A DNA stretch of 64,000 bases, from assembly GCF_004010195.1 (NCBI RefSeq), contig NC_057753.1, positions 6,075,520 through 6,139,519 on the forward strand, in the 5' to 3' direction. The position numbers were made by a program, and so were the translations under genes. Every line of letters starts with the position of its first letter. The stretch's first letter is position 1. This stretch comes from Chiloscyllium plagiosum (Eukaryota). This document shows positions 1-64,000 of this stretch, one piece after another. A model generated the notes under the pieces. The model searched no databases and was not told the origin of the DNA. It saw nothing but the letters and a program-made list of their open reading frames with translations.

Positions 1-972
1 ACACACCGGATCATCAACGCCACACTCACAGGAATCCGATTCACGAGAGAAGAAGAAGAAAAGGATAACCAACTCCCATTCCTAGACGTGAGGGTACAGA
101 GAACACCAAACGGAGAATTCACCACAAAGGTACACAGGAAAGCCACACACACAGACTTAGTCCTGAACTATGAAAGCAACCACCCCAACACACAAAACGA
201 AGTTGCATCAAGACACTATTCAAAAGGGCCACAACACACTGCAGCACACCAGAACTGCAAAAAGAGGAAGAGGAACACCCATACAAGGTATTCGCCAAAA
301 ACGGATACCCCCGCAATTTCATCAACAAATGCCTAAGAGAAAGACAACGGGACGAGGACATGCCGCAACCCAAAGGACTAGCCACACTACCATACATCAG
401 GAGCATTTCAGAACTGACAGCCAGAATACTGCGACCACTAGGACTTATAACAGCACATGAACCAACAGCCATTCTCAGACAACAACTCACCAGAACGAAG
501 GACCCGATACCCAGCATGAGCAAAACTAATGTAGTGTACAAAATCCCATGCAAGGACTGCACAAAACACTATATAGGACAAACAGGAAGACAGCTAACGA
601 TCCGCATCCATGAACACCAACTAGCCACGAAACGACACGGCCAGCTATCCTTAGTAGCCACACACTCAGACGACAAGCAACATGAATTCGACTGGGACAA
701 CACTACCATTATAGGGCAAGCCAAACAAAGAACAGCCAGGGAATTCCTAGAAGCATGGCACTCATCCACAAACTCCATCAACAATATACCTGCCACTACA
801 GCGGACAGCTGAAACTGACAACCAGAAGCAGCAGGGACAGGCCACTGTAAATGCCGGAGGAAACACTACAGAAGCGCTTCACAGGAGGCTCCCAAGCACT
901 GAGGATGTCACCTAGACAGGGGACGAAACGTTTGCAACAAAAATTTCCAGCTCGGTGAACAGAACCACAACA
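1..972 (+). mobile_element. Penelope-like retroelement, 3' part (RT C-terminus, GIY-YIG endonuclease, pseudo-LTR), frameshifted
   Basis: ORF 360-812 has NVVYKIPCKDCTKHYIGQTGRQLTIRIHEH (GIY-YIG). Upstream frames give LPFLDV and TTKVHRKATHTD (Penelope RT end). A hammerhead motif follows. Confidence 0.93.
896..935 (+). ncRNA. Minimal hammerhead ribozyme motif in Penelope pseudo-LTR
   Basis: GCA-CTGAGGA-T-GTCaCCT(agac)AGGgGAC-GAAA-CG-TT-TGC. It has the CUGANGA and GAAA cores, stem I GCA/TGC, stem II and a GUU triplet. Confidence 0.75.
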
Positions 973-1039
973 GATCTCACATCTGACCTGGTTCGTTGAC
1001 ATGCACCAAATCCAATATGGCCTCCACTCGAGTCGACCT

Positions 1040-1600
1040 ACCTACATATTGAGTCAGGGATCCTTCCTGGACCACCTGACAAAGTCTGCTCCATCCAATC
1101 TATTTCCACTCAAGAGGTTCCAATCATTATTAGGAAGTTGAGGTCACCCACGACAGCAACCCTGTTACTTCTGCACCTTTCCAAAACCTGCCTCCCAATC
1201 TGTCCCTCTTTGCCTCGGTTGCTATTTGGAAGATCTTTAGAAAACTCCCAACAAAGTGACTGTTCCTTTTTGTTTCTGACTTCCACCCACAATGACTCAG
1301 CAGACAAACCCTCCCTGACCACCTCTCTTTCTGCAGCTGCTCTATTATCCATGATAAGCAATGGAATTCCCCCACCTCTTTTATCTCCCTCCCGAATCCT
1401 TTTGAAACACCTGAACGCTAGAACATCCAACAACCACTCTTACCTCTGTAATATGCAAGTCTCTGTAACGGCCACAACATCATAGCTCTAAGAACTAATC
1501 CATGTTCTAAGTTAACCACCCTTATTCCTGACATTTCTTGCCTTAAAATAGACAGACTTCAACCCATCACACTGACTGCAACTCTTTATTTTTTGTCACA
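1040..1600 (-). mobile_element. CR1 LINE fragment (apurinic-type endonuclease region)
   Basis: Minus ORF 1110-1433 has RGGGIPLLI, ESLWVEVRNKK and VAVVGDLNF, which are CR1 APE motifs. Confidence 0.85.
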
Positions 1601-1611
1601 GACTCCCTCAC

Positions 1612-2757
1612 AGATATAGCCAGTAATGCGTCTGAGACAATTATATATACTGAATATAACCCATCAAAATTTTTGGAGAAAATTAAGGACAAAAATTCCT
1701 GTCTGTTTAGATAGAGCTTATTATGGCAATCATTCAATTTGAAAATTATGGAAGTGGCAGAACGATAAAGCACAACTGCTGTCTCATTGTTGAGACATGG
1801 ATAAAAAACAGACTGAGGTGTTTGGTGGCAGGAGTAAACAATAGACAATAGGTGCAGGAGTAGGCCATTCTGCCCTTCAAGCCTGCACCACCGTTCAAAA
1901 TGATCATGGCTGATCATCCTTAATCAGTATCCTTCCACTGTCCTCTGGGGCAGAGCATTCCACACAGCCACCACTCTCTGGGTGAAGAAGTTTCTCCTCA
2001 TCTCTGTCCTAAATGGTCTACCCCGTATTTTTAAGCTGTGTCCTCTGGTTCGGCACTCACCCATCAGCGGAAACATGTTTGCATGCTTTGAGTAAATGTA
2101 ATATATGTGTGTTGTCATGGGATAAGAGTAAGACTAAGAAATTTAAATGGAGCTATCTTTGTACATTGATGGTATATTTTTTAAAGGGGGGGGGGGGGGG
2201 GGAGGAGGGGAAGTGTGATGATGCTGTCACTTTTACAAGATTATTGTGCCATTTCTTTTTGATGAGCGGTCATGAAGGCTGAGTGTCTAGTTAAAAATGG
2301 AAGGGGATTCTCACAGTTCAGGTATTTTCTCATGTGTTTTAGCTAATGAGATGTGAGAATCTGAAGAGTTGCAAGCTTCAGTAAAGAATTCCCTTGACTT
2401 TCTTCTGAAATTTCTGTCTGGAAGTTGTCACACCTTATCTGTAAAAGACTGCTTGAATGTACTATTTTGCCAAAGGGTGTGTTTATGGGATGTTACTGTA
2501 TTGGAGCAGTTAATTAGCAATAGTTACTGTTCTGGGTTGGTGAAGTTTTTCAGTGGTTAAAGTATTCGAAATTTCACTTTATTTTGTTTATGTTTCAATT
2601 TGCTTAAATGAATGGTTTTTACGTCAAGCCAAGTGGTTGACCAGATGCATCATACATGGAACACTCACTTCACATTTGCCTTTAAAATGAGAAAAAAAGT
2701 TAGGGACTAGGCTAATATCTTAAAATATTTTGAGGGGGTCATGCCTCATCCATAGCA
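1612..2757 (+). mobile_element. Gypsy (Gmr1-type) 3' end: RNase H relic, polypurine tract and 3' LTR (LTR ~2214-2757), interrupted by a CR1 tail
   Basis: 1612-1800 translates as TIIYTEYNPSKFLEKIKDKNSCLFR*SLLWQSFNLKI, resembling the Gypsy RNase H end (YTDHNPL...RLFRWSL.LQ.F). A purine run at 2183-2213 directly precedes TGTGATG...CATAGCA (TG...CA). Confidence 0.7.
1838..2078 (-). mobile_element. CR1 LINE 3' fragment
   Basis: Minus ORF TRGHSLKIRGRPFRTEMRRNFFTQRVVAVWNALP is the CR1 ORF2 C-terminus; a 3' UTR follows. Confidence 0.9.
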
Positions 2758-2819
2758 TGCATCATCAGAAAATTCCATCAATTTAACTCTAGCTCGAAGT
2801 TAATGCCAGTTATTGAATT

Positions 2820-3600
2820 CTTGAACTGGAAAGAGTGAAGAGGAAATTTATGAGGATTTTGTCAGGATTCAACGGTTTGAATTATATAGAAACTCTGGAC
2901 AAGAGAGGACCTTTTTCTTTGGAGCAGCGGAATCTGAGGGGAGTCTTATAGAAATGTATAAGATCATGACAGACGTGGATCGGGCAAATGCACTCTGTCT
3001 TTTTCCCAGGGTTGAGGAATTAAGATCCCGAGGGCATCAGTTTAAGGTTAGAGCGGAAGGAATAAAAGGGAGCCCGAGGTGCAACTTTTTTTTTAACATA
3101 GAGGGTGGTACACATATGAAATGAACTGCCAGCGCAAGTGGTCAAGATGGGTACATTAATGACATTTAAGGCATTTGGACCAATACACAGATAAGAAAGG
3201 TTGAGAAGGATATGGGTCATTTGCAAGGAAATGGGGTTAGTGTGGATGAACATTTTGGTCCTGGATATGGAGGGACATTCTTATGAAGACAGGCACAATG
3301 AGTTGGGGAGTAATTAATGGACTTTAGAAGAATGAGATGCAACCTTATGGAATCATACAAGACATTAGAAGGCTTGACAGAAGAGATGTTAAGAGGTGAT
3401 TTCTGATTGATGTAAAGTCTAGTATAAAAAATTAATGGGTCGTTCAATTAAGATGTTGATGATGGGGCATTTCTTCTTTTAGAGGATAGTTTATTTATGG
3501 AAATATTTATTTAAGTCACATGTAGAGGTTGAGTCCTTATTCAGAGCTACGATGGACAGATTATTAACCTGCTAGTGAATCATGTGTAATTGAGTGGGGT
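2820..3600 (+). mobile_element. Two degraded CR1 3' fragments in tandem
   Basis: Recognisable CR1 ORF2 end sequences (cttatagaaatgtataagatcatg; gggcatcagtttaaggtta; atgaactgccag). Confidence 0.75.
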
Positions 3601-3611
3601 GGGGACAAGAT

Positions 3612-4265
3612 GGAGTCAAAAAGTGTGGTGCTGGAAAAACACAGTCAGTCAGGCAGCATCGGAGGAGCAGGAGAGTAAAAATTCCGAGCATAAGCTCTTC
3701 ATCAGGAATGTGAGTGGGAGTGGGCAAGGGGGCTGAGACATAAATAGGAGGGGGTAGGGCTGGGGGGGAAGTTAGCTAGGAATGTGATAGGTGGATGAAG
3801 GTGGGGGTTGCTGGTGAAAGGTCGGAGTGGAGCAGATAGGTGGGAAGGAAGATGGACAAGTAGGACAGTGCCAAATTGAAGGGATGGATCTGGGATAACG
3901 TGGGGTGAAGGGAGATGAAGGAACTGGTGAAATCGATATTGATTGCTTGTGGTTGGAGGATCCCAAGGCAGAACATGAGGTGCTCTTCCTTCAGTCATCA
4001 GGTGGGTAGGATTTAGCAGTGGAGGAGACACAGGACTTGCATGTCCTTGACGGAGTGGGAGAGGGAATTGAAGTGATCGGCCATAGTCCATTGGGGTTGT
4101 TTCCTGAGTGTGCCCCAGAGATGTTCTCTTAAACATTCTGCAAGTTGGCATGCTGTCTCCCAAATGTAGAGGTGATACTTTGACAGCAACGGACAGAATA
4201 CATCCAACACTTCATCTATTATGTCCATTAGTCTCATGTAGTCTACTCTACATTGGGGAGACAGG
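3612..4265 (-). mobile_element. Penelope-like element 3' fragment (GIY-YIG end and pseudo-LTR with decayed hammerhead)
   Basis: Minus frame YIWETACQLAECLREHL...ADHFNSLSHS; homologous to 32460-33100. The hammerhead has CTGATGA-A-GAGC(ttat)GCTC but GGAA in place of GAAA. Confidence 0.85.
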
Positions 4266-4367
4266 GGACTTTTAAGTTAACCCCTATGCTGTCACTGTCA
4301 CAGTAGTGATAGATGGATCATTTTAAGGGCTGCTTTACTTTCATTTGCAACTGGGTAGAGGATTTTT

Positions 4368-5272
4368 TTTTAGTAAGTTTGTAGATGACACCAAAATTGT
4401 TTTGTGTAGTGGACAATGAAGAAGGTTATCTCACAGTATAATGGGACCTTGATCATGTGAACCAATGGGCTGAGGAGTGACACTTGGAGTTTAATTAGAT
4501 AAAGGTGAGGTTTTGCAGTTTGGGAAGGCAAACCAGGGCAGGATTTGCAGAGTTTGTATTAAAGCCCTGGTGAGTAATGCTGAGCAGAAACCTGGGCATG
4601 TGGGTGCATGGTTCCTTGAAAGCACAGTTTTTGCGAGTCAGGGCATTGAAGAAGGAGGTGGCATGCTTGCCTTCATTGCTCAGTGCATTGAGTATAGGAG
4701 TTGGAACGTCATGTTGTGGCTGTACAGAACAGTGGTGGGGCCATGTTTGGAATCGGTGTTCAATTCTGATCTCCATGCTATAGGAAAGATGTTGAACTTT
4801 GCATTCAGAATTTTTTTTTTTTAAACAAGGACGTAACCATGTTTGAGCTGCAGGGAGAGGCTGAATAGGCTGAGGTTATATCCTCGGTGAGTCAGAAGCT
4901 GAGGGGTGACTTTGAAGGGATGTATAAAATCATGAGGGGCATGGATAGGGTGTGTAGTCAAGGTCTTTTTCGCAGAGCAGAGGAGTACAAACTTGAAAGA
5001 GTAGGTTTAAGGTGAGAAGGGAATGATTTAAAAGGGAGCCGAGAAGCAACTGGTGGTGCTGTACGGAATGTGCTGACAGAGCAGGTGACAGATACAGGCA
5101 CAATTATAACATTTAAAAAGCATCTAGATGTGTACATGAACAGGAAACTTTAAGAGGGATATGGGCCAAATGCTGGCAAATAGAACTACATCAGCTTAGG
5201 ATACTTGGTTGGCAGAAACAAATTGCACCGAAGGGTCTGTTTCAATACTGTGTAACTGCATGATTCTATGAC
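4368..5272 (+). mobile_element. CR1 LINE 3' fragment (RT end and 3' UTR)
   Basis: agtaagtttgtagatgacacc (SKF.DDTK), IEYRSWNVMLWLYRTVV, and the atgattctatgact tail. Confidence 0.88.
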
Positions 5273-5379
5273 TCGCCTCAATTTAGGGGCTGTCGTATTC
5301 CTCTTTAAATCTACAACCATCACTTTCTCAATAAACAAACCTAGACCTCACAGCTTTTGCAAATAACTGTTTTGTGTCC

Positions 5380-5850
5380 AACCTCCCTCTCCCTTCCAAT
5401 GTCCAACATCATGTCACATATCTTTCCAAAAACTCCAGATTTGTAAACCTCCCATCAAATTTATGCCATTTTATCAAAGCCACAAATAACATCCTGTGTG
5501 ACTGTGACTTACATACACTGTCTCTTTTCAAGCTTTGCAGCCTTGGATAAGGTTGAGCACATCATTCTGCTCCACTACTTCTCCACTGTCACATAGCTGG
5601 GGGTAGAGGACTACACTCTCCTGTTTCCATTCTTCTCCAGCCCATAAGAACCAGGTCCCATTGGCAACATCTACCCCTCACATTCCCACTGTTACTTTTG
5701 GTGTTGCAAAAGAACCCAGTCTTGGCCTCCTCTTATTTCTTATCAACATTTTCTTACAATGACATTATTTGAAAATAATGTATGTTGTCACATGCCACTG
5801 AAAGCTCCTAGCTCTATATCATCACTACTTCTTCACAACTCTGTACTATT
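5380..5850 (+). mobile_element. Old L2-like LINE RT relic
   Basis: Degenerate DLSAAFDTVDH-like and GVPQGSVLGPLLF-like coding remnants (ctttgcagccttggataaggttgagcac; ggtgttgcaaaagaacccagtcttggcctcctctta). Confidence 0.5.
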
Positions 5851-7159
5851 ATTGAATGGTGGTGTTCTCTGATACTTCTACACATCCCCTGCTGGATATG
5901 TACTGAAAAGGTTGAAGACAATATTTTAATTCACTCCTGGCTCTGTCACTTTCCTTGGCAAGTGTCCAAAACTGAGCTAGACTTTTTGCAGACTTCGTGT
6001 CATGGTTCAACTTGAGATACATTTCTGACTCGGCTATGGGTCTCCAAACTAGTTTCCAGTCACACACTCCAGATTGTATCCCTGCCAATCTTAACGGTGG
6101 TGACCCAGGCTGAGGACTAAAGAACTCTTGGTAATTACATCCTCCGTCTTCAAAAACCTCACACGGGTAGGGGGTTGTGGCAGGGCTTGGGAGGTTACTT
6201 AATGGTCTGTCACTCTGTTGATGTCCCTCTATCTCCAGTATTCAGTGATTGACTGGACACCCTCAGCTACAGCGGTGAATGTTGAAAACAGTGTACCCAA
6301 AAAGCTGAATCTATGATTCCAGCCCAGTCTTTCAAGATCTTGGCTACATTCTCTCCCAATTAAAGATCTGAACAAAGCAAGAGTTGTTAGTCCTCACAGT
6401 CTTGATAAAGTCTATGCTGAACAGATTTCAGCTGTTGAGTATCCTTGTTGATGTTTCCCATGTTACCTGACCATCACACTCTCACTCCAATTCATTGATC
6501 ACCTCATGCAAGGTCATGTCCAAGCGTGTACCTTAAAAGCAATCGTGAACAATAAAATATAAGAGTTACTTTTTAAACAGTGGAAGAACAACTTTCAGGG
6601 AAACATCAAGGGGTGTAACTAATATTCAGTCAAAGCAACAGCTGTACATGTGAAACACAGAAAAGATCACTTTTAATAGATCATAAGATGATAATTCATC
6701 AGTGAGCAATGATAATTGGTGACTTTGGATTGAACCTAAGCACAATCACAGGTTTCGAACAATTACAAGATAAAAAAAAATACAGCTTTAACTTGAAAAA
6801 AAACATAAATGATAAAACAAAAATCACACACACACACACACAAATGATTGCCAGCTGGGGAGGAGTACAATTTTGATTTTACGTCGTAAAACAGTACACA
6901 TATTAAAATACACCTTTCATTTATTTTGTTATTAATGTCAAATGATTGCAAAAGAATCACCATTTCCACCATTTGGAGAGCAGAAATTTGGGTCATTAGT
7001 TCAGAGCTGCCTCCTCCTCGGGTCTTTTCTCACAAGCTGTGACTGTCTGATTTACACTGAAAGACTCAGTCAGTCAGCAATCAGATTTCACTGTGCTATG
7101 ATAAAAGCTATGTCTATCTGAGCTACATTCACACACACTCACTCATTCAGATATGGAAG

Positions 7160-10100
7160 GGGATGGCCTAGTGCTATTATCACTAAACTATTCATCCAGG
7201 ACACCCAGATAATGTTCTGGAGACTCACGTTTGAATGCCACCACAGCCAATGTTGGAATTTGAACACAATAAAATAAAACTGAAATTAGGTGTCTAATGA
7301 TGACCATGAATCCACTGTTGATTGTCAGGAAAAAAAAACCCATCTGCTTCACTAATGTCCGTCAGGAAAGGAAGTCTGTCATCCTTACCTGGTCTGGCTT
7401 ACACATGAGTCTACACCCACAGCAACATGGCTTACTCGCAATTGCCCTATGAAATAGCTTAGCAAGCCATTCAGTTGTTCCAACCACTACACGGTCTCAC
7501 AGAAATGAAACTGGACAGACCACCTGGCATCGACCTGGGCACCGGAAAAGACAATGGTGGAAGAAGCTGCCAATCTTGCAAAGTCCTCGTCACTAACTTC
7601 TGGGGCTAGTGCCAAAACTGTGGGTGAGCTATCTCACAGACTAGTCAAGCAACAGCCTGATGTAATCATACTTACGGAACCATACCTTACTATGTCCCAG
7701 ACACCACCCCATGATATGTCCTGTCAAACTGGCAGGACAGACCCAACAGAGTGATGTACAGATGGGACAGAGTTGCTCTGGGAATCATCAACATTGACAC
7801 TGGACCCCATGAAGTCACATGGCTTCAGGTTAAACATGGGCAAGGAACCCGCCTGCTGATTACCATGTACTGCTCTCCCTCAACTGATGAATCAATACTA
7901 CTCCATGTTGAACACTCAGAGGAAGAATTGATAAAGGCAAGGGCACAAAATGTACTCTGTGTGAGAAATTTCAACTTCCACCACCAAGAGTGGCTCAGCA
8001 GCAGTACTACTGATTGGGCTGGTCAGGTCCCAAGGGACATAGCTGCTAGACTGGTTCTGTGGTGAAGGAACCAACAAGAGGGAAAAGCATACATGACTTC
8101 ACCCTTACCACTCTGCAGCTGCAGATGTAACTGTCCACAATAGTATCGATAACAACAACCATCACACAGTCCTTGTGAGACAAAAACCCACCTCCAAGCT
8201 GAGAATAATCTCCATCATGTTGTATGGCACTATCACTGTGCTAATTGGGACAGACTTTGTACAGATTGAGCAGCTTAAGACTGGACATCCATGAGGCACT
8301 GTTGACCATCAACAACAGAGCACAATCTGTAATGTCAAGTCTCCCACTCAAGCCATGGATTCCACCCTGGTTCAATGGAGAGTGCAGGAAGAGGTGTCAA
8401 TCTGGTGAAGTCACCAAACAGAAATACTGCATGCCAAATAAAGCAGCAAGTGATAGAAAGAGCTAAGCAATCCCACAACCAAAGCAACAGATCTAAGCTC
8501 TACAGTCCTGCCACATCCAGTCATGAATGGTGGTGGACGATTAAACAACTCAGTGGAGGAGAAGGCTCCACACGTAACTTCATCCTCAGTGATGGATAAG
8601 CCCATTGCATCAGTGCAAAAGATAAGGTTGAAGCTTTTGCAGCAATCTTCAGCTGGAAGTGCCGAGTGGATGATCCATCTCGGCCTCCTCCAGTGTTCCT
8701 GAGCATTACAGATACCAGTCTTTAGCCAATTTGATTCACTCCACATGATAGCAAGAAACAGTCGTAGGCACTGGATACTGCAAAGGCTATGGGCCAAGAT
8801 AGCATTCCAGCAATAGCACTGAAGACTTGTGCTGTAGAACTTGCTGCATCCCTCGCCAAGCTGTTCCAGCACAGTTACATCTACCTGACAATGTGAAACA
8901 TTACCCAAATGTGTCCTGTACATAAAATGCAGGACAAATCCAGCTTGGCCAACTCCCATCCCATCAGTCTACTCTTGACCATCAATACAGTGATGGAAGG
9001 TGTCATCAACATTGCTATCAAGAAGAACCTGCTCAGTGACACTGCCAGGGCCACTCAGCCCCTGACCTCATTTCAGCAATGGTTCAAACATGGTTAGAAG
9101 AGCAGACTTCCAGAGGTGAGGTGACAATGACAGCCCTTGCCATCAAGGAGCTCTAGCGAAACTGGAACCGATGGGTATCAGAGGGCAAACTTTCCAGTGT
9201 TTCGAGTCATACCTGACATGTAAGAATATGGTTGTGTGGTTGTTGGAGGTCAGTCATCACAGTTCCGGACATCTGTACAAGAGTTCCTCAGGGTCGAGTC
9301 CTAGGCCCAACCACCTTCAGTTGCTTCATCAATGACCTTCCCTCTGTCATAAAGTCAGAAGTGGGGATGTTCGCCCATGGGTGCACCATGTTCAGTACCA
9401 TTCGCAACTCTTCAGACAGTGAAACAGTCTGTGTATAAACCCAACAAGATCTGGACAATATCCTGGCTTGGGCAGACAACTGGCAAGTAACATTCGTGCC
9501 ACACAAATGCCAGGCTATGACCATCACCAACAAGAGACAATCTAACCACTTACACTGGATATTCAATGGTGTTACCATCACTGAATCGCCCACTAGCAAC
9601 ATTCTGGGAGTTATCACTAATCAGAAACTCAACTGCACTCAATACATAAACACAGTAGCTACAAGAGCAGGTGAGAGGCTAGGAATACCTTGTGACTCCC
9701 CAAATTCAGCTCACTATCAACAAGGCACAAGTCAGGAGTGTGATGGAATACTCCCCTCTTGCCTGGATGAGTGGAGCCCCAACAACACTCAACAAGCTTG
9801 ACACCATGCAGAACAAAGCACTCTGCTTGATTGGCACTGCATCCACAAGCATTCACTCTGTCCACCACTGACACTCAGTAGCAGCAGTGTGTACTATTTA
9901 CAAGATGCACTGCAGAAATTCACAAAACATCCTCAGACAGCATTTTCCAAAGTAATGACCACTTCCATCTAGCAGGACAAAGGCAGCAGATATAAAAGAA
10001 CACAACCATCCTCAAGTTCCCCTCCAAGCCAGTCACTGTCCGGACTTGGAAATATATTGCTTAATCCTTCACTGTCACTCGGTCAAAATCCTAAAATTCC

Positions 10101-10255
10101 CTCTGTAATGGCATTTGTGGGTCAACCCACAGCAGGTGGACTGCAGCGATTCAAGAAGGCAGCTCCCCACAAAGTTCTCAAAGGCAACTAGGGACAGGCA
10201 ATAAATTCTGGCTAGCCAGCAATGCCCATATCCCACAAAAGGAATAATTTTTTTA
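7160..10255 (+). mobile_element. Near full-length ~3.1 kb single-ORF LINE (APE + RT, CR1/L2 group) with tRNA-like 5' head; decayed
   Basis: Head has A-box-like TGGCCTAGTGCT and B-box-like GTTTGAATGCC. APE: GELSHRLVKQQPDVIILTE and NFNFHHQEWL. RT: VPQGRVLGPTTFSCFINDLPS...MFAHGCT. Tail ggcaataaattctggctagccagcaatgcccatatcccac then A/T-rich end. Confidence 0.85.
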
Positions 10256-10509
10256 AAAACTCAGTCATTCATTGGGTCTTACTGAAGAACTACTTAAATT
10301 TATAGAGATTTTCACATAACGTGTTCCAAGCAGTTTCATAGATTACTAAGGACATAGTTGTTCAGAAGACCAAAATCTTGTCCAAAAAGATGGATTAAAA
10401 TAATGTAGGAAAGGAGGAAAGTGAAGTGGAAAAGTGGAGAGGTTCAAACAGGAAATATCAGACCTTAGGGTCCAGGCAGCTAAAGGCACTGTCAATTTTG
10501 ATTTTATCC

Positions 10510-11570
10510 ATTAATGATATAGATGCAGGAACAGAGGAAATTCTGGCTAAGTTTGCAGATGATACATAGATAGGTAGAGGGACAGATAGTACTGAGGAGG
10601 CAAGGAAGCTGCAGAAGGATGTGTACTAGTTAGGACAGTGGGCAAACAACTGGCAGATGGAGTACAATGTGGCAAAGTATGAGGTAATGCACTTTGATAG
10701 GAAGAATAGAGGCATGGACTATTTTCTAAATGGGAAGAAAATTCAGAAACTTGAATCACAAAAAGACTTGGGAGTTCTAATCCAGCATTCTCTCAAGATA
10801 AACTCACAGGTTGAGTCAGTAGTTAGGAAGACAAATGCAACGTTGGCATTTATTTTGAGAGGACCTGAATATGAAAGCAGGGAGGCTCTCTAAGGATTTG
10901 GTCAGACCACATTTAGAATGCTATGTGCAGTTTTGAGCCCCATACCTCAGGAAGGATGCACTGGCCCTGGCATGAGTTCAGAGGATTCGACAAGAATGGT
11001 CCCAGGCATGAAAAACTGTACATATGATGAACATTTGAGGACACAGGGTGCATACTCAATGGAGTTCAGAAGGATGAGGGGGGGAATCTAACTGAAACTT
11101 ACAAAATACTGAATGGTCTTGACAGAGTGGAAGTTGGGAAGATGTTTCCATTGGTAGGAGAGACTAGGACCCAAGGGCACAATGTTAGAGTCAAAAAAAG
11201 GCCTTTTAGAATGGAGATGAGCAGAAACATTGTCAAAAAGAGAGAGTGGTGAATCTATAGAATTCATTGCCACAACAGCCTGTGGAGGCCAGGTCATTGA
11301 GTATATTTAAGATGGAAATAGATAGGTCTCGATTGTCAAGGGGATTAAGATTACAGGGAGAAAGAGGAAAAATGGGGTTGAGATATGTACCAAGTACAGG
11401 GAAAGTGGGCTTGCATGGATGGACATTTTGGTCGGCATGGCCCAGTTTGGGCGAAAGGGCCTGTATCCATGCCGAAGGACTCTATGAGAAACATATCAGT
11501 CATGATTGAATTGCGAAGCAGACTTGATGGGCTGAATGGCCTAATTTCTGCTCCTACACCTTATGATTGT
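10510..11570 (+). mobile_element. CR1 LINE 3' fragment with a nested short CR1-tail piece
   Basis: aagtttgcagatgataca (KFADDT), WQMEYNVAKYEVMHF and QKDLGVLI. Confidence 0.88.
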
Positions 11571-12146
11571 GAATGAAAGGCATCCGGTAATTATGCTCTA
11601 CCTATGTGGCTCTGATATCCCAGGTTCAGGATCAATTCTGAACATCAGGCTGCAGTTTGCTGTCCTGGTTCCAGAGGAATACAATTCTATAAATAAACAT
11701 CTTGGCATATCTCTATTTATTGATATCGTAAAATGTGAGGACCAGTTGATTCCTTTGTAAACATGGAGATTGACTTGTACACAATATCCACCATGATTCA
11801 ATGATACAATAAGAACATGCTTTGATATTTAAGAAAGGAGAAATCAGGAACTTTGGTTCCTCTTCACTGCACAGCTGTACCTGAACAGGCTGTCTTTTAC
11901 CCTGGTTCTTATTGAATGAACATTTTCCTCTGGCCAGTCACAGCCTATTTGAGTGATTCTCATCTCACTGATCCACATATGGTCTGTGTATTCATTGTTC
12001 TTGTTTTCCTCGAATCTCAAGACCGCTACGCCCTGTTGTCATTTAACTCACACATGTCCCTGTAAACGCTTTCACAACATTTTACATATTTGTTAGTTTT
12101 TAGCTGCAATAAGCTCCCAGGGTGCTTCTACCTTAGTACCTTTTCT

Positions 12147-12628
12147 AGTTTGTTGTGGTTCTGTTTGCCGAGCTGGGAATTTGTGTTGCAGACGTTTCGT
12201 CCCCTGTCTAGGTGACATCCTCAGTGCTTGGGAGCCTGCTGTGAAGCGCTTCTGTGATCTTTCCTCCGGCATTTATAGTGGTTTGTCTCTGCCGCTTGCG
12301 GTTGTCAGTTCCAGCTGTCCGCTGCAGTGGCCGGTATATTGGGTCCAGGTCGATGTGCTTATTGATTGAATCTGTGGATGAGTGCCATGCCTCTAGGAAT
12401 TCCCTGGCTGTTCTCTGTTTGGCTTGTCCTATAATAGTAGTGTTGTCCCAGTCGAACTCATGTTGCTTGTCATCTGAGTGTGTGGCTACTAAGGATAGCT
12501 GGTCGTGTCGTTTCGTGGCTAGTTGGTGTTCATGGATGCGGACTGTTAGCTGTCTTCCTGTTTGTCCTATATAGTGTTTTGTGCAGTCCTTGCATGGGAT
12601 GTTGTACACTACATTGGTTTTGCTCATG
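12147..12628 (-). mobile_element. Penelope-like 3' fragment (GIY-YIG and pseudo-LTR), same family as 1-972
   Basis: ORF 12208-12627 is nearly identical to ORF 360-812. Confidence 0.93.
12188..12227 (-). ncRNA. Minimal hammerhead ribozyme motif, intact core, GUC triplet
   Basis: Reverse complement reads GCA-CTGAGGA-T-GTCACCTAGACAGGGGAC-GAAA-CG-TC-TGC. Confidence 0.8.
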
Positions 12629-12629
12629 T

Positions 12630-12635
12630 TTTATT
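12630..12635 (-). terminator. Candidate polyadenylation signal of the ZNF gene
   Basis: AATAAA on the minus strand about 55 nt after the TAG stop. Confidence 0.5.
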
Positions 12636-12688
12636 TCAGAAATATTCTGAATCCAAAGTAGAAAGGTGAATTCCTAATTATTCAAACC

Positions 12689-14374
12689 CTACAGACTGTG
12701 AACTCGCTGGTGTCTCACCAGGTCAGATGACCGCTTGAACCCAGTCCCGCAGTGAGAACACTGGAATGGTTTCTCTTCGGTGTGAACACGTTGATGAGAC
12801 ATCAGGTCCCTGGCCATTTTAAAGCATTTCCCACAGTCTGGGCATTTAAAAGGTCTCTCTTCGGTATGAACTCGCTGATGTCTCAGCAAAGTCTGTTTGT
12901 TTTTAAAATTCTTCTCACACTGAGAACATTTAAACGGTCTCACAACAACATGAACGCTCTTGTGTGATTGCAGGTTGGATGAACAAGAAAATTTCCTCCC
13001 ACACTCGGAGCAGCTGAATGGTTTCTCCCCAGTGTGAAGTCGCTGGTGTCTTAGCAGGTGAGATGATCTGCTGAACCCAGTCCCACAGTGAGAGCATGTG
13101 AATGGTTTCTCACCAGTATGAACACGTTGGTGGACTGTCAGTTCCCATGCACTTTTATACTGCTTCCGACAGTCTGGGCATTTGAAAGGTCTCTCTTCAC
13201 TGTGAACCCGCTGGTGTGTCAGCAGATGGGTTGACTGAATGAATCCCTTCCCACACAACGTGCAGATGAATGGTCTCTCCCCAGTGTGAATTCGCTGGTG
13301 CACCTGAAGATCATTGCTGCTTTTGAAGCTCTTCTCACAGTCTGGGCATTTGAAAGGTCTCTCATCACTGTGAACCCGCTGGTGTGTCAGCAGATGGGTG
13401 GACTGAGTAAATCCCTTCCCACAAACTGAGCAGACGAATGGCCTCTCCCCAGTGTGAATTCGCTGATGTAACTGAAGGCCATTGCTGCTTTTAAAGCTCT
13501 TCTCACAGTCCGAACATTTAAAAGGTTTTTCTGTCGTGTGTACTCGCTGGTGGGTGAGTAGGTGCGTCGACTGAGTGAATCCCTTCCCACACACTAAGCA
13601 GACGAATGGCCTCTCCCCAGTGTGAAGTCGCTGGTGTGCAGTGAGTTCAGATGAACGCTTGAACCCAGTCCCACAGTGAGAGCACCTGAATGGTCTCTCA
13701 TCGGTATGAACACGTTGGTGCACTGTCAGTATCCATGCACTTTTATATTGCTGTCCACAGTCTGGGCACTTAAAAGGCCTCTCTTCGCTGTGAATTCTCT
13801 GGTGCTTTAGGAGGTGAGTAGACTGAGTAAATCCCTTGCCACACACTGAGCAGATAAATGGTCTCTCCCCAGTGTGTATTCGTTGATGTACCCGAAGATC
13901 ATTGCTGCTTTTAAAGCTCTTCTCACAATCTGAACATGTGTAGGGTCTCTCCTTAGTGTGAACTTGCTGGTGTTTCAGTAGGTGGGATGACTGAGTGAAT
14001 CGCATCCCACACTCCGAGCAGATGAATGGCCTGTTCACAGTGTGAACTCGCTGGTGTCCCCGCAGGTGAGAGGAGTGCTTGAACCTGATGCCACAATGAG
14101 AGCACCTGAATGGTCTCTCATCGGTGTGAACTAGTTTATGCGATGCCAATTCCCACGCATGTTTATAGTGCTTTCCACAGACTGTACATTTAAAAGGTTT
14201 CTCATCACTGTGAACTTGCTGATGCGCCAGAAGTTTGAATGAGGCAGTGAACCCCTTCCCACATACTGAGCAGGTAAATGGTCTCTCACCAGTGTGGCTG
14301 CGTTGATGTATTTCCAGCTCAGATTGGAATCTGAATCTCTTGCCACACTCTCCACATTCCCAAGGCTTCTCCAT
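12689..14374 (-). CDS. Tandem C2H2 (Kruppel-type) zinc-finger protein, 561 aa, 20 fingers, no effector domain in this exon
   Basis: Uninterrupted ORF of 20 CX2CX12HX3H fingers at 28-aa spacing with TGERP-type linkers. It begins MEKPWEC with a GCAGCATGG Kozak-like context. Confidence 0.95.
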   Translation of the reverse strand: MEKPWECGECGKRFRFQSELEIHQRSHTGERPFTCSVCGKGFTASFKLLAHQQVHSDEKPFKCTVCGKHYKHAWELASHKLVHTDERPFRCSHCGIRFKHSSHLRGHQRVHTVNRPFICSECGMRFTQSSHLLKHQQVHTKERPYTCSDCEKSFKSSNDLRVHQRIHTGERPFICSVCGKGFTQSTHLLKHQRIHSEERPFKCPDCGQQYKSAWILTVHQRVHTDERPFRCSHCGTGFKRSSELTAHQRLHTGERPFVCLVCGKGFTQSTHLLTHQRVHTTEKPFKCSDCEKSFKSSNGLQLHQRIHTGERPFVCSVCGKGFTQSTHLLTHQRVHSDERPFKCPDCEKSFKSSNDLQVHQRIHTGERPFICTLCGKGFIQSTHLLTHQRVHSEERPFKCPDCRKQYKSAWELTVHQRVHTGEKPFTCSHCGTGFSRSSHLLRHQRLHTGEKPFSCSECGRKFSCSSNLQSHKSVHVVVRPFKCSQCEKNFKNKQTLLRHQRVHTEERPFKCPDCGKCFKMARDLMSHQRVHTEEKPFQCSHCGTGFKRSSDLVRHQRVHSL

Positions 14375-14693
14375 GCTGCAGCTGTCCTTGTGAATCTACA
14401 GGTTGAAGCCGCACACGCATAACACTCTGCTGTGAACAGTGTGTTTTTTCTCCCCAGTCTGATACTCTTTCCACAGTAGGTTCACCAGAACCAATAGGTT
14501 CTCTCTCGGTTGGGTCTGTGTCTCAGTGTCTTTCCACTTACATTAATGTTCAAAATATTTTCCTTCATACAGAACATATAAATATTTCTGCTTCCATATT
14601 CAAAGGGTGTTAATATTTATCAAGTTATTTTATGTGATCTCAACATAATGTTTGGTTAGAGTTCCAATATGTAAATCTTTCTCTTCAAATGTC
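14375..14693 (-). other. Putative 5' (non-coding) part of the ZNF terminal exon; splice acceptor at 14694-14695
   Basis: Minus strand reads CTGAC...TCAATTCCTTTTGCAG|GACATTTG (branch-like motif, pyrimidine tract, AG). Confidence 0.6.
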
Positions 14694-15024
14694 CTGCAAA
14701 AGGAATTGACAGATTTCATCACTGTCAGAATCGGATAGAAATTCAGAAAATTCTAGTCTCTATAGACCAAATGCCAGCCCCACTGATTCTCACTCCTTCC
14801 TGCACTTCAATGGCAAAGTGTTGGTCAACTGTTTCCAAACCTTTTAACAACCCGCACACCAAGATATATTGCTATGTATCATTAATGAAACATTAATCTG
14901 AAACACCTCGACTGACCAGACATGACAGATGTCAGTCTTTTATACTGAACCTGACTGTGGAGAGAGGGTATGAACAATTATGAAGGGAGTTTCTTCAAAG
15001 CATGGTAGACTAATTAGGAATGTT

Positions 15025-15245
15025 TGAGGAGAAAGTGAGGTCTGCAGATGCTGGAGATCAGACCTGAAAATGTGTTGCTGGAAAAGAACAGCAGGTCAGG
15101 CAGCATCCAGGGAACAGGAGAATCGACGTTTCGGGCATAAGCCCTTCTTCATTCCTGAAGAAGGGCTTATGCCCGAAACGTCGATTCTCCTGTTCCCTGG
15201 ATGCTGCCTGACCTGCTGCGCTTTTCCAGCAACACATTTTCAGCT
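15025..15245. mobile_element. Short fold-back Penelope-derived element (inverted pseudo-LTRs) with hammerhead at 15151-15187 (+)
   Basis: Arms ~15064-15150 and ~15156-15243 are near-perfect reverse complements. Flanking 15-bp duplication ctaattaggaatgtt at 15010-15024 and 15246-15260. Confidence 0.88.
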
Positions 15246-15259
15246 CTAATTAGGAATGT

Positions 15260-16340
15260 TAGGTCACATGGGATTCAGGTTTTGCCAATTGGATACATAG
15301 TTGGCTTAACAGCAGGAGACAGACAGTGATGGTGGCGGGTTGTTTTGCAGACTGGAGGCCTGTCACCAGCAGTGTCCTACAGGAATTGGTTCTGGGTCCT
15401 CTTTTGTTTCTCAGTTATATAAGTGATTTGGATGAAAATACAGAAGGCATGATTAGTAAGTTTGCAGATGACACAAAAATTGCTGGCATCGTAGGGAGTG
15501 AAGAAGGTTTTCTAAGATTACAAAGGGATCTTGCTCAAATGGGTTAACGGGCTGAGAAATGGTAGATGGAGCTCAGTCTGGATACAAGTGAGGCTTTACA
15601 TTTTGCTACAACAAACAGGGGCAGGACTTATACAATTAATAATAGGCCCTAGGGTAATGCAGTGGAACAGAGGGATCTCAGGGCTCAGGTACATTATTTT
15701 TTGACATTTGTGTCACATATAGACAGGATGGTTAAAAAGGTGTTTAGCGCACTTGCCTCCATTGCCCATACCTTTAAGTATATGAGTTGGAAAGTCATGT
15801 TGTAGTTGTACAGGATGTTGGTGGGGCCACATCTGGAGCATTGTGTCCAGTTCTGGTTGCTCAGTTATAGCAAGGCTGTTATCAAGCTAGAGGGGGTTCA
15901 GGAGAGATTTACCTTGATGCTGCTGGATATGGAAGGTTTCAATTAGAAGGCTGACAGGCTGTGACTTCTTTCACTGGGGCATAGGAGATTGAGAGGTGAC
16001 TTTATAAACCCATGAGGGTACAGATTGGATTTATAGTAGGTGTCTTTTCTCTAGGATTGAGGAATTTTAAGACAAGAGGGCAGATTTTTAAGGTGAGAAG
16101 AGAGATTCAAAACAGACAAGTGGGCATTTTTTTATTTTTACACAGAAGATGGTTTACCTGTGGAATAAACTTCCTGAAAAAGTGATGGATGTGGGCACAA
16201 TTGTAATATTAAAAAGACTGAGATAAGTACATGAATAAGAAAGGTTTGGAGCGATATGGGCCAGGAGCAGGCAGATGGGATTAGTTTAGTTTGGGATTAT
16301 TATCAGCATAAATTTGTTAGACTGACAGGTCTGTTTTCTT
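15260..16340 (+). mobile_element. CR1 LINE 3' fragment
   Basis: VTSSVLQELVLGPLLFLSYISDLD...ISKFADDTK in ORF 15326-15547. Confidence 0.9.
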
Positions 16341-17096
16341 ATGAAAACAGAGTGCCATGTGAGTCTGATGATCAATGATTAACATTATATCTGGGCCTCA
16401 GGGAAATAGATTTGCAGGCCTTTGGGGACTGGGAAAGGGGGAATGAGACACATGGGAATGTGCTACAGATAGTCAGCTTTGATTTGATGTGTGAATGACC
16501 TCTTAATTTCTCAGAATGCATCTCTTTTGGACCTGTTTAATCTGTTCTGAGAACTTAAACCCTGAAGCCAAGCTATCATTTCGGTAAACGTGCTCTGTGC
16601 TCCCAGCACCTATTGAGGACAATGTAGGTGTTCCTTCCAAATTGAACACATGTTACATGGATGGTTTAACCAGGATTGTGAATATCTCCGAATTCTTACA
16701 GCCATACCAAAGATGAACATTTCCCCCCTCAGACTGGAAATATAAACAAATTTCCTTCCAAAGATAATGGGTGGTGATATTCATATCCTATAAGATGTGA
16801 TTACAAAATTGTCTTAGTTTCAGTTTGCTGTGACAAAGGAAAGCAATAGATGCACTACTTTCCCAAAAACACTGAATATTATCCACCCAGGCCTTAACAT
16901 CAACATTATCCCACTAGGCCTTAAGAGCAACTGACCAACATTATCCACCCAGGTCCCAAAATCAAGCTATGACCATTATTCAACTAGACCCCAATATCAA
17001 CCTGTTCAGACCCGAATATCAAACTGCGAACATTACCCCACAAGACCCCAAAATCAAACTGTGAACATTATCCACCCAGGCCCTAAATCAACCTAG

Positions 17097-17180
17097 AGAA
17101 GGGCTCATGCCCGAAATGTCGATTCTCCTGCTCCTTGGATGCTGCCTGACGTGCTGTGCTTTTCCAGCAACACATGTTCA
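17097..17180 (+). mobile_element. Truncated Penelope pseudo-LTR inserted in the 35-bp array
   Basis: gaagggctcatgcccgaaatgtcgattctcctg...caacacatgttca, flanked by gccctaa(t)atcaaccta on both sides. Confidence 0.8.
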
Positions 17181-20100
17181 GCCCTAATATCAACCTACCA
17201 ACATTATCCTACCAGGCCCCAAAAAAACCTCTGACAATTATCCCATTAGGCTGCAATGTCAACACATACAAACCCGAATATCAAACTGCGAACCATACCG
17301 CACCGGAACCCAATATCAAATGACAAACATTATCCCGTCAGGGCCCCATATCAAACTGTGAATGTTATCCCACCAGACCACAATATCAAAATGCAAACAT
17401 TTTCCCATCAAACCCCAACATTAAGCTGTAAAAAATTATCGCCCCACGCTACGATATCAAACAATGAACATTATCGCACCAGGTCCCAATATTAAACTGC
17501 AAACCTTATCCCATCAGACCCCAATGTCAACCTGCAAACCTTACTCCACTAGACACCGACATCAAACTGCAAACCTTATCTCCCCAGACCTTAATAGCAA
17601 AATTGAGCCTTATCCCACGAGACCCTAATATCAAACAGCAAAAATTATCCAACCAGGTCCCAAAATCAACTTAAGACCATTATCCCACTAGGCCCCAATA
17701 TCAAATTGAAAACCTTATCCCACCAGACCCCAATAACATATTGCAAGCATTATCCCTCTAGGCTAAAGTCAAACTGCGAACCTTATCCCACCAGACCCTG
17801 ATATTAAATTGCGAACCTTTTTTCACCTGACCCTAATATCAAACTGGAAGACTTATCTCACCAGGCCCAAATATTAAAGAGTGATCCTTATTCCGCAAAA
17901 CCCCAATATTAAACTGCAAACCGATCCCACTCGACTCCAAAAGCAAACTGCGAACATTATCCCAGCAGACCCCAATATCAACTGATAACATTATCATCCC
18001 CAGGTCCCAACATCAAACGGCGAGCATTATCCCACCAATCAGGCCCCAATAATACAGTGTGAAACTTATCCCGACAGATCCCAATATTCAAGTGTGAACT
18101 TTAGCCCACGAGGCCCCAATATTAAATAGCGAACCATATCCCGCAGACCCCAATATCAAACTATGAACATTATCCCAGCAGACCCCAATAACAAACGCAA
18201 ACACTAGCCCACTAGACCCCTACAACAAAATGCGAACTTTATCCTACCAGGCCCCAATATCAAACTGCAAGTCTTACCCCAACAGACCCCAATATCAAAC
18301 TGGAAGCCTTATCCCACCAGACCCCAATATTAAACAGTGAACCCTATCTTGCAAGACCCCAACATTAAACTGTGAACTCATCCCACCAGACCCCAAATAT
18401 TAAACTGAGAACATTATCCTGTCAGACACCAAAATCAAACAGCGAACTTTATCCCAACAGGCCCCAATATCAAACTGCGAGCTGTATTCCAACAGACCCC
18501 AATATCAAACTGTGAGCCTTTTTCCAGCAGACCCCAGTATCAAACTGCTAGACTTATCCAATCAGACTCTGATATTAAACAGTGGATCTCTTTCCACCGG
18601 ACCCCCGATGTCTTATCCCACTAGGCCCAAATATAAAAAGAGTGGACCTTACACCACCGGACCCCAATATTAAACCTCGAACCCTATCCTGCAAGACACC
18701 AAAATCAAATTGCAATTGTTATCCCACCAGACCCCAATATCAAACAGCATACATTGCCCCACCAGGCCCCAATATCAGCTGACCAACATTATCCCACCAG
18801 GTCCCAAAAACAACCTACAGCCATTACCCATTAGGCCCCAACATGAACCTGTACAAGCCCGAATATCAAACTGCGAATATTATCTAGCCAGAACCCAATA
18901 TGATACTGAGAATATTATTCCACCAGACCCCAGTATCAAACTGGAAACCTTATCCCACCAGGCTCAAATATTAAACAGTGAACCATATCCCACCAAACCC
19001 CAATATTAAACTGCGAACCCATCTGATCAGACACCAAAATCAAACTGCAAACATCCCAGCAGACTCCAATATCAAACTGGTAACATTATCACTCCACATC
19101 CCAACATCAAACTGTGAGCATTATCCCACCAATCACCAATATCAAACTGAAAGCCTTGACCAACCAGGCTCCAATATTAAAGAGTGAATCTTATCCCGCC
19201 AGACCCCAATATTCAAGTGCGAGCCTTAACCCCCAGGCCCCAACATTAAATTGCAAACCATATCCCAGCAGACCCCAATATCAAACTGCGAACATTCTCC
19301 CAGCAAACCCTAATATCAAACTGCGAGCCTTTTCCCACCAGACTCCAATATCAAACTGGAAATGTTATCCCACCAGACCCAAATATTAAAGAGCGAACCT
19401 TATTCCGCCAAACGCCAATATTAAACTGCAAATCCTATCCTGACAGACCCCCATATGAAACTGCAAACCTCATCCCGTCAGATGCCAATATTAAACTGTG
19501 AACCCATCCCAAGAGACTCCAATATTGAACTGTGAACATTATCCCACCAGATCCCAATATTAAACTGGGATCCTTATCCCATCAGACTCCAACATCAAAC
19601 TCCGAACCTCATTGCACCAGACCCCAATGTCAAATTGGAAGCCTTATCTAACCAGGCCCAAATACTAAAACTGAACCCTATCCTGCCAGACCCAAATATG
19701 AAACTGTGAACCCATCCCACCAGACCCCAAAATCAAACTGCAAACATAATTCCCCAATATCAAACTGTGAACCTGATCTCACCAGATCTTAATATCAGGC
19801 TGTGAACCTTATCCCACTAGAATCCAATATCAAACTGCAGACATTGCACCACCAGGCCACAATATCAGCCGACCAACATTATTCCACCAGGTCCCAAAAT
19901 CAACCTACGACCATTATCTCACTAGGCCCCAACATGAACTTGTAAAAGCCCAAATATCAAACTGTAAACATTATCCCACCAGACCCCAACATCAAACTGT
20001 GAACATTATGCCACCAGGTCCTAACATCAAACTGCGAATCTTATCCTGCCAGGCCCCAATATCAGATTGCGAGCCTTCTATCCCCAGACTCCAATATTAA

Positions 20101-20939
20101 ACTGGAAACCTTAACCCACCAGACCCCAATATGAAACTGCAAACCCTATCCTGCCAGATCCCAGTATTAAACAGTGAACCCTATCCCACCAGAACCCAAT
20201 ACAAACTGCAAACCCATCCCACTGGACTCCAAAATCAAACTGTGAACATTATTCTACCAGGCCCCAATTTCAAACTGCAAACATTATCGCAGCAGACAAC
20301 AATATCAAATAGGTAACATCACCACCCCTGGTCCCAACATCAAATGCGAGCATTATCCCACCAATCACAAATATCAAACTGAAAGCCTAGTCCAACCAGG
20401 CCCCAATATTAAAGTGCGAAACTTATCCCGACAGAATGCAATATTCAAGTGCGAATCTTAGCTCACAGGCCCCAATATTAAATTGCGAACCGTATCCCAG
20501 CAGACCCCAATATCAAACTGTGACTATTATCCCCGCAGATCCTAATTTCAAACTGTGAACATTATCCCAGCAGACCACAACGCTAAACGGCGAACATTAT
20601 CCCAGCCGATGCCAATATTATACTGGGAATATTATACCACCAGACCCCAACATCAAACTGCGAGCCTTATTCAACCAGACCCCAATATCACCGTAGAAGC
20701 CTTATCCCACCAGGCCCAAATATTAAAGAGTGAACCTTACCTCACCAGATCCCAATATTAAACTGCAAATCCTATCCTGCCAGATCCCAAAGTTAAACTG
20801 AAAACATTATCCCACCAGTCCCCAAAATCAAACATTATCCCAACAGACGCCAATATCAAACTGCAAATCTGTTCCCACTAGACCCCAAATATCAAACATT
20901 GTCCCACCAGGGCCCACTATCAGCCTACCAACATTATCA

Positions 20940-21095
20940 ACATCTCGGGCATAAGCCCTTCTTCAGGAATCCTGAAGAAGGGCTTATGCCCGAAACGTCG
21001 ATTTTCCTGCTCCTTGGATGCTGCCTGACCTGCTGCGCTTTTCCAGCAACACATTTTTCAGCTCTGATCTCCAGCATCTGCAGTCCTCACTTTCT
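20940..21095 (+). mobile_element. Penelope pseudo-LTR element with short inverted head and intact hammerhead (20968-21003)
   Basis: AATC-CTGAAGA-A-GGGC(ttat)GCCC-GAAA-CG-TC-GATT. 16-bp duplication cctaccaacattatca at 20924-20939 and 21096-21111. Confidence 0.88.
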
Positions 21096-21167
21096 CCTAC
21101 CAACATTATCACCCCAGGTCCCAACATCAAACTGCGAAACATATCCCACCAGACCCCAAAATTCAAG

Positions 21168-21358
21168 TCGGCAGAATTGGATGCTGCAGATGCTGGAGAT
21201 TAGAGTCAAGATTAGGAGTGGTGCTGGAAAAGCATAGCAGGCCAGGCAACATCCAAGAAGGAGGAAAATTAATATTTCGGGCAAAAGACCTTCAATTTTC
21301 TTTCTCCTTGCATGCTGCCTGACCGGCTGTGCTTTTCCAGCACCACTCTAATCTTGAC
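21168..21358. mobile_element. Older fold-back Penelope-derived element; a duplicated copy lies at ~23071-23232
   Basis: Inverted arms gtcaagattag..gtggtgctggaaaagc / gcttttccagcaccactctaatcttgac; flanks caa(a/t)attcaagt. Confidence 0.8.
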
Positions 21359-23699
21359 CTCAATATTCAAGTGCAAACCTTATCCCACAAGACGCAAATA
21401 ATAAATTGTGAAGCATATCCCACCAGACCCCAGTATTAAACTGATAACTAAATCCCACTAGACCCCACTATCAAACTGCAAACAGTCTCCCAGCAGACTC
21501 CAATATCAAACTGTGAACTTTATCCAACCAGGCCCCAATATAAAAAAGTGAACATTGTCTCATCAGTCCACAACAACGAACTGAAAGCCTTATCCCAACA
21601 GTCCCGAATATTAAAGTGTGAACCTTATCCCGCCAAACTCCACTAAGAAACTGCAGACATTATCCTATCAAGTGCCAATATCAAACTGCGAACATTATCC
21701 ATTCAGGCCCTACCAACATTATCCCACCAGGGCCTAAAATCAACCTATGACAATTATTCCATTAGGCCCCAATATCAACATGTACAGGCCTGAATATCAA
21801 ACTGTGAACATTATCCCACCAGACCACAAAATCCACCTGCGAACACTGTCCCACCAGAACCCAATATCACATGGCAAACATTATCCCACCGGACCCCAAT
21901 ATGATACTGGAAACATTATCCCAACAGATCCCAATATCTAACTGTGAACATTGTCCCACCAGTCCACAGGAGTCCCAAATATTAAAGTGCGAACCTTATT
22001 GCGCCAGACCCCACTAAGAAACTGTGAACCTTATTGCACAAGGCCCCAATATCAGACTGCAAGCCTTATCCTACCAGACGCCGATATTAAACTGATAACC
22101 ATATCCCACAAGGCCCCAAAATCAAACTGCAAACATTATCCCAGCAGACCCCAATGTCAAACTGCGAAACTTATCCAACTAAGCCCCAAATATTGTATCA
22201 CCAGTCTCCAACATCAAACTGCAAGCCTAATCCCAACAGTCCCAAATATTAAAGTGCGAACCTTATCCCGCCAGATCCCAAAATCAACGTACGACTATTA
22301 TCCCATTAGGCCCCAATATCAACATACAGGCCCGAATATCAAACTACGAACATTACCTCACCAGACTACAAAATCCACCTGCCCACAGAATCCAACATCA
22401 AACGGCAAACATTATTCCCCCAAGCCTCCATATCAAACTGCAAATGTTATGCCAACAGGCCTCAATGTCAAAATGCAAATATTATCCCATCAAACCCCAA
22501 CATCAAACTGTTTTTTAAAAAAAAAAATCGCTCCAGGCTAAAATATCAAACTACAAACATTATCCCACCAGGCTACAATACCAAACTGGGAACATTAACT
22601 CACCAGGTCCCAACATTAAACTCTGAGCCTTATCCTACCAGACTCGGGTACCAAACTGCAAATATTATTCCACTAGACCCCAATATCAAACTGCAAACAT
22701 TATCCCACTAGACCCCAACATCAAACTGCTAATCTAATTCAACCAGACCGCAATATCACCCTGGAAGCTTTATCCCACCAGACCCAAATATTAAAGAGTG
22801 AATTCATCCCACCAGACCCCAAAATCAAACTGTGAACGTTATCCTGCCAGACACCAATATCAAACTGCGAATCTGTTCCCAGTAGACCCCAAATATCAAA
22901 CATTGTCCCACCAGGCCCTAATATCAGCCACCTCACATTATCACCCCAGGTACCAACATCAAACTACGAACATTATCCCATCAGGCACCGAATTCAAACT
23001 GAAAGTCTTGTCCAACCAGACCCCAATAGTAAAGTGCAAAACATATCCCGCCAGACCCCAATATTCAAGTTGGCAGAAATGGGTGCTGCAGGTGCTGGAG
23101 ATTAGAGTCAAGATTAGAGTGGTGCTGGAAAAGCACAGCGGGTAAGGCAGCATCCGAGGAGGAGGAAAATCGACTTTTTGGGCAGAAGCCCTTTGGCTTT
23201 TGCCTGGAACGTCGATTTTCCTCCTCCTTGGATCTGGTGGGATAAATGTAGGTACATTGATATTAGGGCCTGGATGTATAATGTTCACAGGTTGATACTG
23301 GGGCCTTATCCAACCAGGCCCCAATATAAAAGCGAACATTGTCCCACCAGTCCACAATAACAAACTGAAAACCTTATCCCAACAGTCCCGAATATTAAAG
23401 TGCGAACCTTATCCCGCCAGAGCCCACTAAGAAACTGCAGACATTATCCTACCAGGCACCAATATCAAACTGCGAATATTATCCACCCAGGCCCTAATAT
23501 CAACCTACCAACATTATCCCACCAGGCCCCAAAATCAAGCTACGACAATTATTCCATTAGGTCCCAATACCAACATATACAGGTCTGAATATCAAGCTGC
23601 AAGTAATATCCCACCAGACCCCAATATCAAGCTATGAACCTCAACCCAACAGGCCCCAATATCAAATTGCAAACATTATCCCTGCAATACCTGATACCC

Positions 23700-25065
23700 T
23701 TGCAATAGGAAAGGTGCTGTTAAAATTGACAGGCTTCAGAAAATATTTATAAGCATGTTGGTAGGTTTGAGCTGAAAGAGGCTGAATCGGCTATGGCTAT
23801 TTACCCTGGAGCGTCAGAGGCTGAGTGGTGATCTTATAGAGATTTATACAATCATCTATTTTCCCTGAACTGTCAGAGTCGAAGAGGTGACCTTACGTAG
23901 GTTTACAAATCACAAGGGGCATGGATAGGGTAAACAGACAAGGTCTTTTCCCTGGAGTGGGGGAGTCCAGACTACAGGGCATCGGTTTAAGGTGAGAGGG
24001 GAAAGATTTAAAAGGGACATAGGGGGCAACTGTTTCATGCAGAGGTGGTGCATTGGAGGATCTGAAACCTGAGTCGAGGCTGAGGTAACTAGTTGTTGTC
24101 AGGGACAACCACTTTACAGGTGCTCTTAATAACGTAGGCAGCAACAAGATGGCTTCTCAATGCAAATAACATGACAAAACAGCTTCTATTCTTTTTTTTC
24201 TGTACACTACCACCTAAGTGCCAAAACAGCTTCTAGGCTGCAAATTGACAATTCTGCTAAAGCTGCATAAAATGGCTGTTAACGAGTTTTGTGAAGATTT
24301 GTAGCTCAGGTTATTTGCAGCTTAAAAATGGCTTTTAAGTTACTAACTGCTAATTCTGCTATTGCTGCATAAGTGATTAACCACAATCTGCTTCAATAGA
24401 GATTAGAAGACAATGCTGCCTTTAAAGCATAGAAATAATTAGACGAGACAAGACATTACTGGCCATCCTAACTGACCTTCAGTTGCAGGTGCAATGGCTT
24501 GGTTAGTGAGTTCAGGATAGCCTGAGTGGTGGAAAATGAAGTTGGTTTCCAGGAAATATCATTGGACCACATAACTATCAAATAAGGCAGTATCGTGTAT
24601 TAATTAGTAATTGTTTGAATGTACTATGAGGTTGCCTGTACCCTTCTTTAAAAAGGGAATAAGAATGTGTGTTTTAAGCCATGTGCGCAGCTCCACCAAG
24701 GAACAAGGAAGTACGCAACCTCTATTTCTGGATGCACTGTGCCCGGCCATATGAAAAGTAAAGAGTAAAGTTTTAACAGTCAGACGATTGGGAGTGTTTA
24801 TTCACTGATTGCAGAACAGAGATTCCCCACCGGGGGGATCCAGATCTTCACATGGAATGAACTGCCAGAGAAAGTGGTGGAGGGTAGTACAATGACAACA
24901 TCTAAAAGCCATTTAGATGGATGAATATGAACAGGAAGGGTTGAGGGAGAGATGGGCCAAATGCTGGAAAATGGGTCTAGGTTAATTTGGGATATCTGAT
25001 CAGCATAAATGAGTTGGACCAAAAGGGCTTGTTTCCGTGCTGTCCATTTCTATGAATCTATGAGT
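23700..25065 (+). mobile_element. CR1 3' fragment split by an insertion at ~24054-24850
   Basis: CR1 tail ...gcagaggtggtgcat resumes as catggaatgaactgccagag at 24851. Confidence 0.8.
24054..24850 (+). mobile_element. Probable solo LTR (~0.8 kb)
   Basis: Termini TGGAGGATCTG...CAGATCTTCA (TG...CA, imperfect inverted repeat), cat(t/g) on both flanks, AGTAAA near the 3' end; cleanly interrupts a CR1. Confidence 0.6.
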
Positions 25066-25392
25066 GTTAGAAGCCAACATCAAATGTCACTATAATCTTG
25101 CCTTTGCTGTATAGTAGATAAAGAAAACTTAGGAAATAGGATGCAGTATAGTAAAGATGCCAAGTTACAGAGATCATGACAACATGATCAAGCGTAGGAG
25201 TAGGCAATTCAGCTCCTTGAGCATGTTCAGTTGTTTGATAAACTCATGGCTGATCTCACCTTGATCTCAACTCTAATTTCCTGCCCACTCCCATAATCTT
25301 TCAACTCATTCTCATTAAAACTCAGTTCTCTCTCTTCCTTATGTTTACTCAATGTCCTAGCATCCACCAGATCTTGGGGTAGTAATTACTCA

Positions 25393-25698
25393 TGGGTGGC
25401 ATGGCGGTTTGCACTGCTGCCTTACAGCGCCAGGGATCCGGGTTCAATTCCCACCTCGGGCAACTGTCTGTGTGGAGTTTGCACATTTTCCATGTGTCTG
25501 CGTGGGTTTCCACCAGGTGCTCCGGTTTCCTCCCACAGTCCAAAGATGTGCAGGTTAGAGTGAATTGGCCATGCTAAAATGTCCATAGTGTTGGGTGTAG
25601 GGGAATGGATCTGGTTGAGGGTTACTCTTCGGAGGGTCAGTGTGGACTTGTTGGGCCGAAAGGGCCTGTTTCCACACTGTAGGGAATCTAATCTAATC
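25393..25698 (+). mobile_element. HE1-type tRNA-derived V-SINE
   Basis: B box ggttcaattcc, V-domain gtgtggagtttgcacatt...ggtttcctcccacagtccaaagatgtgcagg, CR1-like tail ending (TAATC)n. Confidence 0.88.
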
Positions 25699-25800
25699 AT
25701 CTATTTTAAATCTGTTAGCCCTTATCCTAAAATTATGACCAAATGATCCAGTTGCCTCCTTTCTCGATCCCTGATCAACTTTGTCAATCTCATTATTCCC

Positions 25801-25947
25801 CAGAGCTGAAAATGTGTTGCTGGAAAAGCGCAGCANNNNNNNNNNNNNNNNNNNNNNNNNNNNNNNNNNNNNNNNNNNNNNNNNNNTTCCAACAACACAT
25901 TTTCAGCTCTGATCTCCAGCATCTGCAGTCCTCACTTTCTCCTAGAA
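25801..25947. mobile_element. Fold-back Penelope-derived element with an assembly gap (25836-25886) at the hairpin centre
   Basis: Inverted arms cagagctgaaaatgtgttg / caacacattttcagctctg; 14-bp duplication cattattccccaga. Confidence 0.82.
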
Positions 25948-25998
25948 CATTATTCCCCAGACCCAACTAGAAAGCAGCGAACATTTGAAAATACTCAC

Positions 25999-26044
25999 CA
26001 CTGGAACAAGTTCACCATCCATTTTTAACATCTCATACTGGAGT
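25999..26044 (-). other. Candidate 46-nt upstream exon of the ZNF gene
   Basis: Minus-strand acceptor ATCTTTTCTGCCACAG| and donor GTG|GTGAGT. Confidence 0.4.
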
Positions 26045-26339
26045 CTGTGGCAGAAAAGATATCAGAAACAAGAGTCAGCAAAAACACACACACACACAGC
26101 AGAGGAAATATTTAGGATGCAGAAAATGTCATAGCTCCTTCATTGAACATACTGTAAAGAACGTCTACGAAATCCATCAACATCAGTCAGGGATAAATAT
26201 TCAGAAGAGAATAGCATTTCTCCTGATTTGAGTTCACTGTGTATAAATCCTCCCTCTCTAACCCTGCATCCTTCTCAGTTCAGCATACAGATTTATAGTG
26301 TTCCCTGCTTGTGTCCCAGGATGACCAGGGTGATCGCGG

Positions 26340-26550
26340 AGTTTTTGATAGTGAGGTTGGGGTTGCAACGGAGTGAGTGGAGGGCTGCGCGTTCCGAGGG
26401 TGAGAGGTTGGAGTGGGTGAGAGGGGTGGGGGAGTTCAGGTGGCGGTTAATATCGCGGCGGCAGTTGGCTATGCAGAGGTCGAGGGCAGGTAGGAGGCCA
26501 GCACGGGGTGTCCAGGTGGATGGGGTGTGTTGGAGGCGGGAGAAGGCGTT
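26340..26550 (-). mobile_element. Penelope-like element, N-terminal ORF fragment
   Basis: TPSTWTPRAGLLPALDLCIANCRRDI...SNLSPSERAALHSLRCNPNLTIK resembles the pre-RT SNLS..E..AL..L.....I.IKPADKG segment of Penelope elements. Confidence 0.7.
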
Positions 26551-26834
26551 TTTTTTGATAATGACCACACAACATTCCCTGCTGTGACTGCCACTCCTTG
26601 TGGTCGACAGTCCCTCGATTTGGGGATGAAGTCTACTCAGGGTCAGGATTCGCTGTCCTGAGTCTTCATGTGGCTGAAGAGAGCTGCAGATCTTTGATCA
26701 ATGGCGGGGGTCGTCCCCATGGGTAGCCACGTTCAGAGATCAGGATTCGTTTCCTTCCCTCTCCTCCTGTCTCATCAAGGAGCCCTTGGGGGGTGAAAGG
26801 TTAATCCAGCTTGATGGACAGGTCGTCACCATGC

Positions 26835-27785
26835 TGGAGGGCGGGGCAGCAAGCTCCACCCACTCATTGCAAAGACGGCCCCCTACAAAGATGGCGGCCG
26901 CACACCCGCGCGATGCCCCCTACAAAGATGGCGGCCGTCACCCTCGGGGGGGGCCCTCTGCCTCCGCGGGCAAGCCGCCGGTGTCCGGTTCGCCCCACAA
27001 ACGGTGCCGCTTTCCGCGCTGCGTCCCTCACTCAAGGCGTCCGCGGAACCTTTCGTTCGTTTCGCCCGATCCGTCGCCCCGTACCTGTCGCTCCATTTTG
27101 TAACATTCGCCGAGCGGAACGGGAACGGGATGAGGAGACGGGGGGGGAGGAGTGAGAAACAAACTGACCGCCACCGCCGCCGCCGTCGTCTTCGCTCGCA
27201 CGTTCCGCGCGCATGCTCCCTTCACAGCGCGGTGTGCGCCTGCGCACCAACGGTACTTTACGGCGGGAGCGGGGAAAATAAACCGAACCTCTCCGTCTCC
27301 GCGCATGCTCCAGTTACCGTGCGGCTGTGCGCCTGCGTATGCACGTACTTCCGGTGGAGCGGGAACTTTCGAGAAGGCTGGAAGAGGGGCACTGAGCTGT
27401 TTCTGTCGGCGGCGGCGGCGGCGGCGTTTGCCGGGGTTCAAACGGAGCAGGCCGGCCGAGGTCGTGCGTGCAGGTGGGAAGTCAGTTGCGCTGATGGCCG
27501 TCTGAGGCCAGCGGTCGGTGCTACAATACGAGGCGATGCGGAGGTCGAGGCTGCGTCGCTGGGGAAACACCGCACAGTGCAGCCGGTCAGGCAGCGCCCC
27601 GCCGCGGGACGTGGAGAGCCACCGTGCTGGCTGCTCAGGGGGAGGCTAAAAGGTGTGATAAAAGCAGCTGAGACAGCGAATGTGCTGCAGGAGAGCGCAC
27701 AGCCCGGGCTGGGGCTGGGGCCGGGGCTGGGTGTGGAGGCTGTGTCTCTGATCTCTACAAACAACCCGCCCCGCCCCTGTGGGTA
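26835..27785. promoter_or_regulatory. CpG island, probable bidirectional promoter
   Basis: Only CpG-dense region in the window. NRF1-like GCGCATGC (27209, 27301) and TGCGCCTGCG (27235, 27328), ETS ACTTCCGG (27347), YY1 AAGATGGCGGC twice, divergent CCG and CGG tracts, donors on both strands. Confidence 0.85.
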
Positions 27786-27819
27786 AAGTTCACTCAGAGC
27801 AGGGGGTGGGGGGTGGGTG

Positions 27820-28050
27820 GGGGAGAAGTTACCGTTTTGAGAGGTGAGCCACTTGCTGGTAGTGAGACATGAGCGATTACGCACTCTTCCTGATCTGTTA
27901 GGCCGAGAGTGTGGTAATTTGTGGGATAGATGGGCAGCAGTTTACTGTCCCCCCTGTGTAAGATCTGGTTGGAGTGCCAACTCAACTCCTGAGGAAGTTA
28001 CTGTTTTGAGAGATGCAGGATCTAGCCAGTGGCTGATAGTAAGGGATGAG
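27820..28050 (+). mobile_element. Gypsy aspartic protease relic (two partial copies)
   Basis: EEVTVLRDAGSSQWLIVRDE matches VKILRDTGSNQWLVVRNE at ~30376-30430. Confidence 0.7.
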
Positions 28051-28121
28051 TAAATACGCATGCAGGAGTTGTAAGTAGTTGTTACTTAATTATTCTCTGT
28101 ACTTTAAGAAGTAAAGTTGTT

Positions 28122-28703
28122 TAGGGTGTAGGTTTGCTCGCTGAGCTGTAGGTTTGATATCCAGACGTTTCATTACCTGGCGAGGTAACATCATCAGTGG
28201 TGACCTCCAAGTGAAGTGAAGCTGTTGTCTCCTGCTTTCTATTTATATCTTTCTCCTGGATGGGGTTTCTGGGTTTGTGGTGATGTAATTTCCTTTTTTT
28301 TCTGAGGGGTTGATAGATGGCATCTAGATCTATGTGTTTTGTTTATGGCGTTGTGGTTGGAGTGCCAGGCCTCTAGGAATTCTCTGGCATGTCTTTGCTT
28401 AGCCTGTCCCAGGATAAATGTGTTGTCCCAGTCAAATTGGTGTTTTTTTTTCATCCATGTGTAGGGCTATGAGAGAAAGAGGGTCGTGTCTTTTTGTGGC
28501 TAGCTGGTGTTCGTGTATCCTAGTGGCTAACATTTTCTTCTTGTTTGTCCTATGTAGTGTTTGTAGCAGTCCTTGCATAGAATTTTGTAGATGATGTTGG
28601 TTTTGTCCATGGGTTGTACTGGGTCTTTTAAGTTTTAGTTTTCAAACAAAAACTCAGCGAGCAAAGCTGTGCCCTAAACCTCAACCTGCGCTACAAACCT
28701 CGC
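28122..28703 (-). mobile_element. Penelope-like 3' fragment (second subfamily) with inverted terminal piece and intact hammerhead at 28161-28200
   Basis: HQFDWDNTFILGQAKQRHAREFLEAWHS. Hammerhead (minus): CCA-CTGATGA-T-GTTACCT(cgcc)AGGTAAT-GAAA-CG-TC-TGG. 12-bp duplication agtaaagttgtt. Confidence 0.88.
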
Positions 28704-30617
28704 AGTAAAGTTGTTAATTTGTACTTTTAAATAGTCTTTGGACTATTACAGATTACTATCACAGATTACTATATGGGATAAATCTTTTCCGTGTTGCTGG
28801 TTTAAATTAAGCAGGTAGTTTTAGCCCATGTTGTTACAGTTTAGTGGGCTCTGCCCTGCGTTTCAACTGGTTTAGACTGATTTGAATACATTTGTGGGTA
28901 ATAAAAATCTCAGCAGATTTAAACCCTTGTAGCCTGGTGTCCTAGATCTTTAAGTAAAATGTAGGTGAGGCGATATGTTTAATTTCTGTTACTTGTGGTT
29001 GATTTTAAATTGAAAGTGAGAGAAGTGGATCTAAATATTGCGTTGAGGTTCTGGGATTTGAAGGCGATTCTCAAATTTTCTGAGAAACTGTAGAAGGAAA
29101 GAAAAAGGCCATACTTTTAGAATTAGAAAATACATTAGATTAGGGTTTAACCAAGGGCAAAAGTAAAGCTGAAATTGTAAAGGAGTTACTTAAACACTTA
29201 GACGTGTCAGAGAAACAGACTAGTGCAGTAGAAGTAGAAAAACGTAGATTGCAATTGAGAAAAATTGAGTTAGAAGATAAACAAAGGGAGAGAAAAATAG
29301 AAAGAAAGACAGAAGCAATAGAAGGAGAAGGTTCTTAGCTGAGCAAAAAGACAGAAATTGAACTGTAAGTCGAGACTTAGTCAGTTAATAGGATGGAGAT
29401 TAAAAACGAAGGTAGTGATATATACCATTATGTCAAAACACTCTCTTATTTTGAGAAAGATGTTGAAGCCTTTATTTAATTTTTAAAAATTGGCTAGGCA
29501 AATGGAGTTGTCTGAGGATTTACGGGTAGTGCTAGTTCAGATTAAACTGGTAGGCAGAACTAGTGAGGTATTTGTCACATTGTTAAATAAGGTGACAAGA
29601 TTATTAAAAGGTTAAACAGGCTATTTTAATTGCTTTTCAATCTGTAAAAGAAGCTTATACACAGTGGTTCAGAAACACAAAGGAGGAACCAGGTCAGACT
29701 TATGTTGAGTTTGAAAGAATTTTGATAAATGGGGTGTATTTTCTGAAAATGGATAGGATCTTTGAGGCACTACAATAAATTTTTCTGCTGAAGGAGTTTA
29801 AAGCCTCACTCCCAGAGATAAGAATTCACGTGGAGGAACAGAAGTTTCAAAAAGTGGGAAGGGCAGTAGAATTGGCAGATGAATGCATGTTGGTGCATAA
29901 GCCAAGCTTCCAACCAGACTTTTGTCCTGTGAGGGAGAGAAGTTGGATGAAGGGGAGCTCCTACACCACAAGACTGAGTAGAGAGCGCTGGTAAGGGGTT
30001 ACCACTGGTTAAAGAAGGTGGACAAGAGGTGAAAGACCTCGGGTGTTTTTGCTGTAATGGAGTGAAATATGAACTGTTACAGTACCAGTGGTTTCAGAAG
30101 GGGGACAAGGAAAAGGTGTTTTCACTGCCAGAAAGTGGGATATGTAAAATCACAGTGCTAGTTATTAAAGAAAGGCACTGTGGGAAAAGATGTGGTGAAT
30201 GAAACTAAGCCAGTGGCATTAGTGAAGGTAGTAAAGGAGACACCAGCAAGAGCCAAAGAGCTGCAGGAGAGTCTACAGCCTAGGCAGGGGCTGGGTATGG
30301 AGTTAGTACCTGATCTCTATGAAGAATTCGCCTCTGTGGGTCAAGTTTATTCAGAACGGGAGAGGAGAAGGGGTAAGTTAAAATTCTGAGAGATACAGGC
30401 TCTAACCAGTGGCTGGTAGTAAGGAATGAGTGAATATGTACTCTTTCTGATCTGATCCCTGAGAATATGACAATTTATGAGATAGATGGACAGAAATTTA
30501 GCAACCCCCTACTTAAGATCAGGTTGAAGTGCCAACTCAAGACAGGGAAAGTTAGTGGGACTGATCAACTGTGTCAGTTCCAGGAATTCAGTTTGTTCTT
30601 GGGAATTATTTAGCAGG

Positions 30618-30791
30618 AGTTGAAAAATATGGTGCTGGAAAAACACAGCAGGCCAGGCAGCATCCCTACTTCAGGCTTATGCCCGAAACGTCTGTTCTCC
30701 TGCTCCTCGGATGCTGCCGGCTTGCTATGTTTTTCCAGCACCACATTTTTCAACTTTGGTACTCCAGCATCTGCAGTCCTCACTTTCTCCT
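30618..30791. mobile_element. Fold-back Penelope-derived element nested in the Gypsy relic
   Basis: Inverted arms agttgaaaaat..ggtgctggaaaaac / gtttttccagcacc..atttttcaact; 15-bp duplication aattattt(a/g)gcagga. Confidence 0.8.
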
Positions 30792-31147
30792 AATTATTTG
30801 GCAGGATAAGGTGGAATGACTTGTGGAGAAGCCCAAGGAAGACCGAGATGGGGAGAAGGATAGGAAGTTATAATTTTAAGAAGTACAGAATCTATTTGCT
30901 GTGCTGTCAGATAAAGTGTCAAGAGATCATAAAGAGGTCAAACAGGTTATTTTAAGTGCTTGTGAATTGACACCAGAAGCATTTAGACAGTGGTTTAAAA
31001 ACACAGAGAAGGAACCAGGTCAGACTTGAGCTTTAAAGAATTAAACATAATCATCTTGATCGATGGGTGCGTACTTTGAAAATAGATAGGACCTTTGAGA
31101 CTCTCGGAGAGATTATTTTGCTGGAGGAGTTTAAAAACGCACTTTCA

Positions 31148-31480
31148 GAGGTGGTAAGTGTATGGAATGAGCTGCCAGAGGAAGTCGTGGAGGCTCGTAA
31201 AGTTGCAACATTTAAGAGGCATTTGGATGCGTATATGAATAGAAGGGTTTGGGGAGATATGGACCAGGTGCTGGCAGGTGGGACTAGAATGCCCGAAACG
31301 TCGATTCTCCTGTTCCCTAGATGCTGCCTGACCTGCGCTTTTCCAGCAACACATATGAATAGAAGGGTTTGGGGAGATATGGACCAGGTGCTGGCAGGTG
31401 GGACTAGATTGGATTGGAATATCTGGTCGGCATGGACGAGTTGGACCGAAGGGTCTGTTTCCGTGCTGTACATCTCTCTG
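31148..31480 (+). mobile_element. CR1 3' tail nested in gag, itself carrying a 64-nt Penelope fragment
   Basis: VVSVWNELPEEVVEA...TFKRHLDAYM; insert at 31289-31352. Confidence 0.85.
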
Positions 31481-31837
31481 ACTGAGTTTACGTGGAGGAA
31501 CAGAAAATTCAGGAAGTGAGAAGGGCAGCAGAATTAGCAGATGGGTGCATAAGACAAGCTTCTGGTCAGAATTTTATCTTGTAAGGGATAGAAGTTGGAA
31601 GAAGGGGAGATCACTCATTACGAAATCAAGAGTAGAGGACACTTATAAGAATTTACGGCAGGTTTAAAAAGAAGCCCAAGAGATTGGAAAAGTGGTGAGG
31701 CCGTAGGGATTTCCATGTAGTAAAGTGGGACACGTAAAGCCACATTGCTGGTCAGTAAAGGCAAAGATGTGGTAAAAGAAACTAAGCCGGTGGCATTAGT
31801 GAAGGTAGTAAAGGAGACCTCCAGAATAGCTGTGGCC

Positions 31838-32240
31838 TCATTCCTGATGACTGGCTTTTGCCTGAAACGTCGATTTTCCTGCTGCTTGAATGCTGCCTGA
31901 GCTGCTGTGCTTTTCCTGCACCACTCTAATCTAGAATGTTAAAAATCACAACACGAGGTTATAGTCCATCAGGTTTATTTGGAAGCAATTGCTTTCGGAG
32001 CGCTGCTCCTTCATCAGGTAGTTGTGGAGCAGGGCCACGACACAGAATTTATAGCAAATGTTTCCTCCAGCATTTGTAGTGGTTTGAATCTGCCACTTCC
32101 GGTTGTCAGTTCCAGCTGCCCGCTGCAGTGGTCGGTATATTGGGTCCAGGTCGATGTGCTTATTGATTGAATCTGTGGATGAGTGCCATGACTCTAGGAA
32201 TTCCCTGGCTGTTCTCTGTTTGGCTTGTCCTATAACACTA
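31838..32240. mobile_element. Cluster of three abutting Penelope fragments from different families
   Basis: Pseudo-LTR with CTGATGA...GAAACGTC at 31841-31875 (+); GGAGC/GCTCC-type pseudo-LTR at ~31937-32030 (-); GIY-YIG end at ~32060-32235 (-). Confidence 0.75.
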
Positions 32241-32461
32241 CTATTATAAGTGTGTGTGGGGAGTGTAAGTGTGTGTGTATGAAAGAGATGGTCTGCGTTG
32301 AGAATGTGTATAAGGTATGAGCAGGTAAGGAAATAATTAACATTAGGGGTGTGTGAGACAAAGGCTCAGCTTGGATCAGCTTGAACTAAAAGTAAACTTT
32401 GAGGTGCTGGGGGCAACTGTAATGCTTTCACAAGGTGAAAAAGCATCCATTATGTAAACGC

Positions 32462-34165
32462 AAAAGTGAAGGCTGCAGGTGCTGGAGATTAGAGTCAAGA
32501 GCATGGTGCTGGAAAAGCACAGCAGGCCAGGTAGCATCCGAGAAGCAGGAATATCAACGTTTCAAGCAAAAGCCCTTCATCAGGAATGAGGCAGTGAGCC
32601 TCGGGTTGAGAGATTATTGGTGGTGGGGCTAAGGAGAAGGTAGCTGAGAGTCTGATAGGTGGATGGAGTTGGGGGTACTAGGGATAGGTCAGGGACGAGG
32701 ATGGAATAGCAGGGGCAGATGGGAAGGAAGATGGACGGGTCATGATGGTGCCGAGCTGGAAGGTATAAGGTGGGGAGGGGAAGTGAGGAAACTGGTGAAA
32801 TCCACATTGACGCCATATGGTTGGAGGGTCTCTAAGCAGAAGATGAGGCATTTTTCCTCCAGGTGTCTGATTATAAGGGTGTGGCACTGGAGGAGGCCCA
32901 GGTTTTTGGCCGAGTAGGAGAGGAAGTTGAAGTGTTCGGCTACAGAGCGGTGGGATTGGTTGGTGCAGGTGTCCCAGAGATGTTTTCTGAAGCAATTTGA
33001 GTAGGCGCTCTGTCTCCCCAATGTAGAAGAGATCGCATCAGGAGTAACGAATACGGTAAGTGATGCGTGGAAGTGAAGATGAGACATTGATGTGTGTGGA
33101 AGGATCCTTTGGGGTCTTGGACAGAGGTAAGGGGGGAGCAATGGGTGCAGGTCTTGCATTTCCTGTGGTGGCAGGGGAAGGTTTGGGAGGGGAGAGTGTG
33201 GGAGCAGAAATTGTAGTCTTTAAAAAGGAGGCCATCTTGTGTGTTCTGTAGTGAAACTGGTCCTCCTAGGAGCAGATGTAGCGGAGGCGGAGGAATTGGA
33301 AATAAGGAATAGCAGTTTTTTTACAGGAGGCAGGGTCGGAGGAGGTGTCATCCAGGTAGCTTTGAGAGTGGGTGGGTTTGTAGAAAATGCCGGTGAGTTG
33401 GACACAGTTGATGGAGGTGGAGAGGTCCAGGAATGGGATGACGGTGTCTGAGAAGGTCCAGGTGAATTTAAGGTCGACGTAGAATATGTTAGTGAAGTTG
33501 ATGAACTGAACTTTTCAACGTCCTCTGGAGCATGAGGTGGCACTGATACAGTGTTCAGTGTAGCAGAGGAAAAGGTAGGGAGTGATGCAGATGTAACTCC
33601 GGAAGATGGACTGTTCTACGTAGGCAACAAAGAGGCAGGCATAGCTGGGACCCAAGTGAGTGTCCACGGCTACCCCTTTCATCTGGAGGTAGTGGGAGGA
33701 TTTAAAGGAGAAATTAAGAGTGAGGACCAGTTCAGCGAAATGAATTAGTGTTAATGGAAGGGTCCTGGTCAGGAAGGCGGGAGAGGAAGAAACTGAGGAC
33801 TTGGAGGCTTTGATCATGGCAGATGGAGGTGTATGTGGACTGGATGTCCATGGGAAGATGAGGTGTTAGGGGCCATGGAATCTGAAGTCTTGAAGGAGGT
33901 GGGTGGTGTGCCGAATATTTATGGAGAGTGTGGGCGGGGTGGGGGGTGATGTTTAGGACAGTATTGAGGTATATAGAGATGAATTCAGTGGTGCAAGAGC
34001 AAGCTGAGACGATGGGTCAGCCGCGGTAGTCAGGCTTGGGGATCCTGGGTAGGAGGTAGAACCAGGTGGTGTGGGATTCTGAACTGAGGTTAGAAATTGT
34101 GGGTGGGAGAATATCTGAGGTGATGAGGTTGTATATCGTCTGGGAGATGGAGGTTTGGTCTGATG
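32462..34165 (-). mobile_element. Penelope-like element, long decayed copy (RT + GIY-YIG + pseudo-LTR)
   Basis: YLQMKGVAVDTHLGPSYACLFVAYVEQSIF (RT), YIGET and SVAEHFN (endonuclease). Hammerhead at ~32553-32587 reads CTGATGA-A-GGGC(tttt)GCTT-GAAA-CG-TT. Confidence 0.88.
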
Positions 34166-34996
34166 ATTCATTATATAAAGCCATTTAACAAAATGAAGAA
34201 GCATTCAGTATATAAAGTCAATTAACAAGATGAAAAGTGTTCATTATGTGAAGCCAGTTAAGAAGGTTAAGAACATACATTGTGTAAAAGCAGATGACTT
34301 AATCTTTACTATTGACACTTGCTGATTATAACGGTCACCCAATCAATACGTACGTTGCCTTATCTGAATGCTCCTCCCTGTAAATGACTATATAATTCTT
34401 TAAGGAACTGCTGTTCCGGAGAAGACTGAACTCCTGTCTCTGTGCGCATGGTTGATCAGACATAAATTCTGTGTCTTATAATCCTGCTCCACAACCCCCT
34501 GATGAAGGAACAGTGCTCCGAAAGCTGGTGCTTCCAAATCAACCTGCTGGACTCTAACCTGGTGTTGTGTGGGAGAATATCTGAGGTGATGAGGTTGTAT
34601 ATCGTCTGGGAGATGGAGTTTTGGTCTGATGATTCAGTATAAAGTCAATTAACAAGATGAAAAGTGTTCATTATGTGAAGCCTGTTAAGAAGGTTAAGAA
34701 CATACATTGTGTAAAAGCAGATAACTTAATCTTTACTATTGACACTTGCTGATTATAACGGTCACCCAATCAATACGTATGTTGCCTTATCTGAATGCTC
34801 CTCCCTGTAAATGACTATATAATTCTTTAAGGAACTGCTGTTCCGGAGAAGACAGAACTCCTGTCTCTGTGCGCATGGGTGATCAGACATAAATTCTGTG
34901 TCTTATAATCCTGCTCCACAACCACCTGATGAAGGAACAGTGCTCCGAAAGCTATGCTTCCAAATCAACCTGCTGGACTCTGACCTGGTGTTGTGA
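34103..34996 (+). repeat. Tandem duplication (~466-bp first unit, shorter second unit), each unit ending in a hammerhead-bearing Penelope pseudo-LTR
   Basis: gtgggagaatatctgagg starts at 34103 and 34569; the copies are near-identical. CTGATGA-A-GGAAC(agt)GCTCC-GAAA-GC occurs at ~34499 and ~34926. Confidence 0.92.
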
Positions 34997-34999
34997 TTT

Positions 35000-37467
35000 T
35001 TAACTTTGCCCATTCAAGCCTGACTGACCATTCTCAAAGATCGTGGCGATCTGCCTCAATTTCTCATTCAATGACGACCCTGATCACCAACAACTCCTCG
35101 ATATTTCAATAATCTATCTGCCTTCTGTATGAAAACTTTGTTATAACCTTCACAATTCTCTAGGGTAGACCATTCCAGGAATTCACTTCGCATGTGAAAT
35201 TCCTTCACATCTTAGCTATAATTTACTGTTTCTTCCTCTGTAACAATGTCCTCCAGTTCAAGATTCACTCACTAATGGATAATCTACCCTGTAATGTCCC
35301 CTCAGGCTGTTGTAAATTTCAATGAATTAATACCTAACTTATTATTTTTGATTTTGCAAAATTTCAATGGACCCCATGAGCCCTTGCCTTTGCAATCGGT
35401 CTCCCTTATCAAAAGTCTTGCTGAAGTCCAAATATATATCAAAAGTGTTGTCCGCACAGGTCACCTGGAAAAAAAATTTGATTCAAGTTGACCAGCTGTA
35501 ACCTCTCTAAACCAAAACCGTGCAGACTGTTCTTGATCAATCTTTGCCTCTGCTAATGCAAAATAATTCTGTCCCTCAGAATTGTTTTAAATATTTTCCT
35601 TATCATCAAGGTTAATTTGACTGTCTTTTCTTCGCTTATTCCTCAATCTCTTCTTGAATAAAAGTAGCATTTTGGTTGTCATTCAGTCATGTAGCTCCTC
35701 TCTTGTGGCCAGAGAGGTGTTGAAAATCTTTGCAAACACGCTGTTATTTTGTCTCAAAAGCCATTAATTCTCCGCCCCGCCCAAAACCGCCTCCTGTGTG
35801 CCCACACCCTCTCTTTGGAGCAGCCAGACTGGACACCAACAACAAGACTGCTGCTGCAGCAGTTGCCTTTGTGGGGTAAGTCTCCAAATAGTGTGTACAC
35901 AGCCACAGGGAAAGGGGGTGGGGTTAGGGTACACCCCTCTCTACAACTCCAGAGAAAGTGTGGGAAGAAAGAGGGCAGGCAGTCAGTCATTTGGAGACGG
36001 TGTCTATTTAATTACTGTAAACAAAAGATGCTGGAAACACGTCTTTGATTAAATGTTTCTATTGGGACCTCGAGACCTCCTTCAGATAATCCGATTTTTG
36101 GTTAATTGTGGTTCCTCTGTATAGAATCCCAATAGTGCAGAAAGAAGTAATTTGGGCTATAGAGTCTGCACCAAACCTCTGAAGACTATCAGACCCAGAC
36201 CCAATGCTGTATATCTCTCAATTTGTAAGGTTCATATGATCTGGTGGTCCCACCCTTCTCATTCATGGAAACACACTGGCCCTGTGCTCTACATATTTCC
36301 CTTGTGACTGCTTCCCACTGGTTTGAGACAGATTTACCTGAAAATATCTGTTCATAGCTCACTCTGGCCAAATCATATCTGATCTCATTAAAATCTGTTG
36401 GTTTACAGCTTCGATTTCTGGCCCATTCTAGTCCTTTTCCATAACAACCTTGCATCTGAAGGGGTCATGGTGACTGTCTGAAAAATGCTGCTCCACTTCA
36501 ACCACTTGCCTGGCTTTGTCACTGTAGGACCTCCCTCTCCCTTGTAGGGACTTCACCATACTGGCTTAAACACTCCTTTCTATATTTCTTAAAAGAAATT
36601 GTAAAAAGTTCACACAATGATAATAACAATTAATGCTGGGGAAGTGATTTTCTCTTGTATCGTAATGCTATTGCTTCCCTGAAGTTCCCACACGTTCTCG
36701 GGTCAATGAATTCAATACACGGAGTCCTTTCTATATTTCTTAAAAGAAATTGTAAAAAGTTCACACAATGATAATAACAATTAATGCTGGGGAAGTGATT
36801 TTCTCTTGTATCACAATGCTATTGCTTCCCTGAAGTTCGCCAATTTACTTGCTCATCTATATCTCTTGGATCAATGGTGTGTCTATAGTACATTCTCTGC
36901 AATCTGATTCATTTTTCTGTTTTGTTTTTGAGTTCTGTCCATACAGATTCATTTTATAAGTTTTCTAATGTATCATCCCTCCTTACTTTTGTAAAAGATC
37001 TCCTGAACAAAAATGAGACCCCATAAGACATAGTGGAAGTAAGGCCATTCGGCCCATCGTGTCCACTCCGCCATTCAATCATGGCTGATGGGCATTTCAA
37101 TTCCACTTATCCGCATTCGCCCCGTAGCCCTTAATTCCTCGTGATATCAAGAATTTATCAATCTCTGCCTTGAAGACATTTAGCGTCCTGGCCTTCGCTG
37201 CACTCTGCGGCAATGAATTCCACAGGCCCACCACTCTCTGGCAGAAGAAATGTCTCCGCATTTCTGTTCTGAATTTACCTCCTCTAATTCTAAGGCTGTG
37301 TCCACAGGTCCTAGTCACCTCGCCTAATGGAAACAATTTCCTAGCGTCCACCCTCTCCAAGCCATGTATTATCTTGTAAGTTTCTATTAGATCTCCCCTT
37401 AATTTTCTAAACTCCAATGAATACAATCCCAGGATCCTCAGCCATTCCTTGTATGTTAGACCTACCA
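35000..37467 (-). mobile_element. Series of CR1 fragments (old RT/APE pieces; young 3' end at 37022-37467), with a non-CR1 island at ~35750-36050
   Basis: ORF 37097-37426 LRGDLIETYKIIHGLERVD...FFCQRVVGLWNSLP; older pieces are degenerate. Confidence 0.7.
36574..36838 (+). repeat. 114-bp direct repeat pair separated by a 37-nt spacer
   Basis: 36574-36687 and 36725-36838 differ at about two positions. Confidence 0.92.
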
Positions 37468-38252
37468 NNNNNNNNNNNNNNNNNNNNNNNNNNNNNNNNN
37501 NNNNNNNNNNNNNNNNNNNNNNNNNNNNNNNNNNNNNNNNNNNNNNNNNNNNNNNNNNNNNNNNNNNNNNNNNNNNNNNNNNNNNNNNNNNNNNNNNNNN
37601 NNNNNNNNNNNNNNNNNNNNNNNNNNNNNNNNNNNNNNNNNNNNNNNNNNNNNNNNNNNNNNNNNNNNNNNNNNNNNNNNNNNNNNNNNNNNNNNNNNNN
37701 NNNNNNNNNNNNNNNNNNNNNNNNNNNNNNNNNNNNNNNNNNNNNNNNNNNNNNNNNNNNNNNNNNNNNNNNNNNNNNNNNNNNNNNNNNNNNNNNNNNN
37801 NNNNNNNNNNNNNNNNNNNNNNNNNNNNNNNNNNNNNNNNNNNNNNNNNNNNNNNNNNNNNNNNNNNNNNNNNNNNNNNNNNNNNNNNNNNNNNNNNNNN
37901 NNNNNNNNNNNNNNNNNNNNNNNNNNNNNNNNNNNNNNNNNNNNNNNNNNNNNNNNNNNNNNNNNNNNNNNNNNNNNNNNNNNNNNNNNNNNNNNNNNNN
38001 NNNNNNNNNNNNNNNNNNNNNNNNNNNNNNNNNNNNNNNNNNNNNNNNNNNNNNNNNNNNNNNNNNNNNNNNNNNNNNNNNNNNNNNNNNNNNNNNNNNN
38101 NNNNNNNNNNNNNNNNNNNNNNNNNNNNNNNNNNNNNNNNNNNNNNNNNNNNNNNNNNNNNNNNNNNNNNNNNNNNNNNNNNNNNNNNNNNNNNNNNNNN
38201 NNNNNNNNNNNNNNNNNNNNNNNNNNNNNNNNNNNNNNNNNNNNNNNNNNNN
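37468..38252. other. Assembly gap (N run)
   Basis: Run of N between two oppositely oriented CR1 3' fragments. Confidence 1.
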
Positions 38253-38790
38253 GGGGCATAGTTTTAAATTAAGGGGTGGTAGGTATAGGACAGATGTTAG
38301 GGGTAGATTCTTTACTCAGCGAGTCGTGAGTTCATGGAATGCCCTGCCAGTAGCTGTGGTGGACTCTCCCTCTTTTTCTGGGCATTTAAATGGGCATTGG
38401 ATAGGCATATGGAGGATAGTGGGCTAGTGTAGGTTAGGTGGGCCTGGATCGACGCAACATCGAGGGCCGAAGGGCCTGTACTGCACTGTATTTTTCTATG
38501 TTCTATAAATTGGCCATAGTGTTAGTGCATTAGTCAGTGAAATGGGTCTGGATGGGTTACTCTTTTAAGGGTCGGTGTGGACTTGTTGGGCCGAAGGGCC
38601 TGTTTCCACACAGTAGTGAATCTATTCATAAATGACGACATTGCATTTGTTTTCTTAATCACGGACTCAACCTGCATGTTTACCTTTACAGAATCCTCGA
38701 CTCGCACTCCCAGATCCCTTTGTACTTTGGCATTATGAATTTTCTCACCGTTTAGAAAGTAGTCCACGTTTGTATTCCTTTGACTCTTTC
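38253..38790. mobile_element. CR1 3' end (+, to ~38505), SINE tail fragment, and CR1 RT fragment (-)
   Basis: GHSFKLRGGRYRTDVRGRFFTQRVVSSWNALP, ttctatgttctat tail; minus ORF DYFLNGEKI...QRDLGV. Confidence 0.8.
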
Positions 38791-39194
38791 TGTCTCACGT
38801 GACAACCCTGTATCATTGGATATTGATTGTCAATTGTGTTCCTCTTTCAACTATTTCTCTGTGATGGCAATGTCTTCATGTCCCCACGTTTTCATTGCTG
38901 TCCTCGATTCAACTGCCTGTTCTGTCTGATTCTGAGCATTGGTATAAATACCATCTAACCTTGTTAATCTTGCTTGGGCATTAATTGGTCTGTAAAATCT
39001 ATGCCTTCCTTTATTCTCACTTTTTACCCCCTTCTGTTTTGAATGCTCTCTGTGGATCCCTGACTAAATTAGTTTATATGCCCCTAATAGGAAACGTAAA
39101 CCTCAAATGCATATTGGTCCCATTCCAGTCCAGGTGCAACCCCATCTGCCTTGAACAAACAGTGTATAAGATGGCATGCTGTGTTATCCCTGAG

Positions 39195-39445
39195 TTTAAT
39201 TCCACCCTTGGGTATCAGTCTGTGTGGAGTTTGCACATTCTCCTCATGTCTGCATGGGTTTCTTCCCGCAGTGCAAACATGTGCCGATTATGGTCAATTT
39301 ACCATAACCAATTCACCTAATGTCTGGGGATGTGCAGGCTAGATGGGTTAGCCATGGTAAATGCAGGATTACAGGTATAGGGTGAGGGGGGTAGGTCTGG
39401 GTGGGATGGTCTTCGGAGGATCAGTGTGGATTCAATGGGCTGAAT
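39195..39445 (+). mobile_element. Degenerate HE1-type SINE
   Basis: gtctgtgtggagtttgcacattctcc...gtctgcatgggtttc V-domain and tail. Confidence 0.7.
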
Positions 39446-42374
39446 AGTGGTTAAGAAACTCCGTTATTTTCTTGCACTGCTGGAGGTAAGGATGATGGCT
39501 GTGCAGAGATGGACAATAGACAATAGGTGCAGGAGTAGGCCATTCTGCCCTTCGAGCTTGCACCACCATTCATTATGATCATGGCTGATCATCCGCAATC
39601 ATCATCCTGTTCCTGCCTTATCTCCATAACCCTCGATTCCAAAGAATCAAAGAGCCCTCCAAAGAAAAATAATTGACCTTGGAAATATGATAACTTGATG
39701 CATCATAGTTTTAACAAAGATGATTTATATGATTTTTTTTCCTCACATAGTCACAGGCAGGCCAAACATCCGGTTACCTAAGTAGTCCAAGATGGTGAAG
39801 AGCTGCCCATGCCTAATGTCATAGAACATGGCTGATAGTAGTTTAGGGACCTTGGGAAAATATTTGCTTTATGTAGTCTTCACAAGTACAATAGTACCTG
39901 TAGACCCAAGGTAACAGAACTGAAATAGAATGTGCAGGCATTTATGCAGATGAAATACATAACATTTAATTAGTAAATCTGTCTAAAATACAACCAGTTA
40001 AGATCCTTCAAATAATCATAGACATAGCTTCTGAGGTAGTTATAGATTAAACTATACAAAAAAAGCATTCGATGAGAAGATTCAAATAAAATTGAGAGCA
40101 AACCAGTTTCTGACAGTAAAAGCAGCCCCCATATAATGTCAGCGAGCGATGAATAATAGATACTGAAATTAGCAGACACTAGAGTGTAAGTGAATGAACA
40201 CGTTGTAAGACGTGCAAGGATAAAGATCAGGATGACTAGTAATTACAGTTTGAAAGAAAAGAAACTGCTCCCAACTAGCTAAAATTCTAACATTAGGTGT
40301 GACCATGTAACTTTGCTGGAGCTGATATTGTAACAATTAATTAAAAGCAATATTATTTTCTATTTTCTGTAATGAGGTTAATAAGGAATTTAAACAGTCC
40401 TCAAATGATAAGCAAGTATCCAATTAATTGGCAGCTTCAAATTTCTGGGAAGCAATGTCAGCGTGGGGGTGGTAGCTGCATCAGCCGCATGGCTACTGGC
40501 GTTTCCGAGGCCAGGGGAATCTTCTGGAATGTTCAAGGAGCGCTGGTTATGGGTCTCCATTGTGAGAAGCCCCAAGAAGAGATAAGCGAGACTTGAAGAC
40601 ATCATGAGACCATGGAGGATCAGGGGTTGACCAAATGCCTGGCCATCTCTTGTCAGTCCTATGATAAGCTAAATTGAATGTGCATGTAATTAATAATTGT
40701 TTGTAAATGTTAAAGGTGGGGGGATGAAACAAATGTATGTTTTCCTTGTTCGGTGAAGGTATCCAGATTTTCAGAGGGTTTCTTCCCGCCAGTGTAATTT
40801 CAATAAACTCTGATGTTGGAAGCAACCTTCTGGGTGTCAAGTCAATCATTTGATTATTTCACCCCTTATTGCTGCAAACAAGTTGTCTTCATACAGAAAT
40901 TGGTATTAAAATTACAAAAATGCCACATGCATTAAGCAGCAATAAGATAGCGAAAGTTTGCAGAGGAAGAGAGCCATGGAAGAGAAACTCATTGACAGCT
41001 CCGTACATTTGAGTGGTTGTTACATACTCATCAAAGTGGGAAACCTTGAACCAGCCAGGCCAAATGGTCAATTTGTTTTGGCTAGTAGATCATAACAAGA
41101 GACCAGTCTAAACTATGTGGAAAGGTCATGAGGTAACCTAGCTCAGCCAACATGTCCAGAATCATTGTCCTTTTTCTTTCAACATCATCATCAATTCTCA
41201 GAATGCAAATTAAATTCATAACCTTCCCAGATCTCAAGCTCCAGGGGATAACATGCAAACATTCAATCCATGACATGTCAGTGCTCACTCAAATCAGCCA
41301 ATAAAGGGTTAATCTTTCCCTCTGTCTCCCTCTTGTCTCCCTCAAACCCTTCAGTCAGTGAATGTAATTTACAGAAGCATGCTTTTTCTCACTCACACTT
41401 GAACAACTTTTTCCAACCTGTAAGGCTAATGAGGCATTTGCTTTCCAGAGCAGCCAAGATGAGGGAGTTGAGGTTCATAAATTCAAATCTGCTCAGTCTG
41501 GTAGACATAAAAAATTATCAGGATTGTTCCACTGAGCTTATTAAATTACAAGTTCTTTTCCTTTTGAGTATGAGTTTTGTTAAGAGTCTTCGATATAAAC
41601 ATAAATTTAGTTATCAGACACTCTACTGTGAAATATGTGTATCTCCAGCCTTTGGCATTAGAAGGAAGTAATGTCACATATTCCACAAGTGAACAACTGT
41701 TTTCACCTTATTTACCCCAATCCATTTATAATTAGAACAGATGTCCCCAAATCTTCTGAACAAGCACCTTCCTGCATTCTCTGCAGCAGATGTATCAAAT
41801 CTAAGGTGACATGCTTTCTCATATGGGCCACGTGCAGTCAGGCAGGACTTGTTTAGTTTGGGATTATGTTTGGCATTAACTAGTTATGACTGACTATAAC
41901 TACACAGAGCGGTGGGTCTGAGAAAACAGTGGTGTGGGGGTGGGGGAGAGCAGTGTGTTGGACCCGGCGATTGCAACGGGATGGGAGCAGGAGGATGAGC
42001 AGAAGCATTTCATAAATTCACAACTCAACACTGTTGTGTGTACTTTTGTTCCCTTTCCCCGAGGAAAGCTTTCCAGGCAATTGAAAAATTGCAAAGGTTT
42101 ACCAGAGTGATTCTTGGGAAGGTGGGACTGATATATGTTAAGAGATGACCACTTAGGACTGTTTTCACTGGAGTTTAGAAGAATGAGGGGAACCTCAGAA
42201 CAATGAATCCGAGACAACTTCTCGTGCACACAAATAAACTGGTATGTAAATTTGTACTTCGTTTGGTATTTTTACTTGCCAATGTGGAAAAATGTGAATT
42301 TGTTCTGTCCGTGGCATACTGCGGCGTTCCAGTGAATCACAACACAAACTTGAAGAATAACATTTTTGCAACAG

Positions 42375-44076
42375 GACCAGGGAGCTGCTGGGAAGTTAAA
42401 ATCCTCCTTTTAAAAACGTACTTAATGGGATCGGTAACCTCCATTTCTGCAGGAGCAGTGGGAGCAGTGAAACCAAGGACCAGAGGGCTGCCGGCAAGGT
42501 AAATTAATCATTTAATAACTTATCTTGTGAATAGGCGGAGTGCATGCTGAGCAGGAGCAGACACAGGACTGCTGAGTGAGATATTATATTTGGGCGGTTG
42601 CTTTACCCAAAACATTACTTAGGTAGTGTCTCCCATTCATCATCCTCCTCTAACCAAAAAAAAAAGGTTCTGTGTGCCAATTTTGGTAAGGTTACTAGCT
42701 TTTTCAATAGTCTCTTTGGGAAGGCAGATAGTAGGAATGGATGTTAGCACAGTTGCAAGCTCTTCCTGTAAAATGTGGGAGGTAAGGGTCGCCACTACTT
42801 CATGTGCGGGAAGTGCACCCAACTCCAGTTTCTCGGAGAAGGCGTTAGGGAACTGGAACTGGAGTTGGATGGACTTTGCATCATTCAGGAGGCAGAGGGA
42901 GTAATAGAGAGGAGTTACAGGGAGATAGTCTTACCTTAGGTACAGGAAGATAGGTAGATGGGTTACTGTCAAGGGATCCCGTGGCTGTTTGCATCAATAA
43001 TAAGTATACTGTTTTGGATATGACTGGGGGGGCAGGGACGAGCTACCATAGGAATGCTATAGTGGACATGTCTCTGGCACTGAGCCTGGCTCTGTGGCCT
43101 AGAAGCGAAGGGGAGAATAGAAAAGTACTAGTGGTTGGAGATACAATAGTTAGAGGAACAGACAGGAGATTCTGTGTTCGCAAACCGGTCTCCCAGAAGG
43201 TGCCTCTCAGATGCCAGAGTCCAGGATGTCTCTGATCAAGTCTACAAGATTCTGAAAGGGGAGGGGGAGCAGCCAAAAGTCGTGGTGCACTTTGGCACCA
43301 ATAACATAACTAGGAAAAGGGATGAGGATTGATCAAGTGATTTCAGGGAGTTATGTTGGAAACTAAAAAGCAGGACGAGCAGTGTAGTAATCTCAGGATT
43401 ACTACCAGTGCCATGTGCTAGTGAGATGAGGAACAGGGAGTGAGTGCAGTTTAACATGTGCTAGAGGGCTGTTGCAGTAGAGTGGGCTTGAGATACATAG
43501 ATCATCGGGTTACCTTCTGGGGAAGATGGGATCTTTACATGAAGTACGAGTTGCACTTAAACTGGAGGGGCACCAACATCCTGGGCCGAAGATTTGCTGG
43601 AGCATTTTGGGAGGGTTTAAACTAGTTTGGCAGGGGGGTGGGAACCAGATCCACTGACTAGACGAGGCAGTAGTTATTGAACAGGCAGATATAGAAGGCA
43701 GAGAATCTGTTAGGAAGGATACACAGTTTGTAGGGCAAAGGGATGGGTTGAAGTGCATCTATTTCAATATAAGGAGTGTCAAGAATAAGAGTGACAAACT
43801 TGGAGCATAAATCAGTACTTGGAACTACAATGCTGTGGCCATAACACAGACATGGGTTTCACAGGGGCAGGAATGGTTGTTAGATGTTCCAGAGTTCAGA
43901 TCTTTTTAAAAAGAACATAGACCGGGTTTAAGAGAGGAAGGGAAGTAGGATTGCTAATTCGAGAGTGCATCCAGCTGCAGAAAAGGAAGTTGTTGAGGAG
44001 GGTTAGTCAGGATGGGTGGAAGTCAGTAACAGGAAAGGAGCAGTCACTTAATGGGCTTTTTCTATAGATCCCCCTA
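42375..44076 (+). mobile_element. CR1 LINE 5' part (5' UTR, ORF1 zinc finger + SGNH esterase, start of APE); 3'-truncated at the 44-bp array
   Basis: SSCKMWEVRV, VLVVGDTIVRGTDRRFC, VVVHFGTNNI, LKCIYFN; homologous to 51500-53150. Confidence 0.88.
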
Positions 44077-44875
44077 TTGGCCCTGTGCAATGTGTCTGAG
44101 AGGCCTTTGTTAGGAAAGATCAGTGCCTCTGTCAGACTGCCTAGGGATTCTTGTCAGACCAGATCAGTGCCTCCAACATGCCGCACAGCAGTCTTTCACA
44201 GACCGAAGCAGTGCATCAGATACACTATACAACGGCCTTTGCCCGACTATCTTTTTCAATAGTTGGTGCCACAGACAGTATCATAGCTCAGACACTGCAG
44301 GGCATGCTGCACAGGGGCCTTGGTAAGACTAGACTGGTACCTCACACACACTACTGATTGCTTTGTGACCAAAGATCAATGACTCAGATACACAACAGAG
44401 GCTGCTTTGACACAGCAGATTGATGCCAAGTAGAGACTGTACAGGGGCCTCAGACTGAACAGATTAGTGCCTCAGACAGATTGCACAGGGGCCTTTGATG
44501 TATGAGATTGGTGTGTCACACCAATGACAGAGTGGCCTATCACAGACCAGATTGGTGCCTTAGTGAGACTGCCTGGGGCCGGAGAAAGGCCAGATCAGAT
44601 GCTCAGCCAGCTGTAAGAGCTTTTGACAGTCCAGATCAGTGCCTCAGACAGACTGTACAGTTCACTCTGTCAATCCAGATTGGTGCCAGAGACACACTGC
44701 ACAGCGGCCTTTTACAGACTGGATCAGTGCTTCAGACACATAACAGAGGGTTCTCTGTCAGACCATATCAACACTTTAGATGTACTGCACAGGGGCGTCT
44801 GTCAGACCAGATGAGTGATGCAGATTCAGTGCAGAGGGCCTCTCATCAGAACATTCTGGTACCTCAACATACTGG
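44077..44875 (-). repeat. 44-bp minisatellite array (~18 diverged units), reverse complement of the array at 49968-50855
   Basis: Plus-strand unit ~CAGACCAGATCAGTGCCTCAGACAGACTGCACAGGGGCCTTTGA; 44-nt period counted from 44155. Confidence 0.85.
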
Positions 44876-45074
44876 GAGAAAAGAGGACGGCAGATGGTGG
44901 AACTCAGAGCCAAAAAGTGTGATGCTGCTGGAAAAGTGCGATCTGTCAGGATCAGAGTCAAAACATGTGGGGCTGAAAACTACAAATGTTAGGAGATCAC
45001 AGTGTGTCAGGCAGTATTGCAGAGAGACAACAAGTTAACATTTTGAGTGTCAATGACTCTTAATCAGAGCTAGA

Positions 45075-46820
45075 GCATAGAACATACAACATTATAGTGC
45101 AGTACAGGCCCTTCGGCCCTTGATGTTGTGCCGACCTGTCATACCAATCTGAAGCCCATCAAATCTACACTATTCCATGCACATCCATATGCTTGTCCAA
45201 TGACGACTTAACTGTACTTGAGTTGGCGAATCTGTGACCGTTGCAGGCAAAGCAATTCAAACCCTTACACTGAGTTACGAAACTACCTCTGACCTCTGTC
45301 CTATGTCGTTCACCCCTCAATTTAAAGCTTTGCCCCTTCGTTCTCGCCATCACCATTCTTGGAAAAAGGCTCTCCCTGTCCACCCTATCTAACCCTCTGA
45401 TTATCTTATATGTCCCTATTAAGTCACCTCTTAACCTTCTCTCCAACGAAAACAGCCTCACGTCCCTCAGCCTTTCCTCGTAAGACCTTACCTCCACACC
45501 AGGCAACATCCGAGTAAATCTCCTGTGCACCCTCTCCAAAGCTTCCACATCCATCTTATAATGTGATGACCAGAACTGTACACAATACTCCAAGTGCAGC
45601 CGCAACAGAGTCTTGTACAGCTATAGCATAACCTCGTGGTTCCAGAACTCGATCCCCCTATTAATAAAAGCTAAAACACTATGCCTTCTTAACAACCCTG
45701 TCAACCTGGGTGGAAACTTTCAAGGATCTGTGCACATGGACACCGAGATCTCTCTGCTTAGCTACACTACCAAGAATCTTACCATTAGCCCAGTATTTTG
45801 CATTCCGGTTACTCCAACCAAAGTGAATCACCTCACACTTGTCCGCATTGTGGGCGGCACGGTGGTACAGTGGTTAGCACTGCTGCCTCGCAGCGTCAGA
45901 GACCCGGGTTCAATTCCCGCCTCAGGCGACTGACTGTGTGGAGTTTGCACGTTCTCCCCGTGTCTGCGTGGGTTTCCTCTGGGTGCTCCGGTTTCCTCCC
46001 ACAGTCACAAAGATGTGCAGGTCAGTTGAATTGGCCATGCTAAATTGTCCGTAGTGTTAGGTAAGGGGTAAATGTAGGGGTATGGGTGGGTTACGCTTCG
46101 GCGGGTCGGTGTGGACTTGTTGGGCCGAAGGGCCTGTTTCCACACTGTAAGTAATCTAATCTAATCTAAAAACTCCATTTGCCACCTCTCAGCCCAGCTC
46201 TGCAGCTTATCTATGTCTCTCTGTAACCTACTACATCCTTCGTCACTATCCACAACTCCACCGACCTTAGTGTCGTCTGCAAATTTACTAACCCACCCTT
46301 CTACACCCTCATCCAGGTTGTTTATACAAATGATGAACAGCAGTGGATCCAACATTGACCCTTGCAGTACACCACTGGTAACTGGACTCCAGGATGAACA
46401 TTTTGCATCAACTACCATCCTCTGTCTACTTTCAACAAGCCAATTACTGATCCAAACTGCTATATCTTCCACAATCCCATTCCTCTGCATTTTTTACAAT
46501 AGCCTACTGTGGGGAACCTTATCAAACACATTTCTGAAATCCATATACACCACATCAACCGGTTTACTCTCATCTACCTATTTGGTCAACTTCTCAAAGA
46601 ACTTAATAAGGTTTGTGAGGCACGACCTACCCTTCACAAAACTGTGCTGACTATTCTGAATCAAATTGTTATTTTCTAGATGATTATAAATCCTATCTCT
46701 TATAACCTTTTCCAACACTTTACCAACAACTGAAGTTAGGCTCACTCGTCTATAATTACCAGGGTTGTCTCTACTCCCCTTCTTGAACAGGCGAACCACA
46801 TTTGCTATCCTCCAGTCTTC
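45075..46820 (-). mobile_element. CR1 LINE 3' part (RT and 3' UTR)
   Basis: [38 protein letters not shown] and LEYCVQFWS. Confidence 0.92.
45852..46168 (+). mobile_element. Full-length young HE1-type V-SINE nested in CR1
   Basis: A box TGGTACAGTGG, B box GGTTCAATTCC, V-domain, (TAATC)3 tail. Confidence 0.93.
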
Positions 46821-46821
46821 T

Positions 46822-49800
46822 GGCTCCTATACTCAATTCCTCTTGTTATGAAGACCGGCATGCCATGAGCTTTCTTCACTGCAGGCTGTACCTGCATGCT
46901 TGCTTTCATTGACTGATGTACAAGAACACTTCGATCTCGTCGTATTTCCCCTTTGCCTAACTTGACTCCATTTAGATAGTAATCTGCCTTCCTGTTCTTG
47001 CCACCAACTTGAATAACCACACATGTATCCACATTAAAGTGCATCTGCCATGCATCTGTCCACTCATCTAGCCTGTCCGAGTCACCCTGAATTCTCATAA
47101 CATCCTACTCACATGTTGTGGTTCTGTTCGTCGACCTGGAAATGTTTGTTGCAAACGTTTTGTCCCCTGTCTAGGTGACATCCTCAGTGCTTGGGAGCCT
47201 CCTTCAGTGCACAAATGTATTAAGGTTATTAAAGTTTGGGTGCTCGTTGTTGTGGTTCTGTTCGCCGTGCTGGAAGTTTTTGTTGCAAACGTTTCGTCCC
47301 CTGGCTAGGTGACATCATCAGTGCTTGGGAGCCTCCTGCGCAGCGCTTCTTTGATGTTTCCTCCGGTGTTTATAGTGGTCTGTCCCTGCCGCTTCCTGTT
47401 GTCAGTTTCAGCTGTCCGCTGTGGTGGCCGGTATATTGGGTCCAGGTCGATTTGTTTGTTGATGGAGTTTGTGGATGAGTGCCTGCTTCTAGGAATTCCC
47501 TGGCTAGCCAGGCAGAGAACAGCCAGGGAATTCCTAGAAGCATGGCACTCATCCACAAACTCCATCAACAAACACATCGACCTGGACCCAATATACCGGC
47601 CACTACAGCGGACAGCTGAAACTGACAACCGGAAGCGGCAGGGACAGGCCACTATAAATGCCGGAGGAAACACCACAGAAGCGCTTCACAGGAGGCTCCC
47701 AAGCACTGAGGATGTCAGGGGACAGGGGACAAAACGTTTGCAACAAAAATTTCCAGCTCGGCGAACAGAACCACAACAACGAGCACCCGAGCTACAAATA
47801 TTCTCCCAAACTTTGAATCCTACTCACATTTCACCCTGCTACCCAGCTTTGTGTCATCAACAAATTTGCTAATATTACTTTCAATAGCTTCATCTATATC
47901 ACTATTGTATATTGTAAACAGCTGCATTCCCAGTATCGAACCTTGTGGTACTGTACTGGTCACTGCCTGCCATTCTGAAAGGGACCTGTTTATCATGACC
48001 CTTTGCTTCCCGTCACCCAGCCAACTTTCTATCAAAATCAGTGTTTTGTCCGAATACCATGTGCCCTAATTTTGCTCACTAAGCGCCTGTGTGGGACTTT
48101 ATCAGAGACTTTCTGAAAGTCCAGGTATATGGTATCCACTGGCTCTCCCTTGTCCATCTTCATAGTTACAGCCTCAAAAAATTCTTCAAGATTAGTCAAG
48201 CACGATTTCTCCTTCGTAAATCCATGCTGACTCTAAACTACCCTGTTACTGCTATTCAAATGAATGGTAATTTCATCTTTTATTATTGACTTCAATATCT
48301 TTCCCACCACTGACTGGTCTGTAATCCCTGTTTTCTCTCTCCCTCCTTTCTTGAAAAGTCAGACATTAGCCACCCTCCATTCTGCAGGCATTGATCCTGA
48401 ATCTATAGAAGATTGGAATATGATTACCAATGCGTCCACGATATCAAGAGCCACCTCCTTAAACACCCTGGGATGCAGACCATCAGGTCCCAGGAACGTA
48501 TCAACTTTCGCACCTAAGTCTATCAAACACCATTTCATGCCTAATATAACTTCCCTTCAGTTCATCCATTACCCTAGGTCCTTCATCCACTATTACATCT
48601 GGGAGCTTGCTTGTGTCTTCCCCCAGTGAAGACAGATCCAAAGTACCTCTTCAACTCTTCTGCCACTTCCTTGTTCCCCATAATAAATTCACCTGTTTCC
48701 ATCTTCGAGGATCCATTTTTTTTTTCTTTTCACATACCTAAAAAAAGTTTACTATCCTCCTTTATTTTTGGCCCGTTTCCCTTCGTACCTCATTTTTCCT
48801 CCACATATTGTCTTTTAGTTATCCTCTGTTGCTCTTTACATGTTTCCCACTCCTCCAGCTTTCCGCTCATCTTTGCTATGTTACACTTTCTCTTTTATCT
48901 TAATGTAGTCCTTAACTTCACGGCTGCCCCTGCCTCCCCTTAGGATCTTACTTCCTTTTTGGAATGAACTTATCCTGAACCTTCTGCATTATTTCCAGAA
49001 AGACCTGGCATTGTTATTCCACTGCCATTCCTGCTAGGGTATTGAACCATTAAACTTTGGTCAGCTCCTCCCTGATAGCTCCATAATTCTCTTTGTTCAA
49101 CTGAAATGCTGACACTTCTGGTTATCCCTTCTCCCTCTCACATTGTGGCTTAAAACTTATCATATTATGGTCACTAATTCCTAATGGCTCCTATACATCA
49201 AGGTCCCTGATCAAATCCGGTTCATTGCACAACACCAGGCCCAGAATTGCCTTCTCCCTGGTAGGGTCCAGTGCAAGCTGTTCTCAGAATCCATCTCAGA
49301 GGCACTCCACAAGCTCCCTTTCTGGGGTCCAGTACCATCCTGATTCTCCCAGTCAACCTGCATGTTGAAATCCCCCTTAACAACTGTAGGAATGCTTTTG
49401 CGACCGGCCAATTTCAATTTACACCCTATATCCAGACTATTGTTTGGGAGCCTACAGATAATTCCCATTAGGTAATCTCCCCTTGGAATTTCTCAGCTCT
49501 ATCCATGCTGACTCTGCATCTCCTAATTCTATGCCTCTCCTCCCCCCACTCACAAAGGACTGACTATCATTCTTCACCAACAGGGCCACCCACTCCCTCT
49601 GCTCATCGGCCTGTCCTTTCCATAGCATGTATGGCCTTGCATATTCATTTCCCAGGCCCCGTCCACTTGAAGCTACATCTTCCCACAACATCGTACCTGA
49701 CAATTTCCAGCTGAACCTCAAGCTCATTCACCGTATTTCTTATGCTTCATTGATTCATATATAATATTTTTAATTTATTACTCTCCTCACCCTTCCTATC

Positions 49801-49967
49801 AATCCCTATTTCACTTGACCATACGATATGATCCCTTCTTGAGTTTTCTGTTCTGTTGATTCTGTTGTCTTTCTTAACTCCTCTTATTCTCACTTTCCCT
49901 TTAACTTCCTTCTTGAATTTCCAGTTTGTCCCCTCACCCCTCCCCCCACCCCAACCCACTACTTAGT
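46822..49967 (-). mobile_element. Second CR1-family LINE (ORF1 end, APE, RT), internally deleted
   Basis: KLKILYMN, ESAWIELRNSKG, VKGDFNMQVDW, VPQGSILG..LFTIY..DID...SKFVDDTKL. Confidence 0.88.
47115..47816. mobile_element. Composite Penelope insertion: short fragment plus head-to-head inverted pair (~270-300 bp arms); intact hammerhead at 47285-47324 (-)
   Basis: ~47232-47505 is the reverse complement of ~47520-47814. 13-bp duplication atcctactcacat at 47102-47114 and 47817-47829. Confidence 0.9.
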
Positions 49968-50855
49968 TTGTTCTGTGTATGGACCCTATACAGTCTGTCT
50001 GAGACACCGATCTGGTTTGTGTATGGGTTTTGTGCAGTCCGTCTGGGACACCGATCTGCTCTGTCTATAGGTCCTGTACAGTCTGAGACAGTGATCTGGT
50101 CTGTGTATGGGTCCTGTGCAGTCTGTCTGCGACATCAATCTGTTTTTTCTTTGGGCTCTGTGCAGTCTGTCTGAGATACCGGTCTGCTCTGTCTATGGGT
50201 CCTGTACAGTCTGAGACACTGATCTGGTCTGTGAATGGCCCCGCCCTGTGCAGTCTGACTGCGACACCACTCTGGTCTGTGTATGGGTCCTGTGCAGTCT
50301 GCCTCAGGCACCAATCTGGTCAGTTCGTGGGATCTTCACAATCTGTCTGATGCAACAATCTGGTCAGACTAAGGCTCCAGTGCTGCCTGCCTGAGGCACT
50401 GATCTTGGGTAATGAAGGATTGTGGCTGTGGCACTGATCTGGTCTGACCAATATCCCTCTGCATTGTATCTGAGACACTGATCATGATCTAACAAAGGTG
50501 ACTTAGCACTGTGTCTCATGCTCCAATCTCATCTGTCAAAAGCCCTGTACTGTCTATCTGAGGCAACAATCTGATCTGTCTCTGACCCTTTTGCAGTCTG
50601 TCAGAAGCACTGACTGGCTTGTAAAAGGCTCCTGCGCTGTGTGTCTAAGGCACCCTCTGGTGTGTCAAAGACTCCTGCGCAGTATGTCTGAGGCACTGTC
50701 TGGTCTGTCAAAGGCTCCCGTGAAGTCTGTCTTAGCCACTGATCAGATCTTACAAAGTCCCATGTGCAGTGTGTCTGAGGTAGCATTCTGTTCTGAGGAA
50801 GGACCCTATGCAGTTTGTCTGAGGCGCCAGTCTAGCCTATCGTAGGCCCCACTGC
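49968..50855 (+). repeat. 44-bp minisatellite array (~20 units)
   Basis: Unit ~CTGTGTATGGGTCCTGTGCAGTCTGTCTGAGACACCGATCTGGT; 44-nt period counted from 49973. Confidence 0.9.
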
Positions 50856-51509
50856 AAGGTAAATAAGCTAAGTAAATAACTCTTTCTGTTGCCCTGCCTG
50901 GCACTTGACAGTCTGAATGCTATCTCTCTGTCACTTTATAAGAGATGTGAAAGGCTGAATGGCCTTCTGCTGTATGAATGTAGCAGGTTCTGCCAGAGAA
51001 TGGTCTGTACTTCCTGTACAAGAAGACTTGAGTGATTAAATACCAACCACATTTTGTTGTGTAACATTCATAAGGAGCTGAACTGCTTTTCTCCATTTTA
51101 AAAACGCTAACTGAATGGCGCCTTGGTGTTACTAAGCAGTTTTATGGTGCTGAATTGTTCTGTCACGAACGAAGTAGGACCAGAAATAGGCCATGCTGCC
51201 TGTCAAGCCTATTCCACCAATCGAAAGTATTACGGCTGATCTGTCTCTGGTCTCAACTACACTTTCTCATCTTCCCCAGAAATCTTGGGATTCTCATCGA
51301 ATAAAAATCTTGAGACTTCAAATTCCAAACCCTAAGCGTTCTCTAAAGGAAGACTTTCCTTCTCATCACTTCCAAAAGGGTAGATAAAGAGGTTTTGAAC
51401 TGTGCACTCAAATTCAATGATGCGGTCTCTCAGAAGTGTAAACTGCCTCTCAGCATGCTCACTGTTAACACAACTCAGGGTCGCGTGAGTATCATCAGAT
51501 CCCGTCCTA

Positions 51510-54500
51510 TTTTTTCGGCAGCATTTGGAGTGGGAGGAGTGACAGCGAGCACCAGATGCCCAATGGGAAGGTAAATTTAAAATATGAAAACTTACCTCGT
51601 GTATAGGCGGACTACACACTGAGCAGGAGTAGGGGACTGCTGGGTAAATGACGCTTTATATTTGGGCTGTTGCTTTACCCAAAACACTACTCGAGTAGTG
51701 TCTCTCATCCTCCTCCTGAAATCAAAACTAAACGGTTTTTGTGCACCGGATTGGTAAGGTGACTAGTTTCTTTTATAAAAGTTTTTCAGTAGTCTCGGGA
51801 ATTTTGAAGAGTGGGAATCGAGGTGAGGACAGTTGAATGTTCCTCCTGCACATTGTGGGAGGTAAGGGTCACCACTTGTGTCCCCGCTGAGTGCATCTGT
51901 GGGAAGTGCATCCAGCTCCTCGATAACCGCGTTGGGGAACTGGAGCTGGAGCTGCCTGAACTTCGGATCATTTGGGAGGCGGAGGGGATTATTGGGCGGA
52001 GTTACAAGAGTTGCCACCTCAGGTAAAAGAAGGTAAATGGGTTAACATCAGGGGACGGAAAGGGAACCAGCTGGCAGCACAGGCATTCCCTGAGGCCATT
52101 CCTCTTAACAACAAGTATACCGTTTTGGATACTGTTGAGAGGTGGGCGCGGTGGAAGATTTACCAGGGGGAAGCAATGGGCACAGATCTCTGGCACAGAG
52201 TCTGTCCCTGTTACTCAGAAGGAAATGGGGAAGACAAGCAGAGCATTAGTCATTGCGGATTCCATAGTTAGGGGGACAGAGAGAAGGTTCTTTGGGAATG
52301 AGAGAGACTCACAGTCGGTGTGTTGCCTCCAAGGTGCAAGGGTTCATGATGTCTCTGATCGTGTTTTCGGGATCCGTGAGGGGGAGGGGAACAGGCCCAA
52401 GTCGTGGTCCACATAGGCACCAAAGCCATAGGTAGGAACAGAGATGGGGAGTTAAGGCAGAAATTCGGGGAGCTAGGGTACAAGTTCAGAGTTAACAAAC
52501 AGATATGTTTACTCTGATTTTTTGCCCATACCCACGTGCTCACACGGCAAGGAATACGGAGAGAGAAGAGCTCAATACCTGGCTACAAGGATGGTGCAGG
52601 ACGGAGAGTTTTGAATTCCTGGATAATTGGGGTTGTTTCTGGGGTAGGTTGAAACTCTACAAACAGAATGGTCTTCACATGAACCAGGATGGGTTTAAAC
52701 TAATTCAGTAAATGGATCAGAACCTAAGTTGTTGTTTGTGTATACAGGAGGTTGAGAGTAGGGAGGCCAGAAATAAGGTTTTTAGTGTCTCAAGAAGGCA
52801 CTGGCAAGCAAGAAGTTGGTTTGAAGTGTGTCTACTTCAATGCCAGGAGGATTCGGCATAAGGTGGGTGAACTGGCAACATGGTTTGGTGTCTGGGATTT
52901 TGATGTTGTGGCCATTTTGGAAACATGTGTAGAGCAGGGACAGGAATGATTATTGCAGATTCTGGGACTTAGATGTTTCAGTAAGAAAAGAGAAAATGGT
53001 AAAAGGGGGTGGTTGAGACATTGTTAGTCAAGGATGGTATTACGCTTGTGGAAAGGACATTTAAGGACACATCAACTGAGGTAGTATGGGCTGAGGTTCG
53101 AAAAGGAGCGAGAGATCACCCTGTTGGAAGTTTTCTGTAGGCCTCCAAAAAGTTACGGAGATGTAGAGGATCGGATAGCAAAGATGATCCTCGATAGGAA
53201 CGAGAGTGAAAGAATAGTTTATTTTCAGGAGGGCCTTTAACTTACTAAATATAGACAGGGAATATTATAGTTCAAGTAACTTAAATGTGTCAGTTTTTGT
53301 CCAGTGTGCAGGAATGTTTCCTGACACAGGATGTAGATAGTCTAACAAGGAGCAAGGCCACATTGCATTTGGTCCTGGGTAATGAATCTGACCAGGTGTT
53401 AGATTTAGAGGTAGGTGAGCACTTTGGTAATAGTGACCACAATTCGGTTGTGTTTACTTTCGTGATGGAAATCGATAGGTATATACCGCAGAGCATAAGA
53501 GTTATAGTTGGGGCAAAGGCAATTATGATGCTATTAGACAGAGTGTAGGATGCATAGTGTGGGGAAGTAAACTGCAGGGGATTGACACATTTGAAATGTG
53601 GAGCTTATTCAAGGAACAGCTGCTGTGGATCCTTGATAAGCATGTACATGTCAGACAGGGAGGAAGTTGACGAGCATGGGTAGCGTGGCTTACTAAGGAA
53701 GTTGAATCTCATGTCAAGAGGAAGAAGAAAGCCTTTGTTAGCATAAGATGCGATCGCTCAGCTATGGCGCTTGAGAGTTACAAGTTCGCGAGGAAAGATA
53801 TAAAGAGAGAGCTAAGAAGAGCCAGGAGGGGACATCAGAAGGCTTTGGTGAATAGGATCAAGGAAAACTCTAAGGCTTTCTATAACTATATCAGGAATAA
53901 AAGAATGACTAGAGTAAGATTATGGCCAATCAAGAATACTAGTAGGAAGTTTTGTGTAGAGTCAGAGGAATGCTAAATGAATCATTTTCGTCAGTATTCA
54001 CACTAGAAAAAGATAGTGATGTCAAGCAGAATACTGAGATACAGGCTACTAGACTAGATGGGATTGAGTTTCACAAGGAGGAGGTGTTAACATTTCTAGA
54101 AAGTGCAAAGATTGATGTCCCCTGGGCCAAATGTGATATATCCTAGGATTCTCTGGGCGGCCATGGAGGAGATTGCAAAGCCTTTGGCTTTGATCTTTGT
54201 CACTGCTGTCAACAGGAATAGCGTCAGAAGACCTAGAGGAGGGTAAATGCTGTTCCCTTGTTCAAGAAGGGGAGTAGAGACAGCCTTGGTAAATAAAGAA
54301 CAGTGAGCCTGACTTCGGTTGTGGGTAAATTGTTAGGAAGAGTAATAACAGATAGGATTTGTAATAATTTAGGAAGGAATAAGTTGATTCAGGATAGTCA
54401 GCAACGGTTTTGTGAAGATAGGTCGTGCCTCACAAATCTTATTGAGTTCTTTGAGAAAGTGACCAAACAGGTGGATGAGTGTAAAGCATTCGATGTAGTG

Positions 54501-55150
54501 TATATGGATTTTCGTAAGGAGTTCAGTAAGGTTCCCCATGATAGGTTATTGCATAAAGTACGGAGACATGGGATTGAGGGTGATTTAGCTGTTTGGATCA
54601 GAAATTGACTAGCTGAAAGAAGACAGAGGGTGGTGGGTTGATGGGAAATATTCAACCTGGAGTTCAGTTACTAGTGGTGTACCACAAGGATCTGTTTTGG
54701 GTACACTGTTGTTTGTCATCCTTATTAATGACCTGGACGAGGGTGTAGCAGGATGGTTTAATAAATTTTCAGATGACACTAAGTTTGGTAGATTTACGGA
54801 TAGTGACGAAGGATGATATAGGTTACAGAGAGACATAGGTAAGCTGCAGAGTTGAGCTAAGAGGCAGCAAATGGAGTTTAAAGGGAAATGTGTGACATAA
54901 TTCACTTTGGAAGGAGTAACAGGAATGTAGAGTACTAGGCTAATGGTAAGATTCTTGGTAGTGTAGATGAGTAGATAGGTCTCAGTGCCCAGATCAATCG
55001 AATATTGCAAGTTGCCACTCAAGTTGATAGGATTGTTAAGAAGGCACGTGGGATGTTAGCTTTTATTGGTAGAGGGATGGCATTTTGGAATGATGAGGTA
55101 TGCTGCAGATGTACAAAACTGGTGTGGCCGCACTTAGAGTATTGCATACA
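51510..55150 (+). mobile_element. Near full-length decayed CR1 LINE (5' UTR, ORF1, ORF2 APE and RT)
   Basis: ORF1 VECSSCTLWEV...CICGKC and VIADSIVRG; ORF2 LKCVYFNARRI, SDHNSV, DRSCLTNLIEFFE, DVVYMDF.K.F.KVPH. Confidence 0.93.
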
Positions 55151-55625
55151 GGAGGTGGTGTAGAGGAGATTCACCAGATTGATTTCTATGAGGAGAGGTT
55201 GACCTGCCTGGGATTTTACTCACTAGAGTTTCGAGTTTAGAAGAGGGGATCTGATAGAAGTAAAAAGTTATTAAAGGGATGCTAATATAGAGAGGGGCAA
55301 AGTGCTTCTGTCGGTGGGTGAGATGAGAACTAGGGGACATGGCCTCAGGCTTAGGGAGAGTAGATTTAGGACAGAGATGAGGAGGAACTGCTTTTCCCAG
55401 AAAGTACTGAATCTATGGAGTTCTCCGCCTAAGGAAGCAGTAGAGGCTGCTTCATTAAATACATTGACGATAAGTTGGATGGGTTTTTCATGGTAGGGGG
55501 ATTAAGGAATATAATGATAATACAGGAAGGTGGGTCTGAGACTATACATAGATCAGTCATGATCTTAATGAATACGGAGCTGGATCAATGGGCCAAATAG
55601 CTTACTCCTGCTTCTATGACTATGT
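55150..55625 (+). mobile_element. CR1 3' fragment (different subfamily)
   Basis: RTRGHGLRLRESRFRTEMRRNCFSQKVLNLW. Confidence 0.82.
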
Positions 55626-55914
55626 TACAATGAGAAAAATGCTATAACCCAAGAAAACATGAAATTGGCCACTTCAACAGTAAGATTAAAGAAGTAGTTT
55701 ATTTGAATGAAGAGAAACTAGAGAAGTATGAGGTTTACAGGGATCTGAATGCGTTAGCACATGCATCACAAAAAAAATGCAAGTATAGCAAGTGCTTAGA
55801 AAGCGAAATGAATTGCTTCTTATTGCAAAAGAAATCGAGTATGCGAATTGTGATGTTTTGCTCCAGCTTCCAAGGTGTTGGTGAGAGCACATCTGTGAAC
55901 AGGGAGGGGAGTAA

Positions 55915-56205
55915 TGTGATGGTTCCATGGTTAGCACTGCTACTCATAATTGCCAGGAACGTACATTCGATTCCAGCCAGGCTGGAATTTGCATATTCTC
56001 CCCATGTTTCCTCTGTGTTCTCCAATTTCCTCCCAGAATCCAGGTATGTGCAAGCTATGGGAAATACAGTATTATAGGGATAAGGTAGCAGGGTATGTCT
56101 GAGCTGGACGCTCTTCAGTGGTGTGTGTGTGTGTGCGTGGGGTGGGGGGGGGGGGGGCGCTGCTTGATGTGGTTTCAATGGGGTGAATCGTCTATTTCCA
56201 CACTA
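55915..56205 (+). mobile_element. Highly diverged V-SINE
   Basis: atggttagcactgct head, ggaatttgcatattctcccc and tttcctcccagaatcc. Confidence 0.6.
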
Positions 56206-56794
56206 TAAATCTCTGAATTTATTCCAAGGACAGGATAATATTGTAGTTGCTGATCGGATGTATTTTGATTGGTGTTTTGAGGGAATCTTATTAAAAAATT
56301 GAAGATTCTGAGAAGTCTTGACCAGTTGGATGCTGAAAAATTGTTTCTTCTTATAAGAAGGACTAGACGACGGGGTGCACTTGAAAATATGAAGTCACCC
56401 ATTTCAGATGGAGGTGTCGAAAGTGCTTTCACTCACAGGATCATGGGTCTTAGGAAATCTGCTCCAGAAACCGATGGAGTCAGGGTGATTAAAATTGTTC
56501 AGTGCATAGATGGATAGATTATTAATTGTAAGGGAGTCAAAGTATTTTTGAGACGTGTGGGAATGTGCAGTTGAGACAGGTTTTATCAAATGGCAGAACA
56601 GACTTAAGGAACTAAGTGTCCTGCTGCACTCGTAATCCTTATGCGGCTATGCATGTTAATATAATCATAAGATCTTTGCTGAGCAAACAGGATGCTGATA
56701 TTTTAATAAATATCTCCAAGTCAAGTTAGTTCAATTTGAAGGGCATACTCTTCCCTATGTGAGGGGATCATGGGCCATCTTTTTAATTTTACTA

Positions 56795-57760
56795 AAACCA
56801 TAAGACATGGCAGCAGAAATTATGCCATTAGCCCCATCAATGCCACTCTACCATTCAATCATGGTTGATAGCTTTTTCAACGCCATTTTCCCACTTTCTT
56901 CCAGTAACTTTCGATCTCCTTGGGAATCAATAACTTATCTACCTCTGTTTTAAACGTACTCAATGAACGGGCCTCCACATCCCTCTTTGATATCGAATTT
57001 CACAAATTCCCCACTCTCTGGCTGAAGAAGCTTCTCCTGATCTTTGCTCTGAAAGGATTTCTCTTTACTCTAAGGCTGTGCCCTCATGCTGTAGTCTCTC
57101 CTACCAATGGAAACATCTTTCCAATATCCATTCTGTCTACGCCATTCAATACTCTGCAAGGTTTAATCAGATCCATTTTCGTTCTTCTAAACTCCATTGA
57201 GTATAGTCACGGAACCCTCAAGCATTCCTCCTGTGTTCAGCCTTTCATTCCTGAGATGATTGCCGTGAACCTCCTCTGGACTCGTTCCATGCCCAATACA
57301 TGTTGCCTAAGGTATGGGACCAAAACTTGCTCACAAAACTTTAAATGTTGTCTGACGAGAGCCTTATAATGCCTCCGAAATACATTGGTTTTTTTTAATT
57401 CCAGTCTTCTCAACATGAATGACAATGATGTATTTCCCTTCCTAACCATCAACTTAACCTGTAAGTTTACCTAAAGAGAACCGTGGATGAAAACTCCCAA
57501 GTCCATTTGCACTTCAGATTTCTGATTTTTCTCTTCATTTAGAATATAGTTCATGCCTGTATTCTTACTATCAAAGTGAATGGCCTCACACTTTCCCACA
57601 TTGTATTTCATCTGCCACTTCTTTGCCGACTCCGCTCATGTAAGTCTTTCTCCAATTTCGCCTTCCCCTCAATACTACCTGGACCTCAATCTATCTTTGT
57701 ATCATCTGCAAATGTAGCCAGAATGCCCTCAGTTTCTTCATCCCGATCATCAAAGTATAA
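56795..57760 (-). mobile_element. CR1 3' fragment
   Basis: YKALVRQHLKFCEQVLVPYLR...MERVQRRFT. Confidence 0.85.
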
Positions 57761-58302
57761 GAGAAGAATTACTAAATATTTATTTTAACTTATTTTTCTA
57801 ATTTCTTACACTAAATTATTTCATTCTCGAACAGTCAATTCCAAGTTCCAGTTCCCTAACCTGACTCTGAGATTCGTTTTCCATTGCGTTGTGTGATGCC
57901 CTCAGAAAATCCCCACAGCCAACCTTCTTGAAAGAATCGATTTCAGTGGCAGATGTTGTCATGTTTGTTTCAGGCCCAAAAGAGTTTCCACTGTTTCCAG
58001 GAACGCTGATAGATGAAACCAGGCAGCTGTCAGGAACTTAAATTCTCCAATTACATCTACCATCGCAGGGGCAGCAGCTTTCATTTCTGCAGCAGATGTG
58101 ATGAAAGTAGAAATCAGGGATCTGTTGAGAAACTGAATTCTCCATGGAAAAACTAACATCGTGGGAGCAGCGGCCTTCATTTCTGCAGCAGGAGCGGCAA
58201 ATTTGACCCTGATAACCGAGAAGAGTATCTATGCCCCATACTATGCTATCCACAATTACTACAACACTTCTCTGCCCCCACTTGACTGCCTCCCTGCACC
58301 AC

Positions 58303-58945
58303 GGTTGATAGGGCTGTTAAGAAGTGTGTTGGCTTTTATTGATAGAGGGCTTGAGTTTTGGAGCCACGAGGTAATGTTGCAGCTGTACAAAACTCTGGGG
58401 TGCGGCTACATTTGGAGTATTGTGAACAGTTCTGGTCACCGCATGATAGGAAAGATGGGAAAGCTTTAGAAAGGGTTCAGAAGAGATTTAATAGGTTGCT
58501 GCCTGGTATGGAGGGAAGGTCTTATGAAGAAAGGCTGAGGGACATGGAGCTGTTTTCGTTAGAGACAAGAAGGTTGAGAGGTGACTTAATTGAAATATGT
58601 AAGTTAATCAGTGAGTTCGATAGGTTGGAAAGTGAGAGCCTTTTTCTTCGGATAGCAGTGGCTAGCATGAAGGGACATAGCTTTAAATTGAGGGATGATA
58701 GATATAGGAGAGATGTCAGAGGTAGTTTCTTTTGCTCAAAGATTAGTCGGGACGTGGAATGCACTGCCTGCAACAACAGTGGACTCTCCAACTTTAAGGG
58801 CATTTAAACGGTGATTTGAATGGTATGTGGATGAGCAGTGAATAATGTAGGTTATATGGGCTTCAGATTGGTTTCACAGTTCGGTGCAACATCGAGGGCC
58901 GAAGAACCGATATTGCACTTTAATGTTCGATGTACTATATTCTAT
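58303..58945 (+). mobile_element. CR1 3' fragment
   Basis: HLEYCEQFWSPH...ALERVQKRF...LRGDLIE. Confidence 0.9.
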
Positions 58946-59505
58946 TCTTACAAACGCCAATGTATTTTAGCTGAAACCTGTCCAGTCTTTATTTGACAGG
59001 ATTAATCCTTTATCTTCATAATCTATGGAATGAGCCTTCATTGAACTGAATCCAGTGGATGACTATTCTTTCTCGGCCACAGAAACTAAAACTACACATG
59101 TACTTCACACGTGCTTTCACTAAAACTGGTCAACTGCAGTAACACTTCCCTATGTTTATACGTGTTTCTCTTTGCAATATGTGCTAATGTTCTGGCTTTC
59201 CCGCTCTCCAGTCGGTAATGGCTTATGTGAACTGAATGACCTCCTCCTATCCATCTGTAACAGACACCTGGAGGCAGATGTCATCCTCCTGTTGTTGCAT
59301 GAAGTCTTTGATAACAAGTCACTTAAAAGTTCTAGCAGTATTACACAAAATCAATGAGTCATAAATTCTGTTAACCTGGTTTCTAATCTATGTAAACTTC
59401 CCCACCATTGCATTTATGCATTGTTGTGTATGTCCAGGTTTTATTCCCGTCTCCTTCTATAAACAAGATGCAATGTCTACAGCCCTGCAGCCATCTGTCA
59501 CTCGT

Positions 59506-59810
59506 GGGCATCACGGTGGCACTGTGGCTAGCACTGCTGCCACACAGTGCCAGAGACCCGAGTTCAATTCCCGCCTCAGGTGACTGACTATGTGGAGTTT
59601 GCACATTCTCCCCGTGTCTGCGTGGGTTTCCTTTGGGTGCTCCGGTTTCCCCCCACAGTCAAAAAATGTGCAGGTTAGGTGAATTGGCCATGCTAAATTG
59701 CCCATAGTGTTAGGCGCAGGGGTAAATGTAGGGGAATGAGTCTGGGTGGGTGCACTTCGGCGGGTCGGTGTGGACTTGTTGGGCTTGTTTCCACACTGTA
59801 AGTAATCTAA
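59506..59810 (+). mobile_element. Full-length HE1-type V-SINE
   Basis: Closely similar to 45852-46168. Confidence 0.92.
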
Positions 59811-60225
59811 ACTAGTGCCACAGATGACAAGGATTGAAAGGTTGCAGTTAGCTTCTTGACCATTTCCACTATCCCTCCCTCAGCAACCCTCATTTATCCC
59901 AGCCAGACTAAATGTTCTCATTTGTTGTGATATGAAAAGTGCTGTTTTGAAAAGGGTTAACTGAAACTGCTTGTTCACTGACTGTGATTACGCTCACTCT
60001 CTTTGGATCCTGATTGTTTCACGAGGGGTTTACCTCTTGCATAAAAAAACAAGCTCCTCTCAATGTGTTATCCTGTAGCACCAGCAGGAGCATCACCTGC
60101 AACACTAATAGAGGTCAGCGATTCCAGAAAGAGGAGAGTGGAAAGATCAGAATCTCATAACAACAGACTGGGATGTTCCAACACTGTGTCAGAATCTGAG
60201 AATAACTGAGAGCTATGTTCCAACA

Positions 60226-60406
60226 ATGGATCTGAATCCGAGGACAATCGACTTGAATATTACAACAATGGGCAGAGGGTTATCCTTATATGTCTGCCTT
60301 TTTACTACATTATATGATTGGCAGTCATTATCATGGCGGATAGAATATGCTCTTTACATTACTCAATGTTTTTATTATCCCATCCTGGCTATCATTGGTT
60401 TTCCTG
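60226..60406 (+). CDS. First coding exon of a GPR139/GPR142-like class A GPCR (N-terminus and first part of TM1); the rest is not seen in the window
   Basis: MDLNPRTIDLNITT...IEYALYITQCFYYPILAIIGFP followed by the consensus donor G|GTAAGT (phase 1). The YYP.LA..G.P TM1 motif is typical of this family; N-glycosylation sequon NIT; ACAATGG Kozak context. Confidence 0.72.
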
Positions 60407-61144
60407 GTAAGTCTAACCACCTTTTTTTTATAAACTGTGTTTATCCCTGTCCTTTAGCATTATTGTCCTTATCATTTACTGTGTCCTCCTTACTGCTCTT
60501 GTTCAGTTGAGATCCTGTAGCCAGTTTTTCACTCTGTGAACCATTACTGACTGTATTGGTGAATTTCTTCATTAGCTTTTTCTGTCTGTGCTTCGGGCAG
60601 TATGCTGTCTAAGTCTCTTAGTTCAGCCCTTTGTTTCTGCCGTAAGCCATGATTCATTGTATTTCTGCCCTTGTTATATAAATACTGAGAACACAGTGGT
60701 CAGCGTCGTCTGTTGCAGTCACAAACTGCATTCCCTTCCTCTGACTTGATCCCATACCTGGCCAATATCTGTCACATTAACAGTGTGGCCATAACTTTGA
60801 TGATCCCGTTGACACTAGGTTGTATGCTGACCTCATGTCCTGACTATTTCTACTGCAATCTACCATCACTTTCGGAAAATAATTCACGGGATCAATCCAT
60901 CTGCTATGTAAACCCTGAATTGTGAAACCCAGTCTCAATAACCCCAAGAGTCTGCTGGCTATGTTCCCAGTTTCAAAGCTGCATTAGTTAATTTCAGTCA
61001 AACTTCATTGTCACGCACCCTAACTCTCTCTAAAATCCATTTCACCCATCATTCATGTGAGCACTGATCTATATTGGTATGCACAGGCAATGCCTTTGCT
61101 TTAATATTCTCAGACATGTGATCACATCTGTTCATGACATACAG

Positions 61145-61505
61145 CCATATAGTCATAGAGATGAATAGCACAGAAACAGGCCCTTTGCTCCAACTTGCTC
61201 ATGCCGATCAAATATCCCAACACAATTTAGTCCCACTTGCCAGCACCCAATCAATATCCTTCCAACCCTTCCTATTAATATACCCACCCAGATGCCTTTT
61301 AAATGTTGCAATTGTCCCAGCCTCCACCACTTCCTCTGGCAACTCATTCCATACACGTACCACCATTTGCGTGAAAAAAAATGCCCCTTAGATTCCTTTT
61401 ATATCTTTCTCCTCTCACCCTGAAATTATGTCCTTGAGTTCGGGATTCCCCCACCTCGGAAAAAAAAACTGGTCTATTTACTCTATTCATGCCCCTCATG
61501 ATCTA
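61145..61505 (-). mobile_element. CR1 3' fragment in the GPCR intron
   Basis: Reverse complement of the CR1 tail (gtatggaatgagttgccagaggaagtggtggaggc). Confidence 0.85.
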
Positions 61506-63239
61506 TGCTCCCCTCCCCACCACAACCATCTGTTTGTACCAGTTACCCAGACCTCTCGTTACTGTTCGTGTTTCAATTGATTCCCACTGTGCAAAATAGT
61601 TTATGTCCAACAGTAATTTTCACATCTGCAACCTTCTACTGCCACCCGCCCTGCCTCACCACTCCTTGCATTATATTGTTGCAATGGAGATATACACTAG
61701 TGGGGGACCCAATTCCTGTCACAGTTAGCATTGGCTACAAATTTCCCCACGCTCAGCAGCTATCTAGGGCAGGTAAATTAGGCAATGCACAGGCAAAAGG
61801 AGCAACACTCTGCGGGGTAGATACTACAGTTTACTGAGCATTATACTCATTTAGTCTGAGTAGTTAACAGTAACATCAGAGACCTCATATTGAGCTGATA
61901 ACTTGTAACAGTTTATGATGTCTTGGCTGGTTTCGTGAAGTGAATCAAAAATGTGATCAAGCCAACAATTTTAACTCATCAAGCCATGCATTAGTTAATG
62001 CTCCCAGTCTTCGGATTAAACCATGCATGTTTTCGCTACTCTAGATAATTCCATTCTCCTCACTGTTCCCCATAGTTCTCCAACTTGTTCCTGTTTAAGT
62101 AGTTATCTGCTTCTCTTTTTGTTGGGAACTTATGTCCCTCTGTATCTTTCGCTGGCCTTGGTTTGTTTTGGCTACCTCACGTAGCTCTGGAACAATGCAG
62201 TGGTGTGCAGCAGGCTGCCGTTCATTTCCCCGTGTATCCCATGTGGTGCACTGTTTTGGACGGGGGTTTCAGTGGCTTTGATTCAAGTCTTTGAAACTTG
62301 GTCTGTGCCTGTCCACTGAGCACCTGTGCCCATGTTTTGCTGATCATAAGTTCAGCAACAGGAGAAAGTATGGTTCAAAAAAACAAGCATTTGACTTGTC
62401 AATGAGATTTTGATCGACTCTGGGTTTTTGAAAAACTTAGAGGTGCTGGGTTTGCTAGAAGTGGTGCTGCGAACTGCTTCAGACATCTAGGGAGATCTGA
62501 GGATTTGGAATTCCAACTCTGGATGGTGAATGGGCCCTGTAGTTAGAGCATCTGTGTCTTTAATACATACAACAAACAACGCAGAGGCTGCAGAGATGAG
62601 AAAACACCAAGTGAGTATGTGTGGGAATGGAGTTCTGTCATATCCACCCTGGGTTTTCGAAGAACAGCTTTGTAAACTACTCTAAATCCAGCAGCAGAGT
62701 GCGAAGTGACCCTGAGGCAAAAAAAAAACGTTAATCCCAGAGCAATTGCACCTACTTCAGTACAACCATCAACTTCACACCAGGGTTAGGATGATGCTGC
62801 CAATGGCTATTGGACTTAATTTGGTTGAGATTCTTTTATCTGGAACTTATCAGTCAGCAATGGATCACATATCTATCTTCCCCCAGTATGTTGACTTTGC
62901 TGTATGCAATTGATAGCAGAAGATATACCAAGTGGATGAGGTTAATGCAATATATTTTGCCTTAGTAGGTACATCATGTTGGTGAATGGCCTCTTTATGC
63001 CTAAGCAGTCATCCATTCCCATTTTCTGGCCTCCACATAGAAAGACAGGATGGCTTCTTGGATAAACGCTGCACACTTGATGCGTAGCTCTAAATATAAT
63101 TCCCCTCACCGGTCTCCATGCCAACTAACTGCATCAGTATATCCTGTGTGCACTCAGAGCAATGGAACCATTGGGAACATCAGGGAGATGGAGCAACAGG
63201 TCTGATATCTGGACTGATTAGAGTGAACCCTCCAGTATA

Positions 63240-63541
63240 CACTGTACCAACCAGGGACCAGGATTTGATTCCTGTCTCATGCGACTGTCTGTGTGGAGTT
63301 TGCACATTCTCCCTGTGTCTCTGTGGGTTTCCTCCCACAGTACAACGATTCACAAGTTAGGTGAATTAGGCATGCTAAATTGCCCTTAGTCTTCAGGGAT
63401 AAATAGCTTAGGTGCATTAGTCAGGGGAAATGTAGAGTAGTAGAGGAATGGGTCCGGGTGGGATACTCTTCAGAGTGTCGATGTGGACTTGTTAGACCAA
63501 ATGACCTATTTCCACACCGGAAGGATTCTATGATTCTATGA
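63240..63541 (+). mobile_element. Degenerate HE1-type V-SINE
   Basis: V-domain gactgtctgtgtggagtttgcacattctccc; (GATTCTAT)2 tail. Confidence 0.8.
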
Positions 63542-64000
63542 TGTAGTCCGTCTGACAAATTGTTGTCCATTGACTAACCTGTCTATATCCATTTACAGAC
63601 TGTCCACTACCTCTAGAGAATTCCACTCCCTGCATATGTAAGTGTCACCACCAAATTTAGTTACAATGCACCTGTTCCATTCATCCAAATTATTGATATA
63701 GATTGCAAATATTTGAGGATCCAACTGTGTGATTCCATTGGCTATGTTCTGTCAAATTGGTAAATGCTGATTTATCTCTAATGTTTGCTTATGTTTGATA
63801 ACCAGTCCTCCCTCTATTTCTGTGTCGCACATCTGAAGGGCTGAATGTTTCATTGAAACTATGAGATCAAGGTGAATAATCAGCATTTCAGCCCCTCAAG
63901 CCTCTGTGATATTTAATATGATCATGGTTGATCTCACCGTGACCTCAGTTCCACTTTGCTCCCCACTCACCACAACACTTCATTTACTCAATAATCCAAG

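Follow-up and report, generated by a model that had tools for sequence, protein, structure and literature searches.

The window, the whole 64,000-nucleotide stretch of Chiloscyllium plagiosum DNA that was analyzed, contains six short inserts at 15025, 17097, 20940, 21168, 25801 and 30618 (221, 85, 156, 192, 143 with the gap counted, and 173 bp, respectively). They were found where a preliminary description had placed them and are composed wholly of the pseudo-LTR (pLTR) of an RT/GIY-YIG Penelope-like element (PLE). Six further loci of the same family group were located at 3613, 23070, 31289, 31842, 44875 and 32462, the last being a long copy, which brings the family, still a small sample, to 12 loci (Table 1). 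Since 21168 and 23070 lie at the same base of paralogous satellite blocks, these two probably represent one event that was later duplicated. Arm positions were counted relative to the predicted hammerhead cut.

Table 1. Coordinates of pLTR-derived inserts and related features in the window; signed positions are nucleotides from the predicted cut.
Feature	Position	Strand	Description
Fold-back insert 15025	15010..15260	.	Exact 15-bp duplication at 15010-15024 and 15246-15260; repeat entry I19, 96%
15025 antisense arm	15025-15151	antisense	Long end (+99, with tail) to -27
15025 sense arm	15149-15245	sense	-34 to short end (about +60); TCA common to both arms at junction, loop TTCC
Single sense arm 17097	17080..17197	+	Arm 17097-17180, about -24 to short end; 16/17-bp duplication with one indel; in 35-bp satellite
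Fold-back insert 20940	20924..21111	.	Exact 16-bp duplication
20940 short antisense arm	20940-20970	antisense	Starts about 1-3 nt from cut, reaches -32
20940 sense arm	20970-21098	sense	-30 to long end
Predicted minimal type-I hammerhead motif	20968..21003	+	Pattern and structural descriptor match
Fold-back insert 21168, subfamily B	21157..21372	.	Duplication of 12 bp with 1 mismatch or 17 bp with 2
21168 antisense arm	21169-21294	antisense	Long end to -24; sense arm from -2/+2 to short end
Fold-back 23070, subfamily B	23070..23233	.	Not in the preliminary description; arms -22/-19; sense arm truncated at about +20, then inverted satellite 23234-23305
Fold-back insert 25801	25791..25961	.	Exact 14-bp duplication; antisense arm from short end, sense arm to long end
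Fold-back insert 30618	30604..30806	.	15-bp duplication with 1 mismatch
30618 antisense arm		antisense	From short end, internal deletion about +17 to -18, reaches -29
30618 sense arm		sense	-19 to long end; GG common to both arms at junction
Single 66-bp arm (31289 locus)	31235..31408	+	-14 to about +55, between two exact 54-bp duplications
Single subfamily-B arm (31842 locus)	31835..31933	+	-37 to short end; adjoins stub of another PLE family
Decayed 5'-truncated PLE (32462 copy)	32448..34179	-	11-bp duplication with 1 mismatch; RT, C-x4-C-x2-C linker, GIY-YIG remnant, 3' UTR, hammerhead (C3 at 32583), long end
5'-truncated copy, third subfamily (3613 locus)	3608..4176	-	About 570 bp
Old diverged stub	44875..44962	-	About +15 to long end

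The RT part of the 32462 copy gave 82 protein matches (best E 1e-68), the best being 70% identical and from Chiloscyllium punctatum. RVT_1 and GIY-YIG were found in both full-length relatives scanned, and the C-terminal frame of the window copy aligned to a relative's GIY-YIG nuclease (E 2e-7); a Pfam scan of the decayed copy itself gave no match. RT followed by a C-terminal GIY-YIG in one ORF, a trait of EN+ PLEs, is thus present as judged from the relatives and this alignment. The cysteine linker of the window copy aligned to that of a relative and fits the CX2-5CxxC form, which in the available sections of PMC8557442 marks the Neptune and Nematis clades. The PLE origin proposed in the preliminary description was upheld. 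The six inserts span at least two subfamilies and are just 76-83% identical to the 32462 copy which, judged by this divergence, is not their direct source. No full-length copy of partial-tandem pLTR-ORF-pLTR structure was found within the window. A second PLE family in the window also had inverted arms, a tail and 12-13-bp duplications. The Poseidon-type fold-back (47236-47816) has its junction some 200 nt upstream of its own hammerhead, so that a pile-up of 5' ends near the hammerhead is not universal.

Each of the six inserts had its own flanking duplication of 12-17 bp, as first described, and exact matches of at least 14 bp were rare when site pairs were drawn at random (none of 2547 pairs outside the satellite and 1.1% of 3000 within it). 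Across the family group duplications measured 11-17 bp, plus one of 54 bp; none was found at 23070, 31842, 3613 and 44875. Three of the six inserts reside in a 35-bp satellite. Following removal of the insert and one duplicate, the 17097 and 20940 sites were 83-86% identical across the junction to paralogous empty satellite blocks (23441-23579 and 22874-22997, respectively), and the 21168 site, treated likewise, was 77-79% identical, equal to the general satellite level. An AATT/ATTA/ATAT core had been claimed for all duplications; AATT, ATTA, TAAT or ATAT was present in at least one duplicate at all six inserts, with a per-site chance for the four words of 19% outside and 39% inside the satellite; the set was picked after the data had been seen and its place in the duplication is not fixed.

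Short, non-coding inserts with inverted repeats and flanking duplications resemble MITEs moved by a DNA transposase. We consider this origin extremely improbable, as the sequence corresponds to an RT element's 3' end, single-arm copies occur, and insert length (66-221 bp), duplication length and subfamily all vary. Fixed terminal inverted repeats with short constant duplications were not observed: the termini are unequal and the long and short ends swap sides.

Hammerhead-type motifs were matched seven times in the window versus 0.00 in 100 shuffles, and full motifs by structural descriptor four times versus 0 in 30 shuffles. The motif is thus non-random, but an intact CUGAnGA...GAAAC core was found in only two of the six (right arms of 15025 and 20940). 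Core, stem II and palindromic 15.2-16.2 were intact in these two inserts, and in the long copy with a C17U change; a minimal hammerhead motif lies in the 3' pLTR of the parent PLE. The 20968-21003 motif comprises CUGAAGA at 20972, an extra A, a 4-bp stem II, GAAA and palindromic ACGU, with the predicted cut between 20999 and 21000. Its helix I (AUUC/GAUU) has two Watson-Crick pairs, a U-U and one further pair, and not the 4-5 bp of a minimal type-I hammerhead; for D. virilis, PMC4209133 gives a helix I of 2 bp. An Rfam scan returned no hammerhead at E<=1, which is expected for a minimal form without helix III, and miRNA-hairpin matches were sub-threshold only. The motif region folded weakly in four of five copies (z +0.6 to -1.3; -2.3 in the fifth, palindrome included). 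In a transcript, the inverted arm would pair over the ribozyme motif, the predicted hairpin reaching -187 kcal/mol.

The accessible text of PMC4209133 describes dispersed minimal hammerheads of truncated PLEs that share the extra base before stem II, the G10.1-C11.1 pair, palindromic 15.2-16.2 and the lack of helix III. Helix I is weaker here (2+1 bp versus 4-5). In that text motifs are mostly single, opposite-strand pairs being noted in Schistosoma and lying 100-700 bp apart, compared with about 30-60 bp here; sharks are not named there among the carriers.

Inverted arms meeting at the hammerhead had been claimed for most inserts. Five of the six are indeed fold-backs; 17097 is a single arm, the centre of 25801 consists of 51 N (25836-25886) that hide its junction, and the arms meet within the motif's 5' half and not at the cut, mostly 19-34 nt ahead of it. 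Of the 16 arms in the window that could be resolved, 12 begin between -14 and -37, upstream of the cut, from either start. At 15025, 21168, 25801 and 30618 the outer ends are unequal, one long and one short, about 38 bp apart, such that all four fold-backs with two normal outer ends carry the ~38-bp PLE tail on one arm and lack it on the other. Long-start arms (117-127 nt, n=5) all exceeded short-start arms (58-97 nt, n=6; exact one-sided p=0.002, or 0.005 without 23070), in a test that omitted seven arms (20940L, 23070R, both of 25801, 44875, and the long copies 3613 and 32462) and is hence conditional on short copies. The 5' stops of the two classes did not differ (p=0.79). Position and not length therefore sets the stop. 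The proposal that cDNA synthesis stops at the ribozyme holds only loosely: the stop is positional, but the stop lies upstream of the cut and the arms span it, so the copied RNA was uncleaved.

The same two-primer insertion could instead leave cDNA ends where RT stalls on a hammerhead that is folded or bound by protein, or where it reaches the end of RNA cut by the ribozyme. All arms stop inside the motif or next to it, protein assists the anole ribozyme (PMC11167929), and two arms touch the cut, namely 20940L (about -1 to -32) and 21168R (starting at -2/+2), so cleaved RNA may have served as template in some cases. We nevertheless judge stalling unlikely. Most arms run past both the cut and stem II, which is only 4 bp long in a weakly folding region; 21168R can be explained as a later microhomology deletion (cf. 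23070), a 3-nt microhomology at 20940L permits internal priming, and RNA-seq ends at the cut were not found in anole (PMC11167929). A splice acceptor at -20/-19 was considered as the cause of the two -19 arm starts, an intron ending at helix I being described for D. virilis in the available part of PMC4209133, and was dropped because no common upstream exon precedes those arms.

All five resolved junctions in the window were different, giving no sign of a single amplifying master; shared breakpoints had been proposed as a mark of self-amplification. Inverted microhomologies of 1-3 nt were present at junctions (TCA/TGA, GG/CC, T). The centres of 21168 (-24/+2) and 23070 (-22/-19) are unlike, so junctions can change after insertion and old ones may not be primary. 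At 15025 the two arms carry the same minority variant, 21014 T>C (about 6% of depth in the public contig run X2), which points to a single source element.

Such remodelling and the short inverted repeats would also be compatible with single-primed insertion followed by snap-back synthesis or later recombination, long palindromes being trimmed by selection; self-priming has been proposed for PLE palindromic junctions (PMC3846280). This route is very improbable in our view. It is ruled out at 15025 and 30618, where the short end is the start of the strand that has the extra loop bases, yet the tail is on the other arm, and at 20940, where the loop-bearing arm is just 31 nt and cannot yield the long one. 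Moreover, the stops of single-arm stubs (-14, -24, -37) fall in the common zone, and duplications are intact.

We favour a model, which we hold to be probably correct, in which the element's protein nicks both target strands and each nick primes one short cDNA. The GIY-YIG nuclease would nick AT-rich DNA on both strands, 11-17 bp apart, as suggested by the in vitro anole PLE; this biochemical model is drawn from a different PLE clade. Each 3' end would then prime RT at one of two internal sites, about +60 or +99 from the cut: the two fixed ends are present in the inserts and presumably are the RT start sites. Both cDNAs would pass the uncleaved hammerhead and end 14-37 nt upstream of the cut. 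As to this end, we lean slightly towards an RNA start near -32 over stalling or selection. The Inr-like TCATTCC at -34 to -28 argues weakly for an RNA start, as this pattern occurs seven times within 341 nt of that region. Finally, the cDNA ends may anneal at the microhomologies, lose a few bases and be filled in, resulting in a head-to-head hairpin; a single-arm stub would arise if only one cDNA was captured. The stubs are pLTR end pieces of a PLE and, on this model, likely dead-end products of two-strand priming; the hairpin is probably remade at every insertion and is not itself the mobile unit.

Public contigs matching the pLTR reference numbered 103,758 in X2 and 97,346 in X16; X2 counts are incomplete and thus minima, and contig counts under-represent young long copies. 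The long end was sharp, with at least 3,236 loose ends at 21097-21099 in X2 and 3,044 in X16 leading into AT-rich unrelated flank; among the best 18 of 644 loose-end rows, the short end did not stand out as a clean leading entry. At least 856 contigs in X2 and 801 in X16 left the reference at the -30 edge, a bin that pools every end at or beyond -30 (median loose part 255 nt). Consensus agreement of these parts was 0.34-0.35, close to that of random flank (0.33-0.35) and well below that of continuing element (0.59-0.61). Inner junctions are likely under-sampled, near-perfect palindromes probably being broken in such assemblies. Head-to-tail joints from the long end back to -30 were found, among the best 15 of 96 joint rows, in at least 34 contigs of X2, 15 of X16 and two of X17, which by guess only is RNA. 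No reads of the raw poly(A) single-cell run X24 matched, which has no bearing on circular RNA.

Scanning with the hammerhead-core pattern yielded 0 loci in viral contigs and seven in metagenome contigs, whose similarity to the window did not extend past the core. L007 was left out as a near-duplicate of L004, and the bacterial match L008 was rejected as a chance match without stem I. An inverted arm was present at three of the six non-redundant, non-bacterial metagenome loci (L001, L003, L004/L007), and L006 is a 103-nt tandem dimer.

The very high contig abundance, the head-to-tail joints and the L006 dimer could speak for a non-autonomous, retrozyme- or SINE-like pLTR family whose own short RNA is mobilised in trans by a PLE protein, the more so as pLTRs are able to act in trans (PMC3846280) and those of Drosophila contain a promoter (PMC2377424). 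Metazoan non-LTR retrozymes, reported in one chondrichthyan (PMC7761336; bioRxiv 10.64898/2026.07.22.740005), are likewise pLTR-derived, non-coding and of type-I hammerhead. The retrozyme-like family put forward in the preliminary description is, however, improbable. Retrozymes are direct tandem repeats giving circular RNA, whereas the stubs are inverted or single with most cores broken, and at least two direct tandem units each with a complete hammerhead were found at none of the 12 window loci. Junctions are not shared, subfamilies, termini and duplications vary, the inverted arm pairs over the ribozyme, and tandem joints amount to about 1% of long-end junctions at single-copy-like depth. 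The anole protein furthermore requires RNA to ORF nt 172, about 55-60 nt past the distal start (111-118; PMC11167929), a part that the stubs lack. A narrower version seems doubtful to us as well: solo pLTRs would produce a dedicated RNA of about 130 nt or more from an initiator 32 nt upstream of the cut, remobilised in trans SINE-like, with the mirror arm rebuilt by dimeric RT at each landing. If true, the genome would hold, on a very large scale, a natural archive of priming from both ends and of where PLE RNA begins.

Two-strand priming as preferred here has close precedents. In the available text on EN+ PLE units (Penelope/Poseidon, Neptune, Nematis; PMC8557442; PMC3846280), arms are head-to-head, a tail (30-40 bp in PMC8557442) occurs at one end only, duplications vary, 5' truncation is seen and targets are AT-rich; in contrast, the stubs are mostly pLTR-only in both arms and no ORF separates these, duplications measure 11-17 bp against 8-10 bp in Adineta, and 5' ends gather immediately before the hammerhead. 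Anolis Poseidon PAc in vitro similarly uses two RT start sites that define the tail, cleaves and extends both strands with preference for ATT, and copies mainly uncleaved RNA (PMC11167929). The distance from cut to distal start is 85-92 nt in PAc versus 99 here; PAc belongs to a different clade, and inverted or solo pLTR insertions are absent from the main text of that study.

In L1 twin priming both target strands prime and the inversion forms with microhomology, the duplication being kept; the second primer anneals internally, giving non-overlapping arms from different parts of one RNA. The twin priming suggested earlier thus stands as to both strands priming, with microhomology and duplication retained, but not in its L1-type form, as both arms here copy the same segment from two start sites.

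The literature searches turned up no paper describing pLTR-only hairpins in sharks or a clustering of 5' ends just before the hammerhead, and PMC5753468 and PMC8969392 contained nothing on such hairpins; Repbase, Dfam, Arkhipova 2006 and supplements (Frangieh Fig. S2, Cervera figures) may describe them. The inverted-pLTR/tail architecture is already published, and in the best reading these inserts are its minimal form, refining known biology. Abundant hairpins of this kind can be mistaken for MITEs or miRNA precursors in annotation and coincide with assembly gaps (25836). The later steps of PLE integration were called unvalidated in the PAc study (PMC11167929). The minimal inserts display the geometry clearly, namely two start sites, two primed strands, an uncleaved ribozyme and a positional 5' stop, and they yield a testable prediction of the PLE RNA start.

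Six short inserts consisting only of pLTR (the pseudo-LTR of a Penelope-like element, PLE) had been listed in the preliminary description: 15025, 17097, 20940, 21168, 25801 and 30618, named by start coordinate. All six were real, with lengths of 85-221 bp, and the flanking duplication claimed for each was recovered, spanning 12-17 bp instead of 12-16 bp. The build given as usual, two inverted arms, was found in five of the six; 17097 was a single arm. The centre of the 25801 insert consisted of 51 N. By chance, exact matches of at least 14 bp occurred in 0 of 2547 random non-satellite site pairs and, inside the satellite, in 1.1% of 3000 pairs. The duplications at 17097 and 20940 were backed by empty paralogous blocks.

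By BLAST, the family group comprised 12 loci in the window. Alignment of the window loci gave two more types beyond subfamilies A and B (see table). The hammerhead-type motif was far more frequent than expected by chance, and showed the features listed for minimal PLE hammerheads in PMC4209133. Helix I of this motif was weak, and the whole core was kept in only two of the six inserts. Separately, a 66-bp pLTR stub at 31235-31408 lay between exact 54-bp duplications, compared with 11-17 bp at other inserts; its host sequence is presumably a CR1-like fragment.

The inserts had been matched to the 3′ end of a Penelope in the window. This copy (32459-34168) was indeed related, but as it was only 76-83% identical to the six stubs it is a relative rather than their source. 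It was a PLE truncated at the 5′ side and full of stops, in which RT was joined through a C-x4-C-x2-C linker to what is left of a GIY-YIG domain; a hammerhead lay close to its 3′ end, and its flanking duplication was 11 bp long. Judged from sequence, the linker fits Neptune or Nematis as described in PMC8557442. The long element was classed as shark-type because its closest relatives at the protein level were from Chiloscyllium punctatum (70% and 68%) and from Stegostoma tigrinum (55%).

Positions were counted from +1 = 21000, the predicted hammerhead cut lying between 20999 and 21000 of the 20940 copy. Arm 5′ ends were resolvable for 16 of 18 arms (12 loci). Synthesis of cDNA had been proposed to stop at the ribozyme; 12 of the 16 ends did cluster nearby, at -14 to -37 and not at the cut.

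Subfamily and arm 5′ ends of pLTR loci (L/R, left/right arm)
Locus	Subfamily (alignment)	Arm 5′ end(s)
3613		far upstream
15025	A	-27/-34
17097	A	-24
20940	A	-32/-30
21168	B	L, -24; R, -2/+2
23070	B	-22/-19
25801	A	
30618	related to A	-29/-19 (L by eye across internal deletion)
31289	A	-14
31842	B	-37
32462	B	far upstream
44875		about +15

Outer ends fell into two classes, at about +60 (short) and about +99 (long). One arm of each class was present at 15025, 21168, 25801 and 30618, the side carrying each being variable. The intervening stretch is the PLE tail (PMC8557442); in an anole PLE, the tail is the segment between two RT start sites (PMC11167929). All five long-start arms were longer than all six short-start arms (p=0.002; conditional on short copies and omitting seven arms, namely 20940L, 23070R, both 25801 arms, 44875, 3613 and 32462), and stop position was alike in both classes (p=0.79). 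Several outer ends had 2-4 bases in common with the duplication (CCTA at 20940, TCTG at 25801, GAC at 21168; direct reading).

Contigs from public sequencing runs (X2, X16 and X17) were compared with reference 20966-21112, with 18 of 644 loose-end rows listed, X2 counts incomplete and young long copies under-represented. The long end was sharp: at least 3,236 (X2) and 3,044 (X16) loose ends fell at three adjacent bases. The short end was fuzzier because a subfamily indel overlaps it. At -30, a bin pooling all contig ends at or beyond that position, at least 856 (X2) and 801 (X16) contigs departed from the reference, with a consensus ending in native CCTCAT. Their overall agreement was 0.34-0.35, the level of unrelated flanks, versus 0.59-0.61 where element sequence goes on; therefore, biases permitting, most depart from element sequence a few bases further upstream at most. 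Among the joints listed (15 of 96 rows), the short end recurrently joined the long end of the opposite strand, in at least 34, 13 and 1 contigs, and the long end joined -30 in at least 34, 15 and 2; in both cases the element had inserted, nested or in tandem, into its own end. A weak RGYC signal was also present in the loose-end consensus, 13-17 nt past the long end, a distance close to the length of one duplication.

Shared breakpoints had been suggested as a sign of self-amplification; every one of the five resolved junctions was distinct. Inverted microhomologies of 1-3 nt were found at the junctions of 15025, 20940, 21168 and 30618, and a 1-nt filler at 23070. Inserts 21168 and 23070 occupied the same base of satellite blocks 84-86% alike and had tail variants in common, and are probably one event; their differing centres warn that old junctions get remodelled. 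The antisense arm at 20940-20970 matched almost exactly the stretch between -32 and the predicted cut, as though a 5′ cleavage product was primed; a 3-nt microhomology is the alternative reading.

The antisense arm followed the left duplicate and the sense arm preceded the right one. Priming of one cDNA by each of two target 3′ ends would give this orientation. In an anole, both target strands are cut and then extended by the PLE protein, a predicted dimer that favours ATT and works with uncleaved RNA (PMC11167929). A single-primed hairpin (snap-back) was rejected at 15025 and 30618, where the loop-bearing strand starts at the short end yet the other arm has the tail, and at 20940, where the loop-bearing arm is only 31 nt. 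Both arms are copies of one segment, which requires either a pair of RNAs, a pair of pLTRs on a single RNA, or one RNA used again.

We lean slightly towards the stop zone marking an RNA 5′ end near -32. 20940L terminates exactly there. What we take to be an Inr-like heptamer lies at this site, though such heptamers are frequent across the region, which makes it weak evidence. A Drosophila element has an internal promoter within its pLTR (PMC2377424). Against an RNA 5′ end, two arms reach the cut; in addition, the junction of the Poseidon-type fold-back (47236-47816) is some 200 nt upstream of that element's hammerhead.

Two further PLE insertions in the window, 28110-28715 and 47102-47829, had inverted arms and 12-13-bp duplications. 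In the first, flanked by a 12-bp duplication, a long antisense arm bearing a hammerhead (7-bp stem II) was combined with a short sense one; the second, a Poseidon-type compound with a single 13-bp duplication, ran from a short antisense pLTR through a 30-nt filler into a 270-bp fold-back. Six non-redundant metagenome loci were chosen by having the same hammerhead core. Three had an inverted arm: L001 and L003 joined at about -23 to -36, and L004 had a 100-nt spacer. Pairwise identity upstream of the core fell from 71/90 (1-6 nt) to 31/90 (7-12 nt) and 25/125 beyond; this drop is only suggestive, and the loci may be different families.

The window was of animal origin and, besides numerous decayed retroelements, contained a zinc-finger gene and a 35-bp satellite. 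The satellite (about 16900-23680) formed higher-order duplicated blocks with four pLTR inserts within 6.8 kb, between a C2H2 zinc-finger ORF (12689-14395, minus) and a CpG-island promoter-like region (26800-27800). Immediately past the point where the sense arm of 23070 is truncated, about 72 bp of satellite (23234-23305) lay in inverted orientation. Insert 30618 sat in two decayed copies (29000-31800) of what may be an LTR-retrotransposon-like gag/protease region. A 44-bp tandem repeat occupied 49969-50820, with a related stretch inverted at 44625-44737.

A retrozyme-like family, one of two readings initially proposed, was not borne out: retrozymes are direct tandems (PMC7761336; bioRxiv 10.64898/2026.07.22.740005), whereas the inserts are not. 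A transcript of 15025 would hide its hammerhead motif inside a hairpin. An additional hammerhead-bearing pLTR family was present at 31940-32235 and 34211-35010; its 34211 and 34638 copies, in direct tandem with 427-bp spacing and 96-98% identity, are the window's nearest approach to a retrozyme-type dimer. Another of the six metagenome loci (L006:1-210) was a tandem dimer of a 103-nt unit with two intact minimal hammerheads, a retrozyme-type arrangement.

Inverted pLTRs, tails, palindromic junctions and solo pLTRs (PMC3846280, PMC8557442) and hammerhead pairs on opposite strands from truncated PLEs (PMC4209133) are already described. Listings from the literature search, with repeat databases and supplements outside its scope, turned up neither the 5′ pile-up nor pLTR-only hairpins in sharks. 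The feature is real and abundant, and minimal insertions by a known class of retroelement account for it.
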